Shown: positions 1 to 64,000 of the stretch, piece by piece
How positions within the stretch are numbered: the first letter of the stretch is position 1
How the letters are laid out: each line of letters opens with the position of its first letter
Virus record (IMG/VR): IMGVR_UViG_3300046170_000323
Source: a virus
Lineage: Duplodnaviria; Caudoviricetes
Strand: one strand, 5' to 3'
DNA: 64,000 nt
The notes under the pieces: model-generated
What the model was told of the DNA's origin: nothing
The model's database searches: none
Seen by the model: the letters and a program-made list of their open reading frames with translations, nothing else
Made by a program: the position numbers and the translations under genes

Positions 1-3000
1 TTCTAGATTCACTAGCGAAGTTACCAAAGAAACTGTCGTTGTCTTGATCATAGAAGATCGGTGATCTCATAGACCGTTTTGCGTATGCGTCACCACGATA
101 ATTTACATAGAATGTTGTTGCGAGTGTACCTGCGCCTGCGCCACCAGTACCTTCTGCAGTCTGAACGATGAAGTTACCAGAACCTTCTTTGTCTTGCGTG
201 TCTGAAGATGTTCCATCATTGTAACCAGTTGTCGCACCGATACGAACTTGTGGTTTAAAGTTTGCGTTACTGTCTTCAAACTGGAAGTTAACCCAAGACT
301 CAGGTGTGTCAATGTCACCAGTTGCATCAGTACCGTTGTCAATCCAAAGTGCATTGAAGTCATTAGCTGGAGCTCCTGTCTTTCTTAGACGGAGAGTATT
401 CAATCTTGACTCAGAGTTACCATCAATGTAGAATGCAGTGTCGTTATTGTCATAGTAGATATTACGATATGCATTTGTACCAGTATCATTAACTGAGAAG
501 TCTACTGAGTCATTGTCTACATTAACTCTTTGAGTACCACCTGTGAAGATACGGAAAGTATCTGCAGGCGCTGAATCCAAAGTAAGTGTTTACATCACCA
601 TTGTGACGAATAAAGTCATCAAGGTCAATACGGTTCATGATAGACGTAGAAGCTGGATCTACGTAATATGAATTGTTTTGTGAATCGTAATAACGTGGTG
701 CATATACTGGAATTGAGAATGTCGCTTTACTATTCTCTACCAACAAACGTTGAACATTATTTGTTTTAACTTCAAACTGATCCGCATTAGGGAAACCAAT
801 AAGAGTTGTTAAGTCTCCACGATGTCTGATAGAGTCATCAATATCTATTGTATTGAGTTGCGAATCACCTGCAGCGTCAATGTAATAGTTATTATCGTCA
901 TCATCATAGAAACGACCTGCATACATGTCTCCAGTGGTTGCAAGATCTTTCCCGCCATGAACTGTGATAGTTGCCGCCGCAGCCTGATAGAAACCACCAC
1001 CAAGACCAAACTTAAGTTCGTTATTCTTTAAGAAACCTGAAGTACCACGTCCAAGGACAATTGCATCATCATCACGGTTTAACTGAATAGAACCTTGTAC
1101 GTGAAGTTTATTTGCATTGATAGAACCAACAGATGCAGTTGCATCAGACGAAGCGTATGACGCAGTTTCACCACCAACAACAACATCTCCACCATGATTA
1201 ATTGTGAATACGTTATCTGCACTAGAGTTCCAGAATTTGATTGCAGTTGTGTCTTGGTCTGGAATGAAGTTTAGATTACCTGAACTATCACCCGCTACAT
1301 GTTGACCATTGCCTGCAGTTGCCTCAAATGTTATAAATCTATTACTTGCAGCAAATGGGTTGAACCCCATGCTAATTCTATTTAAACCAAGAGATGGTTT
1401 ATTAGCCTCAGTACCTGTAACACCTGACTGAGAAACTTGTATACCGCCAGCTGGATTGATAGTAACACCACCAGTCCCAGTAGTGTCATCCATTCTATCG
1501 TAATCAGATGTGTTACCTACTTGAATGGCACCAGATACTGCAAGAGATGCGGCTCCTGATGTATTACTTTCAAAATCCAAGAAGTTTGTTGTACCGCCCG
1601 TTTCTCCTTTAAAGGATGGAGCACGCATTTCGTTATATGCACGAACAACCGAATTTGTAACCAAGAATCCAAGGTTGTTGCCTGTTGTAACTCTAAACTG
1701 ATCATCTGCACTAAATCCAAAGTAAGTGTCAGCGTCACCATTGTGCAAGATATAATCATCGATGTAAATATTCGACAATACGGAACTTGCAGCTGGATTC
1801 AAATAGTAGTTGGTATCATCACTATCGTAATAGAGTGGTGCGTGAATTTCAACAGATGTTACTTTAGTATTTTCAACTCTTAGTTTTGGTGTGTTTGATC
1901 CAGCGTAAAACTCTACTTGATCCGTTTCGAATCTAAGTTTTGTATCTGTATCTCCATTGTGGAACAACTCAGTATCAATACCAATAGTATTTGCAACAGT
2001 TGTCTTATCACCATCGAAGTAGTAAGTGTCATCATCGTTATCAACGAAACGACCAGAACGGATATCCTGATCTGCAGTAATATTATTCGCAGTGATGTCA
2101 CCAATGATTGCACTGTTGGCGTTGATAGTCTGAGATATAATATCGTCAGCAGTCAAATCATTGGTAATGTACGCATTATTTGCAGTTAAGTCTTCTGTAA
2201 TCGCCGCATTTCTACCTGCAGTGATATCTCTTGTTGCAATAACGTCTTGACCTGCAGTCACATCACCTGCGAGTGCAGTGACATCATTTGCCGCTGTGAC
2301 ATCGTTACCTGCAGTAACGTTTCCTGCCGCAGCAGTAACATTTCCTGTGATTGCAGTTACACTTGTTTGCGCAGTTACCGCACCTGCTGATGCAGTAATG
2401 TTTCCGTTAGTCGCAGTAATATTATTGTTTGAAGTGATGTCACCATCCGCAAAGATATCATCTTTCGCAGTGATGTCGCCTTCTGAAACTATATTTCCCT
2501 GTACTTCGTTATTACCAGCAACAATCCAGTCTTCGTTTGTATTTAAATATGCACCGTAGTTTAGGTTACCTTTAAGGAAACCGATTTCGCCGTTGTTGGA
2601 ATATATTGTTCTATTAATTCCCACACCGTCAAAGTTAATTTGTGCAGCGTTGGAGTTATCACCTACTGTAATGTCACCATTAACGTCTAGGTTTTCACCA
2701 ATTAATATACCGTCTGTAACCGCCTGAAGTTTTGCATCGTTTCCGTAAAGAACCTCACCATATCCTTCAGAACCAGTAAATACTGATTTCAAACCAATAT
2801 AGTTACTACCAAACCCTGCAGTGATATTAACATTCGCCGATGAAGAGGATGCAGCACGAAGAGATAGATCACTTCCGTCTGTGGATCTTATTTCGTCTGA
2901 CTCAAAGGAATAGGTTCCTACTGACCACCAATCAGATGTTTCATTCCAAATTAAAGAAACATTATCGGATGTGCCACGTACAATCTCAATACCAGAATTT

Positions 3001-3653
3001 TCTGTAGGTGCGCCTGTAACATTACTATTCAACTGTAGAATATTATCTGCAATCGTTACGACTTCTGAATTAATTGATGTAGTTACGCCTTGTACAGTCA
3101 AGTTACCTGTGATGATATAAGAACCATCCATCGTATCATTTTCATCAGAACGTACGAATTGAGTTGAATCTAAACCGTCGAGTGTTGCGGCGTCGAAAGA
3201 ACCCCCTTGACTTGCCTGATCGTCTGTGGTAATAATACGACGACCTTCGATATTAGTGGTTGACAAACCAGTGAAAGATGTGTTACCATTTGAGAAAGAT
3301 AGTACTTCACTGCCTGCACGTTTGAGAATGAGTTCACCATTCCCTGCGCCACCTTGGTGGAACTCTATACCACTACCAGCTGCCTGCGTTCCGTTGAAGA
3401 TCCCAAAATCATTTGTGTCAATGTTACGAATGGAGAGTGCACCAGAAGGGCCTTCAAATTCTACGATTGGAGAATCTGCAGTTCCAGTGTTATTAATAAC
3501 ATGAAGTGTTGGATAGGATGGGAAAGTAGCAGTAAATTTTACCGCACCTTCAGTCTGAAGTTTACTGATACCATCATCAGTTACACCACCAATGAGTACA
3601 TCGCCTTCAGTCTCAAGGCCGTTTTTGACTATAAATTTCTTATCGTTTGCCAT
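1..3653 (-). CDS. Long tail-fibre/virion structural protein, 3'-truncated by the window edge; +1 frameshift at ~568
   Basis: ORF 522-3662 (likely ATG 3653, MANDKKFIVKNG). Repeats of the type YDxDDxxYYxD...IDDxIxHNGDxxTxxGF. After removing one base near 568 the frame continues (ADTFRIFTGGTQRVNVDND...FASESR) to base 1 with no stop. Confidence 0.8.
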
Positions 3654-3692
3654 TCGGTTCACTCTCCCCAGAATTAGGCATTATTTTCTTTA

Positions 3693-6600
3693 CTATGCTT
3701 TTATCAGTGTAGCAAATACTTTAAATTCAGTTGACGTTGTCGCATCTGGGGTACAGTAAATTCTACCTTCACCACTTTGAAGTAATACATCGTAATCAGC
3801 GAATTCTACACTAGTAGTTACTGTTGCAAACTCAGTTGCATTCAGAGTTGTACCATTGTGCGCAATCATCATCTTTGTGATATGTCTATTTATACCACGA
3901 GTTGCAGTGATAACAACTTCACCGCCACAATATGCTGTTTCATCAAATGAAAACAATATTTGTGAACTGGTTGCAGTTGTCGTGAGTGTTGCGTTAAAGA
4001 ATGCAGAATGTTCTTGAGAGATGACAGCCTGAACCTCTAGGTTCCCTGTCATTACATCCCCATCTTCATTTACGTATCTTGCATCCGCCTCTGCCTGAGA
4101 AATGAATTCAAGTGTTTTTGTATTTGCAGCGACTACGTGTCCGAACTCGTCGAATGAGATCTCGTTAAGAACTTCTTTCTCTGCGACACCTGCAACGTTC
4201 GCTACTGCAGAAGTATCTGCATGAGAAATAGTAACGTTCGCATTGATCGACCCACCACCTGTTAGACCATCACCAACGAGGATCTCTGTGTCAGTAGATG
4301 TAGTCATCGAACCGTTTGCGAGGTTTACCAGATCTGTGAAACCATTAACAAAACCATTGAGGGTAATGCGAGGATCACGATTGATTGTACCATCTACAAC
4401 AAGGTTGCCATCTATGTCAACATTTTCTTCAAATACGCTGTTGCCAGTTACAGTGTCACCTGTTACATTGAAGTATAAAGAGTCCAGTGCACCATTGTCA
4501 AGTTCAGTTTCTGTATAATATCTACCGTCAAGATCTACATTTGCATGTGTTTGTACATGACCGAACTGGTCAAACGTTAAACCAGTAAGTACTCGACCTG
4601 ATGCCAAAGAAACATCAACCACACCAGAAGTATTACTATGTGCAAATGTAATGGATGTATTTGTGAAATCATTTAGGTTAAATGTACCACTACCAGACAG
4701 ACCATCACCAGTATCAATATCAATTGTACCGTTACCGATACTTCCAGTTGCAGTGTTTGCAGCCTGTGCCAAGATGTCTGATGCATGAAGTCCGTCAAGT
4801 AAGTCTGCATCAAGTGATGAACCTGCGCCATCAACTGTTTTGATACCCTCTAGGATTTCTGTATTTGTTACGAGTACTTCAGTTCCATTAACTGTGAGTG
4901 TCTCTCCAACCGAAACATTTCCTGTAGCAGTAATGTCGCCATTAACAGACATGTCACCATTGAATGATACATCACCGTCGATTGTTTCACCGAACAGATC
5001 AATTCTTGCGAGGAACTCAGAACCATCACCTGTCTCCAAGTGTAGAGTATTGTTTCCAGATGAATAGAAGAAGTCTTCAACACCCGCCACTGCAGTGTTG
5101 GACATAGATGTGATACGACCATCCGCAGCGACTGTAACCACAGGAATCTGAGATGCAGTACCGTAAACCCCTGCAACAACACCAGTAGTCGATATGTCTG
5201 TAGTGATTTCTACACTACCATTCGAAGACGTTGCAGTACCAGTTACATCACCATCAAGTGTTACAGTTGTCTGTGTTTGAAGATGGAATTCAGATCCATC
5301 ACCAGTAACCAGAGTGATTGTATTGTTTGCAGGTTCGTATGAGAACGAGTCAACCCCTGCAACCGCCGCAGTGTTTGCAAGAGTAATTCTACCGTCTTCG
5401 TCAATTGTAATAATTGGAATCTCAGTAGATGAACCATAAGTGTCTGCAACCACACCAGTGTTGGCAAGTTCAGTTGTAAGTGTCATCACTCCTGTGTTAG
5501 AAGTGGCAGTTCCTGTTACCTTACCGTCAAGTGTTAGTTCAAGACCATCTTCAAGAAGATCTAGTTTTGCACCATCCAGTGCAATGTCACGTCCGTCGAC
5601 CAATCCACCTACAAAGAGACTACCTGTAATCCCAACATTGTCTGAGAAGAATGTATTTGCACCGAAGGTATTAATGAATGTGTGGAATGATGAACCGTCA
5701 CCAGTTTCAGTGGTAAGTGTGTTGTTCGCAGTATTCCACTCCATGTTGTCCACGCCTGCAACTGCAGATGTGTTTGCAACACGAATGAGACCATGTTCAT
5801 CTATTTCTAGAACTGGAATTTGAGAGGCAGAACCATAAGTCCCTGCAGTCACACCAGTATTCGCCAGTTCAACAACACCATTCGAAACAACGAAGTCAGT
5901 ATCGACAAATGCGGCGACACCCCTGTTATCATTTGATGCAAATTCTGTAGCGAGTTCTGCAGATATCGTAATGGTGTTATTGGATACTACTGTGTTAATA
6001 CCCTCACCAGCGACAAAGTTAATTGTCTCACCAAGATAAACGTTTTCGTCTGGTGTGTATTGTTGTAGAACATTAATTACACCAGAACGGTTTGTGTCTG
6101 CACCATCAATGTAATAGAATGTACCGACAGTGTCTGGAACAAATGTAAGTGTTTCTCCACCAGTCGCACCTTGGTTTGTTACACCAGATGCCTGATCTCC
6201 ACTACCTGCAGTTTCTGAGGTTTTGATGTATAGCGCAATAGTGTTTGCACCAGAAACAGAGAAGTTGACTGTGTCACCAATGTATATTGTTAGTTCTGGT
6301 TCTGATTGTGCAGAATAAGTCTCATCACGTAGAGAACCATTCACCAACCAGTTTGAACCATCAAACAAAGTCAAGTTTGCAGTGACAAAACTTTCTGGAA
6401 TGACTGGATTTGTTTCACCAGTCAGTTTAATAAATGGTTCAAAGATTTGTTGGTTTGTGATACCCTGATCTTTGACTTGGATTACGTCATTAATAATAGT
6501 AAGTGTACTATCGTCAACGTTGGCATCAACAGTAAATGTATTAGAAAGACTAATACCTTCACCACCCAACAACTGGGCATTCAGATAACCAAGTGTAACC

Positions 6601-9600
6601 GCATCGTTGTCGAGTTCTGCCGCACCAATGTTACGTAGAATAGTTCCGTTAAATTCAAGAATACCATTATTTGAAGAAACTGATGTACTATCCCATACCA
6701 TCTCATTGACATTGTCTTTGAGATACATTGCATTTTCAACAAAGAAGTTGTAAACGTTTGAGTTTGCAGCAGGGTTGATTACGAATGATGTGTCTTGCGT
6801 ATCTGCAAAACCACCAGCAATCAACGCACCAGTGATTGTGAAGTCACCAGTTGTACGGTTTGCCTTCGCAAAGTAATTTAAGGAATTGTCAACAAATCCG
6901 ATTTCACCACCAGACGCATAGATGAAAGACTTATCTGTTTCCAGAGGCCCATCTGACATCTCAAGGAATGAGTTGGGTGCACCATAACCAAGAATAAGGT
7001 TTTTGATACGAGAAGTTTCGAATGGGTTAAGATAATAATCTGTGTTCGCAGAGTCTGCAAATGATGCCGCAACCAGAACTCCTGTACCCTCAACTGCACC
7101 ATCTAACCTATAGTAAAGGTTATCTGTGTTCGCAGTCGCAAGATCTGCAACGTGTCCGTATTGATCGAAGGACATGTTCTGAATAAAGTTGCCACCAAAG
7201 TTCGCAGTGTTCGCAACAGTAGACGTATCGTTGTGATAAATTCTTGCAGTCGCCAAAGGAGTTGGTGCGTTATTACCTGTCTGACCATTGTCAACAAGGA
7301 CACCATCGTTACCTGCAATTACACGTGAAACTGTATTCGCAACAAGATCGACTTCGAACAAGTCGCCACCATCGTTGTGAGTAATTACAACACCGTTGTG
7401 AAGACCTGCATTGAAACCATCTGTGAACATCAAACCGATGATGTCACGAGAGGTCTCTGTAAAGTCTGGAATAGCGTTCGCTTGAAGTTCTACTGGAATC
7501 TCTGTCGCAAAGTCAACACGTCCATCTGGTGTGATACGAATACGAGGTGAGAACCCATCGTTACCGTACATACCTGCTTGGACACCAGTGTTTGCAACTG
7601 CCAGTTCCATCTCATTGTCAGTTTCATCAACGCCTTTAAGTTCAAGACCTTGTCCAAGAGTAATCTGAGGATCTTCAAGGATTGCAAAGTTAGATGAGTT
7701 TGCACCATCGATGATTGTTAGTGTGGATGCAAAACCACCATTCTCCAAATAATTTAAAGTAACTGCATCTTGGGGGTTGACAGGGTCAGCAACTTGCGAT
7801 ATAATAGTGTTACCCACTAAAAGATTACCACTAGGTACTATCTCTAAATCAGTATCAGCGCCAGGCGTTGTGATCATACCATTCGCTTCGATAGTCAGTC
7901 TGTTCGCATTCTGAGTGAAGAACTGGATCTGATCGTTATCTGCGTTTGGAGATGATTCCGCAATAATCTTTGTATCTTGGTCAACGTCAATAACAGAACC
8001 TGCTAGTCCTGACCAGATACTACCATCATAACCTTCGAAACGTGAATCAGTTGTATTGAACCTGATCATGCCAGGCGCAGGTGGAGATGGTCTCTGATAA
8101 GTCGCACCGTTTGGTAGTTTTATCGCACCAAGTTGATTGAAGTAAGAAACTTCCCCTGCACCAAGAATAGTATCAGTGTTGATAGTTAAGGAACCATCAA
8201 TTATAGTGTTACCGTTATCATAGTCAACAGTAAATTTATTCTGAGCGTGACCAAAGGTAAGGTTACCAGTATTGGCGAGGTTTAACCTTAGTGTACCACC
8301 AGTAAAGAATTCTAGTTCATCATTGTCTGCACCAGAAGAAGATTCTGCACGAACAAATGTATCCTGATCAGCATCAACTGTTCCACCAAGTCCAGTCCAC
8401 ACATTACCATTATACGCCTCAAATCTTGAGTCCGTAATATTGTAACGAATCATACCTTGTTGTGGAGTGGTTCTTTGATCTGTTGTACCAGCAGGGATGA
8501 CAAATCCACCAGTGGAGTCAATCGTAACAGTGTTAGATGTAATGACAAGATCTTCAAGATCTAAAGAAGTGATAGACTCTAATGTGACATTTGAATTTAA
8601 AGCAAATTCTCTATCATCAATCAGTGTGAGATCTTTACCTGCAGAGAGGTTACCGCCACCAAAGAACTGTTGATATACAACATCGTCTTGGTCAATAACA
8701 AAAGTTTCTGCATCAACAACAGTTGCAACGAAACCTTTATCTCTGTTTGTTGTACCATCTGTAACAAATTCAAACGAGCCTGGCAACTCATTACTATCAT
8801 CTTCAAAAATATTTCTTTGAATTACCCAGTTGACAAATTGATTACCAACTGTTAGAATATCATATGTACCGTTTTCTAATGGATTAGTCTGATCTTTTAC
8901 AAGTAGACTATCTCCTTTAGACCAGATTACAACATCATCGATATTGAGTTGTGTTGCTGGATCCAGTGTGATTGTCGCACCATAGGTGGTGTTACCCGAA
9001 TCAAACGTCCCACCAAGATCTGCAGTTGTTGCAGCCTTGACAGACTTCGAACGAGATACAATCTCTGCAACCGCATCAACGTACCGTTTGTTAGCTCCAT
9101 CATTTGGATCGATTGGATCTCCAACAAAGAGAAGACCTGTTTCCAATGCAAGGATTTCTAAGTCGACATATTCTTTTGTCGTTGGCGCAGAGTTAGATGT
9201 CGGAGTTGGAAGATCAACAACTTCATTGCCTCCGAAGGTAATGAAACCATTCGATGCAACATCAAGAAGTAGATTTGATGGGGATGCAATTGTTGTGTTT
9301 GCAATCGTAAGATCACCAACACCAATCTCTGTCAATCCACTAAGAACGGCAGTGTTATCACTGTTCTGAAGAATAAGATCACCAATCTGAATTGGATTGG
9401 CGGTAATTACTCCATTAGAATTTGTAAAGTTCTGAGGATCGAATGATAGACTACTTAATAGATCTACGTGACCAAACTCATCAATACCAACGTTCTGAAC
9501 GAACCCTAGTATATCGTTATTTGTACTAAGTTCTGAAGATGTGTTTGCGTGAGCAAGAATGATATTAGAAGTTTCAAGGTTGCGAGTATTCGCATCCTCA

Positions 9601-9770
9601 GGCGTAATAATAAGACCATTTCCTGATATACCGAGCGTGGCAACGTATTCGCCAACGGTATCAATACCGAGCGTAACTGAATCTGGAGTTATGAGGGGTT
9701 TCTTTTCGCCTTCTAGAACTGTCGTAACAGATCTTTGTGGTGATGAACCGACTACGACTTTAATTGCCAT
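3693..9770 (-). CDS. 2025-aa virion structural/tail-fibre protein
   Basis: Internal repeats (GxYGxxxxIPxxxxDxxGRxxxxxxxAVAGVD x3-4; IRYNxTDSRFEGYxGxxWxGLxG...DQDT x2; VxDPxxPxDxxxKxYVD-type motifs) typical of T4-like marine phage fibres. Confidence 0.8.
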   Translation of the reverse strand: MAIKVVVGSSPQRSVTTVLEGEKKPLITPDSVTLGIDTVGEYVATLGISGNGLIITPEDANTRNLETSNIILAHANTSSELSTNNDILGFVQNVGIDEFGHVDLLSSLSFDPQNFTNSNGVITANPIQIGDLILQNSDNTAVLSGLTEIGVGDLTIANTTIASPSNLLLDVASNGFITFGGNEVVDLPTPTSNSAPTTKEYVDLEILALETGLLFVGDPIDPNDGANKRYVDAVAEIVSRSKSVKAATTADLGGTFDSGNTTYGATITLDPATQLNIDDVVIWSKGDSLLVKDQTNPLENGTYDILTVGNQFVNWVIQRNIFEDDSNELPGSFEFVTDGTTNRDKGFVATVVDAETFVIDQDDVVYQQFFGGGNLSAGKDLTLIDDREFALNSNVTLESITSLDLEDLVITSNTVTIDSTGGFVIPAGTTDQRTTPQQGMIRYNITDSRFEAYNGNVWTGLGGTVDADQDTFVRAESSSGADNDELEFFTGGTLRLNLANTGNLTFGHAQNKFTVDYDNGNTIIDGSLTINTDTILGAGEVSYFNQLGAIKLPNGATYQRPSPPAPGMIRFNTTDSRFEGYDGSIWSGLAGSVIDVDQDTKIIAESSPNADNDQIQFFTQNANRLTIEANGMITTPGADTDLEIVPSGNLLVGNTIISQVADPVNPQDAVTLNYLENGGFASTLTIIDGANSSNFAILEDPQITLGQGLELKGVDETDNEMELAVANTGVQAGMYGNDGFSPRIRITPDGRVDFATEIPVELQANAIPDFTETSRDIIGLMFTDGFNAGLHNGVVITHNDGGDLFEVDLVANTVSRVIAGNDGVLVDNGQTGNNAPTPLATARIYHNDTSTVANTANFGGNFIQNMSFDQYGHVADLATANTDNLYYRLDGAVEGTGVLVAASFADSANTDYYLNPFETSRIKNLILGYGAPNSFLEMSDGPLETDKSFIYASGGEIGFVDNSLNYFAKANRTTGDFTITGALIAGGFADTQDTSFVINPAANSNVYNFFVENAMYLKDNVNEMVWDSTSVSSNNGILEFNGTILRNIGAAELDNDAVTLGYLNAQLLGGEGISLSNTFTVDANVDDSTLTIINDVIQVKDQGITNQQIFEPFIKLTGETNPVIPESFVTANLTLFDGSNWLVNGSLRDETYSAQSEPELTIYIGDTVNFSVSGANTIALYIKTSETAGSGDQASGVTNQGATGGETLTFVPDTVGTFYYIDGADTNRSGVINVLQQYTPDENVYLGETINFVAGEGINTVVSNNTITISAELATEFASNDNRGVAAFVDTDFVVSNGVVELANTGVTAGTYGSASQIPVLEIDEHGLIRVANTSAVAGVDNMEWNTANNTLTTETGDGSSFHTFINTFGANTFFSDNVGITGSLFVGGLVDGRDIALDGAKLDLLEDGLELTLDGKVTGTATSNTGVMTLTTELANTGVVADTYGSSTEIPIITIDEDGRITLANTAAVAGVDSFSYEPANNTITLVTGDGSEFHLQTQTTVTLDGDVTGTATSSNGSVEITTDISTTGVVAGVYGTASQIPVVTVAADGRITSMSNTAVAGVEDFFYSSGNNTLHLETGDGSEFLARIDLFGETIDGDVSFNGDMSVNGDITATGNVSVGETLTVNGTEVLVTNTEILEGIKTVDGAGSSLDADLLDGLHASDILAQAANTATGSIGNGTIDIDTGDGLSGSGTFNLNDFTNTSITFAHSNTSGVVDVSLASGRVLTGLTFDQFGHVQTHANVDLDGRYYTETELDNGALDSLYFNVTGDTVTGNSVFEENVDIDGNLVVDGTINRDPRITLNGFVNGFTDLVNLANGSMTTSTDTEILVGDGLTGGGSINANVTISHADTSAVANVAGVAEKEVLNEISFDEFGHVVAANTKTLEFISQAEADARYVNEDGDVMTGNLEVQAVISQEHSAFFNATLTTTATSSQILFSFDETAYCGGEVVITATRGINRHITKMMIAHNGTTLNATEFATVTTSVEFADYDVLLQSGEGRIYCTPDATTSTEFKVFATLIKA

Positions 9771-9771
9771 C

Positions 9772-10107
9772 TTAGACCTCTGTAATTGTATCTACGATAA
9801 AGGCAAGTCCCTCAAGTATCTTCGACATTTCTCCAGATTGTTTTCGCATTAGTACATCATATTGGTATTTCCCTGGCTTCAAAGATTGTGTTTGAACATC
9901 AGTAAGGACGAGCGTTATTGTTGCTGTCGCCAGATCCTTTTCGATAGTAAAACTAGTAAGCGGGCTGCCTGTCGTGTATATTTTTTTAATGTCAGCGAAG
10001 AAATCGAGTACAGATATCGCTAACGGATCGTCGTCGCCGTCAAACAAGTTTAAGTCGACACGAAAATCTGTACCTTGGTCTATATAAATGTTTGCTTGAG
10101 TGGCCAT
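9772..10107 (-). CDS. Small conserved virion-associated protein (ANIYIDQGTDF family)
   Basis: 111-aa ORF directly after a late promoter; C-terminal GKYQYDVLM...KILEG motif. Confidence 0.7.
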   Translation of the reverse strand: MATQANIYIDQGTDFRVDLNLFDGDDDPLAISVLDFFADIKKIYTTGSPLTSFTIEKDLATATITLVLTDVQTQSLKPGKYQYDVLMRKQSGEMSKILEGLAFIVDTITEV

Positions 10108-10127
10108 CTACGTTCTCTTTTTTCTTT

Positions 10128-10135
10128 TATTTATA
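10128..10135 (-). promoter_or_regulatory. T4-type late promoter TATAAATA
   Basis: Exact consensus in the intergenic gap, 20 nt upstream of the 10107 start. Confidence 0.85.
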
Positions 10136-10151
10136 TAACGCACTCAAAACA

Positions 10152-13100
10152 TTAAGTACCCCACACAACAGTCCCTGCGGCATTTCTGATAATCAATGTT
10201 CTGTTTGATGGATCCTGATGGGAACCAATGAGTGCACCCGCTGCATATACATTACCATCTGCAGAGATATTTTCGATATACATCTGATCGGCATTAGTAT
10301 TATAGAAGAAGTTCTGTTGTCCACCAGAGTTCGGGCCAAGTGTACCATACAGATCTCTCTGTCCAGAACCACCCGCCACAAACGTGACAAACATGTTAGA
10401 CGCTTCCAGTCCACTACCATAGATGTTCTGAACATCAATAGTTGCAGCAGAGTTGCCTGGCCCAGCAGGGCCTTGCAGACCGTCTGAACCTTGGAGACCG
10501 ATGAGACCTTGTTCACCTTGGATCCCCTGTTCACCCTGCATGAATTCACCTTGGATACCCTGTATACCAAGATCACCTTGTGGGCCTTGAATACCTTGGA
10601 CACCCTGTTGACCATCATTACCTGTACCGATTCCACCTTGGACGCCAGGCCCACCTTGGACACCTTGATAACCCTGTGCACCTTGCGCCCCTGCACCTGC
10701 AGGGCCTTGAACTGGTTCACCAGCCTCACCTTGGAATCCTCTGAAACCTTGCAGACCGTCTGAACCAGAGCCTGGGATACCTTGAACACCACCTTCACCT
10801 TGTGGGCCTTGGAAACCTCTAGGGCCTTGGACACCGCCTCCACCAGTAATCGCTTCACCTTGGAATCCACGGAAACCTTGGACACCCTGATTACCTTGAA
10901 GACCTTCTTCACCAATGCCTGGCGGGCCTTGCATACCTTGTGGGCCTTGTGCACCTTGTGCAGTACTATCCGAACCATCAGCACCCTGTGGGCCTTGAAC
11001 ACCCTGCACACCCTGTACACCAGAACCACCGATAAATCCAGCAGTACCTTGGAATCCTTGTGGGCCCTTGAGGGCCTTGTACACCTTGGTTACCAACGTT
11101 ACCAAATCCAGTTCCACCTTGGAAACCCTGAGTACCCTGAGTACCTTGGATACCCTGTGAGCCGGGCGGGCCAGGCAAACCACCTGAACCTTGCGCAGTT
11201 GGGCCTTGAGCACCCTGCATACCTTGGACACCCTGTGAACCAAATCCACCTTGAATACCTTGTGCGCCTTCACCAGCAATACCCTGATTACCTTGAACGC
11301 CTTGGATACCTTGTACACCCTGAGAACCTGCACCAGATGCACCTTGGAAACCTGATCCACCTTGGAAACCGTCAGCACCCTGTGGGCCTTGAATACCCTG
11401 TGCTCCAGTTCCTGTTGAACCCTGTGTACCTAAGTCACCTTGTATACCTTGAATACCCTGCGTACCTTGGTTTCCGATACCTTGAACACCTTGGATACCC
11501 TGATTACCTGCAGTTCCTTGGAATCCGCCAGTACCTTGCGCACCCTGTACGCCTGCACCTGTAGAACCTGCACGAGCAAATGTGACAACGATGTCTGCGT
11601 TGTCTGCAAAGTTTGCACCTGCACCAGTCAGATAATTAACTTCGAACTTCCAGTATCCACCACCATCTGTAATGTCTTCATAATCGAAGACAAAGAAGTT
11701 AGTAGGATCTGCCTTTGATTTAACAACCAAAGAACCTTTGACAAGTCCAGTTACCGTATCAAGTGATGCATAGTAAGTGTCTAAATTTACGAAGTTATCA
11801 TCACGTTCGTCGATATAAATTTCTGTAACATTAGTGAATGTTGAACTATTGAAACGAATATCACCGACTGCAGTGTTAATCTCAGTCGTACCTGCGCCAT
11901 CGAATGTGTAGTCAAATGTTGCACCACCGAAGGAACCCGAATCACCTTGGAAACCAAGATCACCCTGTACACCTTGTGGGCCTTGAACACCTTGAGGGCC
12001 AAGATCAGAAATATTAATTGTTCCACCCATACCAGAATGGAGAGAACACTGGTAGAAGATCTGATCTGGTGCGTTATACGCAACCCTAATTGTTACTAGA
12101 CCAACTGCAGCACCGTTATTCGTGACACCTTGCGTATACTGGTTACCTGTACCAAGTGTACGTGAAGTCTTAAGATAGAATGGATGTCCAGACGCATTTA
12201 CATCAAATGTATATGTGAAACCTCTCAACAACTGTAGTGTTGGGTTGTCTTGTCCATCAACCGTGTATGCAATGTTACCATTATTGGTTACTTCAAATAC
12301 ACGAGATCCCTCTTGACCTTGGATACCTTGAATGCCTTGGAAACCTTGAATACCAAGTGTACCCTGTGGGCCTTGAACACCTTGAATGGCTTCCCCTTGA
12401 ATACCTTGGAATCCTTGGAACCCCTGAATACCCTGAGCGCCTTGAGATCCTTGGAATCCTTGAGATCCTTGTGTGCCTTGGAAACCAAGATCACCTTGAA
12501 CACCTTGAATACCTGTTGGGCCAACTGGGCCAGAAGGCATGAATGAAATGATTGCAGTGTCACCATAACGGGCAGTTGCATCATCCCAAGAAACTGTGTT
12601 TGCACCACCAGAACCTAAAAGAGATTTTTCAATAAATGTAACATCAAACCAACCGTTGTCTTCTTGACCAGCACCACCTGCCCATGTCCAATCATCGATT
12701 TGATAGAGTAGGAATTCAAAGTCATTGTTAGTTGTATCACGAGGCGTTCTGATCATCATCTGACCTTTTGGAACGCCTGGATTTGAATCTATGTAATTGA
12801 ATAGATCGTCAATACGTCTATTACTATCAGATGGTTTATCGTCGAACCAGATTTTGTCAACAGCGTAAACATCTGTAGAAGAGTTTGTACTTCCAGAGAC
12901 CAACGCAAAATACCCAACGCCAGGGAATACATCCCCAGATGTTGAGTTGTTGATCCACTCGAATGTTAGACCACCGTAATAACCTTCAAGGCCTTGTACA
13001 CCCTGTGTTCCTTGAGGCCCTTGAAGACCCTGCAAACCAGTGTCACCAGTTCCACCTTGTGTACCTTGAACGCCTTGATTTCCTTGAAAACCTTTTGTGC

Positions 13101-14052
13101 CTTGTGGGCCTTGTACGCCTTGAGTACCCTGATCACCTTGCAGACCTTGAGTACCTTGTACTCCCTGCGGGCCTTGTTGACCTTGGATACCTTGAATCGC
13201 CTCACCTTGCCAACCTTGCGTACCTTGTACACCTTGGAATGCCTGTGGGCCTTGTGTACCCTGTACACCTTGAAGTCCCTGAGTACCTTGAGGGCCTTGA
13301 GGGCCTTGCACACCCTGACCTGCGAATGCACCGTCTGTACCTTGAACACCTTGGAACCCTTGAGTTCCCTGTGGGCCTTGAGTCCCTTGAACGCCCTGCG
13401 TTCCTTGCGGGCCTTGTGGGCCTTGCAATCCTTGAGTACCCTGATCACCCTGTAATCCTTGGGTTCCCTGCATACCTTGTACGCCCTGATAACCACGATC
13501 TCCTTGAATACCTTGGAAACCCTGAGTACCTTGTGCGCCCTGCACACCTTGGAAACCTCTAAATCCTCTGAAACCTTGGACACCTTTAGCGCCAAGATCA
13601 CCTTGCACACCCTGTGTGCCTTGTACGCCTTGGAAACCTTGTACACCTCTAAATGTACCAATGTTAATCCAGTTTACACCGTCATAAATCCATAGTTCTT
13701 CGTCTGCGTCATCAATGACACCGTCACCGACACTTGCAGAACCAAACGCAGCATTAAGAGTTGCCTGTGGATCTCCACCCGAATCTACATCTGGTACAGA
13801 ACCAATGATTGTAAATCCTGGCCCATATTCACCTTGAATACCTTGGAGTCCATCTGGGCCTTGAAAACCTGTGGTTCCTTGAGCACCTGAAACTGGTATC
13901 CATGACGTTCCATCCGAATAACGGATTTCGTCGGTAATCGTGTAAATTACCGAACCTTTAAACGCAGCAGGATCTAACTGCGCTGGATCTTGTGGGATAC
14001 CATTACCAATCGAAAATCCACGATTAGTAAAAGTGCGAAACCTAGTCGACAT
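10152..14052 (-). CDS. Collagen-like (Gly-X-Gln) fibre protein, ~1299 aa; +1 frameshift at ~11066
   Basis: ORFs 10978-14052 and 10152-11378 join at CAAGGGCCCACAA (extra G). Span 3901 nt = 3n+1. Long QGxQGx tracts interrupted by globular domains. Confidence 0.9.
10480..13640 (-). repeat. Collagen triple-helix coding repeats (GGN NNN CAA/CAG)
   Basis: Four blocks of 9-nt-periodic ccttg/ccctg motifs on the plus strand encoding (G-X-Q)n. Confidence 0.95.
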
Positions 14053-14497
14053 CGTATTCCTCCGCCTGGCCTACCGTATATGACAACGTTGCAGTAATTG
14101 CAAGGTTTGCACTACAACGTGCTTGCATGATATCACCAGAAGCGAAGAACTGTCCGTTAATTGGAATTGGGATTGTGTCATAAGCAGGTACAGGTAAATT
14201 TTTAATTAAATCATAAGTTATCGAATTACTGATTCTATAAATTTCAACATCAACTGTCGCAGTAGCGTTTGTGGTGTTGCATAAAATGAGTGGGGAAATA
14301 ACTTCCCCGATGCCAGGCTCAATTGTTTCACTACCCCCGAAAACAAGTTCGGGAACTCTGAACTGTGGTACAGTAATAACTTCATCAAACTCTGTAGTTA
14401 ATACAGCGTTAAATCCAATTGGCAAAGCATCTGGTGCCTGTGATGTTACGATCACAGTAATCCCAGTGTTTGCATCTTCATATTGTGAGTATGCCAT
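14042..14497 (-). CDS. Small virion-associated protein (151 aa)
   Basis: ORF packed between fibre genes, 11-nt overlap with the downstream start; beta-rich composition. Confidence 0.7.
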   Translation of the reverse strand: MAYSQYEDANTGITVIVTSQAPDALPIGFNAVLTTEFDEVITVPQFRVPELVFGGSETIEPGIGEVISPLILCNTTNATATVDVEIYRISNSITYDLIKNLPVPAYDTIPIPINGQFFASGDIMQARCSANLAITATLSYTVGQAEEYDVD

Positions 14498-14509
14498 GTT
14501 TCTTTCCTT

Positions 14510-17500
14510 TTATACTACAGCTGCTCTACTGTTCGAAGCACGTCTTGCGAGTTTACGAACAGATGAGGTAAATGGTCTTCCTTCGATTCGACCTGTTCTA
14601 CCGTTAATTCTCAAACCTCTTGCGAAGTACTGGTTATTCAATTCGTCTGCACCAGACCATCTTACACGACCACCATCTTCAGAGAGAACCGAAGAAATCG
14701 CAGACGTTGCAGGCCCAAGGTTTCTAAAGTTCAGTGGCAACGCAGTTCTGTTAACACCTGCAGCACCACCGTTAAACTGGTGAGCAATTGATTCAACAAG
14801 TGAACCGAATGTTAACACGTCTGGTCTTAGGACGTTACCTTTCAAACAATCATCAAACAGAGCAGTGATAAATGCACTGTGTGCTCCATCTGGTGAATAG
14901 TTCGCAATAATAAAGTCTCTCATACGATCCCATGTTTTATAGAACGCATATAGAAGATCAGTATTATTTTGACCGTCATCAACCCATGCTCCACCGTTCC
15001 AATAGTATATAGTTCCTTGGTAGAAGTTTATATTTGCATCATCAGAAACGATCCACGCCATATTTGGTTTCAGAGTAAGGTTTGGATCTGACTGCAACGC
15101 ATTACGTGCAGAGATATCCGCCACTGTACCCATGAATCTCAACCCAGGCGTTGTTGCATTGAATACTGGGAATACCTGTTGACCTTTTTGATCGAAGAAC
15201 GATTGTGAGAAAGTTCTTGTCGCTTTAGTCGAACCTTGTTGTCCTGTATTCGGGTTAGTAAACTTGATGTCGTTGACGATAGTCTGCAACAAGTTACCTG
15301 CATCACGTCTTGTCAAGTTAATATCAACAAAGTTATAAGTTGCGTTAACAAATCTTACAACATCATACTGCAGAGGCCCACGTTTCTTCAGAATTACTTC
15401 TTTTGCATCTCTAAATGGTTTTTCAACCCAATCATAATTTGGTTCAATAAGTGTTTGTAGTTCTTTTGTATCTTTATTTATCTGAGTTAGATAGAACATA
15501 TTGGCGAGACCTTCAACTTTATTGGCCTCTACTTCAGTTGCAGTATCATACTTGAGTGACTGACCTTTGTAATCACCTGTAACGATCTTCTTACAAATTC
15601 TACCTAGTTCACGATAGGACTTCGCAGTCGCTTCACGTTGATCTTCTGGGATACGATATACTGAGTTCCAGAAGTAGAAGTCTGCGTTCCAACGAGATGC
15701 ACTGTTACCACCGTAGTTCAAGTCATATGAGAATGCATCTAGTAGGTATCCTACATCACGACGACACTTAGACTTGTTATAGTCAAGTACATTGAACTCA
15801 GTGTTGATGAATTCGATTAACTTGTCTGCGAGTTCTACTTTATTGTCTTCGATAAGTTTGTTCGCACCAACCAAGTCACTTGATACCCATGCAGTATTCG
15901 CTTCCTGTAGGGCAGGGATTGCAGCGACACTATCTTCACGAATCACATCTTCTACGATACCAATCAAGTTAACAACTTCTGTACCCTCAGTTGGAGTCGC
16001 TGGATCACCAGAGATGTCTTGTGCAGTCGTAGTGATAGATGTGTTTGTTGTATCGATCTCTTGAACGATGTTAGACATCAGAAGTTTCATTGTACGATAT
16101 ACATCTGCAGTTTGTCTGCGAGTATCTTCTGGTAGTACAGATACACCGTTTTCGAAGTAGATCTGTGCAGAGATACGAGATGCATAGTTTGTTTCGTACT
16201 GAACATCATGTGATGCAGCATCAACCAAGAAGCCCATATCACGACGACACTTACCACGTGGGAATGATAGTCCATCCCACTCACGAGACACGTAGTCCAC
16301 AACCTTCGTTGCGAGTTCATCAGAGATATCTGAAATCAAGTTCTTAGATGCAATGATGTTACTTGGAACCCATGAAGTGTCTGGTGATACACGGGCAGGA
16401 ATTCCTGATGGATCCTCTGCAAGTGCAGCATCTGCAATCATGTTTGCAAGTTTCATTGCTTCACCCTTAAGATCAGTACGTTCTGGATATACTGCAGGTA
16501 GATGACGGAAGTCTTGTGGTATATGGTTACCAATTACTTGAACAAGAGCGTCAACTTCAGCACTCACAAATGTGTGAGGATAATTACCAGTACCACCAGT
16601 ACCAACATTCATTGTGATCGATGTACGTGTTACACCAGTAATCGGACATGGTTTTCTGAAGTAAGGATGATGTGCAGCGGGTGAGGAGTGGTTTACTGCA
16701 CCACTACCCATGTCGCATGACATTACGATACTTTCATCTGCCATCCAGATTGCATCACCAACTTTTAGTGCGTGTGGGCCAACTTCTGCAGTAAAGATAC
16801 CAGTTAATGGATCGTATGTGGCAGTGGTTGGGGTGAAACGTGCACCAAATCTGTTAGATATAGTTGGTTCAACTGGAAGACGTTGTAAGACTGTCTCCAT
16901 TGTTTTACCAAGATGCATGAATGCACGACGAGTAGGATCACGTTGATCTTTAGGAAGTGTATTGATTGCATTTTCAAAATAGATTTCTGCATTCTTGTGA
17001 GTTGCCCAGTTACCATCGTACTGAAGATCGTGCGAGATACCATCGATGATATAACCCAAATCACGACGACACTTAGACTCACTGTATGCAAGACCATTGT
17101 AGTTATCTGCAATATAAGTGTTGATTGCAGACTGCATTGTTCCTTTTTCTCTTTCGATAATATCATACATGACACCACCAGAAGGATATGTTGACTTGAG
17201 GAAGACACTGTTGTCAACCATTGCAGGTAGACCATCGATACCATCATCTGCAAGAACTGCATTGGCAATGATTTCGATAAGTTCTTCAACCTTAGTACCA
17301 TGTGCAGTGGATGTTGCAGTCAGACCAGAAGTTACTGGATCAAGTGCGTTACCTGCAGTTTTAGATACACCGATAAGTCTTACAATGTTATCTGCCATTG
17401 TTGCGATATGTTGGAATACATCTGCAGTTGGGCCACGTTGATCAGCAGGTAGAACACTTACTGCATTTTCGAAATACAGTCTAGCGTTGTTTACTGTCAT

Positions 17501-20500
17501 CACGTTTGTGCCATTTTCTTCAGCACCGTATTGCATATCCCAAGATACTGCATCAAGGATGTGAGAGATATCTCTTTCACACTTCGCAACATCATATGTT
17601 AGAGATGGATGAACGATTGCGATATATGCAGTTGTTTCTGCCTGTAAGAATGCTTTGTTTGCTTGCAGGTTTTCTCTTGCACGAATACCGTTTGAATATC
17701 CATCTGCAGACCAGATTGGTGTGGTGTTTGCATTTGGATTTGTCATCATATCAATGATTGATTCGAACCCTTGATCAAGTTGTTCTTCAAGAAGATATGT
17801 ATCATCGTACTTAGATAGTACTTTCTCTTCTTTGCGGATGATGCCTCTCAGTTTGTCTTTAACAAATCTTAGACCACCTACCAACTCACTGATCTGAGTT
17901 TCACGAGTACGAGTTGCACCTGCAGTTCCTGTCAAGTAAGAAGTTGCAGCCTGAACGAGTGGATACTCCTGACCAGTAAATGGTGTATTAGGTGAAGTCC
18001 ACTTGACCGCATCGATTAGGAAACCTGTGTCTCTGAAACACTTATCACCATCGTAAGTATAGTATGAATCATTCAAGAAGGCAACAGTTTCTTCAATCAA
18101 GAACTTACGGTTTGACTGAATTTGATCACGTGCAAATGTTCTAAGTGGAGTGTATGTTGGAGCATCTGCGACTGCAGGGATGTTTTCGTTTGTACGATCA
18201 TCCACAATATTTGCAATTACCAACATCAGATCCTGAACTCTCTGCGCAACCTGTGTAGATGTTGCAGTACCAGAGAAGTTCTGTGCAACAGTTTGATACT
18301 GTACATGTTTGATTGCGTCTGCAGTTGCACTTACGAATGTATGTGCACCAGCGTAACCACCTGCGTTGAATCCAGTCAAAGTAACAGTAGTTGCATCAAC
18401 TGATTTAACAGGCCATGGAGTCAAGTATGCTGGGTCTGGATAACCATCCCCTGCGACTGCACGTGGATGTGAAATCTGAACAGTAGATGCAGTAGCAGTG
18501 TTTACACACTCGAATGTGATACCTTCAGTTTCGAACCAGATGAAATCACCTTCTAGGATATCATGCGAACCAAGAGTCAGTACCATAGATCCTTCTACTG
18601 GATCGTAAGCAACATCAGTTGGAGTGTATGCACCTTCAAAGTGTGGTTCAATAACTGTTTCCAAAACAACTTTTTCTGCACGATCTGCGAGGTGGGTAAA
18701 TGCCGCCTGTGTTGCATCGTACTGATATTCTGGTAACAAGTTGATAGAGTTAATGAAGTACGCTTCTGCAGCCTTGACTGTTGCAGCGTTACCACCGTAG
18801 AGTACATCTTCAGAAACCGCATCGACCAAGTAACCAGTGTCACGAGTACATTTAGACTGTTGGAAACCAACACCGTTATATGTTGCGTTAATATACTCAG
18901 TTACTTCTGTCTGTAGTTTCTCTGTTAGACCATTGATAAGTTTAGTTGCAGTTTGGAACTCTTCTGCATATCCAGTGTTGCCTGGCCCAAACTCGAATGG
19001 TGAGAACTTCGAAGTTCTGTATGCCTGTTGTGGGCCACCAACGTTGTAAGAGATGAGACCACCTTGTGCACCATCGATACCACCAGAACCACCTTTAACA
19101 ACTGCTTCAAGTGCAGTAGAACCACCACCGACAATTGTACCTTTTGCAGCAGTCTGATAGAATGCAGTTCCAATATCGTTTGGTTCAATCTCTGCAGGGA
19201 GACGTAGTAGTGTATCTTCTTCAATAGAGTCAGAAACAATATTGACAAGATCTTCTACTCGTTGACCCATAAAGTCAGAGAAGTATTTCTTGATTGCACC
19301 AGTTGTTGCAGATACAAACCCATGTTCTTCTTCATAACCACCTGCATCACCCACATCTAGTGTGATAGTATTTGCAGTAGTCGCAAGAACACGAACTGGT
19401 TTTTCGTATACTGGATCAGTTGGACGTGGATGTATAATCTCTTGAACTGGTGAACCACAAGACAATGTGATTGACTCTGGATCAAAGATCATGTAATCAT
19501 CTTGTACAAAGTTGTGCGCTTCACCAAGATCGATAACCATGATACCAGAAATTGGATTGTATGTCACATCAGTTGGTGTGTATTCTACATTAGTCCAAGA
19601 TGTAGGAGTAACAGCATTACCAGTTGTAGGAGTAACAGTTTCGTTACGTGCAAGTTTCTTGGCAACGTTTGCAATATGCTGGAACGCTTCTGCAGTAATA
19701 TGTCTTTGTTCTACTGGAAGAACAGAAACTGCGTTTTCAAAATAAAGTCTTGCAACGTTGATAGATGCAACGTTTGAACCATGTTGGATATCATAAGATG
19801 CAGCGTCAACTAGAACTCCGACATCTCTTTCGCATTTTGCAACATCGTATGTGAACGATGGATACTCAACTGCCAACCATGCAGTGATTTCTGCCTGTAG
19901 GAATGCTTTGTTAGATTGAATGATACCACGAGTGTTCAATGCATCGTTAGACACATATGAGTCACCGAAGTTGATTACATCTGCGGCACTTGTACCGTTT
20001 GTTACGATATCGATAACTTCATCAAATGCAGCTTCAGAACGTGTCTGTGCAGTACCTGATATTTTCGCAGATACCTGTTGTTTCAACCATGTGAATGCAC
20101 CAACTGTTTCAGTTAACTGATCGTTAACAACTGTGTCTGCACCTTGAGTACCGATACGATAACCTTTACCCATGTAAACAGCGTTGTAGTTAGAACCAGT
20201 AAGAACGTCACGTTTTACTGCATCGATAAGGAACCCTGTATCTCTTTCACACTTCGCACTGTCATAAGTGAAGTAAGTGTTTGCAAGATATCCGACAACT
20301 TCATTTGCAAGGAAGTCACGGTTCGCTTGAAGTGTTTCGAATGCGTTTACTTCATCTACGTTTGCACGAAGTACCGCAACCGCATTATCTGCGACACGTA
20401 CGAATGTATGTGCACCACCAGTACCAACACCCACATTTACTTGGATTGTATTAATATCAGGCGTTGCAGTAATTGTCAACGGTTTTCTGTATGGTGGATC

Positions 20501-23500
20501 TGATGGACGTGGATGAGAGATCTCTGATAGGTTGTTGTCAGAACCACATGTGAATGTGAACGATCCTGGCATCAGTTCTACACGATCCCCTGCACTCAAA
20601 CCATGATTTGAAATAGTCAGAGTAAATACACCAGTTCCTACGGTGTATGCAACACCAGTTGGAGTCTTGAATTCTTCGATCATCGCTGGATCTGAGAATG
20701 TTACTACGTCATCACGTACCGCACCTTCTGTTGCACGTACGAATGTGTGTGCAGTACCATTTGCATAACCACCCACATTAATAGTGAATGTGGTTTCAGT
20801 TGCAGCCTTGATCTTAATTGGTTTCTTGTTCCACGGATCACTCAGACGAGGATATGCATGTTCAGTCTGATTACCATCCAACGCACATGTGAAGACGATA
20901 CTTTCTTGTTCCAGTGCAATGTACTGACCTACTTGTAGGTTATGGACACCGACTGTAACGACCATGTCACCAGTTGCAGTATCATAAGTTGCAGTGGTTG
21001 GAGTATAAGTCTTTTTACGTGTTTCGTTGTATACAGAAACTGAGTTTGGATCTGCCTTATAGAATGTATGGACACCAGTGTATCCACCTGCATCACCAGC
21101 ATTAACTGTGATTGTAGTAAGACCAACTGCAGTAATGTCAAGTGGTTTCTTGTAATTGTCTGTGTCACTACGTCTTGGATGTGAGATGACAACGTTATTG
21201 GCATCACAATAGAAACTAATAGACTCAGGCGCAAACATAACTTGATCATCAGTTGTCAGACTGTGAGTACCGATAGTGACAACCATTTCACCTGTCAAAG
21301 GATCGTATGTAGCATTCGTTGGAGTATAAGAACGACCAGAACCTTTCATGATATGAATGATTTCGTCGAATGCGTTCCCTGCAGTTCCGATTGCAAAGTT
21401 GTCATGTACCAAGTGATGTACTGAATCTACCTGTGCAGATACAAATGTGTGAACACCAGTATAACCATTTGCATCACCACTTTGGAATGTGATAGATGTC
21501 GCATCCGCTGCAGTGACAACGAATGGTTTGTTATAATTTGGATCCGTTGGGTTTGGATGTGAGTCCGTACCAATGACAGCAGTACTGGTATTTGCACATG
21601 AGAATGTAATCGCTTCTGGTGCAAGTTTGATAGAGTCACCTACTTCGATATCATGTGTACCAAGTGTAAGTGTAGTAATACCACTTAGTGGATCGTATGT
21701 TGCATCAGTAGGCGTATACTTCGCCTGTGTCATATCTGCAACAAGACCTTTAAGTTCCGACACCGCACCGACTGTTTCAGGCAACTGATCTCCGACTACT
21801 TCAGATGCAGTACCTGCGTAGTAACCAACACCTGTCTGTACAGAGTTCCAGTTGGTTCCCAACATCATGTCTTGTTGTACTGCAGGCAAGATGTACTGTT
21901 GAACATCTCTCTCACATTTTGCACTGTCGTAGATGAAGAAGTTGTTGTCAATCCAACCCATCATATAGTCTTGGATGTACTTCTTGTTAGCCTGTAATTG
22001 TTTACGTGCATTTTTCTTGTTCGCATCAATACCAACATCGTCAGAGAATAGAATTCCCTTACCGATAACTTGTACAGCGTTTTCAAGTGCACCTGTGAAA
22101 CTATGCGCTCCAGTATAACCACCTGCATCACCTGAGTTGAATGTGATGGTATATGGAGTAATAGATGTTACCTGTAGAGCATTCTTAAACCATTTGTCTG
22201 CTGGACGTGGATGTGAAATAGACACCAACTGAAGTGTAGTAGTATTCGCACACTGATATGTCAAACCGCCTGGAGCAATCTCAATTAAGTCACCCGCTTC
22301 GATTCTGTGGATATCATCGAATGTCACAACAGTCACACCTGTAGCAGGATCATATGTAGATCCAACTGGAGTGTAGCAGTTTTCTGCAAGACGAATACAA
22401 TCTGCATCTGCAGACTTGAAGTAATGGATGTTTGTGTATCCACCAGCATTACCAACTTGAAGGACGATAGTTGTCTCTGTTACTTCAAGGATTGAAATCG
22501 GTTTCATGAATGCAGGGTCTGTAGCACGTGGATGAGTGATCTCACCATCTTTACCAGACAATCCACACTCAAATGTGATTGATTCTTTTTCGAGGATGAT
22601 CTTCTGATCTACATGGAGACGGTGTTGACCGATTTCAACTTCCATGATACCAGAGATTGGATCATACTCTACGAATGTAGGTGTATATGTTTTACGTTTT
22701 TCTTCCAATGCATCAATGATATTATCGAATGCAGAGTCAGAACGAATTGCACCAATGAACGAGTTCGCATCGATGATTTCATTTGTTTGTTCTTTTAGTC
22801 TCTTATATGCAGCGACTGTTTCGTCACGTTGGTTGTTGATAACCTTTGCAGCAGCGTTCATATAGTACGCATTACCTGCAGTGACAGAGTTGTAGTTCGT
22901 ATCCAACATTAGATCTTGTGCTACTGCAGGCAAGATGTAATCTTGTGTATCACGACGACACGCAATAGAATTGTATGCGAAGAACTCGTCGTTATCTTCG
23001 ATCCAATCGATTAATTCGTTTTCAATAAATTTACGGTTGTCTTGAATCTGTTTACGTGCATTGGTATATGCAGTTGCAGTTTCGTTGTTTCCAACTTCTG
23101 TGAATACAATAGGAGATGCATACTCTTCACCGTTCTCAAGAATGTTCAAGAGTTCGTCATAAGAAGTATTTGCACGTTCTAGAATTTCAGTATTCGCATT
23201 CGCAAAGATAGTCCCTAGACGACCTTGCAGATATCTGTTTGCACCAGCAGTCTCTTCCAACTGTTCGCCAGGCACAACATAAGAAATTGGTGAACGATAA
23301 GTGATACCAGACAAACGACCCCAATAGTTTGAACCAGTCTGAATGTCTTGTGACAGTTTGTCAAGAATGATACCAGTATCACGATAACATTTCTCTGCGT
23401 CATAACCTTGATATCCAAGTCCACCAGAAGAGGTGTTGGATGTAAGGTAATCGACCATGTCATCAATGATGTTATTGGCGTTCTGAAGAATTGAATCACC

Positions 23501-25804
23501 GAAGGCAGTATTACCACCTGCGTTTAAATCAATCTGTATAGTAGTGTCTCTTGGTGCATAGAACTGTGTAGTTCCTTTTGCCCTCATAGAGATGTCACCA
23601 AACTGTGTACCTGAGTTGTTGAGTGTAACCTGTCCACCATTCAATGCGTAGAACGCACAACGTGTGAAGATTGACAATGAACCAATACCGTTAACACCAG
23701 CACCATCACGTGCAACGTAACCGATACCGTTCTGTGTACGAGGTGTAAAACCAAATGTCAATAGGTAAGTGTAGAGTGAGTCTGGATCAAGAACACGTCT
23801 GTCTGCAAGCACACAACCACCACCACGTCCCACAAGTGGGTTCGGGAAGTCGTCAATACCGATGACTGCAATGTTACCTGTACCACCTGATTCTGAGATG
23901 ATTGTATCACCTATGTTGATTTCACCTTTTAGGTTACGAACGTAGACACGGTCATCTGTTGCAACATCTGCATCCCAAGATACAAAACCAACTGCACCTG
24001 AACCAAATACAATCTCATCACCTTCAGAGAATGTGCCTGAGTGACCAACTTCCATATAGATTTCACGTCCAAGGTCTGCGAGAGTACCTTTAGAGTTAAA
24101 TGGTTGTAGTGGTGGTTCAACATCTGCACGAAGGAAGTTTGACAACTGAGAGGAGTCACGAATGTATGGAGATCTTCTTAGTTTAGCGCCAGGACGATAT
24201 GCAATCGCAAATCCACCTTCTGGGAAATCGAAGTTATCAACTTTCCAGTTTGTGTATGAGAAACCTTGTACGTAACAACCAGAACCTACGAGAACTGCGT
24301 TTTCGAATTCATAGCCAGGCAACGCTTCGATCACTGTTGCATACTGACCAGAAGTAGATGTCAACGAACAATCATCTGGAAGGGCGATACCACCTTTTGT
24401 GTAGTATGTGCCAGGCCCACATGAGATGTGAACCGCATTGTTTACATCGTTACGTGAATAAACTCCACCCGCTTTTTCTAATGCGAGTTCTGCAGCACGT
24501 TCTAGTGTACGAACTGGTTGAAGGACTGTGCCAGGATTTCTGTCATCACCAGAAGACGCTTCAACGTGTACCTTAAGTGCCTTTGCAGTAGTCTTAGAAA
24601 TCTCATCAAAGAACTGACGATATGTGATACGTTCTGTCTCACCAGTCTTAACATTCTTAAGAGCGAACCAAGAGTTTTCATCAATCTTTGGTTCGAACTG
24701 GTTGTCGAGTTCCATGTCGAAGTCGACAAGATCTGGACGGTTGATTGTCGCATCATTGATTGCAGCATCTTCAATCTTACCACCAGTCATAGTGGATTCG
24801 GAGATACCTGTGTTTGACATTGAAGAAGATTCGATGGTTGCATCAACCAACGAGATGTCTGACAACTCACCAGTGAAGGTAGAGTTGGCAATCACTGAGT
24901 CTTTGATAAGACTATCTTCAAGTGTCGTGTTTGTAAATACGTTATTGTTACCAGTACCGTCTGAGAAATCAGAGTCGATAATGGTCATGGTATTCGCAGT
25001 AGAGTTTGCAAGTGCACCATTGACAAAGGTAGAAGAGTCAATGTCAACGTTATTCGCAGTGGAGTCAGTAATTTCACCAGTAGTGAAAGTTGAGTTCGTC
25101 ATTGCAACGTTGTTTGCAGTACTATCGAATATACCACCGTCTGTGAATGTAGACGATGTGATTGCAATATTGTTGGCAACCGAATCTCTAATGATACCCT
25201 GATTAAACTCAGAATTGTCTAGGACAATGTTATTACCAGTGCTGTCTGCGAGAGTACCGTTCTCAAAAGAAGAGTCGGTAATCGAGATATTGTTTGCAGT
25301 AGAATCAAATATTGCACCATTAGAAAATGTTGATTCAGTGATTTCTACATTGTTCGCCGTCGAATCAGTAATAGTTGAATCATCAATCGTAGAGTTTACG
25401 AGAGTAACATTATTACCGAAGACGGTATCCATTGTACCGTTATCGAAACTAGAGAATGTGATTGTTAGGTTGTTGGCGTTTGAGTCACGTAGATCACCAT
25501 CATGGAACAGAGAGGCATCAATGTCAACACGATTTACATCTGTATCATTGATTGTACCACGATTATATTCGTTATCGTTCATGATGTTGTTATTCATCAC
25601 GTTTTCGAATATAGTTGTACCAGAGATCTTACCACCAGTAATGGTGATTCGGTCAAATATTTCGTACTGGATCGCCTGAACCAGCTCTTTTCTGGTTATA
25701 TTCTTTGTACCGTCATCACCTTGTACGAGGTTAACGATGACGAATAAGTCTTCCGTCCTCGTATTGGCGCCGGTAATCGAACCTAATTCAGAAATTTTTG
25801 ACAT
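14510..25804 (-). CDS. Giant 3764-aa virion fibre/adhesin-like protein: beta-solenoid N-terminus, pectin-lyase-like region, phycobiliprotein-like and Cys/His repeat modules
   Basis: Single uninterrupted ORF following a late promoter. The repeats are visible in the translation (see findings). Confidence 0.9.
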   Translation of the reverse strand: MSKISELGSITGANTRTEDLFVIVNLVQGDDGTKNITRKELVQAIQYEIFDRITITGGKISGTTIFENVMNNNIMNDNEYNRGTINDTDVNRVDIDASLFHDGDLRDSNANNLTITFSSFDNGTMDTVFGNNVTLVNSTIDDSTITDSTANNVEITESTFSNGAIFDSTANNISITDSSFENGTLADSTGNNIVLDNSEFNQGIIRDSVANNIAITSSTFTDGGIFDSTANNVAMTNSTFTTGEITDSTANNVDIDSSTFVNGALANSTANTMTIIDSDFSDGTGNNNVFTNTTLEDSLIKDSVIANSTFTGELSDISLVDATIESSSMSNTGISESTMTGGKIEDAAINDATINRPDLVDFDMELDNQFEPKIDENSWFALKNVKTGETERITYRQFFDEISKTTAKALKVHVEASSGDDRNPGTVLQPVRTLERAAELALEKAGGVYSRNDVNNAVHISCGPGTYYTKGGIALPDDCSLTSTSGQYATVIEALPGYEFENAVLVGSGCYVQGFSYTNWKVDNFDFPEGGFAIAYRPGAKLRRSPYIRDSSQLSNFLRADVEPPLQPFNSKGTLADLGREIYMEVGHSGTFSEGDEIVFGSGAVGFVSWDADVATDDRVYVRNLKGEINIGDTIISESGGTGNIAVIGIDDFPNPLVGRGGGCVLADRRVLDPDSLYTYLLTFGFTPRTQNGIGYVARDGAGVNGIGSLSIFTRCAFYALNGGQVTLNNSGTQFGDISMRAKGTTQFYAPRDTTIQIDLNAGGNTAFGDSILQNANNIIDDMVDYLTSNTSSGGLGYQGYDAEKCYRDTGIILDKLSQDIQTGSNYWGRLSGITYRSPISYVVPGEQLEETAGANRYLQGRLGTIFANANTEILERANTSYDELLNILENGEEYASPIVFTEVGNNETATAYTNARKQIQDNRKFIENELIDWIEDNDEFFAYNSIACRRDTQDYILPAVAQDLMLDTNYNSVTAGNAYYMNAAAKVINNQRDETVAAYKRLKEQTNEIIDANSFIGAIRSDSAFDNIIDALEEKRKTYTPTFVEYDPISGIMEVEIGQHRLHVDQKIILEKESITFECGLSGKDGEITHPRATDPAFMKPISILEVTETTIVLQVGNAGGYTNIHYFKSADADCIRLAENCYTPVGSTYDPATGVTVVTFDDIHRIEAGDLIEIAPGGLTYQCANTTTLQLVSISHPRPADKWFKNALQVTSITPYTITFNSGDAGGYTGAHSFTGALENAVQVIGKGILFSDDVGIDANKKNARKQLQANKKYIQDYMMGWIDNNFFIYDSAKCERDVQQYILPAVQQDMMLGTNWNSVQTGVGYYAGTASEVVGDQLPETVGAVSELKGLVADMTQAKYTPTDATYDPLSGITTLTLGTHDIEVGDSIKLAPEAITFSCANTSTAVIGTDSHPNPTDPNYNKPFVVTAADATSITFQSGDANGYTGVHTFVSAQVDSVHHLVHDNFAIGTAGNAFDEIIHIMKGSGRSYTPTNATYDPLTGEMVVTIGTHSLTTDDQVMFAPESISFYCDANNVVISHPRRSDTDNYKKPLDITAVGLTTITVNAGDAGGYTGVHTFYKADPNSVSVYNETRKKTYTPTTATYDTATGDMVVTVGVHNLQVGQYIALEQESIVFTCALDGNQTEHAYPRLSDPWNKKPIKIKAATETTFTINVGGYANGTAHTFVRATEGAVRDDVVTFSDPAMIEEFKTPTGVAYTVGTGVFTLTISNHGLSAGDRVELMPGSFTFTCGSDNNLSEISHPRPSDPPYRKPLTITATPDINTIQVNVGVGTGGAHTFVRVADNAVAVLRANVDEVNAFETLQANRDFLANEVVGYLANTYFTYDSAKCERDTGFLIDAVKRDVLTGSNYNAVYMGKGYRIGTQGADTVVNDQLTETVGAFTWLKQQVSAKISGTAQTRSEAAFDEVIDIVTNGTSAADVINFGDSYVSNDALNTRGIIQSNKAFLQAEITAWLAVEYPSFTYDVAKCERDVGVLVDAASYDIQHGSNVASINVARLYFENAVSVLPVEQRHITAEAFQHIANVAKKLARNETVTPTTGNAVTPTSWTNVEYTPTDVTYNPISGIMVIDLGEAHNFVQDDYMIFDPESITLSCGSPVQEIIHPRPTDPVYEKPVRVLATTANTITLDVGDAGGYEEEHGFVSATTGAIKKYFSDFMGQRVEDLVNIVSDSIEEDTLLRLPAEIEPNDIGTAFYQTAAKGTIVGGGSTALEAVVKGGSGGIDGAQGGLISYNVGGPQQAYRTSKFSPFEFGPGNTGYAEEFQTATKLINGLTEKLQTEVTEYINATYNGVGFQQSKCTRDTGYLVDAVSEDVLYGGNAATVKAAEAYFINSINLLPEYQYDATQAAFTHLADRAEKVVLETVIEPHFEGAYTPTDVAYDPVEGSMVLTLGSHDILEGDFIWFETEGITFECVNTATASTVQISHPRAVAGDGYPDPAYLTPWPVKSVDATTVTLTGFNAGGYAGAHTFVSATADAIKHVQYQTVAQNFSGTATSTQVAQRVQDLMLVIANIVDDRTNENIPAVADAPTYTPLRTFARDQIQSNRKFLIEETVAFLNDSYYTYDGDKCFRDTGFLIDAVKWTSPNTPFTGQEYPLVQAATSYLTGTAGATRTRETQISELVGGLRFVKDKLRGIIRKEEKVLSKYDDTYLLEEQLDQGFESIIDMMTNPNANTTPIWSADGYSNGIRARENLQANKAFLQAETTAYIAIVHPSLTYDVAKCERDISHILDAVSWDMQYGAEENGTNVMTVNNARLYFENAVSVLPADQRGPTADVFQHIATMADNIVRLIGVSKTAGNALDPVTSGLTATSTAHGTKVEELIEIIANAVLADDGIDGLPAMVDNSVFLKSTYPSGGVMYDIIEREKGTMQSAINTYIADNYNGLAYSESKCRRDLGYIIDGISHDLQYDGNWATHKNAEIYFENAINTLPKDQRDPTRRAFMHLGKTMETVLQRLPVEPTISNRFGARFTPTTATYDPLTGIFTAEVGPHALKVGDAIWMADESIVMSCDMGSGAVNHSSPAAHHPYFRKPCPITGVTRTSITMNVGTGGTGNYPHTFVSAEVDALVQVIGNHIPQDFRHLPAVYPERTDLKGEAMKLANMIADAALAEDPSGIPARVSPDTSWVPSNIIASKNLISDISDELATKVVDYVSREWDGLSFPRGKCRRDMGFLVDAASHDVQYETNYASRISAQIYFENGVSVLPEDTRRQTADVYRTMKLLMSNIVQEIDTTNTSITTTAQDISGDPATPTEGTEVVNLIGIVEDVIREDSVAAIPALQEANTAWVSSDLVGANKLIEDNKVELADKLIEFINTEFNVLDYNKSKCRRDVGYLLDAFSYDLNYGGNSASRWNADFYFWNSVYRIPEDQREATAKSYRELGRICKKIVTGDYKGQSLKYDTATEVEANKVEGLANMFYLTQINKDTKELQTLIEPNYDWVEKPFRDAKEVILKKRGPLQYDVVRFVNATYNFVDINLTRRDAGNLLQTIVNDIKFTNPNTGQQGSTKATRTFSQSFFDQKGQQVFPVFNATTPGLRFMGTVADISARNALQSDPNLTLKPNMAWIVSDDANINFYQGTIYYWNGGAWVDDGQNNTDLLYAFYKTWDRMRDFIIANYSPDGAHSAFITALFDDCLKGNVLRPDVLTFGSLVESIAHQFNGGAAGVNRTALPLNFRNLGPATSAISSVLSEDGGRVRWSGADELNNQYFARGLRINGRTGRIEGRPFTSSVRKLARRASNSRAAVV
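15300..23500 (-). repeat. 11 Cys-bearing helical repeats with (K/A)CxRD plus one degenerate copy
   Basis: Cys codons at ~23388, 22959, 21915, 20250, 19833, 18849, 18039, 17580, 17070, 16248, 15765; the Cys-less copy INLTRRDAGNLL is at ~15310. Confidence 0.9.
16560..22700 (-). repeat. 9 beta-rich ~95-aa repeats YTPTxxTYDPxxG...H...C...HP...HTFVxA
   Basis: Nine copies counted in the translation. Confidence 0.9.
24850..25560 (-). repeat. 15-aa periodic DSTANNxxIxxSxFxxG repeats (beta-solenoid-like)
   Basis: Visible near the N-terminus of the giant protein. Confidence 0.8.
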
Positions 25805-25835
25805 TATAGTCTACCTTTAGAATTTGTTTTCTTTT

Positions 25836-25843
25836 TATTTATT
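25836..25843 (-). promoter_or_regulatory. Late promoter variant AATAAATA
   Basis: Intergenic, ~30 nt upstream of the 25804 start. Confidence 0.7.
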
Positions 25844-25856
25844 AAAGACCATCATA

Positions 25857-26777
25857 TCAATCTTTGGATTTTTCTTCCAGAGCTTCCACCTTATCATTTA
25901 ATTCTTTAATTGCTTGAATAAGCAATGGAATAATGTTATCATAACGAACCGCCAAATGACCTTGTTCATCCATTGGGAAGGTGACGTTGGGTAGAACCTT
26001 CTCTACCTCTTGGGCAATGACCCCTGCAACTCTTTCCTCTGGTTTGTTGATGTAGTTAAAAGTATAACCATTAATCTGTTCTACTTTATCTATTGCACCA
26101 TCGATTACTTCAATGTTATCCTTGAGTCGAATGTCTGAAGCATTGTATGCGGTAACAACATCACCAGTGAAGTAACCATCACCGAGCACCGTTAAATTAC
26201 CGTCTATTTCTGTATCCCCATCGAACACAAGAGCTCCGCCTGGCCCACTGAATGTTCCTGAGTATGATATGTTGTTTGCGTATAAATCGTCTGTGGTTAC
26301 ATCATTTTGGAATATTGCATTGTTACCTGCGTAGTCTGGTGCAGTAACAGTACCTGATGGAGAGATCTTAAACTTTCTGTCACCAGTACCAGTATCTATA
26401 ATGAAATGCGCTTGGGATGAATCTTCCATCCCGATATCCCAAGAAATATTTCCATCAGTATATCTTGTTCTACCACCGCCTGCACCGAAAGTGAAGGTTG
26501 AACAAATTGCATCTGCTAGTGCGTTGTGAATAGAAGGAGAACCAAGAGTAATACTTCCACCGTTTGTATCTGACTCAATATAATCAGTTGCGACATTTGC
26601 AGTTACTAACCCTGCAGTGAAGTTACCTAAGAGAGTTGCATTACCAGTCGTTGTGTCACCACTCGCCGAGGCAGTCATCGCTTCAGAACGAATGATACCA
26701 GTTAATTCATTTGTCTTATCAAACCAGTTCTGGAAGGTTTGGGTTACCGTAATATCGGCTATCGATGGTTTTGCCAT
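25857..26777 (-). CDS. Tail-fibre protein with C-terminal peptidase S74 intramolecular chaperone
   Basis: SDIRLKDNI...INGYTFNY...GVIAQEVEKVLP...VRYDNIIPLLIQAIKEL signature followed by a coiled coil. Confidence 0.9.
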   Translation of the reverse strand: MAKPSIADITVTQTFQNWFDKTNELTGIIRSEAMTASASGDTTTGNATLLGNFTAGLVTANVATDYIESDTNGGSITLGSPSIHNALADAICSTFTFGAGGGRTRYTDGNISWDIGMEDSSQAHFIIDTGTGDRKFKISPSGTVTAPDYAGNNAIFQNDVTTDDLYANNISYSGTFSGPGGALVFDGDTEIDGNLTVLGDGYFTGDVVTAYNASDIRLKDNIEVIDGAIDKVEQINGYTFNYINKPEERVAGVIAQEVEKVLPNVTFPMDEQGHLAVRYDNIIPLLIQAIKELNDKVEALEEKSKD

Positions 26778-26971
26778 TACTTATTTTCCAATTTTTCTAT
26801 TTTTTCGCACATACGTACAAGAGTTTCTTGTATTTCTAATACATCTGTCTGAAGTTTATCAATCTTGCGATAATAAAGTCTTTCCATTTTATATTTATGC
26901 AGGGCCTGCGCATCCGTATTCAAAATCGCATTCGAGTGTTTGTCCCTTCTGATAGATGCTGGAGAACTCAT
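26777..26971 (-). CDS. Small coiled-coil hypothetical protein (64 aa)
   Basis: Overlaps both neighbours in operon fashion. Confidence 0.65.
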   Translation of the reverse strand: MSSPASIRRDKHSNAILNTDAQALHKYKMERLYYRKIDKLQTDVLEIQETLVRMCEKIEKLENK

Positions 26972-29900
26972 GTCAAAGCAATGCCTCTATAATCTTTTAT
27001 GATAGGTGCAGTGTGAATGTTTGGCGACAATAATTCAATTCTAACCGCAAACTTTCTATAAGTTTTAAAAGTACCTGCACGACTAATGTATTGATAAACA
27101 CCAGCGTTAAGGGAACTGGTAGGTAGTCTATATCTAAATTCACGATAATCTTCCATGTTTGTTTGTGAAGAGAAGTTCTCAATACCTTCAAACATTTCCA
27201 ATTCAACCCAATCCACTTCATCAAATGCAATACTATCAAAAGTATTCTGCGCTCTGATGTAACATTTAATATCACTACCAGATGGTCTGTACGCAGATAA
27301 AATCAAATTAAAGTCTTCTGCATCGAAGTCCTCTGCGAGTTCTACAACCTTAGAAACAAAACTTGCAGTTGCATCTGGAGTATTTGTTATATCGTATTTA
27401 TAGGCAAGTAACTTACATGTTTCCATATCAATAAATGGAGACGAGGTTGAGTTACCACCATTTTCCATACCAACTTTGATTTCGAATTTCAAATTACCCG
27501 ACAAGTTGTTTGTTCTACTGTAAATCAACGCACCCTTTGCATTAAAGTGGTTGTTGTCATTGAACTTCATTGGCATGTCATATGTTGTACCAACTGCAGC
27601 AGGTGGAATAAATGTACCTGACAATTGAGTTTTTGTCACTGAGTCGTTGACACGTTGAATAAATGGTTGTACATAACTTAGTGTGATGTTATCAATTGAA
27701 GAGATCTCTGCAGTTGCAGCACTATCTTCACCAACGATATCACTTCCCACTGCGAAAACCTTTCCAGATCTTGCAGTAGACTTTTCAAGATACATGGTTG
27801 TTGGATCGATTACGTCATAGAGACACAAGTCACCCACAACAATAGGAGTACCTACAGCGTTAGAGAACGTTTGATTTGAGTTCTTGTTTGCAGTAATTGA
27901 ATCTGCACTAACGGCGGTTACTTTAAAGATATCATAGTTGGAAGTGTTTGCAGCCTCCGCAATCTTCATAAAGTCACCAATCGCATATACAGTATCAAAA
28001 TTCGCACCACTTGTTCTGGTGATTGTATTGTTTGCATTTGCCATACCGACAACTTGATCAGTCCCTGCAGTCTGCCAAACTTTCTCACCTTTTCTAAATT
28101 GACCAGTGATATCAGTTACTGTAAAGAATTCATGATTATTGTTTGTCAGAGTAATAGAACCCTGAGATGCATTATAATCATGACGGTAAAGATTAAACTT
28201 AACGTCTTCGTCTTGGTATGATTTCCATGCAGAGTTGTTTGTAGATGTGAATAGAACTCCATCACCCCAGTCTTGAACGATTGGTTTACCTTGCGTATCG
28301 CCAGGCGTCAAATCATTCTGACCAACTTTCGATGTGAATACCAAATAGCCAGGATCGTTCGCATCTGGTTGAATTACAAATGCGTACTCTTTTTCTACTT
28401 CAAGGATAACTGGTGCTTCAAACTCAATAGTCGTTGCAATACTTGCATCATCTGAGATGTTGACTTCTGAAGGTTGCAAGTGTACTTTCGAGAATGGAAT
28501 AGTTTCACTTGATGGATAACCATTAACCACTTCACGCAACATAACAGTAACACCGTTAATACCACCACCACCTGAAAGTTGTGATGACGACTTACGTTTG
28601 AAATACAGATCCAACTTAGATGCCGCAACTGTGTTACTACCACGTCCCATACCTTTCTTGAGGAAGAAAGTCTGTGCGAGAGGATCACCATTGTTATCGC
28701 CAGGATCTGGTGGGGGTGGTGGACGGAATGTCACACTACGGTTTGATGTAGTTTGTGTCATAGACGAAAGTGGCATACGAGTAGACATACTTGCCTTCTC
28801 GACACTAAAGTTATATGCACGATATGCAATCTTCGCACGTGATGTTGCAGCGGAATCGATTTGACTATACAAATCTGTATCGACAATCTCCAACATGCGT
28901 TCACCTACAAAGAATGTATCTGCAGGTAGTCTGAATACTGCACGTAGAGTACCGTTTTCATCTGTGGCGATAGGTTGTCCATTAAATGGGCCATTGCGTT
29001 CTACATTCTTCGCTTTGTTGACCAGTGTACCCTTACAGACGTTAGACTGAATAGATGCTCTGTCAAAGAAGAAGTAGTGATTTGTATTTGGTCTTAGTCC
29101 AGTTACGTAAATACCAATATCACGTGGAGACATGTACGGTTGGAACTGGAAGTTAGTAACAAAGTCACCAACTTGATTTGTAGAGTTACCCCTATCAATA
29201 TTCACGGTTCCGAACGTATCTGTAAACGTTACTGTACCACCGTTTGATCGTGCACGTCTTAACTGCGCTTGGATATCTGCAGTAAATTGATTTGTGTTGA
29301 TCTGAGCATCTGTTAAAGGAATAAACTTTTGAATTGCTTCCGCAAAGTCCACGAAGGGTTGTTCGAAATCAATCTCTACTGGATTTGTAGTTGTGTCATA
29401 AGTCGCATCATATGGTGGAGAGATGTCTGGAGTACCTCTATAAGAATAGAAGTTACTTACAGCATTCCTGTATCCTGTTGCATACTTTTGACTAATTAAT
29501 GAAACATGTGCATTTCTTGACAAAGTTCCAACTTCTGGTATGACACCCACTGCAGGGGCAGGGAATGCAGTCGCACCAGTAGATGTACGATAGATGAGGT
29601 CAAGATCAAATGTTGAAACAGAAGGCGTCATCACTTTTTTATTAAAGTGTACCGCTGCGTTAAACTTTGGATCTCTCGTGTTTGCAAGAGACATGTCATT
29701 GAATGGATCTACTATAAACCCATTCTTGAATCTTGTCAAGCCATTTTCGTCAAGAACAGTTAAATTATTTACTTCTTGTTCCAACTGATTCAATGAAGTG
29801 TAATATACAAGTCTATCGATTTTATTTTCGATGGATTGAATATCTTTCATTGTATAACGTTTAGTGCCTTTTGGTTTTGCACGAACTGCATACTCACGTT

Positions 29901-32548
29901 TACCTTGCGCAGATGCCTCTTTAGGAGAGAGGATAGGAGCGCCTGGGACAAAGATCTCTGAAATGATAAGTTGATCTGTTCCCAACATTGGTGGACGTGG
30001 ATCACGTTCTTCCTGACCCTTAATATAGTTGAATTTACCATACGAGTCAATAGAAACAACGTCATAACGTGGAAGATAGTATTCGATATCTGCAGACGCA
30101 AATTGATCTGTAGATGGTAACGTATATGTACCAGAGAATGAAGGTGCAGCTGCATCGATATTATTCTGAATCGATATTGTCATAACTGGAGCAGTTGCTT
30201 TGTTCGTAGATGTGTAACTCATCGTTGACTCTTTAACGACCTGTGGTCTAAAGTCGAAACAGTCACGTAGATTGAACTTTCTACCTGATTCAGAAACATA
30301 TACTGGAATGTCTTTTTCGTCAACACCGACATAAGAGTTAACAGTGTAAAAACTTTCTGATCCAACAGGCACATTAGTTTCAAATACTTTGATTTGAATT
30401 CTAAGTTGTTCGTTGCCTGGCCTTGGTCTTCCTTGAATATACTCAATAGAAGACAGATCATAGAACTGATCTTTCTGGTTTTTATTCAGACGGAAACTAT
30501 TTTTATAGTCTTTACCGTTTGCATCTTCTAGGGCGAGAATCTCAAATACATCTGGGAAACCCAAAGAGAACCTGTCACGAGTTCCCACGTGATCAAGTCT
30601 CAACCAAACTTCTCTTGCAGCTTTCTCACGAACCACTGAGTCGATGTGTCGGTAGTCATAGTAACAGATTACACTCTGACCATTTGCAATTGCGCCTGGC
30701 TGAAGTGCAACAGTCAATTGACCATTGTTTAACTGAGTCGATGTACCTGTCACTGTTACCTTTGCACCAGTGGAAGCAATAACTAGAATGTTATGTTGTG
30801 TAACACCAAAGTCTGTGCCGGGCGCAGCAGTGATCTGGAACTCATCGTTGTTTACTGTACGAGTAGATTGTCCACGAATAGGAACATTTAAATCTGTTTC
30901 CAAAACTTCTTTGAGGTAATCCATCCCTGTGTCAAAGATGAAGGATCTCTTGTCTGTTCCTTTTAGAACGTTTCCTACTGAGATTTCACCAGTCGTTGCA
31001 CCATCAATCTTTGCAACATCAGAGAAGTCTTTACCTGCGTTAAGATCAACGCCCCAAATGTATGCACGAGTTTCTGTCAAGTTAGAGACAAAACATTCAC
31101 CAATCTTTACATTTCCCCCATCAAGGAGATCCTGAGTGGAAGAAAGATCAATATTAATATGTCCTGTGAATCCTGTTACATCAACATAGTTACCGTAGTT
31201 GAAACTGACTGGGTTTGATGTCTGAATTTCTGTGTTGGTTGTTGGTTCGACCTCAAAAGATTGTGTACCAATACTCTCTGCACGATATCCCTTTACGTAT
31301 GCAACGCCTGGATCTACGAGTATTTCAAGAGCAATCTTGTGCCAGTATGCACCATCGTAATACCAGATATCACTAGTCGCAGTGTCTGTAATCGCCAGAC
31401 CTGCTGCTGGCCACAGGGTATGCAGCATTTAGTGTTGCTTGAGGATCTCCAATTACATTTACATCTGCAATTGAACCAATTGAAGTGTATACTGGATAGT
31501 TTCTTTCTACAGAGACAGGGAAATCACGAAGGATATAGTTACCTGACTCTTCGTATGTGCGTCTTGCAGTAACGTCACCAAGGACATTATAGGCAGAAAC
31601 GTCACGTTGTCTAACCGCATTTCCGTTTTGATAACGAATTAATGCGAAGAACGTGGAATCATCTTCTGCTTCTGAAGGTGTTAGTTTAGTTAAAACTGGT
31701 ACGAGTCTTAGACGATCTGCGCCTGGCGCATTCTCGTTTGTTGATCCGTTAGCGTTGTCATACAAACTTGTGTCTTGCAAGTATGAAACATTGTCTTCTT
31801 GAATGCGATAACCAACTGAAAGATCTGATGGTTCTGCAGAATACTTTTCTACAACAAGGATTTGTTCATCTGCGTAAATGAAGTGTCCCTTCTGGAACAC
31901 AATGCCTGGCGCAGAACTGATACCAAACGATTTACCTGTAGGGATGAGAGATTCTGCGACAACGTTAATCTCATCAATACCTTCTTCCACTGATGTGAGT
32001 GGTTCAACTGTACCTGCCTTATACTGATACTTGTCAACACGGATTGTTTCACCTGCTTCGAATTCTTTTGCAGATACAGCTGTGTTCAAGTAACGAATAA
32101 AGAAAGTGTTCAAATTAGGTGGACGAGTAACAAACCCACGTGATGCCGAGATCACCTGTGCGCTAACACCAGATGACTGACCCACAAGGACATACACCAC
32201 GTCCACTTCTGTTTCAATCCCCCCTGTAGTCTCAGTCGTAGTGATACGAGTACTGACATATGCCTCTGGATCGAAATATGTTGTTCCGTCTGATTGTGCC
32301 TCACGGTTTTCAACCTTCACGAACCTTAAATCATTAAGGTCTGTAAAAGTACAACCTTTAATAATACTACCTTCTTTAAATAGGTTGTCACCAAACTGTT
32401 CGACTTGGTTCTGCAACATGGTTTGCAACTGAGTGAGTTCTCTTGCCTGAACTGCATAGCCAGGTTTGAACAACACCCGATAGTACTGGTTCTCCAGTTG
32501 ATAATCGTCGAAGTATGGGGCAACATTTAAGTCTGTATTAATGGGCAT
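26968..32548 (-). CDS. Large virion structural protein (DUF4815-like), ~1859 aa; +1 frameshift at ~31410
   Basis: N-terminus MPINTDLNVAPYFDDY...YYRVLFKPGYAVQARELTQLQTMLQNQ typical of T4-like marine phages. ORFs 31373-32548 and 26968-31428 join at GTGGCCAGC; span 3n+1. Confidence 0.85.
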
Positions 32549-32559
32549 CTATCTTTTCC

Positions 32560-34192
32560 TTAAAATTCCATCACAAATTTGAATTCTTCTCTGGAGTTCT
32601 CTGTTCTTGGTAGTGCAAAGAAGTCCTCTAAGAAATACATTTTTCCCGACCTTTGTGAGTAAGATGGAATTACTACGTTGTTCGCTATAGGTGTATTTAT
32701 CCTAATTATCTGTCCTGTAGAATTTCTAAAGTTCAGATTTAAATCTAGTGAGTTACTTGAGTTAGCTTTTATTCTGATATGGCCCCATATATTCTGCGAG
32801 GAACATTGTATTACTTGAGTAATCAATATCATGTACTTTTGCAGAAAATGTGGTTTCGTTTGCACCGTCAACCTGTGTAACAATTCCATTTATTGCAGCA
32901 TATTCAATGTCATCTGTCGTAACCGCCATACGATTGTCAAATATTGACGGTGTATTGTTTGCATCAATAATACTATTGTTAGGATAGACGAATTCTGGAT
33001 TTTTTACGACCCCAACAGATGAGTAGGTGTTATTTGCACCAATTAAAAGATTGTCTTCTCCTGTTATATATGCATATATTCCAAAGTGTCTACAATAGAA
33101 CTCATCAATCAAGTTCGTACCATGCCCGTCTGGGGGTGAAAGAACAGCACGAAGTTCTGCACGTTCATCTGTACGAGTTGGATCATTTGGATTGAAGTCA
33201 TACAAAGGATCGACAACACGTGCGAGAAGATTATTATATCCTGTACCACGATCCAATAGAGTAACGGATGTGATCTGACCATCTGAGTTGAGGACTGGAA
33301 CTGCTTCAGCGTCCTGTCCATCACCTTCGATTTTAATTTTTGGAAGGATCTGCCATCTTGCATTTGCGGAAACACCTGCAAGTACTGGGTTCCTGTCAAC
33401 ACGAAACTCTACTTCACCTGTTGTTGTGTTGTAGTTATAGTATTCGATATCAAATAGGAATGACACACCATTGTTTTGGTTTGTCACGTAAAGTGTTTGT
33501 CCGTAATAGTAGAAGAAGATCTGAGCGATAGTATCATCGTCTGGTCTACCAAAGATTTGTCCGTTACCATATGGAGACTGGGAAAGAGAACCCTCTTTCT
33601 TTGTGTATCCTCTGTTTGCGATAGCATTCTCTACAAAGATATCAGAAACTTCACACCCACCAGTATTTGATACTGGGTCTGTGTCGAAGTCACCTATCAG
33701 TGGAACATAACCCAAAGAGTTATATGCATCAAACTCCAATGCAGTCATAGAGTATATGAACTTCCATAGGTAACCATCTGCAGTCTGGTAGATTTGAGTG
33801 GCGTTGTTCGCATTCCATGCAGGTGGCGCTTGAACTTTTGCCTCTTCATTATTGTAAAGACATTTGAATACTCTGTAGTCACCAGTATCGTTGTTGTTTG
33901 GTGAAACAACTGCATAGAAGTTCTTTTCTTCTAAATCGATTCTGTCATCGTACTGAGTATATACTTCATCTCTTTGCCAAGGATAATACTTGATCATGAA
34001 ATGGACATCGTCGTTGAATATTTTCTTGCCGAACAAAACTTTTTCTAAGAACTCATTCTTTGCATATCTTGAGTTCTCAGAATCGAGACGATCTATACCA
34101 GATGCCATTAGATAATAGTCATTGGTGAGGATGTCCTCTACGAACAACCTTGTGGAATCCGATTTAAAATTTGTGGTTAAGATCTCTGGCAT
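32560..34192 (-). CDS. gp8: Baseplate wedge subunit gp8; +1 frameshift at ~32770
   Basis: DYRVFKCLYNN...TADGYLWKFIY and SPPDGHG motifs. Frame resumes (KANSSNSLDL...EEFKFVMEF); span 3n+1. Confidence 0.85.
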
Positions 34193-34217
34193 TATTTCTC
34201 TCTGCTCATTTCTAATA

Positions 34218-34225
34218 TATTTATG
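34218..34225 (-). promoter_or_regulatory. Late promoter variant CATAAATA
   Basis: Intergenic, upstream of gp8. Confidence 0.7.
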
Positions 34226-34228
34226 GTG

Positions 34229-36097
34229 TTATCCAACAGCTATTTTTCTGCGAGGATATTGCACTCTAGTAGGCTCTCTACTTACATAATGATAATTTCT
34301 TTTTAATTCGCTTGACACTTGATTACTTGTGTTATATAACATGTAGGATGGTACATGAATACGTCTGGTTGTAGATCCGAAAAGATCTGAAACATCTACT
34401 CCACCATTCGCAGAATCACCAGAGACAATACTATTCACATTTGAAGATGAATAAAGTCTACTAGATGGATAGTTTGCAGCTGGTGGACTGTTGTCCCAAT
34501 CAATCAAACCTTCTGATTCCAAGGCAGGTTGTGAAGTTCTTCTTAAAATATCTAACAACTGATCATGGGATGGGTACTCACCATAAACGTCAAAGAACCA
34601 ACAAACATGCATAGTGGCAACACCTGCAGCGACTGGCCCTGCACAAGATGTACCTGAGAAGTATCCCCATTTACCGTCTTGATATGTGCTGGTGGGATAT
34701 GAAGTCCAAGTATATGCACCATTTGCCCAAAGGTCAATCATTGGGCCTCGTGCAGAATAATCATCTCCTAATGGATTTGCTTCTGAGTGTTGACACGCAC
34801 CGATGGTGTAATAATTGTCTCCACCGTTTTCATAAGAACGTACAGGGTATTTGTTCGTTTGGACAATCTGTGTTTCAGAACTAAAACTATATGTCCCGAA
34901 TGTACTGTTGTAATTGATTTCTGTATACGTAGTTCCTGCTTCAATAGTTATTCTATTATTATATTGCGGATCAGTCGGGCCTGCGCCCACGTATGAAGAA
35001 TTACCTGCACTCTTAAAATGATATATGCCTGGCGTACTTGCATAGTTACCAAGAGCGATATCAAAAGAAGTTGCACGAAATCCGTTTGGAACGCTGATCA
35101 TCCACTTTCTTGTGTTATCATCTGGATCTTCGATTACACGAGGAGCCATATTCGCATCGACAAATGGAGATAAGTCTGACAACCATCCACCAACTGGACG
35201 TGGAGTGGTAGTCTCGTTGCCGTTACTATCGTAAGAACGTATTTCAGTTATTGAGTCAACTGGATATGCATCCGTAAAGTCTACACCAGAATATCCCCAT
35301 GCACCAGTAGTGATTGTTGCATTACGTACACCAGTGACTGGGTTGACTGGTTTTGAAATATGCCAACTTCTTACGGCATCATACGCAGTAGTGACACCAT
35401 CAGAAAGATAGATGACTCTTAAAGAAGAAACTTTTGCAAATCCACAAACAAGTCCACCAGCTGCAGACAGAACACCAATTGCATGTGATGAAAAGTATTC
35501 TGTGTCGTTTGTTACTTGCCTATTACGATCAGATGATACACTACCATTGTGGTTATCCCAATCCATCTTTACGAATCTTGAATTACCTTGATCGTCTAAG
35601 AAGTCTGGATGTTGATCGTGCGAATCATTAGAAGAAACAGGCGTACCTGCTTCGATTGCAACGATATCTACAAACTCACCTGCATAATTTTGCGTTACAG
35701 GTTGATTAGCAATGGTGTTGTCTTCAAAACTTGGTGAACCATCAAACCAACCGACAGGGCCACTGTTTGCATTTAAAACCTGATTACTACTGAAGTGAAA
35801 CATAGTTGAATGATAGTCAGCACCATTACCACCAGTACTTGGTTGGTATTTTGTACGCATCTCTTTTGTAACAGTACGTGGAGTATATGCCATGTCTTCC
35901 ACTGGCAGTTCTAGTTCTACTGCCGTTATGTGAGCACATGCTTCAAGTTTCTCCGCTTCTTCTGAAGTCAACAATAGTGTTACAACACCATCTAGATTAT
36001 CAAGTGTATCATATACTTCCATATCACAACAATCATCCGACAGGACTTGATCCTGTAATGACGAGTCTGATAATACGATGTTATATCTTTGTTTCAT
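34229..36097 (-). CDS. Subtilisin-family (S8) serine protease with putative I9-like prodomain
   Basis: SHAIGVLSAAGG (His), FKSAGNS (oxyanion Asn), FSGTSCAGP (Ser). The expected catalytic Asp position reads IEAG. Confidence 0.8.
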   Translation of the reverse strand: MKQRYNIVLSDSSLQDQVLSDDCCDMEVYDTLDNLDGVVTLLLTSEEAEKLEACAHITAVELELPVEDMAYTPRTVTKEMRTKYQPSTGGNGADYHSTMFHFSSNQVLNANSGPVGWFDGSPSFEDNTIANQPVTQNYAGEFVDIVAIEAGTPVSSNDSHDQHPDFLDDQGNSRFVKMDWDNHNGSVSSDRNRQVTNDTEYFSSHAIGVLSAAGGLVCGFAKVSSLRVIYLSDGVTTAYDAVRSWHISKPVNPVTGVRNATITTGAWGYSGVDFTDAYPVDSITEIRSYDSNGNETTTPRPVGGWLSDLSPFVDANMAPRVIEDPDDNTRKWMISVPNGFRATSFDIALGNYASTPGIYHFKSAGNSSYVGAGPTDPQYNNRITIEAGTTYTEINYNSTFGTYSFSSETQIVQTNKYPVRSYENGGDNYYTIGACQHSEANPLGDDYSARGPMIDLWANGAYTWTSYPTSTYQDGKWGYFSGTSCAGPVAAGVATMHVCWFFDVYGEYPSHDQLLDILRRTSQPALESEGLIDWDNSPPAANYPSSRLYSSSNVNSIVSGDSANGGVDVSDLFGSTTRRIHVPSYMLYNTSNQVSSELKRNYHYVSREPTRVQYPRRKIAVG

Positions 36098-37131
36098 TAG
36101 AAGTTCTCTAATTTAAGTCCAGTAAGTGTTACCACGACAGTTGACGTTGAACCTGATATATTAGTTACTCTTACAGGCATTGTAGTTTCACCGCTATCAA
36201 TGAAACCAAACACTGCAGGGGATAACACGATAGTGTTTGCACTGTTTGAAACGTATTCTAAAATTACACCTGTACCTTCTGCAGGGTCTATACCCTGTGC
36301 ACGACTTGCGTCTGCAGTACGAGATGCAACATCTTTATAAACTCTTACTCTTGCAGCTCTGTCTACTGTCACACTATAAAGTGCGAAAGATGCACCAAGG
36401 TCTGCAAATGAAATATCAGTATCGAAACCATCTGGCAAGGATGAAGTTGTGACAGCTTGACTAACACGTGTTGGTGTAAAGCCAGGACTTGAGTTACCAC
36501 TACCACCACCTGTAGATGCAAACGTGATTCTGTCATTAGTCGCATCTGTAGTAATTGTCATGTTACTACCTGCAACCAAAGTCAATGTATCAGTGATCGA
36601 ATCTGCAACAACAGAGGTCTGACCAGATACAGCGAAAGAACTAAATGTGTTTGATGAACCACCACCACCTACAGATTGCTCTACCCAAGTGTACGTTCCA
36701 TCTGCATTTGTTGCGAGAACATAATCCGCTACTTCTGTATTTGTATGATTATTTGCATAGACCATATCAGTCAAAGGATCTACATATGCAGAGATTGATG
36801 TGTTTGCGTCTGAAAGGAGTCTATTCCAATTGACGTGAGCGTAATACATTGCCCCTGTTTCGTGCACATGAGCAATGCACCCATGATACGTACTTGCGCT
36901 CAGATTATTGAGTTCAGCGAGAGTGTCAATCTTGAATGAGATGGGGTTCCAAGTGTTCAATACTTGAATGGCGTTGTTAGAAACCATATTAAGTAGAGTC
37001 TGTGAACCGACACCACCGACTGCACGATAAACTTCACTGAAGTTATCATTAAGTTTGTCCATGGCGACACGTATCGGATCACCAGTACCATCGTTTGGCG
37101 CTTGACCTATGTCAACAACTTGCTTTGCCAT
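36097..37131 (-). CDS. Virion protein with gp9/gp10-type N-terminal attachment motif
   Basis: DIGQAPNDGTGDPIRVAMDKLNDNFSEVY motif as in T4 gp9/gp10-like fibre connectors. Confidence 0.7.
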   Translation of the reverse strand: MAKQVVDIGQAPNDGTGDPIRVAMDKLNDNFSEVYRAVGGVGSQTLLNMVSNNAIQVLNTWNPISFKIDTLAELNNLSASTYHGCIAHVHETGAMYYAHVNWNRLLSDANTSISAYVDPLTDMVYANNHTNTEVADYVLATNADGTYTWVEQSVGGGGSSNTFSSFAVSGQTSVVADSITDTLTLVAGSNMTITTDATNDRITFASTGGGSGNSSPGFTPTRVSQAVTTSSLPDGFDTDISFADLGASFALYSVTVDRAARVRVYKDVASRTADASRAQGIDPAEGTGVILEYVSNSANTIVLSPAVFGFIDSGETTMPVRVTNISGSTSTVVVTLTGLKLENF

Positions 37132-37158
37132 TTTAAACCTTCCTAAGTGTTTTTAAAT

Positions 37159-37166
37159 TATTTATG
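37159..37166 (-). promoter_or_regulatory. Late promoter variant CATAAATA
   Basis: Overlaps the gp7-like stop, 28 nt upstream of the 37131 start. Confidence 0.7.
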
Positions 37167-40117
37167 TTACTGTAATTGTGTTATTCATTGATCCATGTAC
37201 ACCACACTGATAATAGTAGACTCCAGTTCCACCTACAATCCACTGAAGTGTTGCGCCACCTTGACCTACAACACCAGAAATTTGATTTCCAGTTCCACTT
37301 CCTTGGACAGTTTTTAGATAGAATGGGTGACTTGTTTGTGTACTTGAATCGATATTAAATTGAACTTTATCACCGACACTAAATGTTAGTGCAGGTTGTG
37401 CTGCAGATGTTAGAGTACCACCACCATGCGTTCCGTTAAACACATAATCAAAGATTGGTGTAGTTACGTTGATAGTGTAATCGGGTGTAAATGTACCTTG
37501 ACTTGTATCATTAATTGTGATAGGGCCAACACTTGTCACTACTGGGCCTACTCCAGATCCAGTATGTAATGTGACGGTAAATGTTTCTGCACCTTCTGTC
37601 ACCCCATCTGCGAGAGGAGTCAACTGGAATGCACCTGAGTTGTTTGTCATGTTGACATTACCACTCTGGAACTGGAAGTCTCCAGTATTTGGAATAGACC
37701 AATATAGAGGCCCCATTCGGGAAGTTTGTTGTGGTGACGACAAACGTAAGTGAACTACCTTCATCCACACTCGTTGCACCACCCTGTACTTCTAGTTGGT
37801 AAGAGATTGTACCACCACCAGCAAATGACGAATCATTGTCTGAAGTGACTAGTTCTGTATCAACATAGATGTTAGTGAAGTCAGATGTGAGGTTTGTAGT
37901 GTTACCAATATCCAAGGGTGATGTTGACTCACCGTCATCATTAAAGATACGGATAAATCTCTGTTTAACACCAGTATCCGTTGGCCCAACTTCGAACTTA
38001 CGGTTGTATGCAAACTTACCAAACATCTTAGTACCTGCAGTGTGCATGGTATCTCTAAGGAAGTCTTCGTAAACTGGTTTTCCAAGCATACTACGAACTT
38101 CGTATGAATACTCTTGGAAGTAATCACTGTCTTGAACCTTCATAGAAGAGTCGAAGTAGTTATAGTTGTTAGCGGTATCAACACGATATCCATTCAAGTG
38201 TGAGTTGAAGTCCGCCCAATAACCTTCAGTTACACCCTGCGAGTCTGCAGTGATTGTACCCTTTGCATATAGGATGTTATTGTTTGCGAGGTATCCTGTT
38301 TCTCCAGTAGAATAACCTAGACCAGAGTTAAAGATCCTTGCAGTCTTAATCTTACCTGTTGCAAATTCAACCTCTGTATCAACGACTGCGTTCTCACCAA
38401 ATGACTGAGAGTTGTAATCTGTTTCAACGCCCAAGATTGTGAAAACGTCTGTGTTTTCTCTGGTAATATTGTTTGTACCTGAAAATCCATAATATGCATA
38501 TGGTGTAACAGTAATAGATCCAACCTGAGTATTAGATCCACGAACCTTACCGACGACTCCAGTATTCGCTTCGATAACTTTTTCACCAATGTTGAATGAA
38601 CCTGCAGCCGCAGGGTTCGACAATTGAATGATTTGATCTTTACGATCAAACTGTAACATTTGACTATCAAGTGGAAATGCAAACACATCGTTCGTGTAGT
38701 TAACGCCTGGATCGATATTCTTAAAGATATCAATTGCACCAATATTGAATGGTGTTAAGTCAAACGCTTGATTCAATGGTGTTGCAATCGTCACTGGGTT
38801 TGCAGTACCAGACATTGGTTGACCTGCAGGTGGAACATCATTATAGTTTGATGAATCGAGTGTGACAGCGAGGAATGGTGCAATAGGATCTGTGATTAAC
38901 GAGATGTTTTCAATATTGTTAATTACCGCCACAACCTGTGTGGTTGCATCTGGTGGTGTACCATCTGGGTATAGAGGGCCTGGCGAACTTGAGTTCTTGT
39001 TCGTAATATCAGTCCAGAAAATATCTGAGTTTGCAAAGTTTCTACGACGAAGTTGAGGAGATTGAGTTTCATCAAAATCCTGACCTGCATTCATCTTTAC
39101 ACCAATGGCGATTTCATTGAAACCTGTGAGTACACCTTCGTTACCGAATCTATCACCGATTGTTTCGCCGAGATCCCATTCAGTGTCACGTGACCCTGCG
39201 TCAAGAATGACCACTTGATCACTGACAAGAAGTCTTGCGTTTTCTACTGTGTAACCAAAACCACCATCGATATATTCGTATGCAATTGTACCAGTAATTT
39301 CATCAGATACTTCTGTGACGATTGCACGTCCACCGACACCAAATGTGCCTTGCACATCGAATATGTCACCGACTTGGTTTCCTGTGGTTGCAAGAGACCA
39401 CTTGTCATCGATATCAAGATCTACAAGTGAACCGTTGATCTTACCAAAAGAAACAGTCTCACCAGAAATCTGTGTGAGAACATCATCGTACTTAATGTAG
39501 TTGCCTTGTAAGTTATCGATGTATATAATAGGTGTGATAATACCGTTGAGAAGAATAAAGTTAATCTTGTTGACGGATGACTTCGCACCAGAAGTGGAAC
39601 CAGTAATGTTTCTACCTAACAGATCAAGATATGTGTACTTAACACCTGTCTTTGAGAAAAACTCATTGGTTGTTGGGAACATCTGCAAGAAGTTACCAGT
39701 TCGCCATTTAGATGACGAAGGTTTAAACATTTTTTGAGCGGGATAATATACTTCAATATCTTCTTTGTAGAAGAGTCTGAAGAAGAGTTCAATACCTTGT
39801 TCTGTACCTTTTGCACGATACAAGTCCATGATGTTTTTTATTACAAAAACAATTTGTTCTTCCTTGTATGGAAGATCTGCCATGAACATTCTTTGAAAGT
39901 GAATTATCATACTAGAGATCGTAGTAGATACATCACGATATTCGAAGATACGTCTTATATTGTAAACAGACTGATTTGTGTCTGTTTCCATGAACTCATA
40001 ATAGTCTCGCACAAGCTGAATCAACTCAGGCCCGAACTCTTTATAGAGAGCGGGGAACTGAGCATCTACGAAGAAAGAAACTTTCTTAAGAATTTCTGCT
40101 TGATTGTAATCGGCCAT
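37162..40117 (-). CDS. Baseplate wedge protein (gp7-like) with C-terminal Calx-beta-like and cupredoxin-like domains; +1 frameshift at ~37711
   Basis: Follows gp6. Motifs FIEFVRDYYEF-like, LYRAKGTEQGI..FFRLFY and QDSDYFQEYSYEVRS...HTAGTKMFG. Fragments join at AATGGGGCCTC; span 3n+1. Confidence 0.75.
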
Positions 40118-42072
40118 TAGTAACCCGAACCTCCGCCATAATCGGTATACCCACCACCAGCGCCACCTGATCGACCTGTACCTGCACCTGTCCCTGTAAT
40201 AAGGACATCAACTCCTGCTGGAACTGTTGGTGTGATGGAGTTCGTTGTTGTAGTGGTCAAGTTTGCTTTTACCCCATCGACATAAACGTTCACACGAACA
40301 TCTTCATCTTTAAGTATGAAGACTCTTCCGTTTGGTGCACGAATATCATCTGGTCTTGTATTTGCAAATATTTTAATAGAGGCGCCTGGGTAACTCTCTG
40401 TTTCAAAGTTAATTAGTTTTACCTCACCAGTTTCGTAGTTCACTGTACCAGCGGAAGGATTTACAACTTGTGGGTTTGCAATATCATCAGTGACAATCTG
40501 AATTTTGCCTTTACCATCGTCTTGGAAGAATACACAGATACCGTTTTGATCAAAGATAGAACTTACGATTGCAGGTTTGTAGTTAGCAAACCCTTCTGTT
40601 GTTGAATATGCGTATGGTTTAATAAGTTCAGTTCCAAATACGAAACGTGGATTAGTAACGATATTAATAGTAGGAGAGAACTCAATAATAGGTTTAGCAA
40701 TAATCGCATTCGATTGAATTGAAGTATCGATAGAATCTATTTCAGATGACAACTTAGATAGTCTTAGTACTGCATTAAACTTATTCAAGTTAGTTGAGGA
40801 ATGAAGTTTGATTTTATCACGAACCAATGATTCAATTTGATCTGCAGACTTTTCTGTTTCAGTAGTCGTATAGTAAACATTAATGCCAATGTCTGCATAG
40901 ATGAAATCAGTTTTCACAAAGAATGGTTCAATCGTCAATGGTGTTCTTTCTTTTAGGAAAGAAATATATGAGTTTGCAAGTGTTTGAGAAATCAACTGTG
41001 CATTGTCGTTTAAGTATACAGAGATTGCAACCTTACCAAACTGTGGCGGATCTAACTGATCACCACCATATGCAGAAACTGCAGAGATCTCTGGGAACTG
41101 TTGTTTAAGAAGAATCTCATAATCTTTGGTTGTAATCGCACGATCCTGAATCTGCAATGCTCTTGGCGCATTGAAACGAATGGACTCAATGCCTTCTCTT
41201 TCCGCACCACCCGCTGCAGGTTGAATAGTTGTTACAGTGATTTGAGTATCTGGTATAAACGATGTCGTGAATGCGTTCGCACCATTTGGTTCTTCTGCAG
41301 AACAAATTCTATAACGGACTTTAACATCTTCGAATGCAGTTGGTTGCAAACCAAAAATGTTGTTTCCAAAATAAATATTATATCGATTATCGAAGTATGG
41401 TTCTAGATAAAACACTTTATCCAGTGCACCCACTCCAAAGATATTTGTTCTATATGTAAATACGTTTTGATCTTCTGTCGCCTCTGCATCTACGAAACAA
41501 ACGATGGAGTCTGTGTCGACTTCTGCGTTTGATAGTGCGACACGTAGGACACCTTTGTCGTCAATCAAGAAACCTTCACGTTCAAATGATTGCAACATCT
41601 CACCTTCAAAGATTTCTATATTATCAGTTTCGAATACCCCAACATCAACTTTCTTAGCGATATATGTTTGATCTGTTACGAAGTTAAAAGACTGTCCCAA
41701 ATAAGAGGAAGTGAATTCGGTGTATGTTGGAATAACAACAGTTTGATCTTCGATAGTTTGTTGAGGATCGTCTATGCGTAGTCTGACAACAGCCTTTGCA
41801 GATTTACGAGAACGAGGAAGATAATTAAGTTCTTTTGAATGAGAGATGACAGAGTTACGCAACATTGCAGTGTCAAGGAACATCTCGTTGACTGCCATGT
41901 TGGTGTAGAAGTTATTATGATACGTGTTGTATGCAAGGACATCCAACATGACACTCATGTTCGAACCTTCAAAGTTGTAGTCTTTGAATTGGGTTTGAGA
42001 TCTTAGGTATGATTTTAACTGAGTTTTGACTGCCTCAAAATCCAGTTCTACGATTGGGGTTGGCGTTGCCAT
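40117..42072 (-). CDS. gp6: Baseplate wedge subunit gp6
   Basis: LDFEAVKTQLKSYLRSQTQFKDYNFEGSNMSVMLDVLAYNT...QDRAITTKDYE signature. Confidence 0.95.
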   Translation of the reverse strand: MATPTPIVELDFEAVKTQLKSYLRSQTQFKDYNFEGSNMSVMLDVLAYNTYHNNFYTNMAVNEMFLDTAMLRNSVISHSKELNYLPRSRKSAKAVVRLRIDDPQQTIEDQTVVIPTYTEFTSSYLGQSFNFVTDQTYIAKKVDVGVFETDNIEIFEGEMLQSFEREGFLIDDKGVLRVALSNAEVDTDSIVCFVDAEATEDQNVFTYRTNIFGVGALDKVFYLEPYFDNRYNIYFGNNIFGLQPTAFEDVKVRYRICSAEEPNGANAFTTSFIPDTQITVTTIQPAAGGAEREGIESIRFNAPRALQIQDRAITTKDYEILLKQQFPEISAVSAYGGDQLDPPQFGKVAISVYLNDNAQLISQTLANSYISFLKERTPLTIEPFFVKTDFIYADIGINVYYTTTETEKSADQIESLVRDKIKLHSSTNLNKFNAVLRLSKLSSEIDSIDTSIQSNAIIAKPIIEFSPTINIVTNPRFVFGTELIKPYAYSTTEGFANYKPAIVSSIFDQNGICVFFQDDGKGKIQIVTDDIANPQVVNPSAGTVNYETGEVKLINFETESYPGASIKIFANTRPDDIRAPNGRVFILKDEDVRVNVYVDGVKANLTTTTTNSITPTVPAGVDVLITGTGAGTGRSGGAGGGYTDYGGGSGY

Positions 42073-42488
42073 TATCTTGTCCTCTCTAGTATCACATCTA
42101 ACGTGACTGGCTGTTCTCTATTACTGATGTAAAATCTCACAGTAACATAAACTTCGTTTTCGTCTAAAGAACCTGCAGCGACTACATCAATGATTTCTGC
42201 ACGAGGTTCGTAGAGTTCTAGTGTTGTTTTAACACGGTCTTTAATTAATTCTAGTGTAGCAGGCGTTAGGTTTTCAAAGAGTAGTTCTCTGAGTCCCGCC
42301 CCAAGGTTTGGTTGCATTAAACGTTCACCACGAGCGGTCATGATAAGATTGTACATTGCTTCCTTGACAGAATCTTCGTCCCTTGATATTGCAAGGTCAT
42401 CTGTCAAAAGATTCAATTCCAGATCTTTTCTAAAATCAGAATAAAGACTGATCTTTTTTTGTGTTGGTGTAAAGACGTTTAACGACAT
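42072..42488 (-). CDS. gp25: Baseplate wedge subunit gp25
   Basis: LIMTARGERLMQPNLGAGLRELLFE...YEPRA motif. Confidence 0.95.
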   Translation of the reverse strand: MSLNVFTPTQKKISLYSDFRKDLELNLLTDDLAISRDEDSVKEAMYNLIMTARGERLMQPNLGAGLRELLFENLTPATLELIKDRVKTTLELYEPRAEIIDVVAAGSLDENEVYVTVRFYISNREQPVTLDVILERTR

Positions 42489-44270
42489 TTAATTTCTCTC
42501 TAATAAATCCATGTGCATAAAACCACGTGAATTATAATGTTTAGTCCAATTGAATCCAGATGCAAGAGCATCCTTTTGGAATTGTGCCCTACTAACACCT
42601 GATGGGTAAACCACATCTACCGCATTACCTAACATGTGTTGAGATGAAAATGCAACTCCGTAGTTCCATCCTCTTCCCTTTACAAACGTGCCTTTGGATC
42701 TGCCCTCACGTTTGTATCTTTCTCTCAACCTATTCTGATACTGTTCACTTCTAAATCCACTATTCACTGTAAACTTTTTACCGACCTTCTTTTGCAATTT
42801 ATTCAAAGCGGCCTTTGTATCGGGAGACAGATCCGTCCAACCTCTTTGACCCATACCAGATGTAAACTTAAATCTTGGATGATTACCATCTTTGATTTCA
42901 TCCCACGTAGGAAAGTCGCCAACTTCTTTGGGTGTGGCAGCTGGTGGGTTGTTTGGCGGTTTACCTGTGGGTGTGTGATGTTTTGTTGGGTTTGATTCCA
43001 CAACACCTTCTCTAACACTCACAGTATCAGGCAGTTCTGGACGTGGTCTTGGTGTAGGTGTTACCTGATCGTCCTGTGTACCCGAAAGTAAATCGTTTAA
43101 TTGTTTATCTGATTCAAAATCTCCCAGTATCCTTTTAATTCCTGTGTTGTTCCCTCTATCGTCCAAATATGTGGTTTCAATCGGGCCTGTCCACTGTTTA
43201 ACTTGCTTATTTATTTGCTCTTTACGTTTCTCTGGTTCGATACGAACTGCACCTGCAGAAACCGCACGTGCAGTTGATAGTTTTGAGATTCTTTCTAGAC
43301 GACCAACAATGGTTTGATACTTGTATGCATAGTTGTCCATTGGTCTCTTAACATCTTTAATTAACGCTTCAATGTTTGAGGTCAATGCACAAAAACGTGC
43401 AATCAAGAATTGAATTTCTTCTAATGAGGGATTTGCAAAGAGACCCACTGCATAATCAAACAACGCCTTGATCTTGTCAGTGAGACCCTTCTTATTCTCG
43501 TCGTTAAGAATACTGGTCACTTCGTCTTTGATCTTTAGTGCCTTTTGAACTACATGCTGATCGATGTATGTTGCAATATCACCAATTGTTTGTTCTAAAT
43601 CAAAATTTTGTACTGCAGACTTTACACTCTCCCAAGTCTCTTCAACAACTGCAGTCATCTTTTCTTTGATTGCCTTTATAAGTGATGTAACTGTAACCTT
43701 TTCAATAATTGCTTTGATAGGATCTTCAAGGTTTTTTAGTTTAGTGAGGAATGATAATGCATCGTTAATCAAACCTGCAACGCTACCAATAATTGTAAAG
43801 AACCCACCAATCGCTGCAAATGCCTGAGGCATCATTTTACAGAACCCACCAAGAATACTTCCATTTGAATCTCTGTAGTAACTATTCAAATTAGGAAGAA
43901 CTGCACCACCACCTTTTTTAATTTTAGGTGGAGTGTAATTATAAGAACCAATAAAATCTGCATATTCAATTGCAGATATTGGCCCTGATTGATATCTTTG
44001 ATTTAATTCTGGATAATCGGATAACTGAGAACTATTCAAAAGTTTATTCAAGGATTCTAGTGAATTATAGAATTCATCCCCATACAACCCAACTGCAGTC
44101 TGCACAGGATCGAAAATAGAATCTTCTTGAATACCTTCAAGGAAATCATTCTTATATTGATCGACTGCATATATGTTTAATTCCCCATTGGGTTTCACAA
44201 TAGGGGCAGGAGTCAGTTTAGACCTTGTCTGTACTAATTGATTACTTAAGTCTATACACTTACTACTCAT
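42489..44270 (-). CDS. Baseplate-region protein with C-terminal zinc D,D/L,D-peptidase (M15-type) domain
   Basis: VNSGFRS...SSQHMLGNAVDV...FMHMDL gives the His/Asp/His zinc ligands. Confidence 0.8.
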   Translation of the reverse strand: MSSKCIDLSNQLVQTRSKLTPAPIVKPNGELNIYAVDQYKNDFLEGIQEDSIFDPVQTAVGLYGDEFYNSLESLNKLLNSSQLSDYPELNQRYQSGPISAIEYADFIGSYNYTPPKIKKGGGAVLPNLNSYYRDSNGSILGGFCKMMPQAFAAIGGFFTIIGSVAGLINDALSFLTKLKNLEDPIKAIIEKVTVTSLIKAIKEKMTAVVEETWESVKSAVQNFDLEQTIGDIATYIDQHVVQKALKIKDEVTSILNDENKKGLTDKIKALFDYAVGLFANPSLEEIQFLIARFCALTSNIEALIKDVKRPMDNYAYKYQTIVGRLERISKLSTARAVSAGAVRIEPEKRKEQINKQVKQWTGPIETTYLDDRGNNTGIKRILGDFESDKQLNDLLSGTQDDQVTPTPRPRPELPDTVSVREGVVESNPTKHHTPTGKPPNNPPAATPKEVGDFPTWDEIKDGNHPRFKFTSGMGQRGWTDLSPDTKAALNKLQKKVGKKFTVNSGFRSEQYQNRLRERYKREGRSKGTFVKGRGWNYGVAFSSQHMLGNAVDVVYPSGVSRAQFQKDALASGFNWTKHYNSRGFMHMDLLERN

Positions 44271-45676
44271 CGTGGGCCTCCGCCTGCGTCTTTAGAAGGA
44301 TCCGATGAGTCGTCAGTCGCCATCGTTCCTATACCGTTCATAGATGCAATTTCTCCATTTACAATCGATGTAGACTTCGCAGGTGGTTCAGGCATTTCTG
44401 TCTGATTTGCAACAACTGCATCAGTCGCTTCCGCTGGATCTACATCTTCACTTGAACCATTTGCAAGATCGATGATACCACCGACAGAATCTGCAAAGAT
44501 ATTATCACCCGCTTTCATTGATATATCTGCACCGCTTTGGAATCTAATTGTATCCGTACCTTTGAAGTTCATCCCAACATCGCCTTTTGCTTCTTGGAAT
44601 AAACCACCTTCACTTTCAAAACGAATAACTCCACCAGCTTTCATACTGTGGACTTGGGACTGTTGAGTAAACATTTTCTTAGACGATACGTTAATATCGA
44701 TATCAGATCTAATGTTAAGTTCTTTCTTTGCAAACAGTTCCATCGTAGACACGTTTGCATCTAACATTACATCTGCACCACGCATCTGTAACTGGTCACT
44801 TGCATTTACAAAGAACGATCCACCAACACCAAACTGCGCATTACCACGAACAATCATGTTGTAATCGCCTTCGATCTCTTCAGTCTTATTACCTTTCACA
44901 TAAACATATGCATCATTATCTATGGTAACTATACTAGGGCCTTTAATATAAACATGGTGTTGTCTATCATTTATTTCATATTTGTCACCAACAGACTTAT
45001 GAGTTGTCGTTCCCCTTGAGTCAATTTGGATGTAAGAACCTTCTTTATGTTTAACCATAATACGTTCTGCGCCTGGCGTATCGTCAAGTTCAATACTATG
45101 TGTCGCAGTCTCTATGACACGGTTATATGGATACTTTGTACCATATGCAGGGTTGGGTTCACTCCACGTTATTCTTTCGTCTTCAGGCACATCTGCCTGA
45201 CCTGCAATGTACACATCTTCAACACGGTTCATCTCTTGTTGTAGAACATACGTTTCTTCTAAGTTCTCACCACGTGCAAGTCGAGAGTTCTGTGGTTGAC
45301 CAAAATCTTTTGGTGCAGTTCCTCTTGCATTAATGTGACCATGAAACTGAGGATATACTCCCCACCCATTCTTCTCTGGATCGATTGGTTCCATGTACGG
45401 TGAAGGTATCAAACCAAGCAACATAGGGTGTTGTGCAGTTCTACCATCTAAGAACATTCCATAGACAAAAGAGTTCAAGGGTGGTGGCAGACCATTTGGA
45501 TCATAGTCACCCTTTACAACTGTTGCCCAAGGTAGATCTGGTGTGGGTACTTCTTTGTTGTCTCCATGTATAGAGAATGCACGAACCTGCACTCGTCCCT
45601 CTAGTTGAGGATCGATGTTGTTCTCCACTACTCCCACAAAAAATAGTGGGTTGGTTATACCAATACCTGATTCCAT
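44267..45676 (-). CDS. gp5: Baseplate hub/puncturing protein gp5 (no lysozyme domain)
   Basis: FVGVVENNIDPQLEGRVQVRAF OB-fold start; YPYNRVIET..H.IE.DDTPGAER; beta-helix repeats. Confidence 0.9.
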   Translation of the reverse strand: MESGIGITNPLFFVGVVENNIDPQLEGRVQVRAFSIHGDNKEVPTPDLPWATVVKGDYDPNGLPPPLNSFVYGMFLDGRTAQHPMLLGLIPSPYMEPIDPEKNGWGVYPQFHGHINARGTAPKDFGQPQNSRLARGENLEETYVLQQEMNRVEDVYIAGQADVPEDERITWSEPNPAYGTKYPYNRVIETATHSIELDDTPGAERIMVKHKEGSYIQIDSRGTTTHKSVGDKYEINDRQHHVYIKGPSIVTIDNDAYVYVKGNKTEEIEGDYNMIVRGNAQFGVGGSFFVNASDQLQMRGADVMLDANVSTMELFAKKELNIRSDIDINVSSKKMFTQQSQVHSMKAGGVIRFESEGGLFQEAKGDVGMNFKGTDTIRFQSGADISMKAGDNIFADSVGGIIDLANGSSEDVDPAEATDAVVANQTEMPEPPAKSTSIVNGEIASMNGIGTMATDDSSDPSKDAGGGPR

Positions 45677-47076
45677 TACGGTGCGACCTCCAATTCACGA
45701 AAATCCCCGCTCCAGTCGTACTTTGCGAGAACTATATTTGTATTCATAATATCATTTTTCAATTGATGACTTGTAGACAACACCAAATAATTACCAGACA
45801 ACTGTTGATTATATGGATCTTCTGGTGACTGTTCGATTGTAAACTTTGGAACCTTCACAGAAATCAACTTGCCAGGCGTAATATCTAATCTACCTACTAG
45901 ACTCGCTTGGACAACCGTTCTTCCAAGGTGTGCGCCATACACGGTTCTATTTACCAAGATCTCTTTGAAGTGTTGATCTGCACGTAACGTCTCACCATCT
46001 TCATCATAGTAATCTTTAAACACCAAGAAACGTCTTGCATTTTCTTCAGTGAATGTTTCATTAATAAATTCTTCTGTATGTGGACTTGTTCTGACCGTTG
46101 CTTTCTTACCAGACATATCAATGTAGTCTACATCTTTAACATAGTCGTAGTTAGTGACGTTAACTCTTCTTCTTGTAAAGTCCACTTCATACACTTTGTT
46201 TCGATATGCACCACCCACTAGATCACCCGCTGTATCAACACGTTGTCCCTGTGTGAATGAAGTAAGAGTGTTTGTCTGTATTTCTGTACCATCATTAGGA
46301 TCTTGACTGTTCATTGCATTGAATGCAAATACTTCTACATCCCTAGTGTTATCCATACCACGTTTAACAAGAAACTCATCAGTCACATAGAAAAAACCAT
46401 TGATAGTTTCAAAGAATCGATATGAACATGAAGGCGAGTTTTTACTGAAAGATCTCTGAGAAAGAAAGTTCATTGCATCACTAGGTGTCAAAGACGGCAT
46501 CACCGCTCGCATTCTGCCTTCTGATGGTTGTAAGTAGAAGTGTCTTCCTTTTGAGTTTCGAATCTCAAACTTTTTGGCATCGAAAGGAAGTTCTTCTCTT
46601 CTTTTGATCGTGGATGAACCAGAGGCAGATAACTTCGAATAGTATTTTTGAAATACCGTTCGTGCACACTCAGATGCTTTGATGTCTTTGAATGACTCAC
46701 GCACCCTTCTCTTACCAGCTTCGTAACTTAGTTTTGAAATGAAATTAAGTTGAAAGGCCAAACCTGTCAAGTTTTCTGTGGGAACAACATCAGTGACTGA
46801 TAACACATGACATTTAAGTTCGATTGGTTCTTCCAACTTTAAATCATATGTTTCTAACGTCAGTGTTAAGGTTTCCTCACCTCTTAATTTAAAAGTATTA
46901 TTTTCCAACATGCCTGTGGAGTCGACACACTTGATCATCCCCGACCACGAATCCGAATTGATACTCTGACTCAATTCAAACTGAGTAGTAATACCACTAA
47001 GGTCAAGGAGTTGATCCCCATTAAAGGATTCAATCTCCACCTTTGCGATTGCATATGAGGGGTTAAAGTCTGCCAT
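45676..47076 (-). CDS. Baseplate hub protein (gp27-like)
   Basis: Position upstream of gp5; YRFFET...GFYY and SGNYLVLSTSH motifs of hub proteins. Confidence 0.55.
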   Translation of the reverse strand: MADFNPSYAIAKVEIESFNGDQLLDLSGITTQFELSQSINSDSWSGMIKCVDSTGMLENNTFKLRGEETLTLTLETYDLKLEEPIELKCHVLSVTDVVPTENLTGLAFQLNFISKLSYEAGKRRVRESFKDIKASECARTVFQKYYSKLSASGSSTIKRREELPFDAKKFEIRNSKGRHFYLQPSEGRMRAVMPSLTPSDAMNFLSQRSFSKNSPSCSYRFFETINGFFYVTDEFLVKRGMDNTRDVEVFAFNAMNSQDPNDGTEIQTNTLTSFTQGQRVDTAGDLVGGAYRNKVYEVDFTRRRVNVTNYDYVKDVDYIDMSGKKATVRTSPHTEEFINETFTEENARRFLVFKDYYDEDGETLRADQHFKEILVNRTVYGAHLGRTVVQASLVGRLDITPGKLISVKVPKFTIEQSPEDPYNQQLSGNYLVLSTSHQLKNDIMNTNIVLAKYDWSGDFRELEVAP

Positions 47077-47339
47077 TAGGTTTCGTCAGCACGTATAGTT
47101 TCTTTGAACTCTCTCGTAATCTGAGGGAGAAATCTGTTATCAAAAAGAAATATTTCTTTCTTGGATTCGTTTCTGTCTTTTTCGTAATCGTAGATACGGT
47201 ATTCAATCCATTCTTCTGGAATGATACGTTTAATAATGATCTTACGACCCTGTTCTGTTAGGAGAATAACTCTGTCTTCTCTACGCAAGTAAATCGTTCT
47301 GAACGATTCTGGTGCAAGAATTACCTGATCAACTGCCAT
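47076..47339 (-). CDS. gp53 C-terminal-like separate ORF
   Basis: YDYEKDRNESKKEI resembles the gp53 C-terminus; has its own GAGG SD. Confidence 0.6.
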   Translation of the reverse strand: MAVDQVILAPESFRTIYLRREDRVILLTEQGRKIIIKRIIPEEWIEYRIYDYEKDRNESKKEIFLFDNRFLPQITREFKETIRADET

Positions 47340-47342
47340 CTG

Positions 47343-47720
47343 TTATACCTCTTTATAATAATAAACGATATTATCAGTGATAGTATCATCTTTAGTCCAG
47401 TCAACAACATCGTCGCCTGTTTCACCAGATAGTTCTTCATACTTGGCGATAAGATAGTTATTAAAGGTTTCTTCGTCCATTGGCCATTCATAGTACGGAT
47501 CAACAATTTGATTCGCCATGTACACCAACCAACTATAATCTACAGAACCATAATAGAACTGCGCAATATCTTCTGCACGTTCATTTTGTTTTACTGTATA
47601 TGGAAGAAACAACATTGGGTTAGTCGTGAGCGTTTTGACGAGTTGATTACGTCTTGTGATGTCACGCATAACTTTACCGTTGTATTCAACGATTGGAAAG
47701 TTTTCAAAATATTTTGCCAT
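47343..47720 (-). CDS. gp53: Baseplate wedge subunit gp53 (LysM-like part)
   Basis: YFENFPIVEY...ERAEDIAQFYYGSVDYSWLVYMANQIVDPYYEWP signature. Confidence 0.85.
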   Translation of the reverse strand: MAKYFENFPIVEYNGKVMRDITRRNQLVKTLTTNPMLFLPYTVKQNERAEDIAQFYYGSVDYSWLVYMANQIVDPYYEWPMDEETFNNYLIAKYEELSGETGDDVVDWTKDDTITDNIVYYYKEV

Positions 47721-47735
47721 GTCTTTACCTTTTGT

Positions 47736-48836
47736 TTAGAAACTATCAGGCAACTGATTCGCTTGTGCATTGATTGCTGCACGATCAAGACTTTGATCTA
47801 CATCTTCTCTTGTGTGTGCAGACAATTCTGAGAATTCCATATTCAATGTTACAGAACCAGGCGCACCACCCTGCATGATAGGAACAGTACCTGCTGCATT
47901 TTCATAACTTACGTTTACTGCTTTAATCATACATGGTTTGAATTTAGGAAAGTACTGGTTGTTAGTTCCGATTAGTTTAATTTCTACGATAGATGGATAC
48001 TTCAAGAATGTACGTTCAAATACGCCTGGCACAAGATCCTTAACTTCTGGTAGGGCATTACGTTTACATGTCTTGATAATCTGATCGATTGTTTGTGTTT
48101 CAGTTGCATTAGAAGGATAGAGTTCCCATGAAAAACTATAGTTCTTCATATCAACACCTTCAAACGCAAGTGCTTCTTTAGGGTTGACAACATTACCTTG
48201 GACGAGATCAATAGTTCTTGCAACGTCTCCACCAAGTTTACTAACTACACCTCTCATTAAGTATGCAGCCGCAGATGTTGCCGCTTCACCTTCGATACCT
48301 GCTACTTTACCTAATACATTACTTACTGCATTGGTGAAAGTACCCATTGCATTTTTACGACCTTCCGCAGTCGCCATACTAGCCCCCGCCGATTGTATCG
48401 CACCTGCAATATCGCCTGCGGCGCCTGCGAGTCCTGATCCTATTGATCCCAGAGTTCCATCACCTATACCACCACCTGTACCTTTGTATATCGCATTGGT
48501 AACCGCTTCAGTGATTGCTTCTCTTTCAAATGCATTGAGTCTCACGGATGTATTGTCTTGTAACTGTTTTGGAAAAGGCAACTCGACAGAACCAAAAGAA
48601 CTAATGGACGTACTAATTGCTCGGTTTCGATCTGCAATAGATCTACCGACTCCACGTTGTCGTGTCTCAAAATATGATGCATTATTGTTTTGTCTTGTAT
48701 ACCCACTATAGTCGTATTCCTTGAAAACGAACATGATAGAATGTGCCGTTTTATTTTCTGGAAACGAGAATAGAGTAGGGTTACGTCTGTACGCATCTTT
48801 AAGACGTGCAACCTCTGGTCTGTAACTTCCTGCCAT
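47736..48836 (-). CDS. gp48: Baseplate tail-tube cap gp48
   Basis: NPKEALAFEGVDMKNYSFSWELYPSNATE...LKYPSI...VNVSY motifs. Confidence 0.85.
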   Translation of the reverse strand: MAGSYRPEVARLKDAYRRNPTLFSFPENKTAHSIMFVFKEYDYSGYTRQNNNASYFETRQRGVGRSIADRNRAISTSISSFGSVELPFPKQLQDNTSVRLNAFEREAITEAVTNAIYKGTGGGIGDGTLGSIGSGLAGAAGDIAGAIQSAGASMATAEGRKNAMGTFTNAVSNVLGKVAGIEGEAATSAAAYLMRGVVSKLGGDVARTIDLVQGNVVNPKEALAFEGVDMKNYSFSWELYPSNATETQTIDQIIKTCKRNALPEVKDLVPGVFERTFLKYPSIVEIKLIGTNNQYFPKFKPCMIKAVNVSYENAAGTVPIMQGGAPGSVTLNMEFSELSAHTREDVDQSLDRAAINAQANQLPDSF

Positions 48837-48849
48837 TTTGTTTAAACCT

Positions 48850-48878
48850 TATAAATACACTGTGTAAACCTATTTATA
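48850..48878. promoter_or_regulatory. Face-to-face pair of late promoters TATAAATA (+, 48850-57) and TATAAATA (-, 48871-78)
   Basis: Exact consensus on both strands between divergent gp48 and gp4. Confidence 0.85.
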
Positions 48879-48898
48879 ACCAAAATGTGAAATTGAAA

Positions 48899-49360
48899 AT
48901 GGCATATAGTGGAAGATTCCGCCCGAAGAACCCTAGCAAGTACAAAGGCGACCCATCTAAGATTATTTATCGTAGTATGTGGGAAGTAAAATTCTTTAAG
49001 TGGTGTGACGAACATCCTGATACAATTTGGTGGCAATCTGAGGAATTGATGGTTCCTTACATGTCTCCATTAGACAATAAGATGCATCGATACTTTCCAG
49101 ATGTAATTGTAAAAATGAAACAACGTGAGGGTGCACCAAAGACGATCATGGTTGAAATAAAACCATACAAACAAACGAGACCACCAGATCCAAGGAAAAA
49201 GAATGCAACCCCTACTGGACGTGTCTCTCGTAGATATCTTAACGAGGTTAAGACTTGGGGTGTAAATGATGCGAAGTGGAAGGCAGCGAGAAGGTTCTGC
49301 CACCAACGTGGATGGGAATTTGTAATAATGACGGAGAAAGAACTCAACATCAAGTATTAG
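48899..49360 (+). CDS. gp4: Head completion nuclease gp4
   Basis: MAYSGRFRPKNPSKYKGD...YRSMWE...YFPD...VEIKPYKQT signature; ATG at 48899. Confidence 0.95.
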   Translation: MAYSGRFRPKNPSKYKGDPSKIIYRSMWEVKFFKWCDEHPDTIWWQSEELMVPYMSPLDNKMHRYFPDVIVKMKQREGAPKTIMVEIKPYKQTRPPDPRKKNATPTGRVSRRYLNEVKTWGVNDAKWKAARRFCHQRGWEFVIMTEKELNIKY

Positions 49361-49368
49361 GAACGACC

Positions 49369-49791
49369 ATGAACAGGTGGCCAAGGTACACACTATATGA
49401 CGATAACGATAAAGTTGTGTTAATTACCACATACAAAGAAATATATAATGAATACAAGAAAAGAAACGCAAAGGCAGAAGACATGATCAGATTAACAAAG
49501 TTTATCGACGAGGGAGTCAAATTAAAACTCATTCGTGGAAAAGATCAGGATGTTCTGAAGATGTGGAACAAGGGAGATCGTAAGTGGGTTGAACTGAGAG
49601 GAAAGCCTGGATTCGAAAGAAAGTACGATCCAAAGGATCCACTCCATCGTGCAATTACTGCCTTAGGAAAATCCGCAAGTATATCAGACTTTGTGAATGG
49701 TACTGAGGTTAGTATAAACCCGAAACACCCAGATGGCAAGCGTGCATTAGATACAATAAAGAAATTAATGGACGAACATGCAATCAGATAA
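49369..49791 (+). CDS. Hypothetical protein; the internal start 49483 carries a capsid-targeting-like leader
   Basis: Track ORF 49276-49791; probable starts at ATG 49369 and 49483 (MIRLTKFIDE). Confidence 0.6.
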   Translation: MNRWPRYTLYDDNDKVVLITTYKEIYNEYKKRNAKAEDMIRLTKFIDEGVKLKLIRGKDQDVLKMWNKGDRKWVELRGKPGFERKYDPKDPLHRAITALGKSASISDFVNGTEVSINPKHPDGKRALDTIKKLMDEHAIR

Positions 49792-49897
49792 ACCCATTTG
49801 CACAACCTGTGGACACCCATGTCATCGTGGTAAAGATTGTCCCGATTGTATAAATGACGTTTGTTTTAAATGTAAATGTAAAGACTGTAAGGACTAG
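49778..49897 (+). CDS. 39-aa Cys-rich metallothionein-like peptide (not in the ORF track)
   Basis: MQSDKPICTTCGHPCHRGKDCPDCINDVCFKCKCKDCKD*. 9 Cys and 2 His; fills the gap exactly, ending 2 nt before the gp2 ATG. Confidence 0.7.
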   Translation: MQSDKPICTTCGHPCHRGKDCPDCINDVCFKCKCKDCKD

Positions 49898-49899
49898 AA

Positions 49900-50508
49900 A
49901 TGGCAGCATCATTATTTAATGATATACTTTTAAGAGGTATTCGTTCGGGACAAGTGCCTGCACGTACTGATGCCGCACGTAAGTGGTACAGAGATACTGC
50001 GCAGAAGTCTGTTAAGAATGGCCCGATAAATGCAGGTAGAGTAGAACGTGAATTAAAAGACAGAGGTGCAAACACATCTGCAGTAGGTAATATGTACTTC
50101 TTTGCGTATGAGGCAAAACATGCAAAGACATTACCTTACTACGATAAGTTCCCTCTGATATTCCCAATTGGCCCTGCACCAAAAGGATTCATGGGCATTA
50201 ACATGCACTATTTACCACCTATTTTACGTGCAAAGTTAATGGATGGTCTTTACGACACCATTACAAACGATAAGTATGATACGAGTACAAAATTAGATTT
50301 ATCATATAAACTTTTAAACAGTGCGTCTAAGTTCAGAGAATTTAAACCCACTATCAAACACTATCTGACTGCTCAGACAAGATCAAGGTTTTTTTATGTT
50401 AATCCTGTGGAGTGGGACATTGCATTGTTCCTACCAACTGCGAACTTCGTTGGTGCAAGTAAAAACAAAGTATACGCTGATAGTCGTAAAATCATAAGGA
50501 ACGGATAA
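49900..50508 (+). CDS. gp2: DNA end protector gp2
   Basis: GNMYFFAYEAKHAKTLPYYDKFPLIFPI...GINMHYLPP signature. Confidence 0.95.
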   Translation: MAASLFNDILLRGIRSGQVPARTDAARKWYRDTAQKSVKNGPINAGRVERELKDRGANTSAVGNMYFFAYEAKHAKTLPYYDKFPLIFPIGPAPKGFMGINMHYLPPILRAKLMDGLYDTITNDKYDTSTKLDLSYKLLNSASKFREFKPTIKHYLTAQTRSRFFYVNPVEWDIALFLPTANFVGASKNKVYADSRKIIRNG

Positions 50509-51288
50509 TGGCATTTCGCATATCGGAATTCAAATCAACATTTGATCAGTTTGGTGGCCCTGCACATGCGAACTTGTTTCAAGTTACTATAACAGGTTAC
50601 CCAAACAATGTCAACTCATTGTTGGGATCAAAAGAACTCACGTTCTTCTGTAAGACGGCACAGATCCCCTCTGTAAGTCTTAATGTTGCGAACTACGAGG
50701 CAGTTGCAAGTCTCCCTAAACAGTTCCCTATGTCTGTTCAGAATACACAAATCAATACAATTTTTATGATTGATAGTGATCATGAGATATTGAAGTTCTT
50801 CCACTCTTGGATGCAGAATGTAATCAATATCGGAACTGCAGGTGGCAACCTGTCTGAAGACAATGGTAAACTTCCGTATGAGATTGGATACAAAGATGAG
50901 TATTCATGTCGTCTAAGTATACGTCACTTCTCAACGGATCACGATCCAAGTAGATTCTATGAAGTCATACTAGACAAAGCATGGCCTTCTCAGATTGGTG
51001 ATCTGGATATGGCATGGGAAACAAACGATCAGTTCCTCACACTTCCAGTTGCATTTTCATATGATAGAATCGAATACTCTGGTTTGAGGACCAGGCTCAC
51101 CAACATCAAGACTAGGACGTGGTTCTGGTTTCTTTGATATCCTTGGTGCAGTTGCAGGTTTTGCTGGAGTGGTACAACAAACCGTTAATCAAGGGTTTTC
51201 TAATGTATCAAGTATACAAGATGCTGTGAACAGGTTCCAGCGTGTTAATAATTCCTTCGACAATTTGAGTCGGAGTATAGGTCTATAG
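50508..51288 (+). CDS. gp54: Baseplate tail-tube initiator (gp54-like); +1 frameshift at ~51089
   Basis: Tail-tube-fold motifs. Frame resumes PGSPTSRLGRGSGFFDILGAVAG...SIGL*; span 3n+1. Confidence 0.65.
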
Positions 51289-51303
51289 TAAGGAGAATAT
51301 ATT

Positions 51304-52005
51304 ATGGCTTTACCTAAAATTGATCTACCACTTTTTGAATTGAAACTTCCTTCAACTGGTAGAAAAGTAAAATACAGACCGTTTACGGTCAAAGAAGAAA
51401 AGATTCTTTTGGTTGCACAAGAGTCAAATGACCGTGAACAAGAACTACTAGCGGCAAAACAAATTGTGAATAACTGTCTGGTTAAAACAGATATTTCTAA
51501 ACTCGCAATGTTTGATTTGGAATATGTACTTCTTGTGCTACGTTCAAGATCTGTAGATAACGCAATTAAGTTTACTATCGGAGATCCTGATACAAAAGAG
51601 AGAGTTGAGATGGAAATCAACATTGACGATGTTAAAATTGTCAAGGATAAAGAACATTCCAAACGTGTAAGAATTAATGATGAATATACTTTGTTTTTAA
51701 AGTATCCTACCATCGATCAGTTCACACAAATCATCACAATGGATGCAACTGACCCTCTTGTAAACTATTACATTATGACATCTTCGCTGGATCAAATTGC
51801 ATCTGAAGAAGAAACGCACAAGTTCTCTGACTATTCGCAAGAAGAGGTTGATGACTTTATGAACGATATGACGGCAGATGTGATGAAAGAAATTCAAAAG
51901 TTCTTTGAAACAATGCCTAAACTTCGTCATGAAATGAAGTATACCAATAGTGAAGGTACTGAAAAGACATTTGTAATAGAAGGAATGAGATCTTTTTTCG
52001 CCTAG
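51304..52005 (+). CDS. gp26: Baseplate hub subunit gp26
   Basis: MALPKIDLP...LPSTGRKVKYRPFTVKEEKILL...LRSRSV signature. Confidence 0.95.
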   Translation: MALPKIDLPLFELKLPSTGRKVKYRPFTVKEEKILLVAQESNDREQELLAAKQIVNNCLVKTDISKLAMFDLEYVLLVLRSRSVDNAIKFTIGDPDTKERVEMEINIDDVKIVKDKEHSKRVRINDEYTLFLKYPTIDQFTQIITMDATDPLVNYYIMTSSLDQIASEEETHKFSDYSQEEVDDFMNDMTADVMKEIQKFFETMPKLRHEMKYTNSEGTEKTFVIEGMRSFFA

Positions 52006-52187
52006 TGCTGTGTCACATGAGTCTGAAAGAATATTATCAAATAGTCTTTTCATTGGTGCAGCATCATAAATACTCAATATCAGACGTAGAAAATTTATTA
52101 CCTTATGAACGTGACCTTTATTTTGCGATGTTAGTACAGTTTTTAGAAAAACAAAAAGAAGAACAACGAATGCAGTCGGGAAAGTAA
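52005..52187 (+). CDS. gp51: Baseplate hub assembly protein gp51
   Basis: YYQIVFSLVQHHKYSISDVENLLPYERDLY signature. Confidence 0.9.
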   Translation: MLCHMSLKEYYQIVFSLVQHHKYSISDVENLLPYERDLYFAMLVQFLEKQKEEQRMQSGK

Positions 52188-54040
52188 ATGGCAATAAGTG
52201 CAGAAACAGAAGCGATCATTGATCGTTTAAAAGCAGAAGGTCAGTTGACTCGCAATAGCGGTAGTCACTCTATTCGCTCTGTCAAAATACAACTCGAAAA
52301 GTTCGAAGGTGTATTCAATTCCATCTCTGGAAATATTGCGGAACAGACACAACTGTTGCGCAAACAGATGGGCATTCAAGAAGAAGCAATCGAAAGACAA
52401 CAGAGAAGAGACGACCTCAACGAGTTGCAACCACCAGTTCAACCCGAAATCGAAGAGCCTGAAACAGATACAACTATCACTGATAGTAATGGTAAGAAGT
52501 CAAAAGGTCTCATAGAAATGATTTCTGGATTTGGTGGAAGTCTTCTAGGAATGATGAAACCACTTCTTCTTGGTTCTGCAGGTTTGTTTGTTGCATATAA
52601 CTTTGCAAAAGGATTTATTGACGAGAAGACAGGTGGTGGATTCACTGCCTTTGAAACCTCAATGATCAAGACCTTTAAAGAAGTTGACTGGTCTGCACTT
52701 GGAACTTCTTTTGTAACCTTTGCAACCAAAATTCCAGAAGCAGTTACTGCAATCACTGATTTTATCTCAAGTCCATTAGGGATGATTCTTGCAGGCGCAG
52801 GTTTGACTGCCGCCGGTATCATGTCTGGATTTGCAGGCGGTGCACTTGCAAAAGGTGTTACTGCTGGTATTATTCAAGGTGTATTAGGTGCTGGCGGTGG
52901 TGGAGGGCCCTGCTGGACAAGGTGCGCCTGCAGGGTTGTTGAACCTAAGAAAAGTATTAAAGGTTTCTGCACTGGGTGCGTTAACTGGTGCACTTGTTTT
53001 CTATGGAGAAGATATCAGTAATTGGTTACAAACTCAAGGCATGTCAGAAGGATGGGCAGATTTCGCTGTTGATAGTGCGACTGCAATATCTGGAGCACTC
53101 ACACTTGGTGCAATGTTTGGGGCCGCCAGGGTTGCTTGTTGGTGCAGTAGCAGGTATTGCGTATGTTGCAGGGAAGACCTTATACAATTGGTTTAAGAGA
53201 AACCAAGCGGATGCAGAGAAAAAACTCGCAGACCGACTTGCACTTGCAGATATTCTAGAAGGTAATCTTGGATCATTAGAAAATTATGATGATGCTGTAT
53301 TAAGAGCTGCAAGAATGAAAAGACCAAATACAGAAGGCGTAGCTGGATCTGCAAGCGCAGACAAGTTTACCAAAACAACTGATGCAGAACAAATGGCAAT
53401 CGCTGCTAACTTGTACGACGACTTTGATGAAGTGCTTCAACAGGCTGCAGAAGGGGATAAAGCTGCTGTTAATGATGTAATCAAGATGTTAGATCAAGCG
53501 ACCATTCAAAGATTCATCGACAGATTTGGCCCCATGATGGCGGCACAAAGAGGTCAACTTACGATGTTGGGTGACAATCTAGGTGATGTTGAAGATGATG
53601 AGGCGTACAATAAATTCTTTAGTCAACTTGAAGAGTTGAATAAGTTTGTTGAACTGTCTGGTAACGATACGGCGATCCTAACCATGCGCAACGAATTGCG
53701 TAATGGTATACTGAGATCGTTCCAAGGCATTACGTCTACTTCTGAAGACTTCGAATTCCTAACAGATGATCAAAAGAGAATACTCAAAGCGCTGGAAGAA
53801 ATAATGAACGGCGGGCCTGCGGCACAAAAACTGAGTTCACTGGCAGGAAGTGCTGCTACACAACAGATGTTAGCAGATGCCGCCATGGGGAATAGTGGTA
53901 CAAACGTGGTGATTGGAAAAGTTGGTGGGGATACGATCCAAAATACTCAGATCACTAAAGGTGGTGCAGTAAATATTGCAGACGTTAAATCCTACAACCA
54001 GACTGGCAATCCAATGAGTCCTATGAAACTAAGTGGTTAA
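52188..54040 (+). CDS. Tape-measure/hub protein (gp29-like), ~616 aa; +1 frameshifts at ~52906 and ~53119
   Basis: Three ORF fragments join at GGAGGGCCC and TTTGGGGCC; span 3n+2. Ala/Gly-rich helical protein following gp51. Confidence 0.7.
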
Positions 54041-54222
54041 CCACCCACATAGGTTTTATTCTTTGGACGATACCAATTTTTTTGATGGTACATCTTGGCC
54101 AAAAGTTCGTTGATAACTTGTTTTTCTTTTGGGTCTGCTGCAAACATGCGAAAACGCAGAGCAGTTTCAATCTGCTCTACGTCACGAACGTTTAGTTTAA
54201 ATTTTTCATTGGGTTTATTCAT
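54037..54222 (-). CDS. Small hypothetical protein (61 aa)
   Basis: ORF downstream of a late promoter. Confidence 0.6.
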   Translation of the reverse strand: MNKPNEKFKLNVRDVEQIETALRFRMFAADPKEKQVINELLAKMYHQKNWYRPKNKTYVGG

Positions 54223-54227
54223 GAAAA

Positions 54228-54401
54228 TTATTTATATAGTTTTTTGATTTCCATCATACACGCTTTCGATTCCTCGTGCATACCCATCCTTGCGAGTTCC
54301 GAAGCCGCTCTGCTGTAACCCATCATCTGGGTATACCGATCTAAGGAAGACCACAATCCCGACAACGGTGAGAAAACATAGTTTGCTACTAATGTTGTCA
54401 T
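54228..54401 (-). CDS. Small protein, possible divergent DUF1127-like paralog
   Basis: TAATG-coupled to the upstream DUF1127 gene; GYSRAASELARMG helix. Confidence 0.55.
   Translation of the reverse strand: MTTLVANYVFSPLSGLWSSLDRYTQMMGYSRAASELARMGMHEESKACMMEIKKLYK
54229..54236 (-). promoter_or_regulatory. Late promoter TATAAATA
   Basis: Exact consensus 6 nt upstream of the 54222 start. Confidence 0.6.
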
Positions 54402-54652
54402 TAGACCCACCCTCTTAGATTTGTATTAACGCAGTGTTCGATTGTATCTTTTTTACGTGCGATAGAATAAATGTCGCCTCTTGAGATACCGATATCCATA
54501 AGATCTGCATCTGATAGTCTGCCGAGTGCTTTTTCAGTTTCTCGAATTGCTTTACGTTCAATTCTCCAATTTCTAAAGTCTCTGAAGGCGTTGATGATTA
54601 GTTCGATTGATCTGGTTGTATAACCATGTGCTGCTAGTATAGCTTGTGTCAT
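54401..54652 (-). CDS. DUF1127 (YjiS-like) small RNA-binding protein
   Basis: RKAIRETEKALGRLSDADLMDIGISRGDI matches the L..LSD..L.DIG..R.DI signature; SD GGAG before ATG 54652. Confidence 0.85.
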   Translation of the reverse strand: MTQAILAAHGYTTRSIELIINAFRDFRNWRIERKAIRETEKALGRLSDADLMDIGISRGDIYSIARKKDTIEHCVNTNLRGWV

Positions 54653-54740
54653 TTTGTTCTCCAAATGTATGATAAATGTGTGTGTTAATCCGAGCGTAGG
54701 CGATCTACATTTTACTCCTTTTCCACACATTTATTTAGTA
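54653..54740 (-). promoter_or_regulatory. Structured leader of the DUF1127 gene
   Basis: 11-bp perfect inverted repeat (54672-82/54724-34), inner hairpin, and an SD-ATG-TAG element. Confidence 0.5.
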
Positions 54741-54815
54741 CAGAAATAGGTAAATAACCCTTACCAATTTGGAATAGGCGTTATGCAAATTTGGAAAGTG
54801 TGACAACTTGTTCGC

Positions 54816-54842
54816 AAAAAAAAGGTCTCCGAAGAGACCTTT
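54816..54842 (-). terminator. Rho-independent terminator with C(UUCG)G loop
   Basis: AAAGGTCTC-TTCG-GAGACCTTT followed by a T run on the minus strand. Confidence 0.9.
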
Positions 54843-54845
54843 GAA

Positions 54846-55082
54846 TTATTCTTTTGTATCATCTCGTTTACTAACGAAACTGTACATCTCTTTTGCCTTC
54901 TCCATGAGGTCTTGTACAGAATACATTTCAGTTACTTTCTGAAACTCTTCCATCTGCATCTTGCCTTGATCCATCATTTTCTCAGCGAACTGTACGTTCA
55001 TATGATACTGTTGATCCATGTAGTCTTTTGCAAGTTGCAACATCTCAGAACGGATTTCGAATGGATTTTTATTAGACATCAC
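54846..55082 (-). CDS. Conserved small phage hypothetical protein (78 aa)
   Basis: NKNPFEIRSEMLQLAKDY...AKEMYSFVS; operon packing. Confidence 0.7.
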   Translation of the reverse strand: MMSNKNPFEIRSEMLQLAKDYMDQQYHMNVQFAEKMMDQGKMQMEEFQKVTEMYSVQDLMEKAKEMYSFVSKRDDTKE

Positions 55083-55285
55083 TTCACCACCTTAGCGAGC
55101 ATCTCGCCTGTTGCATTAGAAAATTCATTGATTTGTTTAAAGGACGCTTTTGTAAATGCGGTTTGAGTGTCGATAAAATCATTCAAGGGTTTACTGAGTG
55201 TTTCATCTTTCACCCAAGTTGATACCCAACCTCGTTTTGCATTCTGGATTGCGTCAATCCACATATTAGACATGTATTCGTTCAT
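55079..55285 (-). CDS. Small amphipathic helical protein (possibly phasin-like)
   Basis: Strong SD (CAGGAG). The phasin call rests only on recalled resemblance and is weak. Confidence 0.5.
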   Translation of the reverse strand: MNEYMSNMWIDAIQNAKRGWVSTWVKDETLSKPLNDFIDTQTAFTKASFKQINEFSNATGEMLAKVVK

Positions 55286-55309
55286 TTTATTCTCCTGTTT
55301 GTGTGTGTA

Positions 55310-55333
55310 AAAATGGGGGGAATAAATCCCCCC
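55310..55333 (-). terminator. Probable terminator after hsp20
   Basis: G6-ATTTATT-C6 hairpin followed by ATTTTT. Confidence 0.7.
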
Positions 55334-55344
55334 TGAGTCATTAT

Positions 55345-55794
55345 TTATTCTGTGAGAAGTTCTTCCTTCCCAGCAACTGAACCAATAGAGATCTTTCGAG
55401 GTTTCTTTTCCTCTGGGATCACATTTTCAAGTTCTACGTAAAGGATACCGTTTTGGTATTCAGCACCACGTACTACAATTGTATCCGACAAAGTAAACTT
55501 TCTACGGAACTGTCGTGCACTGATTCCTCTGTGTAGATATTGCGCTTCCGACTTTTCGTCTTTCTTACCCTCTACAGTAAGTACACCGTCCTTGACTTCA
55601 ACATCAAGTTCATCTTGGTTGAATCCGGCAAGTGCCAGTTCAATGACGTAATTATCGTCATCTACTTTGCGTATATTGTAGGGTGGGTAGTTTGGTTGAC
55701 TTGATCCTGTTTGATGCATACGATCTAGTACACGGTCAAACCCAATAAAAAATGGATCATTAAGTAAGTCGGCAGTCATTCTGCGAGTATTCAT
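55345..55794 (-). CDS. hsp20: Small heat-shock protein (Hsp20/IbpA family)
   Basis: NYPPYNI...YVIELALAGF...YLHRGISARQFRRKFTL...GILYVEL...PRKISI. Confidence 0.97.
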   Translation of the reverse strand: MNTRRMTADLLNDPFFIGFDRVLDRMHQTGSSQPNYPPYNIRKVDDDNYVIELALAGFNQDELDVEVKDGVLTVEGKKDEKSEAQYLHRGISARQFRRKFTLSDTIVVRGAEYQNGILYVELENVIPEEKKPRKISIGSVAGKEELLTE

Positions 55795-55850
55795 TTGCTA
55801 TCTCCTTTATTAAGCAAGATTGATGTTATGTACCCGATAACGGCGTACAA
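55795..55850 (-). ncRNA. ROSE-like RNA thermometer in the hsp20 5' UTR
   Basis: UCUUGCUU-AAUA-AAGGAGA pairs the UUGCU motif with the SD, leaving a bulged G; upstream hairpin GUACGCCG-UUAU-CGGGUAC. Confidence 0.7.
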
Positions 55851-55853
55851 TGT

Positions 55854-55884
55854 TATTTATATCACAAATTGAAGGTCATGTCAA
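55854..55884 (-). promoter_or_regulatory. Sigma70-type promoter TTGACA-N17-TATAAA overlapping late TATAAATA
   Basis: TTGACA at 55884-79, 17-nt spacer, TATAAATA at 55861-54. Confidence 0.85.
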
Positions 55885-55892
55885 CCAAAAAA

Positions 55893-56294
55893 TTACTTTC
55901 TTCCTATATTATATTTTACTGTAAGATCCCATTGATCTTTTTCTTTATAAGAAATGATCTTAATGTGATTTAATGGGGCAACTGGATCCTTGGTTTTTTC
56001 TTTATCAACGATCTTGAGTAGTTCCCACTCTTCTAGTAAATTTACAATAGTGTTTCGGCGTGCTTTGTCCTCGTCTGTGAAAGTATTCTGTTTACCATCT
56101 AGTATAAACAGTTCCTTAAAATGAAGGATTGCATATCTGCCTTTTTTGTGTAGGATGTGGCAAGACTGATACAGTCTTTTTTCTTTTCGTGAAGAAATAC
56201 CAATTCTTGTGAGCGTCTCTTTAATTTTTAAAAAACTATCATCAGAGGGTAATTCAATCTCGACACCAACTCCCTTAAAAATATCTTCGTTCAT
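55893..56294 (-). CDS. regA: Translational repressor RegA
   Basis: FLKIKETLTRIGISS...LYQSCHILHKKGRYAILHFKELF...RRNTIVNLLEEWEL. Confidence 0.97.
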   Translation of the reverse strand: MNEDIFKGVGVEIELPSDDSFLKIKETLTRIGISSRKEKRLYQSCHILHKKGRYAILHFKELFILDGKQNTFTDEDKARRNTIVNLLEEWELLKIVDKEKTKDPVAPLNHIKIISYKEKDQWDLTVKYNIGRK

Positions 56295-56380
56295 AATACA
56301 TGTTCACCTTTTTTATAATTTATTGTTATGGGTGGTGTTGATCAACATAACCAACGAAAGTATTTATCAAAACGTGTTTT

Positions 56381-56791
56381 TTAACCACCAACAAATAACT
56401 TATCGTAAACATGTTCCATCTGGTCTTTACTTAGAACCTTGTAATATTGTTTTGCAACTGTTCTGTTACATTCATAAACCTTCTGGATGGCATCTAGATC
56501 TTCATTAGGTTCTGCCTTGTGCCACTTGGAGAACCGTTTGCGTTTGCGTAGTGATGCACGATAATAATCGAACTGTGCGCCTGCCATGTTGTCTAACATA
56601 GGCCAACGGATGTTCATCTCATTCGCATGAAGAATGGTATCTTCAAAGTAAGAGAACCCACGATTGACAACATAGGAATACGATGAGTATTCTTTCTCTG
56701 CAAGATCTGGGTTCTCTGCCTCACGAATGATATCCTTCTTAGAGTCTGATGCAGCATTCATGAAGTCAAAGGGCGAGAACTCTTTACTCAT
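56381..56791 (-). CDS. gp62: Clamp loader small subunit gp62
   Basis: YVVNRGFSYFEDTILHANEMN...QFDYY...RKRFSKW; likely start MSKEFSPF at 56791. Confidence 0.92.
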   Translation of the reverse strand: MSKEFSPFDFMNAASDSKKDIIREAENPDLAEKEYSSYSYVVNRGFSYFEDTILHANEMNIRWPMLDNMAGAQFDYYRASLRKRKRFSKWHKAEPNEDLDAIQKVYECNRTVAKQYYKVLSKDQMEHVYDKLFVGG

Positions 56792-57008
56792 GAAGCATGT
56801 GCTCCTCATCATCTACCATTGCATCATACTGCATCTTCTCACGTTCATACGATCCAACGAATGTCAGTTCCTCGTCATAAGAAACTACATATCCAACTGC
56901 ACGTAAGAAGTCAGTGAATGAAGTAAGAACCTCATCAAGGTCTGCATCTTCATTTAATTTCATTTCAATTGATGAACCATCAATATTATGGGTGTGACTA
57001 AATTTCAT
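56784..57008 (-). CDS. Hypothetical protein (74 aa)
   Basis: GAGG SD before ATG 57008; LDEVL..F.DFLRAVGY motif. Confidence 0.6.
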   Translation of the reverse strand: MKFSHTHNIDGSSIEMKLNEDADLDEVLTSFTDFLRAVGYVVSYDEELTFVGSYEREKMQYDAMVDDEEHMLHE

Positions 57009-57165
57009 TTTTCGCCTCCTCAATACCCTGTAAGATTAGATCAAACTCTTTTGCGCATGAAGGACAGACATCATAAGTTGCCTGTCCTTCTGCCATTTCT
57101 ACAGTCATCTTGAATGACTCTTCTTTATCGAATTGTTTTACGCAGTAGAAACATTCTGTCGACAT
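56998..57165 (-). CDS. 55-aa CxxC...CxxC zinc-ribbon-like protein (not in the ORF track)
   Basis: MSTECFYCVKQFDKEESF...YDVCPSCAKEFDLILQGIEEAKNEI*; coupled to the gp44 stop. Confidence 0.7.
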   Translation of the reverse strand: MSTECFYCVKQFDKEESFKMTVEMAEGQATYDVCPSCAKEFDLILQGIEEAKNEI

Positions 57166-58124
57166 TACTTGTATTCACTTTCAATCATAATTTCTGTCAA
57201 GTACGCCACCATGTTGATCTCACTATCAGAGGCGAAGTTTGCCTTGTACATGTAATCTGCAGTGGTGACTACAAATCCTGGCATACTACGGAACTCTACA
57301 CGTTCATCTGCAGCATCATAGATTGCACGAAACATCTCGTTCATATCCTGATCAGAATTACGTGCAACCCACTTGCGCATCTCAGTGAAGTTCTTAGACT
57401 TCAGATAAGAGAACAGTTCATCAACACTTTCTGCTTTCAGATTGACAAAGATACCTTCGTCGATTGAACCTGATGCAGCATAGGATTGAAGTTCGGTAAG
57501 TACACGACGAAAGTCTGGGAAGTATTTCTGTACAACCTTTGCAATGACTTTCTTGTCGTATGACACACCCTCTTGATCAAGGATTGCAAGAACACGTTTG
57601 TAGAACGCCCCTGCGAGTGCAGGTTTCTCTTCATTGTCAATAGAGAAGTCTATCTCAGAGAGACGTGACCTCAAAGGACTAATGATACGGTTCTTGAAGT
57701 TACAAGTAAAGATGAACCCACAATTCGAAGAGTACTCCTCAATGAAGTTACGAAGTGCAGGTTGAACATTAGTGGATGGTAGGTAGTCTGCCTCGTCAAA
57801 TATAACATATTTACGTCCACCTGTCAAGCTGACTGCAGAAGCAAATGTTGAGATATCGTAACGAACGGCATCGATGTTAACGTTGAGTGATCCATTCTTT
57901 ACGATGTAATCACAACCCATCTCTTCAAGCATTGCCTTTGCGACTGTAGTCTTACCTACGCCAGGCCCACCTGTCAAGAGAAGGTTTGGTACGTTCTCAT
58001 CCTTGATAAATTTTTGAAAGATTTCTTTTGTTTGTTGAGGAAGAATTGTATCTTCAATCAACTGAGGACGGTATCGTTCCACCCATAATACTTCGTTTAC
58101 TTTAGTAGTAAGACCTTCTTGCAT
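57165..58124 (-). CDS. gp44: Clamp loader large subunit gp44 (RFC-type AAA+)
   Basis: LWVERYRP, Walker A GGPGVGKT, IFDEAD, SRL sensor, FPDFRR. Confidence 0.97.
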   Translation of the reverse strand: MQEGLTTKVNEVLWVERYRPQLIEDTILPQQTKEIFQKFIKDENVPNLLLTGGPGVGKTTVAKAMLEEMGCDYIVKNGSLNVNIDAVRYDISTFASAVSLTGGRKYVIFDEADYLPSTNVQPALRNFIEEYSSNCGFIFTCNFKNRIISPLRSRLSEIDFSIDNEEKPALAGAFYKRVLAILDQEGVSYDKKVIAKVVQKYFPDFRRVLTELQSYAASGSIDEGIFVNLKAESVDELFSYLKSKNFTEMRKWVARNSDQDMNEMFRAIYDAADERVEFRSMPGFVVTTADYMYKANFASDSEINMVAYLTEIMIESEYK

Positions 58125-58160
58125 ATTGCGCCACCATGTTCATATTATAAAAAAGACTTT

Positions 58161-58188
58161 GAGGGGCGGTCTAGAAACCCGCCCCCTC
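58161..58188 (-). terminator. GC-rich hairpin, probable terminator
   Basis: GAGGGGGCGGG-tttcta-GACCGCCCCTC-like stem followed after a few nt by a T run on the minus strand. Confidence 0.65.
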
Positions 58189-58235
58189 TGGGTATGTGAA
58201 ACATCGTTGAGTGGTTCTACCCTTCTTGGTATGGT

Positions 58236-58505
58236 TTACTGGACTTTATCAGCCAGTGGAGCATCTGGTGGGACATCGCCTTCGACGACATCTGCCTCTG
58301 CTGTTGGGTCTGGCACAGGTGTACGTTGGTTCACGTATGCCACAATTTTATTGCGGAGAGCGCCAACTCCCGCCAGTTCCTGACCCTCGAAACCGCCTCG
58401 TCGAGAGACCGCATCAATAATTTGAACTACAGTGGAAATGTCCTGTAGTGTAAGATCGACAGGCTGTTGTTGGCCCATCATTGCTGCTTGCTGTTGTTCG
58501 TTCAT
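58236..58505 (-). CDS. Conserved hypothetical protein (89 aa)
   Basis: LTLQDISTVVQIIDAVSRRGGFEGQEL..VG.LR motif; between gp45 and gp44. Confidence 0.7.
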   Translation of the reverse strand: MNEQQQAAMMGQQQPVDLTLQDISTVVQIIDAVSRRGGFEGQELAGVGALRNKIVAYVNQRTPVPDPTAEADVVEGDVPPDAPLADKVQ

Positions 58506-58513
58506 GGTATTTT

Positions 58514-59177
58514 TTACCCCTTTTTATAAGTCGACTTAGAATCAATTGCCACAAAATAAGTGACATCGTCACCTTCAAACTTAGAGATACCTTTTGAAGC
58601 AAAGCGTAACTCTATAGTCTTGCGGCAGTAACTTAAGATTATCGGTCTTGATGATAATCTTAAACTCATCGGCAGTATCACCAATTTCGACACCGTAGTC
58701 ATCGGCCCCTTCATTAGTACTATCGATTGCTTTGAGATAACATGTGCCGTTTGAACCGACAAATGCGATCTCACTGAACTGAAGAACTCCTGCAGCCTTC
58801 AATACAGATTGCATGTCATCCCATGAGACATCGACTTCTACATCCTTAGAAGGGATTTTGACATCCTTCTCAGGTGCTGCGTGAATCATAGAAACGTCTG
58901 CGAATAGGTATTTAGTTCTGCGTTTGCCTTCAGAAATAATAAAGTATTTATCATGAAACTCCACATCGGCATCTGCATAAAGCGATAAAATCGACAAAAA
59001 ACGTGATAAATCGTAGATACAGGCGTCAGATGGAATCTCATCTGGAATGGTTGCGCTAGCAATCAACGTCCGTTCGGGAGTGATTGTCTTGAGGACATTC
59101 CCTTCCTTCATCTGGATAGACTTGTTGATTGTAGCAAAACTCTTAAGAATCGTAAGAGTGCGTTCACTGAATTTCAT
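58514..59177 (-). CDS. gp45: Sliding clamp gp45; +1 frameshift at ~58600
   Basis: MKFSERTLTILKSFATIN...IYDLSRFLS. C-terminus SKGISKFEG..VTYFVAIDSKS lies in the next frame; span 3n+1. Confidence 0.93.
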
Positions 59178-59207
59178 TATATACATATCTCCTTGTGAGT
59201 ATTCAAA

Positions 59208-60077
59208 CTATACTATACCCCAAAACTCATCCTTTGTCAAGTCTTTTCGGCGAATTCTTTGATTATATTTTATCGCCTCCTCAATTAATGAGAAACTTGA
59301 TTCGAATTGTTTTGCAGTATGTAATAGGGCTTGTGTGTCTTTGGGGAGACAGTGTCCACCCCAACCACGTTCATCTGTGACAAAACTATGATCATCTCCA
59401 ATACGTTCATCTAAACATAGGTGATACCTGACCTCATTGAAGTCAATGTTTGCTTTATTGCAGAAATCATATAGTTGGTTGAAGTAACCTACCTTCAGTG
59501 CAAGGAATGCATTCTCTGCATACTTGACGGCAATAGCTTCTTCATTCGTGCAGTGGTGGATGCGAATCCGTTTAAAACGTTTTATAAACAAATTTGACCA
59601 GAATGAATCTGATGTATCATTACCAAGAATCATATACTTCTGGTTTTCGAAATCATACAATGCAGTTTCCGCACGAAGGAACTCTGGACTGAATGAAATC
59701 TGTTTGTCTGGAAAAGCGGTTTTAATTTGTTCCCAACCCTCAAGACTAATAGTAGACTTAATAAGGATAGGAACGTCTGGTGAGTCATCAATAACACTTA
59801 CCACGTTGGTAATGTCACAAGAACCATCAGACGATTTTGGAGTGGATACACAGACGATGACACCGTCTGAATCCTGTTTAATAGGGAAGTTCCATTCACG
59901 ATACTGTGGATCCACAATATCATACTTCACTGACTTCACCTGAGAAAAAGCATTAACAACTGCCTTACCCACGTAACCATACCCTGCTACTGTTATGTTT
60001 GTAGTCTTTTTCTTTTGGGATGGGGTTCGGTTTACCGCTTCAAAAGAAGGGTAACCTTTTTCAAATACTGGTTCCAT
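59208..60077 (-). CDS. UDP-glucose/GDP-mannose 6-dehydrogenase family protein, lacking the C-terminal domain
   Basis: GYGYVG (NAD binding), SPEFLR, KYAENAFLALKV, GGHCLPKD (catalytic Cys). Confidence 0.85.
   Translation of the reverse strand: MEPVFEKGYPSFEAVNRTPSQKKKTTNITVAGYGYVGKAVVNAFSQVKSVKYDIVDPQYREWNFPIKQDSDGVIVCVSTPKSSDGSCDITNVVSVIDDSPDVPILIKSTISLEGWEQIKTAFPDKQISFSPEFLRAETALYDFENQKYMILGNDTSDSFWSNLFIKRFKRIRIHHCTNEEAIAVKYAENAFLALKVGYFNQLYDFCNKANIDFNEVRYHLCLDERIGDDHSFVTDERGWGGHCLPKDTQALLHTAKQFESSFSLIEEAIKYNQRIRRKDLTKDEFWGIV
59212..59240 (-). promoter_or_regulatory. Sigma70-type promoter TTGACA-N17-TATAGT
   Basis: Upstream of gp45, embedded in the end of the ugd-like gene. Confidence 0.75.
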
Positions 60078-60079
60078 GT

Positions 60080-60487
60080 TTACCTCTCACATACTCTTTT
60101 ACGTAAATCGGACGAAGAGAATCTATGGTCACGTTTGTTGTAGTACAATTCGATCCCACGTTTCTTACAAGTTTCATAACCAGTAAAGTTCTTCTCTTTG
60201 TATTCTACGCCTAGGATTCTTACGTCGATTTGATACATGGACAGTATATCATCTAAGTCCGCCTCTGTCAAGTACGGAATGATCTCATCTACGTAACTAA
60301 TTGCTTTTAGTTGCGTGTATCTCTCAACAACGGTTTGGATGGGAGAGTTCTTGGACGGACGATCAATCATAGGATCAATCTGAAGTCCACATATCAAATA
60401 GTCGCATTGATCCTTTGCTTCACGTAACATCTGAACGTGTCCAGCGTGAAGCAAATCAAATGCAGATGCAGTAAAACCCACTTTCAT
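60080..60487 (-). CDS. Cytidylyltransferase (TagD/glycerol-3-phosphate CT-like)
   Basis: FDLLHAGH HxGH motif, VDEIIPY, RDHRFSSSDLR. Confidence 0.9.
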   Translation of the reverse strand: MKVGFTASAFDLLHAGHVQMLREAKDQCDYLICGLQIDPMIDRPSKNSPIQTVVERYTQLKAISYVDEIIPYLTEADLDDILSMYQIDVRILGVEYKEKNFTGYETCKKRGIELYYNKRDHRFSSSDLRKRVCER

Positions 60488-60678
60488 TTTACTTGCCTTT
60501 TCAGTAATTCATAGACTACGTATAACTCGTCTATACATTTATCCAATATCATGTGAGCAGTTTCATCATCGTTTTTCTCACGTTCATCACGTAACATTTT
60601 TATGCGTACCTGTAAGTACTTCAAAGGGTTCGCAGGGGAAAGAACTTCCCCCATTGGATGAATCGATCTACGTCTCAC
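60484..60678 (-). CDS. Hypothetical protein (64 aa)
   Basis: Overlapping starts and stops with neighbours. Confidence 0.55.
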   Translation of the reverse strand: MRRRSIHPMGEVLSPANPLKYLQVRIKMLRDEREKNDDETAHMILDKCIDELYVVYELLKRQVK

Positions 60679-61142
60679 TTCACAAAACGAACCTTGTACT
60701 TCTTACCCTTTTCAGAAAAGGTAATTACAGAATGAGAATAAACTTCTTTGGTTGTGTTCTCATATGTGGTTTCATTACGACAACGAGTTTCTTGTTTGTA
60801 ACCAACGATCTGATCTTTTCCTCGTTTGTTATCTGCAGCGATCATGCCACCAAGAACCGCACCTGCAGCTGCACCTTGATCATTACCAGATACACCTTTA
60901 CCAAGGATACCACCGATAATCAAACCACCAAGGACATCGCCTGCGGAGGCGCCCCCGCCCGTACGCCCGTAGATAGGAACATCTACATCCATACATCTTC
61001 GTACGGTAGTGGGGATACTTTCTGTAACTGTGCGATAGTGGTCAACCACTGATCCTTTAACTTTGACTGCATACATCGAATCGTTTGCAAATGCAGTTGT
61101 TGCACATAATGTTAGGGCGGTTGCTAGACAGAAATGTTTCAT
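60675..61142 (-). CDS. Exported glycine-zipper 2TM protein (YcfJ-like)
   Basis: Signal peptide (ALTLCATTAFA) and GGLIIGGILG...GAAAGAVLGGMI zipper. Confidence 0.8.
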   Translation of the reverse strand: MKHFCLATALTLCATTAFANDSMYAVKVKGSVVDHYRTVTESIPTTVRRCMDVDVPIYGRTGGGASAGDVLGGLIIGGILGKGVSGNDQGAAAGAVLGGMIAADNKRGKDQIVGYKQETRCRNETTYENTTKEVYSHSVITFSEKGKKYKVRFVK

Positions 61143-61402
61143 TTCTTTTCTCCATTGTCTTTTTCATTTAACAGTTTGGTGTTATCGTTTTGGATCATCC
61201 CTTCTTTGATGTCGTAAACCATATCACCCTTAATCATACCTATGATCGTATTCGTTAAATCCACCTCTCGCCTCAGAAACCCGATTTTAGTTTCGAGTTT
61301 CTCGATTTGTTTGAGGTAGAATTCTAATTCTTGTTCTTTACGTAATTTCTGTTCGATGAAATCACTAATAAGGATTATACGCTGTTCTTCACTCATTGGC
61401 AA
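61139..61402 (-). CDS. Coiled-coil hypothetical protein
   Basis: Heptad pattern; operon packing. Confidence 0.6.
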   Translation of the reverse strand: MPMSEEQRIILISDFIEQKLRKEQELEFYLKQIEKLETKIGFLRREVDLTNTIIGMIKGDMVYDIKEGMIQNDNTKLLNEKDNGEKK

Positions 61403-62276
61403 CTATTTTCTTTTCGATTTCTTTTTATAGTTCTTTGGGCGAGACCTTGCGTCTGCTGTGGCAGATACACCAAGAGATCCGATTGCACCCATGTTACCCT
61501 TGAAGATATGCATACCAATATGGTTTAGTTGCATCCAAGGACACATCCATACACGAAGATCTGCTTTACGTGCCTGTTGACAGAAGAAATAATCTTCCGA
61601 CAAATAACGTCTTGATACAGGATCAATGATGCAGTCAAAGAAGGCAGTGATATTACGTTCACCGTCAAAGTTCTCAGTACGTACATGATCTGGTTTGTAA
61701 CTATATTCTGGATATGTATCACGGTACTTCTCAAGAACCTCACGTGGAATCAACATGAATCCAGTACCTGCTTCAGATACTTCGATTGGTTCACTCAATT
61801 TGAATTGACCTTTCATTCCCTGCACTGGGTTGAATACGAAGTCTGATGTGTAGTTCTCCAACTGGAATGGGTTTTCGTCACCCTTACCTTGTCGTGCAGC
61901 TTCTGCAACCTTTTCCCACGCAATAGTTTTCTTGGGATAGGGGCCAGTCATGATGTGATACTTTTCTTTATCATGTACCGCAAGACCAAGCAACGCAAGT
62001 ACATCTTTTGCATTGAAGTGGATATCAGAGTCAATGAACATCAAGTGAGAACATTCAGATCGAAGGAATTCGTCTACGACATAGTTACGTGCACGTTGTA
62101 CCAAACTCTCGTTGAAGAGATAGTAGAAACGAATTGGTATACCTGCTTGGGTACACAACATCGCCAGATCGTTACAAGATTTTGTGAAAAGTCCAGAACA
62201 GTTTCCACCGTACATGGGGGTTCCGACAAAAATCGAATATCCCCTTTAGTTGTTCTGTTGTAATTTTAATGTCCAT
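61403..62276 (-). CDS. GT-A-fold glycosyltransferase-like protein; +1 frameshift at ~62242
   Basis: Restored start MDIKITTEQLKGYSIFVGTPMYGG (SD GGAGA). Motifs ESLVQRARN, LMFIDSDI (DxD), GTGFMLI, LSEDYFFC. Confidence 0.8.
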
Positions 62277-62286
62277 TATATCTCCA

Positions 62287-63643
62287 TTATACTTTTAAAG
62301 GGTTTCCGCCCAACTTCAGATTATCTTCTGCAGTTTGAATCACGCCATTTTCGATGGTAGTCTCTCCACCATCCTTGTGTGGATCAACATGTCCACCGTG
62401 GTATTTATTCGTATGCAGCTTCAGACATTTCTATCTCTTTACCTTCAGGCGTCATGAAACCAGAGTTAACTGCAAGAACCATTTTGTCTTGTGTACTGTA
62501 TGTACGTTTCTTGTCTAACTTTGTTGTGACAGAATCGATGTCGAACACTTCCATGATCAGTTGGTTACGAAGGACGTTATTTGTCTTCTGTAATCCACCA
62601 ACCATCGTGCCAAATGATTTTGGATCTTTGAAATCATCGTGTTCGTAATATTGACCATTTGTTAGAAGTGTAACAACTGCAGTCATGTACTGTTGAAGGA
62701 ATGAACGATTGTCATCAATCTTCATCTTCTTGTCTTTCATTGCACAGTAGATAACAAACAAGTCAAAGACTGAGTTACGATTTGCAATTGCATATGCATC
62801 CTCAGACATCACATCTTTCATGAAGGCGTTGAATGTTGTACGGAATTTGTTGATCTGAACTTCACCATCAGAACCATCACGATAGAAGTTTTCCATATTT
62901 GTTTTGGAAATAGATTTCTTGATATCATAACAAAATAGGAATGCCAAGTTTGCAATGAACTGATCAATACCACGACGATTGATGTTGGAGTTTGAAAACC
63001 ACTTGCCTTGTGTTACAAAGTAATCACCATGTTTATCTGCAAGTTCACGTACAGTATTCGCAACTGTAGTGGTGTAAGAGTTAAGAATCTCAGGGTGCGT
63101 CAAAGGTTTACCATCGTTCACGTTACGGAACAATTCAGATAGTTCTTCACGTGTCGCATCTGTATAAACAGAGATGGTAACAATAGCTTCGTGGAATGCA
63201 TCTGCAAGTACAGGATCAAGAGTATCGTAAGTATCGTTATCTTCATCAACCGCCACAGTTGCACCTTGGATATCATACTTACCATGAACAAGACGTATCT
63301 TGTTGTTCATGAAATCTACGATAACATTGTTACGGTTGTTAGAGTCGACGTTGATATACTTGATACCACGATCTACTTTCTCTTGGAAGTATTTGATATC
63401 GCCCTTGTCGCCACGTTCAACTGCAGCTGCAAGACATTCGTCTGCGTCTGCAAAGATAAACTTGGAAGGTGCTTTACCTAAGATGACAGATCCGATATAT
63501 GCAGACTTCTGCCACCATTCCCAACGAGAATACTTGTTTGCTTGGAATGCAAGGTCTGCTTCTTGGAACTTACCGATTTGATCACGATAAGCATTCATTG
63601 TGAAGACCGCATCTTTGTAGGACATTTGACGGAAGTAATTCAT
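62287..63643 (-). CDS. DUF262 (ParB/Srx-like) plus C-terminal HNH nuclease, GmrSD-like; +1 frameshift at ~62419
   Basis: VDSNNR (DGQQR-like) and LFRNVNDGKPLTHPEILN. After frame repair: HGGHVDPHKDGGETTIENGVIQTAEDNLKLG (HNH). Confidence 0.7.
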
Positions 63644-63671
63644 AATATAATCTCTCATTAGTTACAGATAC

Positions 63672-63700
63672 AATATAATACATCTACAACGAAATGTCAA
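63672..63700 (-). promoter_or_regulatory. Early sigma70-type promoter TTGACA-N17-TATATT
   Basis: Upstream of the DUF262-HNH gene, with an A-tract UP element. Confidence 0.8.
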
Positions 63701-63726
63701 GCCCTTTTTTGAAATAAAAACGTTTT

Positions 63727-63982
63727 TTATTTGTAACGATACTGAGACCACTGAAGTTCATCATATGGAACCTTCATAATGTTTCAACCATTCTAAGGTT
63801 ACATCCATGTCTGTGTTGATGTCACGATTTGTTTCTATAATAATTTTATGACCATCTTGTTTCCAAGCGTTCAACTTTTCTATCATAAACACCGCTGGTT
63901 GGGCGTCATGAATTCCATACTGTTCTTGTGCATGTTCTGCTTTAAATGCCACATCATCAAGTTGTACTTTCACTACATTCAT
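63727..63982 (-). CDS. Short HAD-like (capsule-biosynthesis phosphatase-type) protein; +1 frameshift at ~63771
   Basis: GHKIIIETNR...VTLEWLKHY then VPYDEL in the next frame; the N-terminal DxD motif is degenerate. Confidence 0.45.
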
Positions 63983-64000
63983 GTAAATAAACCTTCCACA

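What the first reader, a model, noticed from the sequence alone, without database searches (positions are those of the whole stretch)
14510..25804. Giant virion protein built from phycobiliprotein-like (bilin-binding globin) repeats
Seen: 11 helical repeats with an invariant (K/A)-C-x-R-D, e.g. SKCRRDVGYLLDAFSYDLNYGG, AKCERDTGFLIDAV, SKCRRDLGYIIDGISHDL. Established: C-x-R-D is the Cys84/Arg86/Asp87 chromophore site of phycobiliproteins (recalled CpcA [21 protein letters not shown]; ApcB AACIRDLDYYLRY). The resemblance extends on both sides. Upstream, AFETLQANRDFLANEVVGYL recalls ApcB AAATISANAAAIVKEAVAKSL. Downstream, ETVGAFTWLKQQVSAKISGTAQTRSEAAFDEVIDIV recalls [36 protein letters not shown]. 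That would cover most of the globin core without the X/Y oligomerisation helices. Inference: a virion fibre carrying up to 11 covalent bilins, i.e. a pigmented, light-absorbing or photoprotected virion. Marine phage bilin pathways (Ho1/PebS/PcyA, and HemO/PcyX in phages thought to infect alphaproteobacteria) include cases with no known acceptor protein, and this could be one. No bilin synthesis or lyase gene is present in this window. The alignments are from memory.
Basis: partly seen in the sequence, partly recalled or inferred. Interest (0 to 1): 0.95.

Follow-up and report, generated by a model that had tools for sequence, protein, structure and literature searches.

The report
Phage tail fibre of phycobiliprotein-like domains
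A giant tail-fibre-type protein of a marine T4-like phage of non-photosynthetic bacteria is a string of twelve domains with the fold and pigment-attachment motif of cyanobacterial light-harvesting proteins, and phages carrying such domains also make the pigment, which points to the missing acceptor for phage-made bilins.

Summary
ORF 14510-25804 (-) encodes 3764 aa with exactly 11 C-x-R-D motifs (0.09 expected), each in a ~135-aa helical domain. A 12th domain has Thr for Cys.

The fold claim is supported. An AF2 model (pLDDT 82.5) matches only phycobiliproteins in Foldseek's top 50, and allophycocyanin and ApcE at Z 15. Profile-profile alignment puts C/R/D on Cys84/Arg86/Asp87. Pfam PF00502 is not reached and the X/Y helices are absent, so this is a new branch of bilin-binding globins, not a phycobiliprotein.

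The family is large and unnamed: 1360 representative proteins, up to 36 domains each. Cys, Arg and Asp are kept in 95-99% of 1629 copies.

Genomic context favours bilin binding.
- All four ≥90%-complete psbA-less phage genomes with the domain carry a heme oxygenase plus bilin reductase cassette.
- Two of three 70-77%-complete genomes do too.
- The one complete genome without the cassette is a psbA/psbD cyanophage.

Against this, Pelagibacter phage Mosig has the cassette but no domain, and no lyase was found. Chromophore attachment and virion location are untested.

The scan noted the same motif on another genome (e1-5378323). I found no published description.

The parts
14510..25804 (-). Giant ORF, 3764 aa: tail-fibre/virion-structural type protein
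   Evidence: ORF list and translation. PHROGs phrog_5342 'tail fiber' E 3e-125 and phrog_701 'virion structural protein' E 5e-123.
24785..25579 (-). N-terminal pentapeptide-like repeats (aa ~76-340)
   Evidence: Pfam PF13599 at 34.8 bits, below the cut-off of 38. The repeats are visible in the translation.
23525..24607 (-). Conserved N-terminal non-repeat region (aa ~400-760), fold not determined
   Evidence: 45% identical to aa 57-699 of the 1040-aa three-domain protein of relative G002. No Pfam match.
23090..23509 (-). Globin domain 1 (aa 766-905), CYRD at 23378-23389
22694..23080 (-). Globin domain 2, N-terminal helices (aa 909-1037), CRRD at 22949-22960; followed by beta modules 1-2
21725..22036 (-). 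Globin domain 3, N-terminal helices (aa 1257-1360), CERD at 21905-21916; followed by beta modules 3-6
19949..20371 (-). Globin domain 4 (aa 1812-1952), CERD at 20240-20251; the domain that was modelled
   Evidence: AF2 pLDDT 82.5, pTM 0.80. Foldseek top 50 all phycobiliproteins. VIA-align Z 15.2 to allophycocyanin and 15.0 to the ApcE bilin domain.
19589..19948 (-). Globin domain 5 (aa 1953-2072), CERD at 19823-19834; beta module 7 inserted after it
18635..18970 (-). Globin domain 6 (aa 2279-2390), CTRD at 18839-18850; beta module 8 inserted before its last helix
   Evidence: The low-confidence model shows helices, then a beta module, then a final helix.
17705..18160 (-). Globin domain 7 (aa 2549-2700), CFRD at 18029-18040
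17255..17701 (-). Globin domain 8 (aa 2702-2850), CERD at 17570-17581
16844..17191 (-). Globin domain 9 (aa 2872-2987), CRRD at 17060-17071; beta module 9 inserted
15905..16369 (-). Globin domain 10 (aa 3146-3300), CRRD at 16238-16249
15425..15886 (-). Globin domain 11 (aa 3307-3460), CRRD at 15755-15766
15035..15409 (-). Globin domain 12 (aa ~3466-3590): Cys replaced by Thr (TRRD), Arg-Asp kept. The last domain of each of the four orthologues examined also has Thr at this position.
   Evidence: HMM domain hits and aligned columns
20375..22693 (-). Beta modules 1-6 (aa 1038-1810, interrupted by globin domain 3). Each is ~105 aa and conserves YTPT..Y..G..H...C...HPR..DP..KP...GGY..HTF.
   Evidence: Alignment of nine modules; invariant T, P, Y, G, H, C, P, H, F. 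No Pfam or PDB sequence match.
14513..15034 (-). C-terminal domain (aa 3591-3764), conserved in short and giant family members
   Evidence: aa 3134-3763, which contains this region, is 39% identical to the C-terminal part (aa 447-1040) of the 1040-aa protein of G002. A similar C-terminal motif is visible in distant family members.

Best explanation
The ORF encodes a giant tail-fibre/baseplate-associated protein of a T4-like phage that infects a non-photosynthetic, probably alphaproteobacterial, host.

Its shaft is a chain of 12 truncated globin domains of the phycobiliprotein/BBAG (bilin-binding globin) type. They are interleaved with nine small beta modules.

Eleven domains keep the Cys-x-Arg-Asp motif at the position of phycobiliprotein Cys84/Arg86/Asp87. 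From established phycobiliprotein chemistry:
- Cys makes the thioether bond to bilin ring A.
- Asp binds the pyrrole nitrogens.
- Arg binds a propionate.

I infer that each domain is loaded during late infection with the bilin made by the phage's own heme oxygenase plus PcyX-type reductase. That bilin would be phycoerythrobilin if the enzyme behaves like characterised PcyX.

No CpeT- or CpeS-type lyase is encoded. Attachment is therefore most likely autocatalytic, as in BBAG-1/-3 and ApcE.

Cyanophage relatives would draw on host bilin.

Shown here: the repeats, the fold, the motif alignment, the conservation and the co-occurrence.

Inferred: bilin attachment, location in the virion, and any role of the pigment.
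For: Fold:
- AF2 model of aa 1812-1952: pLDDT 82.5, pTM 0.80.
- Foldseek against PDB: all top 50 hits are phycobiliproteins or their derivatives, TM 0.60-0.72.
- Exhaustive VIA-align: allophycocyanin Z 15.2 (rmsd 2.2 over 120 aa), ApcE bilin domain 15.0, photocobilin bilin domains 12.8, heme globin sensors 11.2 or less.
- AFDB clusters: 'Phycobilisome protein' and BBAG-1 POZ53552 are among the top hits.

Motif:
- A profile of the 11 units hits phycocyanin beta with Cys on Cys82.
- hhalign of 45 phage domains against 53 phycobiliproteins: P 7e-5 over 111 columns, C/R/D on C/R/D, plus an aligned Tyr and Pro turn.

Selection:
- In 1629 domain copies from 150 diverse proteins, Cys is kept in 1526/1597, Arg in 1524/1598 and Asp in 1578/1598.
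- In two of these proteins every Cys is the motif Cys.

Context:
- psbA-less records at least 90% complete with the domain (G002, G007, G008, G023): 4 of 4 carry adjacent HO plus FDBR.
- G032 (70% complete) and G053 (77%) carry it too.
- G054, complete and without the cassette, has psbA and psbD, so it is a cyanophage.
- Their FDBRs are 28-39% identical to G002's, so these are separate lineages.
- Among 50,697 isolate records, only 1 non-cyanophage has an FDBR.

Literature:
- The CXRD motif and lyase-free bilin attachment in BBAG-1/-3 (PMC10151467).
- The role of hemO/pcyX/alaS in phages of alphaproteobacteria is stated to be unknown (PMC11480375).
Against: - There is no chemical evidence of a chromophore.
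- PF00502 is below threshold: 12.7 against 22.2 bits, and it is absent from hmmscan.
- In block-shuffle controls the C-x-R-D helix alone gives about 20 of the 36 hhalign score units, and 1 of 60 shuffles reached the real score. Sequence similarity outside the motif is therefore modest.
- The fold rests on AF2 with an 11-sequence alignment.
- Pelagibacter phage Mosig has HO plus FDBR but no such domain and no C.RD at all. The cassette therefore does not require this acceptor.
- G033 (71% complete) has the domain but no cassette was found.
- The co-occurrence sample is small and partly phylogenetically linked.
- The cassette in the window's own genome is known only from an unchecked note.
- No CpeT or CpeS lyase was found.
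- Location in the virion is by homology and gene position only.
Confidence: 0.6

Rival explanations
1. The domains are chromophore-free globin-fold spacers of a fibre shaft. Cys, Arg and Asp would be kept for a structural reason, such as helix packing, a salt bridge or inter-chain contacts. The link with bilin genes would be shared ancestry of a few marine and freshwater phage lineages.
For: The sequence match outside the motif helix is modest and PF00502 is not reached. Mosig uses the cassette without the domain. G033 has the domain and no cassette was found. No lyase is encoded. The 12th domain does without Cys.
Against: The three residues kept in 95-99% of 1629 copies are exactly the bilin-site triad, at the homologous position. 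The best structural matches are bilin-binding globins, not heme or ligand-free ones. The cassette recurs in four lineages whose FDBRs are only 28-39% identical, and it is missing precisely in the carrier that has psbA.
Confidence: 0.2
2. The domains bind a ligand at the C-x-R-D site, but it is not a phage-made reduced bilin. It could be biliverdin or heme. Alternatively the cleft recognises a molecule on the host surface, so the domains would act in receptor binding.
For: BBAG-2 and photoglobins bind biliverdin (PMC10151467), and photocobilin domains match at Z 12.8. Heme globin sensors match at Z up to 11.2. Tail-fibre proteins commonly carry binding domains.
Against: BBAG-2 lacks CXRD (PMC10151467), whereas this family keeps it. 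The heme oxygenase always comes with an adjacent FDBR in the carriers found, which argues for a reduced bilin. Up to 36 near-identical sites per chain is unusual for receptor recognition.
Confidence: 0.12
3. The resemblance is chance or a modelling artefact: a helical repeat with a short motif that led AlphaFold to a remembered phycobiliprotein fold.
For: The alignment given to AF2 was shallow (11 paralogues). The second model, which included a beta module, was poor (pLDDT 61.6). The Foldseek E-values are marginal, 5e-3 to 7e-2.
Against: Z 15 at rmsd 2.1-2.5 over about 120 residues stands above the heme globins. Three independent sequence methods point to the same family and register. Separately predicted BFVD models of relatives have the same fold, TM up to 0.85. 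The genomic association is independent of any model.
Confidence: 0.04

Closest known systems
Phycobiliproteins (allophycocyanin, phycocyanin, phycoerythrin; Pfam PF00502) and the ApcE bilin-binding domain
   Same: Globin-type helical core: Z 15.2 and 15.0, rmsd about 2.2 over 117-120 aa. Cys-x-Arg-Asp lies on the equivalent helix in the same register. A conserved Tyr and a Pro turn also align.
   Different: There is no X/Y helical hairpin, since the model aligns from about residue 31 of allophycocyanin. The loop before the Cys helix is about 9 residues shorter. Identity is 13-22% and PF00502 is below threshold. The domains occur as 2 to 36 tandem copies inside phage tail proteins, often with a beta module inserted before the last helix. 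The host is non-photosynthetic. No lyase is encoded.
Bilin biosynthesis-associated globins BBAG-1/BBAG-3 (Rockwell, Martin and Lagarias 2023, PMC10151467)
   Same: They are globins related to phycobiliproteins, found in non-photosynthetic organisms, carry CXRD and are associated with heme oxygenase plus an FDBR. BBAG-1 POZ53552 is among the top AFDB fold matches. Lyase-free attachment there fits the absence of lyases here.
   Different: BBAGs are single-domain cellular proteins encoded next to the FDBR. Here the domains are arrayed in a virus structural protein encoded roughly 80-120 kb from the cassette. The relationship by tree was not tested, because no BBAG sequences were at hand.
Giant 'gp7-like', 'short tail fiber' and 'virion structural' proteins of T4-like cyanophages (P-HM2 gp7, S-SSM4 CYXG_00059, S-MbCM7_026; phrog_5342, phrog_701)
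   Same: The same domain family with K-C-x-R-D, 2 to 5 copies per protein, and the same gene neighbourhood (baseplate and fibre genes).
   Different: The cyanophage proteins have fewer globin domains and other repeat types. Their hosts make bilins, and many of these phages carry cpeT (in S-MbCM7 it lies 2 kb upstream). None is annotated as globin or phycobiliprotein-like.
Photoglobins/photocobilins (B12 photoreceptors with a bilin-binding globin domain, PDB 8j2w and 8j2y)
   Same: Bilin-binding globin fold, Z 12.8 and 11.9.
   Different: According to PMC10151467 they bind biliverdin without CXRD. They are fused to B12 domains and are cellular regulators.

Membership tests
Phycobiliprotein (Pfam PF00502, Phycobilisome protein) | Sequence reaches the curated Pfam score | tested here: not met
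   No PF00502 row in hmmscan at E up to 1. The orthologue in G001 scores 12.7 bits against a cut-off of 22.2.
Phycobiliprotein (Pfam PF00502, Phycobilisome protein) | Globin-like helical core (helices B, E, F, G, H) | tested here: met
   AF2 model with 7 helices. Top 50 Foldseek hits are all phycobiliproteins. Z 15.2 at rmsd 2.2 over 120 aa. This rests on a predicted structure only.
Phycobiliprotein (Pfam PF00502, Phycobilisome protein) | N-terminal X/Y helices that build the alpha-beta monomer and the ring assemblies | tested here: not met
   The domain is about 135 aa. The model aligns to allophycocyanin residues 31-159 only. The next domain follows directly.
Phycobiliprotein (Pfam PF00502, Phycobilisome protein) | Cys84-x-Arg86-Asp87 chromophore site on helix E | tested here: met
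   HMM and HMM-HMM alignments place C/R/D on C/R/D. The motif is kept in 95-99% of 1629 copies. A residue-level structural superposition was not available from the tools.
Phycobiliprotein (Pfam PF00502, Phycobilisome protein) | Covalently bound bilin | not testable with these tools
   Needs expression with bilin synthesis, Zn-blot and mass spectrometry.
Bilin-binding globins in the wide sense (phycobiliproteins plus BBAG-1/-3; PMC10151467) | Phycobiliprotein-like globin fold with a CXRD motif | tested here: met
Bilin-binding globins in the wide sense (phycobiliproteins plus BBAG-1/-3; PMC10151467) | Association with heme oxygenase and a ferredoxin-dependent bilin reductase | tested here: met
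   Met at genome level, not as neighbouring genes. 4 of 4 psbA-less carriers at least 90% complete, plus 2 of 3 at 70-77% complete. For the window's own genome only an unchecked note exists. Exception: Mosig has the cassette without the domain.
Bilin-binding globins in the wide sense (phycobiliproteins plus BBAG-1/-3; PMC10151467) | Binds bilin, self-assembling or lyase-assisted | not testable with these tools
   No CpeT or CpeS homologue in nine related records. E/F-type lyases were not searched.
T4-like phage tail-fibre / virion structural giant proteins (phrog_5342, phrog_701) | Profile match and position in the baseplate/fibre gene module | tested here: met
   E 3e-125 and 5e-123. Neighbours: gp6-, gp8- and gp5-like genes, a collagen-like fibre, and a fibre with an endosialidase chaperone domain.
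T4-like phage tail-fibre / virion structural giant proteins (phrog_5342, phrog_701) | Physically present in the virion | not testable with these tools
   Needs virion proteomics. Annotations of relatives say 'virion structural protein'.

The most novel reading that the evidence does not exclude
The tail fibres of these phages are pigmented. Tens to hundreds of covalently bound bilins per virion would make the particle itself light-absorbing, and light absorbed by the fibre would control fibre conformation or adsorption. That would give a molecular basis for the unexplained light-dependent adsorption of cyanomyoviruses such as P-HM2 and S-PM2. [quoted passage not shown] P-HM2's gp7 carries two such domains. 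It would also explain why phages of heterotrophs carry hemO/pcyX/alaS. One caveat is from my own knowledge: phycoerythrobilin lacks the C15=C16 double bond used by photoswitching bilin receptors, so any light response would need another mechanism.
Probability: 0.15. Interest if true: 0.97.

Novelty: new variant of a known kind. Interest (0 to 1): 0.88.

Why it matters
Phage genes for heme oxygenase, PcyX or PebS bilin reductases and ALA synthase have been characterised biochemically. For phages that infect non-photosynthetic bacteria no acceptor or purpose is known (PMC11480375).

This finding offers a concrete, phage-encoded candidate acceptor. It is a large, unnamed domain family (1360 representative proteins) that keeps the phycobiliprotein attachment triad, and it travels with the bilin cassette wherever the host cannot supply bilin.

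If it is confirmed:
- Bilin-binding globins would extend into virus structural proteins.
- The 'auxiliary metabolic' bilin genes would be recast as virion-assembly genes.
- A testable lead would exist for light-dependent phage adsorption.

The test is cheap: express one domain in bilin-producing E. coli, or run mass spectrometry on existing cyanophage stocks.

Tried and rejected
- The search for related loci with alignment A1 failed, because no stretch was conserved enough.
- The window's own assembly is not held. The nearest record, G001, ends before the region where the cassette would lie. The cassette of this very genome could therefore not be verified.
- The look-up of encoding contigs returned only short contigs.
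- The second AF2 model (globin unit plus inserted beta module, aa 2277-2543) was poor: pLDDT 61.6, pTM 0.42. I used it only for the order of secondary structure and did not send it to fold search.
- The beta module has no Pfam hit and no meaningful PDB sequence hit. An Atlas lead to E1_FCCH (0.92) was not followed.
- No CpeT (PF06206) or CpeS (PF09367) was found in nine related records.
- Fragments below about 55% completeness that carried either the domain or the cassette rarely carried the other. The two loci lie about 80-120 kb apart in complete genomes, so I treated these fragments as uninformative.
- I considered that the phage is a cyanophage, since the only isolate relatives of the giant protein are cyanophages. 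I rejected this: gp6 is closest to the Sinorhizobium and Caulobacter T4-like phages, and the near relatives lack psbA.
- No complex prediction was run, because bilins are not among the offered ligands.
Full report
**The observation**

Window 14510-25804 (minus strand) is a single ORF of 3764 aa. It holds 30 cysteines. Eleven of them sit in C-x-R-D, at aa 806, 949, 1297, 1852, 1991, 2319, 2589, 2742, 2912, 3186 and 3347. Shuffles of the same composition give a mean of 0.09 such motifs and at most 3.

The motifs lie in eleven mutually alignable helical units of about 135 aa. C, R, D and one Tyr are invariant, and the preceding Lys nearly so. A twelfth unit near the C-terminus has Thr in place of Cys but keeps Arg-Asp. 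The same holds for the last unit of each of the four orthologues I examined.

Nine beta modules of about 105 aa are interleaved. They conserve His, Cys, His-Pro-Arg and His-Thr-Phe, and several are inserted before the last helix of a globin unit. The N-terminus carries pentapeptide-like repeats.

**The protein and the phage**

PHROGs place the protein in 'tail fiber' and 'virion structural protein' families, with E about 1e-125. Its neighbours are:
- gp5-, gp6-, gp8- and gp48-like baseplate genes;
- a collagen-repeat fibre;
- a fibre with an endosialidase-type chaperone domain.

A late-promoter-like TAATAAATA lies about 35 nt upstream of the start codon. This is weak evidence.

The gp6 homologue is closest to the Sinorhizobium phages phiM12 and phiN3 (38%) and to Caulobacter phage Cr30. 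Near relatives lack psbA. This is therefore a T4-like phage of a non-photosynthetic, probably alphaproteobacterial host. The only isolate phages with related giant proteins are cyanomyoviruses, 315 records at 24-30% identity.

**The fold**

I modelled unit 4 (aa 1812-1952) with the eleven paralogues as the alignment. The model is confident: pLDDT 82.5, pTM 0.80, seven helices.

| Search | Result |
|---|---|
| Foldseek against PDB | top 50 all phycoerythrin, phycocyanin, allophycocyanin, ApcE or smURFP; TM 0.60-0.72; E 5e-3 to 7e-2 |
| VIA-align against 48,161 chains | far-red allophycocyanin Z 15.2 (rmsd 2.2, 120 aa); ApcE bilin domain 15.0; photocobilin bilin domains 12.8 and 11.9; heme globin sensors 11.2 or less |
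| AFDB clusters | 'Phycobilisome protein' entries and BBAG-1 POZ53552 near the top |
| BFVD | same fold in pieces of cyanophage tail proteins, TM up to 0.85; none named as a globin |

The model aligns from about residue 31 of allophycocyanin.

**Sequence-level tests**

- Pfam PF00502 is not reached. There is no row in hmmscan, and the G001 orthologue scores 12.7 bits against a cut-off of 22.2.
- A profile of the eleven units finds phycocyanin beta as the second-best of 177,635 PDB sequences (E 0.2), with Cys on Cys82.
- I collected 53 diverse phycobiliproteins from cyanobacterial loci. hhalign of 45 phage domains against them gives P 7e-5 over 111 columns, with C/R/D on C/R/D and an aligned Tyr and Pro turn.

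Controls temper this result. The reversed target scores 11.6. Shuffling 8-column blocks gives a median of 20.2 against the real 36.3, and 1 of 60 shuffles reached the real score. A large part of the sequence signal is therefore the motif helix itself, and the case for the whole fold rests mainly on the predicted structure.

**Size and conservation of the family**

The profile finds 1360 representative proteins at E up to 1e-3, and 547 at up to 1e-30, among 1.84 billion. All of the best 150 listed are multi-domain proteins of 843-6382 aa, with up to 36 domains per chain.

In the best 150 there are 1629 domain copies:

| Residue | Kept in |
|---|---|
| Cys | 1526 of 1597 |
| Arg | 1524 of 1598 |
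| Asp | 1578 of 1598 |

In two of these proteins every cysteine is the motif cysteine. Cyanophage proteins carry 2-5 copies, most of them with K-C-x-R-D: P-HM2 'gp7', the S-SSM4 virion structural protein and the S-MbCM7 'short tail fiber'.

**Link to bilin synthesis**

The window has no such genes, and its own genome is not held. An earlier unchecked note places an overlapping heme oxygenase/FDBR pair 91 kb upstream in the same genome, and an ALA synthase elsewhere in it. I could not verify either, so I tested relatives.

| Record | Size, completeness | How it was chosen | Domain | HO + FDBR | psbA |
|---|---|---|---|---|---|
| G002 | 201 kb, terminal repeats, 100% | clamp-loader similarity only | yes (1040-aa protein, three domains) | yes | no |
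| G007 | 183 kb, 91% | FDBR similarity | yes | yes | no |
| G008 | 221 kb, 100% | FDBR similarity | yes (3674-aa giant, 11 C-x-R-D) | yes | no |
| G023 | 364 kb, 100% | DNA motif K-C-x-R-D-x-G-Y-I-x-D-A | yes | yes, adjacent | no |
| G032 | 134 kb, 70% | DNA motif | yes | yes, adjacent | no |
| G053 | 275 kb, 77% | DNA motif | yes | yes, adjacent | no |
| G033 | 131 kb, 71% | DNA motif | yes | not found | no |
| G054 | 284 kb, 100% | DNA motif | yes | no | psbA and psbD |

The motif scan pulled contigs without regard to bilin genes, and all 30 long records tested carry the domain. G054, the one complete carrier without the cassette, is a cyanophage whose host makes bilins.

The FDBRs of G023, G053 and G032 are only 39, 35 and 28% identical to that of G002. 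These are deep, separate lineages.

The base rate is low. An FDBR occurs in 25 of 50,697 isolate phage records, and 24 of those are cyanophages. phiM12, Cr30 and HTVC008M have neither feature.

The pattern is that carriers have a bilin source, either their own or the host's. The converse fails once. Pelagibacter phage Mosig has the cassette but no domain and not a single C.RD. Fragments below about 55% completeness are uninformative, because the two loci lie about 80-120 kb apart.

**Mechanism**

In phycobiliproteins the motif Cys forms the thioether bond to the bilin, Asp contacts the pyrrole nitrogens and Arg a propionate. PMC10151467 describes CXRD as the attachment motif. It also shows that BBAG-1 and BBAG-3, which share the motif, load bilins without lyases.

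No CpeT- or CpeS-type lyase is encoded in nine related records. I therefore infer autocatalytic loading of up to eleven bilins per chain, using the product of HemO plus the PcyX-type reductase. That product is phycoerythrobilin for the characterised marine PcyX (PMC11480375).

What the pigment does is open. It may be a structural cofactor of the fold, a light absorber or a protectant. A light-gated adsorption role is attractive. [quoted passage not shown] P-HM2's gp7 has two such domains. However, phycoerythrobilin is not a classical photoswitching bilin (my own knowledge).

**Comparison and novelty**

The domain works like, and is probably related to, phycobiliproteins and BBAGs. It fails two defining features of PF00502, the curated score and the X/Y helices. 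It differs in architecture (tandem arrays, inserted beta modules) and in context (a virus structural protein).

Full-text searches for phage, virion or tail proteins with bilin-binding or phycobiliprotein-like domains found nothing. The 2024 paper on phage Shemin-pathway genes states that the role of these genes in phages of alphaproteobacteria is unknown, and only speculates about BBAGs or phytochromes. Another first-stage note recorded the same motif in a tail protein of another genome (e1-5378323).

**Verdict**

- The fold is well supported, about 0.9.
- Bilin attachment is plausible and testable, about 0.6.
- The function of the pigment is unknown.
- Interest is high.

Noticed in passing
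window 16529-22693 (aa 1038-3092, nine blocks): There are nine ~105-aa beta modules with invariant His, Cys, His(-Pro-Arg) and His(-Thr-Phe), possibly a metal site. Several are inserted before the last helix of a globin unit. They have no Pfam or PDB sequence match. An Atlas lead to E1_FCCH-like viral clusters scored 0.92.
   Followed up: partly
window 26968-32548 (-): Two ORFs, 31373-32548 (391 aa) and 26968-31428 (1486 aa), overlap by 56 nt. They match consecutive parts of the same families (phrog_358 positions 1-319 and 583-1250; DUF4815). This could be one gene split by a frameshift, a programmed shift or a true two-gene arrangement.
   Followed up: no
window 25857-26777 (-): The 306-aa gene just upstream of the giant ORF ends in an endosialidase-type intramolecular chaperone domain (Peptidase_S74, 58.9 bits). 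This is typical of self-cleaving tail fibres.
   Followed up: no
window 10978-14052 (-) and 14042-14497 (-): A GC-rich (47-49%) collagen-triple-helix tail fibre (1024 aa) lies downstream of the giant ORF. It is preceded by a 151-aa ORF with no family match that overlaps its start.
   Followed up: no
L338 (Synechococcus phage S-MbCM7, NC_023587) 4322-4852 and 6871-18045: In this cyanophage the cpeT-like bilin lyase homologue lies only 2 kb upstream of the giant 'short tail fiber' gene that carries the C-x-R-D globin domains.
   Followed up: no
proteins P0003 and P0004: Family members of 6382 and 5984 aa carry 36 matched stretches (34 aligned globin domains, each with the motif Cys). Other lineages, such as P0008 and P0054, have very different linker composition but the same K-C-x-R-D core and a shared C-terminal motif.
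   Followed up: partly
L332 (Pelagibacter phage Mosig, MT647606) 5445-6681: The heme oxygenase and FDBR pair sits directly upstream of the neck and tail-sheath genes and next to a putative ferrochelatase. This phage has no C-x-R-D globin domain, so its bilin must serve something else.
   Followed up: partly
window 55369-55788: An Hsp20-like ORF is 41% identical to an ORF that lies beside the heme oxygenase/FDBR cassette of the jumbo-phage record G053.
   Followed up: no

What the first reader, a model, noticed from the sequence alone, without database searches (positions are those of the whole stretch)
49778..49897. Unannotated 39-aa metallothionein-like peptide in the late operon
Seen: 9 Cys and 2 His in CxxC, CxC and CH motifs, below the ORF-track cutoff, fitting exactly between two genes with a GGA SD-like element. 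The pattern differs from SmtA/BmtA as I recall them. Inference: a phage-encoded Zn/Cu buffer or metal donor, which would fit the Cu-site and Cys/His virion domains above.
Basis: partly seen in the sequence, partly recalled or inferred. Interest (0 to 1): 0.7.

Follow-up and report, generated by a model that had tools for sequence, protein, structure and literature searches.

The report
Metallothionein-like mini-protein of marine phages
The 39-codon frame is a real, conserved gene from a large undescribed family of tiny marine-phage proteins whose nine cysteines and two histidines almost certainly hold several metal ions, but whether it stores or hands over metal or only uses metal as a scaffold is untested.

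Summary
The ORF at 49778-49897 (+) is there exactly as described: 39 aa, 9 Cys, 2 His. It is a real gene. It is intact in three diverged lineages of the same phage group, with every Cys and His kept. dN/dS is 0.09-0.28 in its frame against 0.8-1.6 in the other two frames. It lies in a T4-type late operon: gp4, a 140-aa unknown gene, this ORF, then gp2.

It belongs to a large family of 35-61 aa proteins that has no Pfam or PHROG model. I found 113 distinct sequences and at least 120 IMG/VR contigs. The family is essentially phage-only. Its core is CxxCGHxCHC-x3/4-CxxCVNDVCxxCxC. Eleven ligand-type positions are conserved (median 9 Cys + 2 His). Two of them show Cys/His swaps, and the loss of one Cys comes with a gained Cys elsewhere. 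That count matches the Zn4Cys9His2 inventory of cyanobacterial SmtA, but the bacterial metallothionein model PF02069 gives no match.

So "metallothionein-like" holds as chemistry, not as homology. The proposed role as a metal buffer or donor is unproven. A zinc-knotted binding module is an equally live rival. The usual home of the family is the regA-hsp20-lysozyme-DNA polymerase region, not the late operon.

The parts
48850..48857 (+). T4-type late promoter motif TATAAATA, 42 nt upstream of gp4. A second copy on the - strand (48871-48878) faces gp48.
   Evidence: That this motif is a late promoter rests on established T4 knowledge.
48899..49360 (+). gp4-like head completion / head closure protein, the first gene of the operon
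   Evidence: phrog_218 at 4.9e-59 and PF08722 at 6e-23
49369..49791 (+). orf140: a protein of unknown family with a ~97-aa core that is widespread in uncultured marine phages. Its stop lies inside the start of the mini-gene.
   Evidence: 66 related IMG/VR loci. No Pfam hit and no GenBank phage hit. AF2 pLDDT 67.7, best fold match Z 3.9.
   Evidence: Not conserved in L006 or L013.
49778..49897 (+). the 39-aa Cys9His2 mini-protein gene, stop included
49778..49791 (+). 14-nt overlap of the mini-gene start with the end of orf140 (frame +1). It is conserved in L006 and L013, and the same 14-nt overlap with a different upstream gene is seen in L075.
49799..49888 (+). metal-ligand core, residues C8 to C37
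   Evidence: family alignment A4
49889..49893 (+). AAGGA, the Shine-Dalgarno of gp2, formed by the last two codons of the mini-gene (GAGGA in L006)
49900..50508 (+). gp2-like DNA end protector
   Evidence: phrog_429 at 4.4e-51. 53% identical to Sinorhizobium phage phiM12 gp2.

Best explanation
The ORF is a real late-transcribed phage gene, probably translated by coupling to the gene upstream. It encodes a cytoplasmic mini-protein with no signal peptide and no regular secondary structure.

It is a member of a large, undescribed, phage-only family with the core CxxCGHxCHC-x3/4-CxxCVNDVCxxCxC. Eleven conserved side chains (nine Cys, two His), possibly helped by the invariant Asp27, wrap three to four soft metal ions, most likely Zn(II). 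This would form a metallothionein-like thiolate/imidazole cluster or a string of adjoining sites.

The family is not homologous to SmtA/BmtA, so the resemblance is convergent chemistry.

My committed reading of the role is this: an autonomous metal-holding protein that captures zinc, or another soft metal, in the infected marine cell and keeps or hands it over for phage proteins.

What is shown: the gene is real, it is under purifying selection, it belongs to the family, the ligand pattern is conserved, and it has no known family.
What is inferred: metal binding, the stoichiometry, and above all the physiological role.

My sub-odds:
- real gene: 0.95
- all 11 residues are metal ligands: 0.8
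- three or more metals: 0.6
- storage or donor role: about 0.3
For: Gene reality:
- It is intact in 6 IMG/VR contigs of 3 lineages, with all Cys and His kept.
- dN/dS is 0.09-0.28 in frame against 0.8-1.6 in the other frames.
- It has been called as a protein on 13 further contigs.
- Family genes are packed with -4/-1 nt overlaps on both sides.

Family:
- The exhaustive profile search and the word-based search found 56 clusters.
- At least 120 viral contigs carry the CxxCVNDVCxxC motif.
- Only 3 true members turned up in 185,579 species genomes. One of them lies on a plain T4-like phage contig.

Ligands:
- C8, C11, H16, C21, C24, C29 and C32 are invariant in 113 sequences.
- H13 is replaced only by Cys, and C34 only by His.
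- C17 is lost in 11 sequences, and all 11 carry the extra C37. Only 7 of the other 102 do.
- The median is 9 Cys + 2 His.
- This is the inventory of SmtA's Zn4Cys9His2 cluster (PMC10119931, read).

Structure: the AF2 model has pLDDT 76.7 and no helix or strand, as metal-knotted peptides do.

Against a nucleic-acid-binding role: the family is acidic, with median net charge -3.

Neighbours: they include hsp20 in 17 loci and an IscA-type Fe-S carrier in 8. That is a proteostasis and cofactor neighbourhood.

Autonomy: the upstream partner varies, which suggests the protein acts on its own.
Against: - No metal-binding measurement exists.
- No known metallothionein model matches.
- N26, D27, V28 and G12 are as conserved as the ligands. 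This could mark a binding surface rather than a buffer.
- About a third of members carry a conserved C-terminal tail of the DIPDSF type, which looks like a docking motif.
- The domain occurs fused to the C-terminus of membrane or coiled-coil proteins. That is odd for a soluble buffer.
- The C17/C37 coupling is not corrected for phylogeny, and a tree from so few columns could not count events.
- The gene is single-copy and only 39 aa, so it would hold little metal in bulk unless very abundant.
Confidence: 0.5

Rival explanations
1. The metal ions are only a scaffold, making this a zinc-knotted binding module. The rigid mini-domain displays the invariant G12 and V-N-D-V loop to bind a protein. 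That protein could be the one encoded just upstream (orf140 here, the phrog_18771 membrane protein in the nearest relatives) or a conserved host or phage target. The module would regulate or inhibit it, as many small early phage proteins do.
For: - Non-ligand residues N26, D27, V28, V25 and G12 are invariant or nearly so.
- The start overlaps the upstream gene by 14 nt here and in L075.
- Sister lineages with the same gp4-orf140-gp2 order lack the mini-gene, but their orf140 ends in an in-frame four-Cys tail whose Cys are conserved.
- An orf140-core gene lies within 1 kb of a family member in 6 of 78 loci, and in L081.
- Five different fusions exist with the domain at the C-terminus.
- Many members share a C-terminal DIPDSF-type tail.
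- The weak structural neighbours are binuclear zinc fingers and zinc ribbons.
Against: - The upstream partner is not conserved across the family. A dedicated partner encoded upstream therefore cannot be general.
- Eleven ligands in 27-30 residues are more than a scaffold of two zinc sites needs.
- Apart from five residues, the surface is variable and acidic.
- The four-Cys tail shows no detectable DNA kinship to the mini-gene.
Confidence: 0.35
2. An iron-sulfur or redox-active mini-protein. The Cys/His set would bind a [2Fe-2S] or [4Fe-4S] cluster, or act as a thiol redox switch, in step with the phage's Fe-S carrier and chaperone genes.
For: - An IscA-type gene (PF01521) lies within about 0.5 kb in 8 loci, and hsp20 in 17.
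- Cys/His sites are often ambiguous between Zn and Fe-S (own knowledge).
Against: - The spacing is unlike the ferredoxin CxxCxxCxxxCP pattern (sequence).
- No Fe-S family was hit among 113 members.
- Eleven ligands exceed what one cluster needs.
- Neither iscA nor lysozyme was found in this window.
Confidence: 0.08
3. The Cys-rich frame is not a separate protein. It would be a C-terminal extension added to orf140 by a programmed +1 frameshift within the 14-nt overlap.
For: - The frame is +1 relative to orf140, and the overlap is conserved.
- Relatives have an in-frame Cys tail on orf140.
Against: - There is no slippery or hungry-codon context at ATC AGA TAA (sequence).
- The ATG is conserved.
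- More than 100 relatives are stand-alone ORFs with their own starts behind unrelated genes.
Confidence: 0.03
4. A chance open frame, or a conserved DNA element such as the ribosome site and spacer for gp2, with no protein product.
For: - It is very short.
- The RNA-library contigs laid did not reach past 49793 (this is no evidence of absence).
- Its 3' end does carry the gp2 Shine-Dalgarno.
Against: - Purifying selection is specific to this frame.
- Family-wide conservation of Cys and His holds at about 40% identity across hundreds of contigs.
Confidence: 0.02

Closest known systems
Cyanobacterial/bacterial metallothionein SmtA/BmtA (Pfam PF02069, PDB 1JJD)
   Same: Both are small cytoplasmic proteins whose ligand inventory is exactly nine Cys plus two His (Zn4Cys9His2 in SmtA; PMC10119931). 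Both have a CGH-x-C motif and CxC elements. Both come from marine or aquatic microbial settings.
   Different: There is no sequence relationship: no PF02069 hit for 113 members or on the phage record. The phage protein is shorter (39 against 56 aa). Its Cys spacing differs, being dominated by CxxC. The model shows no zinc-finger-like hairpin or helix. It is phage-encoded. Its metal content is unmeasured.
Alpha domain of vertebrate metallothionein (M4Cys11 cluster); comparison from my own knowledge
   Same: Both have eleven ligands in about 30 residues, no regular secondary structure, and a fold that would depend on metal.
   Different: The vertebrate domain has all-Cys ligands with CC and CxC motifs. 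It is not homologous. The phage family has two His and five strongly conserved non-ligand residues.
Retroviral nucleocapsid CCHC zinc knuckle (PF00098; MoMuLV NCp10, PDB 1a6b)
   Same: Residues 2-22 give the best, though non-significant, PDB sequence match (E 0.13). C8, C11, H16 and C21 have the C-x2-C-x4-H-x4-C spacing, and the flanks QLD...KDCP are shared.
   Different: There is no Pfam hit even at E 10. In much of the family the H16-C21 spacing is 5. The family is acidic, whereas nucleocapsid knuckles are basic RNA binders. Seven further ligand residues are left unexplained.
Zn3Cys9-type cluster domains (pre-SET, CXC/tesmin) and binuclear fingers (LIM, RING, PHD); comparison partly from my own knowledge
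   Same: Both use dense Cys clusters as a structural knot inside a binding module. LIM, RING, PHD and MYND are the weak Foldseek neighbours.
   Different: All matches have E above 2 and TM below 0.35. Loop lengths are far shorter here. The phage protein stands alone at 35-61 aa.
Other small Cys-rich phage mini-protein families
   Same: All are tiny, phage-only, unnamed and presumably metal-stabilised.
   Different: Those families have 4 or 8 Cys and occur in multi-copy, fast-evolving arrays. This family is single-copy and has 11 ligand positions and a nearly fixed core.

Membership tests
Bacterial metallothionein BmtA/SmtA (PF02069) | Match to the family profile above its cut-off | tested here: not met
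   No hit at E<=10 for the peptide or its orthologues. No PF02069 hit among 113 family members at E<=1. PF02069 found nothing in the nearest phage record (E<=1), while among 14 control genomes it rang in four, Synechococcus elongatus among them, and was over its cut-off in one.
Bacterial metallothionein BmtA/SmtA (PF02069) | Ligand inventory of nine Cys and two His forming a Zn4 cluster | tested here: inconclusive
   The count is met: 9 Cys + 2 His here, and this is also the family median. The SmtA inventory is taken from PMC10119931. Whether these residues form a Zn4 cluster cannot be read from sequence.
Metallothionein as a phenomenological class | Low mass, very high Cys content, Cys in CxC/CxxC motifs | tested here: met
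   39 aa, 23% Cys, four CxxC and one CxC. Family median Cys fraction is 0.205.
Metallothionein as a phenomenological class | Few or no aromatic residues, and conservation confined mostly to Cys | tested here: inconclusive
   There is one Phe here and the family median is 2 aromatic residues. G12, V25, N26, D27 and V28 are also nearly invariant.
Metallothionein as a phenomenological class | High metal content in metal-thiolate clusters (spectroscopy, stoichiometry) | not testable with these tools
   Needs purified protein, native ESI-MS and 113Cd NMR.
CCHC zinc knuckle (PF00098) | C-x2-C-x4-H-x4-C spacing and a profile match | tested here: not met
   The spacing is present in this peptide. However, there is no Pfam hit at E<=10, the best PDB match has only E 0.13, and the H16-C21 spacing varies in the family.
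CCHC zinc knuckle (PF00098) | Basic, nucleic-acid-binding character | tested here: not met
   Net charge is +1 here. The family median is -3, and 71% of members are acidic.
New phage family CxxCGHxCHC...CxxCVNDVCxxCxC (unnamed) | Invariant C8, C11, H16, C21, C24, N26, D27, C29, C32 plus G12, H13, C15, V28, C34 | tested here: met
   All are present in the window peptide. V25 is Ile. C17 is Arg, as in 10 other members, all of which have C37. Profile E-value on the nearest record is 3e-17.
Binuclear cross-brace zinc fingers (RING, PHD, LIM, MYND) | Structural match of the predicted model | tested here: inconclusive
   Foldseek best hit has E 2.6 and TM 0.31. VIA-align gave no Z>=2. Atlas gave only unnamed clusters above TM 0.5.
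RiPP precursor / secreted disulfide-rich peptide | A leader or signal peptide before the Cys-rich core | tested here: not met
   Only 7 residues precede the first Cys and there is no hydrophobic stretch. No modifying enzyme is adjacent in the window.

The most novel reading that the evidence does not exclude
This is the first metallothionein family encoded by viruses. It would be a convergent Cys9His2 multi-zinc (or Cu) cluster protein that hundreds of marine T4-like phages use to seize and redistribute trace metal in metal-poor ocean hosts. In this clade it would have been moved into the late operon to serve virion assembly.
Probability: 0.25. Interest if true: 0.8.

Novelty: new variant of a known kind. 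Interest (0 to 1): 0.55.

Why it matters
If the protein binds three or four metal ions, marine phages carry their own metallothionein-type protein, a class of auxiliary gene that has not been described. Two full-text searches found no paper on a phage metallothionein. This would bear on how phages obtain zinc, iron or copper for their many metal-dependent proteins in trace-metal-limited seawater.

Even if the metal is only structural, the family is a compact, widespread, sharply defined 27-residue domain with 11 ligands. It is absent from Pfam and PHROGs. It is easy to synthesise and to test.

Tried and rejected
- GenBank phages, nucleotide level: megablast of the locus found nothing.
- GenBank phages, protein level: tblastn of the peptide and of the family members P0023 and P0032 gave nothing useful. 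BLAST's low-complexity filter may hide Cys-rich hits, so this is not evidence of absence.
- Cultured phages: a profile search of four genomes (C48C1, HTVC008M, S-RIM2, phiM12) gave only a weak look-alike in HTVC008M, at E 0.034.
- Complex prediction: orf140 (residues 39-140) with the peptide and 3 Zn returned 'no answer', score 0.00. This is evidence neither for nor against binding.
- Fused four-Cys tail as a deletion remnant: I tested whether the tail of orf140 in L007, L011 and L015 is a remnant of the mini-gene. DNA alignment scores were no better than shuffles (MAFFT), so I dropped the idea.
- Fold searches, peptide: no match in PDB Foldseek, VIA-align wide or the Atlas.
- Fold searches, orf140: best Z was 3.9.
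- Atlas feature search: it returned only unnamed clusters.
- RNA libraries: short contigs from four marine metatranscriptome studies cover gp4 and orf140 up to 49793, but not the body of the mini-gene. Depth is low and DNA carry-over is possible, so nothing can be concluded about expression.
- TATAAATG inside the ORF (49852-49859): it looks like a late promoter but is not conserved in L006 or L013.
- Independence of the C17-to-Arg and C37 changes: a FastTree on the 36 remaining columns was too poorly resolved to count independent events.
- phrog_18771 partner: it was not found in the 56%-complete nearest record, which is uninformative.

Full report
**1. The observation**

The frame at 49778-49897 on the + strand translates to 39 residues. 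Cys falls at positions 8, 11, 15, 21, 24, 29, 32, 34 and 37, and His at 13 and 16. An in-frame stop four codons upstream fixes the start at the ATG.

The ATG lies 14 nt inside the end of the upstream ORF, which is in frame -1 relative to it. The TAG ends 2 nt before the ATG of the next gene. The last two codons of the ORF (AAG GAC) form the AAGGA ribosome site of that next gene.

Cys-rich short frames are not unique in the window. Three ORFs of 30-60 aa have 8 or more Cys, against 0.06 in shuffles. The other two are antisense shadows of long genes.

**2. Surroundings**

The neighbours form a T4-type structural module:
- gp53 and gp48 on the - strand;
- then on the + strand gp4 (head completion, 48899-49360), an unknown 140-aa gene (49369-49791), the mini-gene, gp2 (DNA end protector, 49900-50508), a tail-tube-like gene and gp26.

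The divergent gap before gp4 holds two TATAAATA motifs, one for each direction. No terminator-like site occurs on the + strand before 51109. The mini-gene is therefore most probably part of a late transcript.

The nearest named phages are the Sinorhizobium phiM12 group, with gp2 53% identical. In phiM12, gp4 and gp2 abut directly. So orf140 plus the mini-gene are an insertion specific to this clade. The phage is common in seawater metagenomes, being held in runs of 17 studies.

**3. Is it a gene?**

A search for relatives of orf140 in IMG/VR gave 66 loci. Six of them, from three lineages (identical, 82% and 92% at the peptide level), keep the mini-ORF with the same overlap and with all nine Cys and both His. 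In these loci gp2, gp4 and orf140 are 79-90% identical, so the peptide is conserved as well as the essential genes beside it.

Nei-Gojobori counts give dN/dS of 0.20, 0.28 and 0.09 in the ORF's frame. The other two frames of the same stretch give 0.8-1.6. The numbers are small: for example 8 synonymous against 5 non-synonymous changes, where sites stand at 17 against 85. Even so the direction is clear. Public gene calls hold the same protein on 13 further contigs.

**4. A large family**

An exhaustive profile search of 1.8 billion representatives found three more distant small proteins. A profile of these found 56 clusters of 36-75 aa, none with a Pfam domain or a name other than 'hypothetical'.

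Of the 79 loci read, 78 gave an ORF with the full pattern. The same pattern found only 8 places in one genome each of 185,579 prokaryote species. Three of these are true members, and one lies on an obvious T4-like phage contig binned into a MAG. The family is thus essentially phage-only.

In an alignment of 113 distinct sequences, the conservation is as follows:
- C8, C11, H16, C21, C24, N26, D27, C29 and C32 are invariant.
- G12, H13, C15, C17, V25, V28 and C34 are 90% or more conserved.
- Position 13 is His, or in 4 sequences Cys.
- Position 34 is Cys, or in 8 sequences His.
- Position 17 is Cys, or in 11 sequences (including this one) Arg.
- All 11 Arg17 sequences carry an extra Cys at 37, against 7 of the other 102 (Fisher 5e-11, not corrected for shared ancestry).
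- The one sequence lacking C15 also has C37.

The median member has 9 Cys and 2 His and a net charge of -3. None of the 113 members matches any Pfam or PHROG family.

**5. What the pattern implies**

Ligand-type swaps (His for Cys and Cys for His), and a lost ligand made good elsewhere, are what metal ligands do. They keep the total at eleven. Eleven ligands within 27-30 residues are too many for two ordinary zinc sites. Two arrangements would fit:
- three sites, with the invariant Asp27 or one bridging thiolate as the twelfth ligand;
- a four-metal cluster of the M4L11 type.

The second arrangement is the inventory of cyanobacterial SmtA, Zn4Cys9His2 (PMC10119931). By my own knowledge it is also the ligand number of the vertebrate alpha domain.

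The AlphaFold2 model built on the 113-sequence alignment is moderately confident (pLDDT 76.7) and has no helix or strand. It matches nothing solved. The best, non-significant, sequence match in the PDB is the CCHC zinc knuckle of a retroviral nucleocapsid protein (E 0.13). The acidic character of the family argues against a nucleic-acid-binding role.

So 'metallothionein-like' is a fair description of the chemistry. Membership of the SmtA/BmtA family is excluded by the profile tests.

**6. Context and role**

In most phages the family lies in the replication and early region. In a clean example (L208) the order is clamp loader, regA, hsp20, mini-gene, lysozyme, IscA-like gene, DNA polymerase. 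Among 78 loci the recurrent neighbours are lysozyme (27), DNA polymerase (18), hsp20 (17), regA (14) and an IscA-type Fe-S carrier (8).

In this window, gp44, regA and hsp20 lie only 5.5 kb away on the other strand. The mini-gene and orf140 have moved between gp4 and gp2. In one relative (L067), orf140 follows regA directly.

The upstream, often overlapping, partner is not constant:
- orf140 in this clade;
- a phrog_18771 membrane protein in the peptide's nearest relatives, and fused to it in one protein;
- other genes elsewhere.

Sister lineages with gp4-orf140-gp2 but no mini-gene carry a conserved four-Cys tail on orf140. I could not show that this tail derives from the mini-gene.

These facts pull two ways. 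The changing partner, the hsp20 and IscA company and the variable acidic surface fit an autonomous metal-handling protein. The invariant G and VNDV residues, the DIPDSF-type tails of many members and the C-terminal fusions fit a zinc-knotted binding module.

I rank the metal-holding or donor reading slightly behind or level with the binder reading as to physiological role, at about 0.3 against 0.35. I commit to the shared core, a multi-metal Cys9His2 mini-protein, as the best-supported mechanism.

**7. Verdict**

It is a new family within a known kind of protein. It has no described viral counterpart that I could find, and it is directly testable with a synthetic peptide.

Noticed in passing
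window 49369-49791 (+): orf140 belongs to a widespread family of uncultured marine phages. The core is ~97 aa, with invariant residues including E-x-R-G-K, F-E, Y-D, L-H, G-K and S-D-F-V-N-G. It has no Pfam model, no GenBank phage hit and no fold match (best Z 3.9). The window copy and L006 carry an extra ~38-aa N-terminal extension. In L081 the core is part of a 346-aa protein.
   Followed up: partly
L007:3079-3420, L011:1383-1742, L015:3085-3423: In sister lineages with the same gp4-orf140-gp2 order but no mini-gene, orf140 ends in an in-frame tail C-G-Q-C-x4-C-x-C. The four Cys are conserved while the residues between them vary.
   Followed up: partly
family loci, e.g. L084:9831-9965, L149:5758-5883, L107:8794-8952: About a third of family members end in a conserved tail of the type D-I-P-D-S-F-T-K-E-N, which looks like a short docking motif. 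The window peptide lacks it.
   Followed up: no
L094:2119-2451 (-), L075:1248-1580, P0099: The peptide's nearest relatives (Arg17/Cys37 subtype) sit behind, and overlap, a ~110-aa single-pass membrane plus coiled-coil protein (phrog_18771, function unknown, faintly holin-like). In P0099 the two are fused into one 151-aa protein.
   Followed up: partly
window 48850-48857 (+) and 48871-48878 (-): Two back-to-back TATAAATA late-promoter motifs lie in the 62-nt divergent gap between gp48 and gp4.
   Followed up: partly
window 55348-58094 (-): clamp loader gp44, regA and hsp20 run on the - strand and converge on the structural operon. Neither lysozyme nor the IscA-like gene, which follow hsp20 in relatives, was found in the window.
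   Followed up: partly
window 2247-2390 (+), 17300-17452 (+), 10453-10998 (+): Other Cys-rich or Pro/Gly-rich short frames are antisense or off-frame shadows of long - strand genes (522-3662, 14510-25804, 10152-14052). The last region looks collagen-like.
   Followed up: no
L205:1501-1626 (Pelagibacter phage HTVC008M, record 30270-30395): A distant look-alike ORF has CxxCGHxSHC at the front and CxxCxCxxC at the end but no CVNDVC core (profile E 0.034). It may be a remote branch of the family in a cultured phage.
   Followed up: no
L208 (NYWG01000007.1), L212/L213 (FZLS01000023.1, FZLS01000007.1): The contig filed under a Verrucomicrobiales MAG (L208) is plainly T4-like phage DNA, with gp44, regA, hsp20, lysozyme, iscA and gp43. 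The family members on two contigs of a Rhodobacteraceae bin may have the same origin, but only an IscA-like match was seen there.
   Followed up: partly

Follow-up and report, generated by a model that had tools for sequence, protein, structure and literature searches.

A ROSE-like two-hairpin leader, probably a translational thermometer, precedes hsp20 behind a late-promoter box in marine T4-like phages

The closest described counterparts of the element reported here are the ROSE-like RNA thermometers of Pseudomonas ibpA, for which reporters, probing and toeprinting have established how they work (PMC3669281). Hairpin II alone is sufficient in these leaders, and deletion of its bulged G locks the element shut, while hairpin I does not respond to temperature and may help to keep the mRNA stable; the P. 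aeruginosa element switches between 25 and 42 °C (PMC3669281). The Rfam family ROSE_3 (RF02523) corresponds to these short two-hairpin Pseudomonas ibpA elements of Krajewski, Nagel and Narberhaus 2013 (PMC3669281), and the ROSE motif is defined as U(U/C)GCU (PMC3669281, PMC11182007). The RNA thermometers known from phages are lambda cIII, the fourU element of SPbeta blyA and a sigma70 fourU element of gut Caudoviricetes (PMC11182007, 2024). A literature search on ROSE elements and RNA thermometers in connection with phage, cyanophage and hsp20, which left most subscription journals outside its range, returned no description of a phage ROSE element, and this fits an earlier reading of the present DNA, made from the sequence only, that knew of no characterised example. 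We found no paper on such a case, so that the ROSE-like leader of phage hsp20 is a known type of element whose occurrence in phages is apparently undescribed in the searchable literature.

The window analysed here is a 64,000-nt stretch of viral DNA (IMG/VR record IMGVR_UViG_3300046170_000323), and hsp20 with its promoter, leader and terminator, as well as regA, lies on its minus strand. The gene that the sequence-only reading had called hsp20 (55345..55794) does encode an Hsp20/IbpA-type small heat-shock protein, of 149 aa (Pfam HSP20, 1.8e-21). Immediately upstream is regA (55893..56294; Pfam Translat_reg, 2.2e-43), the T4 translational repressor, together with the clamp-loader genes 62 and 44, and this gene order ahead of hsp20 identifies the window as a T4-like phage. 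No terminator was found in the interval between regA and the hsp20 promoter, and the hsp20 unit is closed by a strong intrinsic terminator, G6-AUUUAUU-C6 followed by a U run (55315..55333). Among related loci, regA is found upstream of hsp20 on the same strand in 75 of 83. The two genes are directly adjacent in the window and in one further locus (L007), and small genes spanning 0.4-0.9 kb intervene in the other loci; of the cultured phages, the cyanophages S-CAM1 and DSL-LC02 have regA and hsp20 adjacent, and phage C48C1 has regA within about 0.9 kb of hsp20, with two small genes in the gap.

The hsp20 stretch of the window was found in marine and seawater metagenomes, and metatranscriptome contigs from four studies cover hsp20, some of them ending within the leader. 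These contigs give at most a hint of hsp20 expression, given that starts, strand and level are unreadable from contigs and that DNA carry-over is possible. Several other metatranscriptome contigs match solely the conserved part around the Shine-Dalgarno (SD) hairpin (55788-55826) and then diverge, one example being a 983-nt contig at a depth of 18.9; they probably represent the corresponding hsp20 leaders in related phages from those samples.

The leader had been described from the sequence as about 55 nt long with two hairpins, and we see the same arrangement: it runs for 54 nt on the minus strand, from the predicted +1 at 55848 to the AUG at 55794. Hairpin I (55830..55848) folds as a stable 5'-terminal stem-loop, GUAC-[G]-CCG / UUAU / CGG-GUAC. 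It is followed by a 9-nt linker (AUAACAUCA; 55821..55829) that is single-stranded in the folds and varies in sequence among relatives. Hairpin II (55800..55820), which masks the SD and is presumed to be thermolabile, has the RNAalifold consensus structure AUCUU-[G55815]-CUU / AAUA / AAG-GAGAU, wherein AUCUU-[G]-CUU is partnered by the 3' arm AAGGAGAU; its predicted dG37 in the window is -2.0 kcal/mol. The 5' arm contains the ROSE motif in the form UUGCU (55813..55817), with G55815 bulged, and the 3' arm contains the SD AGGAG (55802..55806), 12 nt before the start as counted from the A of AGGAG to the A of AUG. Between the SD and the AUG lies an AGCAA box (55795..55799) that is complementary to UUGCU. 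The proposed pairing with the SD around a bulged G is recovered when RNAalifold is applied to a plain MAFFT alignment, which gives CU(U/C)-[G]-CUU : AAGGAG, and in this predicted consensus structure G55815 is unpaired and invariant throughout the alignment. An alternative pairing of UUGCU with AGCAA, also anticipated in the sequence-only reading, exists as well, being the minimum free energy (MFE) structure given by ViennaRNA at 37 °C.

Set beside Pseudomonas ibpA, the phage leader has much in common with the described element. Both 5' UTRs are about 55-62 nt long, form two hairpins, precede an IbpA-type small heat-shock gene and leave the AUG unpaired; hairpin I is in both cases GC-rich, with a (U/C)GCC...GGG core and a bulged G, and in hairpin II U(U/C)GCU is in both cases the partner of the SD, again with a bulged G. 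The match is reciprocal, in that ROSE_3 finds phage leaders and a covariance model built from phage leaders (R1, see below) finds the leader of P. aeruginosa. The two differ in their promoters, which are of the sigma32 type in Pseudomonas and comprise a late box plus a sigma70 -35 in the phage, and in the position of hairpin I, which is at the predicted +1 in the phage but follows about 8 nt of leader in Pseudomonas. Hairpin II of the phage is AU-richer and weaker (-2.0 versus -3.3 kcal/mol) and is without the flanking G-C clamps noted for Pseudomonas. Unlike Pseudomonas ibpA, moreover, the phage element scores below the Rfam gathering threshold and resides in a lytic virus.

The resemblance to other described systems is looser. 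Classical ROSE elements (those of rhizobia and of E. coli and Salmonella ibpA, with three to four hairpins) share with the phage leader the U(U/C)GCU anti-SD, the bulged G, the small heat-shock gene and the masking of the SD, but they are longer, with more hairpins, and in some of them the AUG is also paired. A third hairpin is found in 14 of 50 phage leaders, which in this respect resemble the classical elements. The thermometers of lambda cIII, blyA and sigma70 are likewise phage-encoded 5' UTR structures with temperature-dependent translation, which in the phage hsp20 leader is a modelled property, and the two alternative structures of lambda cIII offer a parallel to the possible UUGCU/AGCAA alternative. 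These three elements nevertheless have other folds and motifs, none of them ROSE-type, and belong to other genes, two of them in temperate phages, whereas the hsp20 element would control a chaperone in lytic T4-like phages.

Taken singly, the window leader gives modest scores. Its fold was not significant against shuffled sequences (MFE z = -1.16), as 26 of 200 shuffles fold as well. ROSE_3 was the sole meaningful Rfam family for the leader, with ROSE and ROSE_2 giving no match. Comparison with the Rfam ROSE families had been named in the sequence-only reading as a check, and its outcome is divided: the match to ROSE_3 is full-length, but it scores 22 bits (E = 0.061) where the gathering score is 43. 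The alignment covers model positions 1-69 of 69 in every match and ends at the hsp20 AUG. ROSE_3 also matches 6 of 20 phage relatives, at 25-37.6 bits, as well as the phages Melnitz and C48C1, Polynucleobacter and other Burkholderiales. The gathering score of 43 was reached by no phage copy, the best relative scoring 37.6 bits, and the ibpA leaders of Polynucleobacter reach at most 33.5. The pattern CTTGCT-N3-12-AGGAG occurs once in the window, versus 0.10 occurrences expected.

Much stronger evidence comes from related phages. A search of IMG/VR with the window Hsp20 protein gave 80 loci, at 54-100% identity, with 50 distinct leaders. All 50 share one plan, comprising a late-promoter box, hairpin I, sometimes a third hairpin, and then CU(U/C)GCU...AGGAG...AUG; the succession of U(U/C)GCU, GGAG and AUG is likewise present in 50 of 50. 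Two hairpins are seen in 36 leaders and three in the other 14, where an extra GC-rich hairpin, for example CCGCCGG...ACGGC, is inserted between hairpin I and the SD hairpin (L011, L013-L015, L021, L027, L028, L042, L043, L058, L065, L068, L079 and L080). Because MAFFT alone misregistered hairpin I, the covariance model R1 was built, from 14 leaders of the same geometry. In the window R1 finds one site (51.9 bits, E 1.5e-9), and it finds one site also in the nearest virus record, of 119 kb; in both, the element is single-copy and sits on hsp20.

Base pairs were counted on a model-fitted alignment of the 36 two-hairpin leaders, an alignment that by its construction leans towards the structure. 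Pairing was found in 95.6% of cells, compared to 84.5% in shuffled alignments and 46-59% with slid partners, and none of 500 shuffles reached the observed value. Compensatory changes on both sides are seen in 10 of 17 pairs, of which seven (out of nine) are in hairpin I and three (out of eight) in hairpin II. Hairpin II is paired in 96% of cells, with U.G replaced by C-G in seven sequences; its 3' arm is also constrained as the SD, and the conservation of that arm alone is no evidence of pairing. Within the motif, C, U, G, C and U do not vary across the 36 aligned leaders, and this includes the unpaired G. When each RNA was folded on its own, the same hairpin I resulted for 48 of 48 leaders, which shows that the result does not depend on the fitted alignment. 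In short, the comparative evidence for the leader is far above chance, and on these sequences the original observation is confirmed.

The element is also present in cultured phages. R1 matches directly before hsp20 in Pelagibacter phage Mosig, Methylophilales phage Melnitz-3 and phage C48C1, in the cyanophages P-SSM4, P-RSM4, S-CAM1 and S-CAM3, and, weakly, in Pelagibacter podophage HTVC103P. There was no R1 match in S-TIM5 or DSL-LC02; DSL-LC02 has a diverged variant of the leader, and S-TIM5 has a different upstream region. A megablast of 20 kb of the window against isolate phages found nothing.

Some database records that surfaced in these searches call for comment. Two contigs of about 70 kb from the metagenome-assembled genome (MAG) 'Rhodobacteraceae bacterium Water_Bin34', FZLS01000007.1 (L082; coverage 86x) and FZLS01000008.1 (L083; 5.7x), encode Hsp20s identical to those of two IMG/VR phage loci, L014 and L045, and both carry promoters of the TATAAATA type; they would seem to be contigs of T4-like phages that were binned into a bacterial MAG. 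Conversely, OQ572409.1 (L142; 'UNVERIFIED: Pseudomonas phage Y7') has an hsp20 with a sigma32-type promoter, CTTGAAA...CCCTATCT, and a canonical P. aeruginosa ibpA ROSE-like leader, and this region looks like chromosomal ibpA and not phage DNA. The best Hsp20 matches in the isolate collection, at 49% identity, are enterobacterial ibpA/ibpB-like and occur at two places per record. They are the records of Campylobacter phages A11a and A18a (H41 and H42) and H43-H45, of which two, H44 and H45, are contigs of Salmonella whole genomes that had been placed among phages; the A11a and A18a records may contain similar bacterial DNA.

Upstream of the leader is an TATAAATA box (55854..55861), the consensus of the T4-type late promoter, which is read by gp55, gp33 and the clamp; its first six bases double as a -10. 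A -35-like hexamer TTGACA (55879..55884), a sigma70-type 'early' element, is found 17 nt upstream of this TATAAA. T4 late promoters have TATAAATA at -13 to -6 (PMC1524935), and by this rule transcription would start at the G at 55848, the first base of hairpin I. The late box and hairpin I are separated by five bases, and the spacing is fixed among related leaders: on folds of RNA beginning at the predicted +1, the start given by the T4 rule coincides with the beginning of hairpin I in 46 of 48 leaders, and hairpin I is at +2 in the other two. Such constancy speaks well, if indirectly, for use of the late box and for an mRNA that opens with a flush 5' stem-loop.

Among 57 phage leaders the late box is an exact TATAAATA in 32 and TATATATA in 12, and 22 have a perfect TTGACA with a spacing of 16-18 nt. 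The sigma70-type -35 is accordingly a real feature, though one restricted to certain lineages. Our promoter scan did not list the TTGACA/TATAAA site because its -10 has no T at position 6; early transcription of hsp20 from a TATAAA without the -7 T is plausible. The promoter had been read from the sequence as dual early/late and as sigma70/late-type, not RpoH-type. The latter statement holds well, with sigma32-like promoters in none of the 57 phage leaders versus CTTGAA in 41 of 47 cellular homologue loci, where TATAAATA is found in 0 of 47. As for the dual nature of the promoter, the late half has an exact and conserved box, while the early half is confined to certain lineages and has the imperfect -10 just described. 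The window contains seven copies of TATAAATA, spread over 3887-55861, compared to 2.9 expected; six of the seven are on the minus (coding) strand, and one of the seven is at 54229-54236.

The closest cellular Hsp20s, at 45-54% identity, are those of Burkholderiales (Polynucleobacter, Limnohabitans) and Pelagibacteraceae. The ibpA/hsp20 leaders of these bacteria form two hairpins, as in the phage, and score 20-40 bits with R1, so the phage leader is homologous to proteobacterial ibpA leaders. The cellular copies differ in having CTTGAA-N-CCCTTAAAT-type (RpoH) promoters, which phage copies never have, and the AGCAA box seen in phage leaders is missing from the cellular leaders that were read from these two groups. 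In a tree of Hsp20 proteins, the window protein falls inside an all-phage clade of 29 rows; cyanophage proteins form a clade of their own, and that of Pelagibacter phage Mosig groups with Pelagibacteraceae with a support of 92. The tree, taken with the cellular leaders and promoters, indicates that hsp20 and its leader are long resident in phages and that the promoter has been exchanged, possibly with more than one capture of gene and leader. The leader would have entered T4-like phages along with the ibpA-type gene, the host sigma32 promoter then presumably being replaced by the phage late promoter TATAAATA, in the window combined with the sigma70-type -35.

We next consider how such a leader might respond to temperature. 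Across the 50 leaders, hairpin II in the ROSE register has a predicted dG37 of -1.75 ± 0.56 kcal/mol and a two-state melting temperature (Tm) of 48 ± 3 °C (range 42-57 °C). Variants with UCGCU gain a C-G pair and have fewer pairs (6.1 versus 7.8), with nearly the same Tm, and this compensation between UCGCU and UUGCU suggests that selection holds the hairpin at a given, marginal stability. Measured likewise, the validated hairpin of P. aeruginosa gives -3.3 kcal/mol and 58 °C, and that of Polynucleobacter about -0.3 kcal/mol and 40 °C; the phage values are bracketed by these two and are thus within the cellular range. Some gammaproteobacterial leaders (AUAUUGCU...GAGGAUAU) do not fit the simple ROSE register, and their stability values were not used. 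In the model of the window leader, GGAG becomes steadily more likely to be unpaired on warming, with probabilities of 0.04 (5 °C), 0.15 (20 °C), 0.32 (30 °C), 0.47 (37 °C) and 0.63 (45 °C), and similar values were obtained for SD accessibility when coding sequence was added. In ViennaRNA predictions the ROSE hairpin ceases to be the MFE structure at temperatures beyond about 30 °C, and in the range of 10-30 °C the SD region also pairs with the coding sequence.

We therefore propose, with a probability of roughly 0.7, that the 54-nt 5' UTR is a short two-hairpin ROSE-like leader that acts as a translational thermometer for phage hsp20 behind a phage late promoter. Transcription would begin at the first base of hairpin I, giving a stable stem-loop flush with the 5' end that probably protects the mRNA and helps the weak hairpin II to fold. 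In hairpin II, the invariant U(U/C)GCU anti-SD would pair with the SD around the bulged G and so block 30S binding. As this hairpin is only marginally stable, it is expected to open progressively on warming, and Hsp20 synthesis would consequently be set at translation and not by a heat-shock sigma factor. If expressed from the late box, the gene would probably be transcribed late in infection, perhaps with early transcription as well in those lineages that have the -35.

The same leader could instead serve mainly as an operator through which the phage Hsp20 represses its own translation, with release by aggregating proteins, for example late capsid proteins, making it a sensor of aggregation. 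There is precedent, as the IbpA proteins of E. coli, Cedecea and Vibrio repress their own translation via the ibpA 5' UTR (PMC10474464), and this self-repression depends on Arg93; across alpha- and gammaproteobacteria, the presence of this residue goes along with RNA-thermometer leaders (PMC10474464). The window Hsp20 and 7 of 7 other aligned IbpA-type homologues have Arg at the E. coli R93 column; in the window protein this Arg is within the Arg/Lys-rich stretch GISARQFRRKF of the alpha-crystallin domain, and Salmonella IbpB, aligned with Salmonella IbpA, has Gln there. A late promoter would also time expression to the mass synthesis of virion proteins. Binding of the phage Hsp20 to the leader is, however, hypothetical; in addition, a bulged G that never varies and a hairpin II whose stability is marginal and confined to a narrow range are hallmarks of thermosensing and not of protein operators. 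As the main function of the leader we regard autorepression as a tentative possibility only. Because the phage Hsp20s have the R93-column Arg in a cationic stretch, autorepression relieved by aggregating late proteins is a credible co-mechanism, and it is compatible with a thermometer, to which it may add.

It is also conceivable that the leader does no switching at about 0-30 °C, with hairpin I stabilising the 5' end of the mRNA and hairpin II merely damping translation to a constant low level. With a Tm of about 50 °C for the isolated hairpin, well above sea temperatures, hairpin II may indeed stay closed in situ or act as a constant damper, and the whole predicted range of 42-57 °C exceeds marine temperatures. 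Leaders without AGCAA are predicted to be closed up to 30 °C (SD accessibility 0.05 to 0.11), and the role of a stabiliser would suit hairpin I, which in 46 of 48 leaders has nothing before it at the predicted 5' end. The predicted Tm of the P. aeruginosa hairpin is nevertheless higher still, at 58 °C, yet that element switches between 25 and 42 °C, which means that nearest-neighbour Tm values overestimate the working range. A damper, furthermore, needs neither an invariant bulged G nor the stability compensation between UUGCU and UCGCU. Constitutive tuning by the leader consequently seems unlikely to us.

The AGCAA box raises the question of whether thermosensing could take a different form in some leaders. 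The UUGCU/AGCAA helix is preferred by ViennaRNA at 37 °C and above and leaves the SD in an open loop, so the leader might be a two-state switch in which UUGCU has two alternative partners, the SD in an OFF state favoured in the cold and AGCAA in an ON state, when the SD would be displayed in a 13-nt loop. AGCAA is present in 27 of 38 UUGCU leaders and in 0 of 12 UCGCU leaders, and the modelled opening of the SD between 5 and 45 °C is larger and steeper with AGCAA (0.18 to 0.60) than without it (0.05 to 0.22). Between UUGCU and AGCAA no compensatory covariation was detected. On the Hsp20 tree the box changed state at least 10 times, and the tree gives no power to test for co-variation of the two elements, with four motif changes, one of them on well-supported branches. 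A two-state switch is in our estimation decidedly improbable; if true, it would give a sharper response at lower temperatures, suiting the ocean, and would be a ROSE variant evolved in phages. Separately, the idea that AGCAA is a general start-region or RegA-operator motif found no support in the window, as the box does not recur at the other start codons in the window, where matches are at or below chance.

Finally, a chance match or a functionless, decaying relic of gene transfer, which the weak scores of the window's own leader (22 bits, z of -1.16) might suggest, is scarcely tenable and is effectively refuted by covariation among loci that are not near-clonal, given that the element is kept in 50 of 50 leaders whose Hsp20s share as little as 54% identity, with compensatory changes that arose within the phage clade, a fixed spacing to a phage promoter and a presence in several cultured phage lineages.

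The RNA thermometers so far described from phages are few and of other types, namely lambda cIII and two fourU elements (PMC11182007). We see here that a bacterial heat-shock riboregulator is a standard fitting of hsp20 in T4-like phages that abound in the sea, among them cultured cyanophages as well as phages of SAR11 and OM43, and that a ROSE-like element has been uncoupled from host sigma32 control and joined to phage promoters. The fixed promoter-hairpin geometry and the narrow window of stability also make these leaders a natural series of variants for the tuning of a ROSE hairpin. If the leader senses temperature or the demand for Hsp20, a host-derived chaperone gene of phages would be regulated post-transcriptionally without the host heat-shock factor, and this would have a bearing on how ocean viruses respond to warming.
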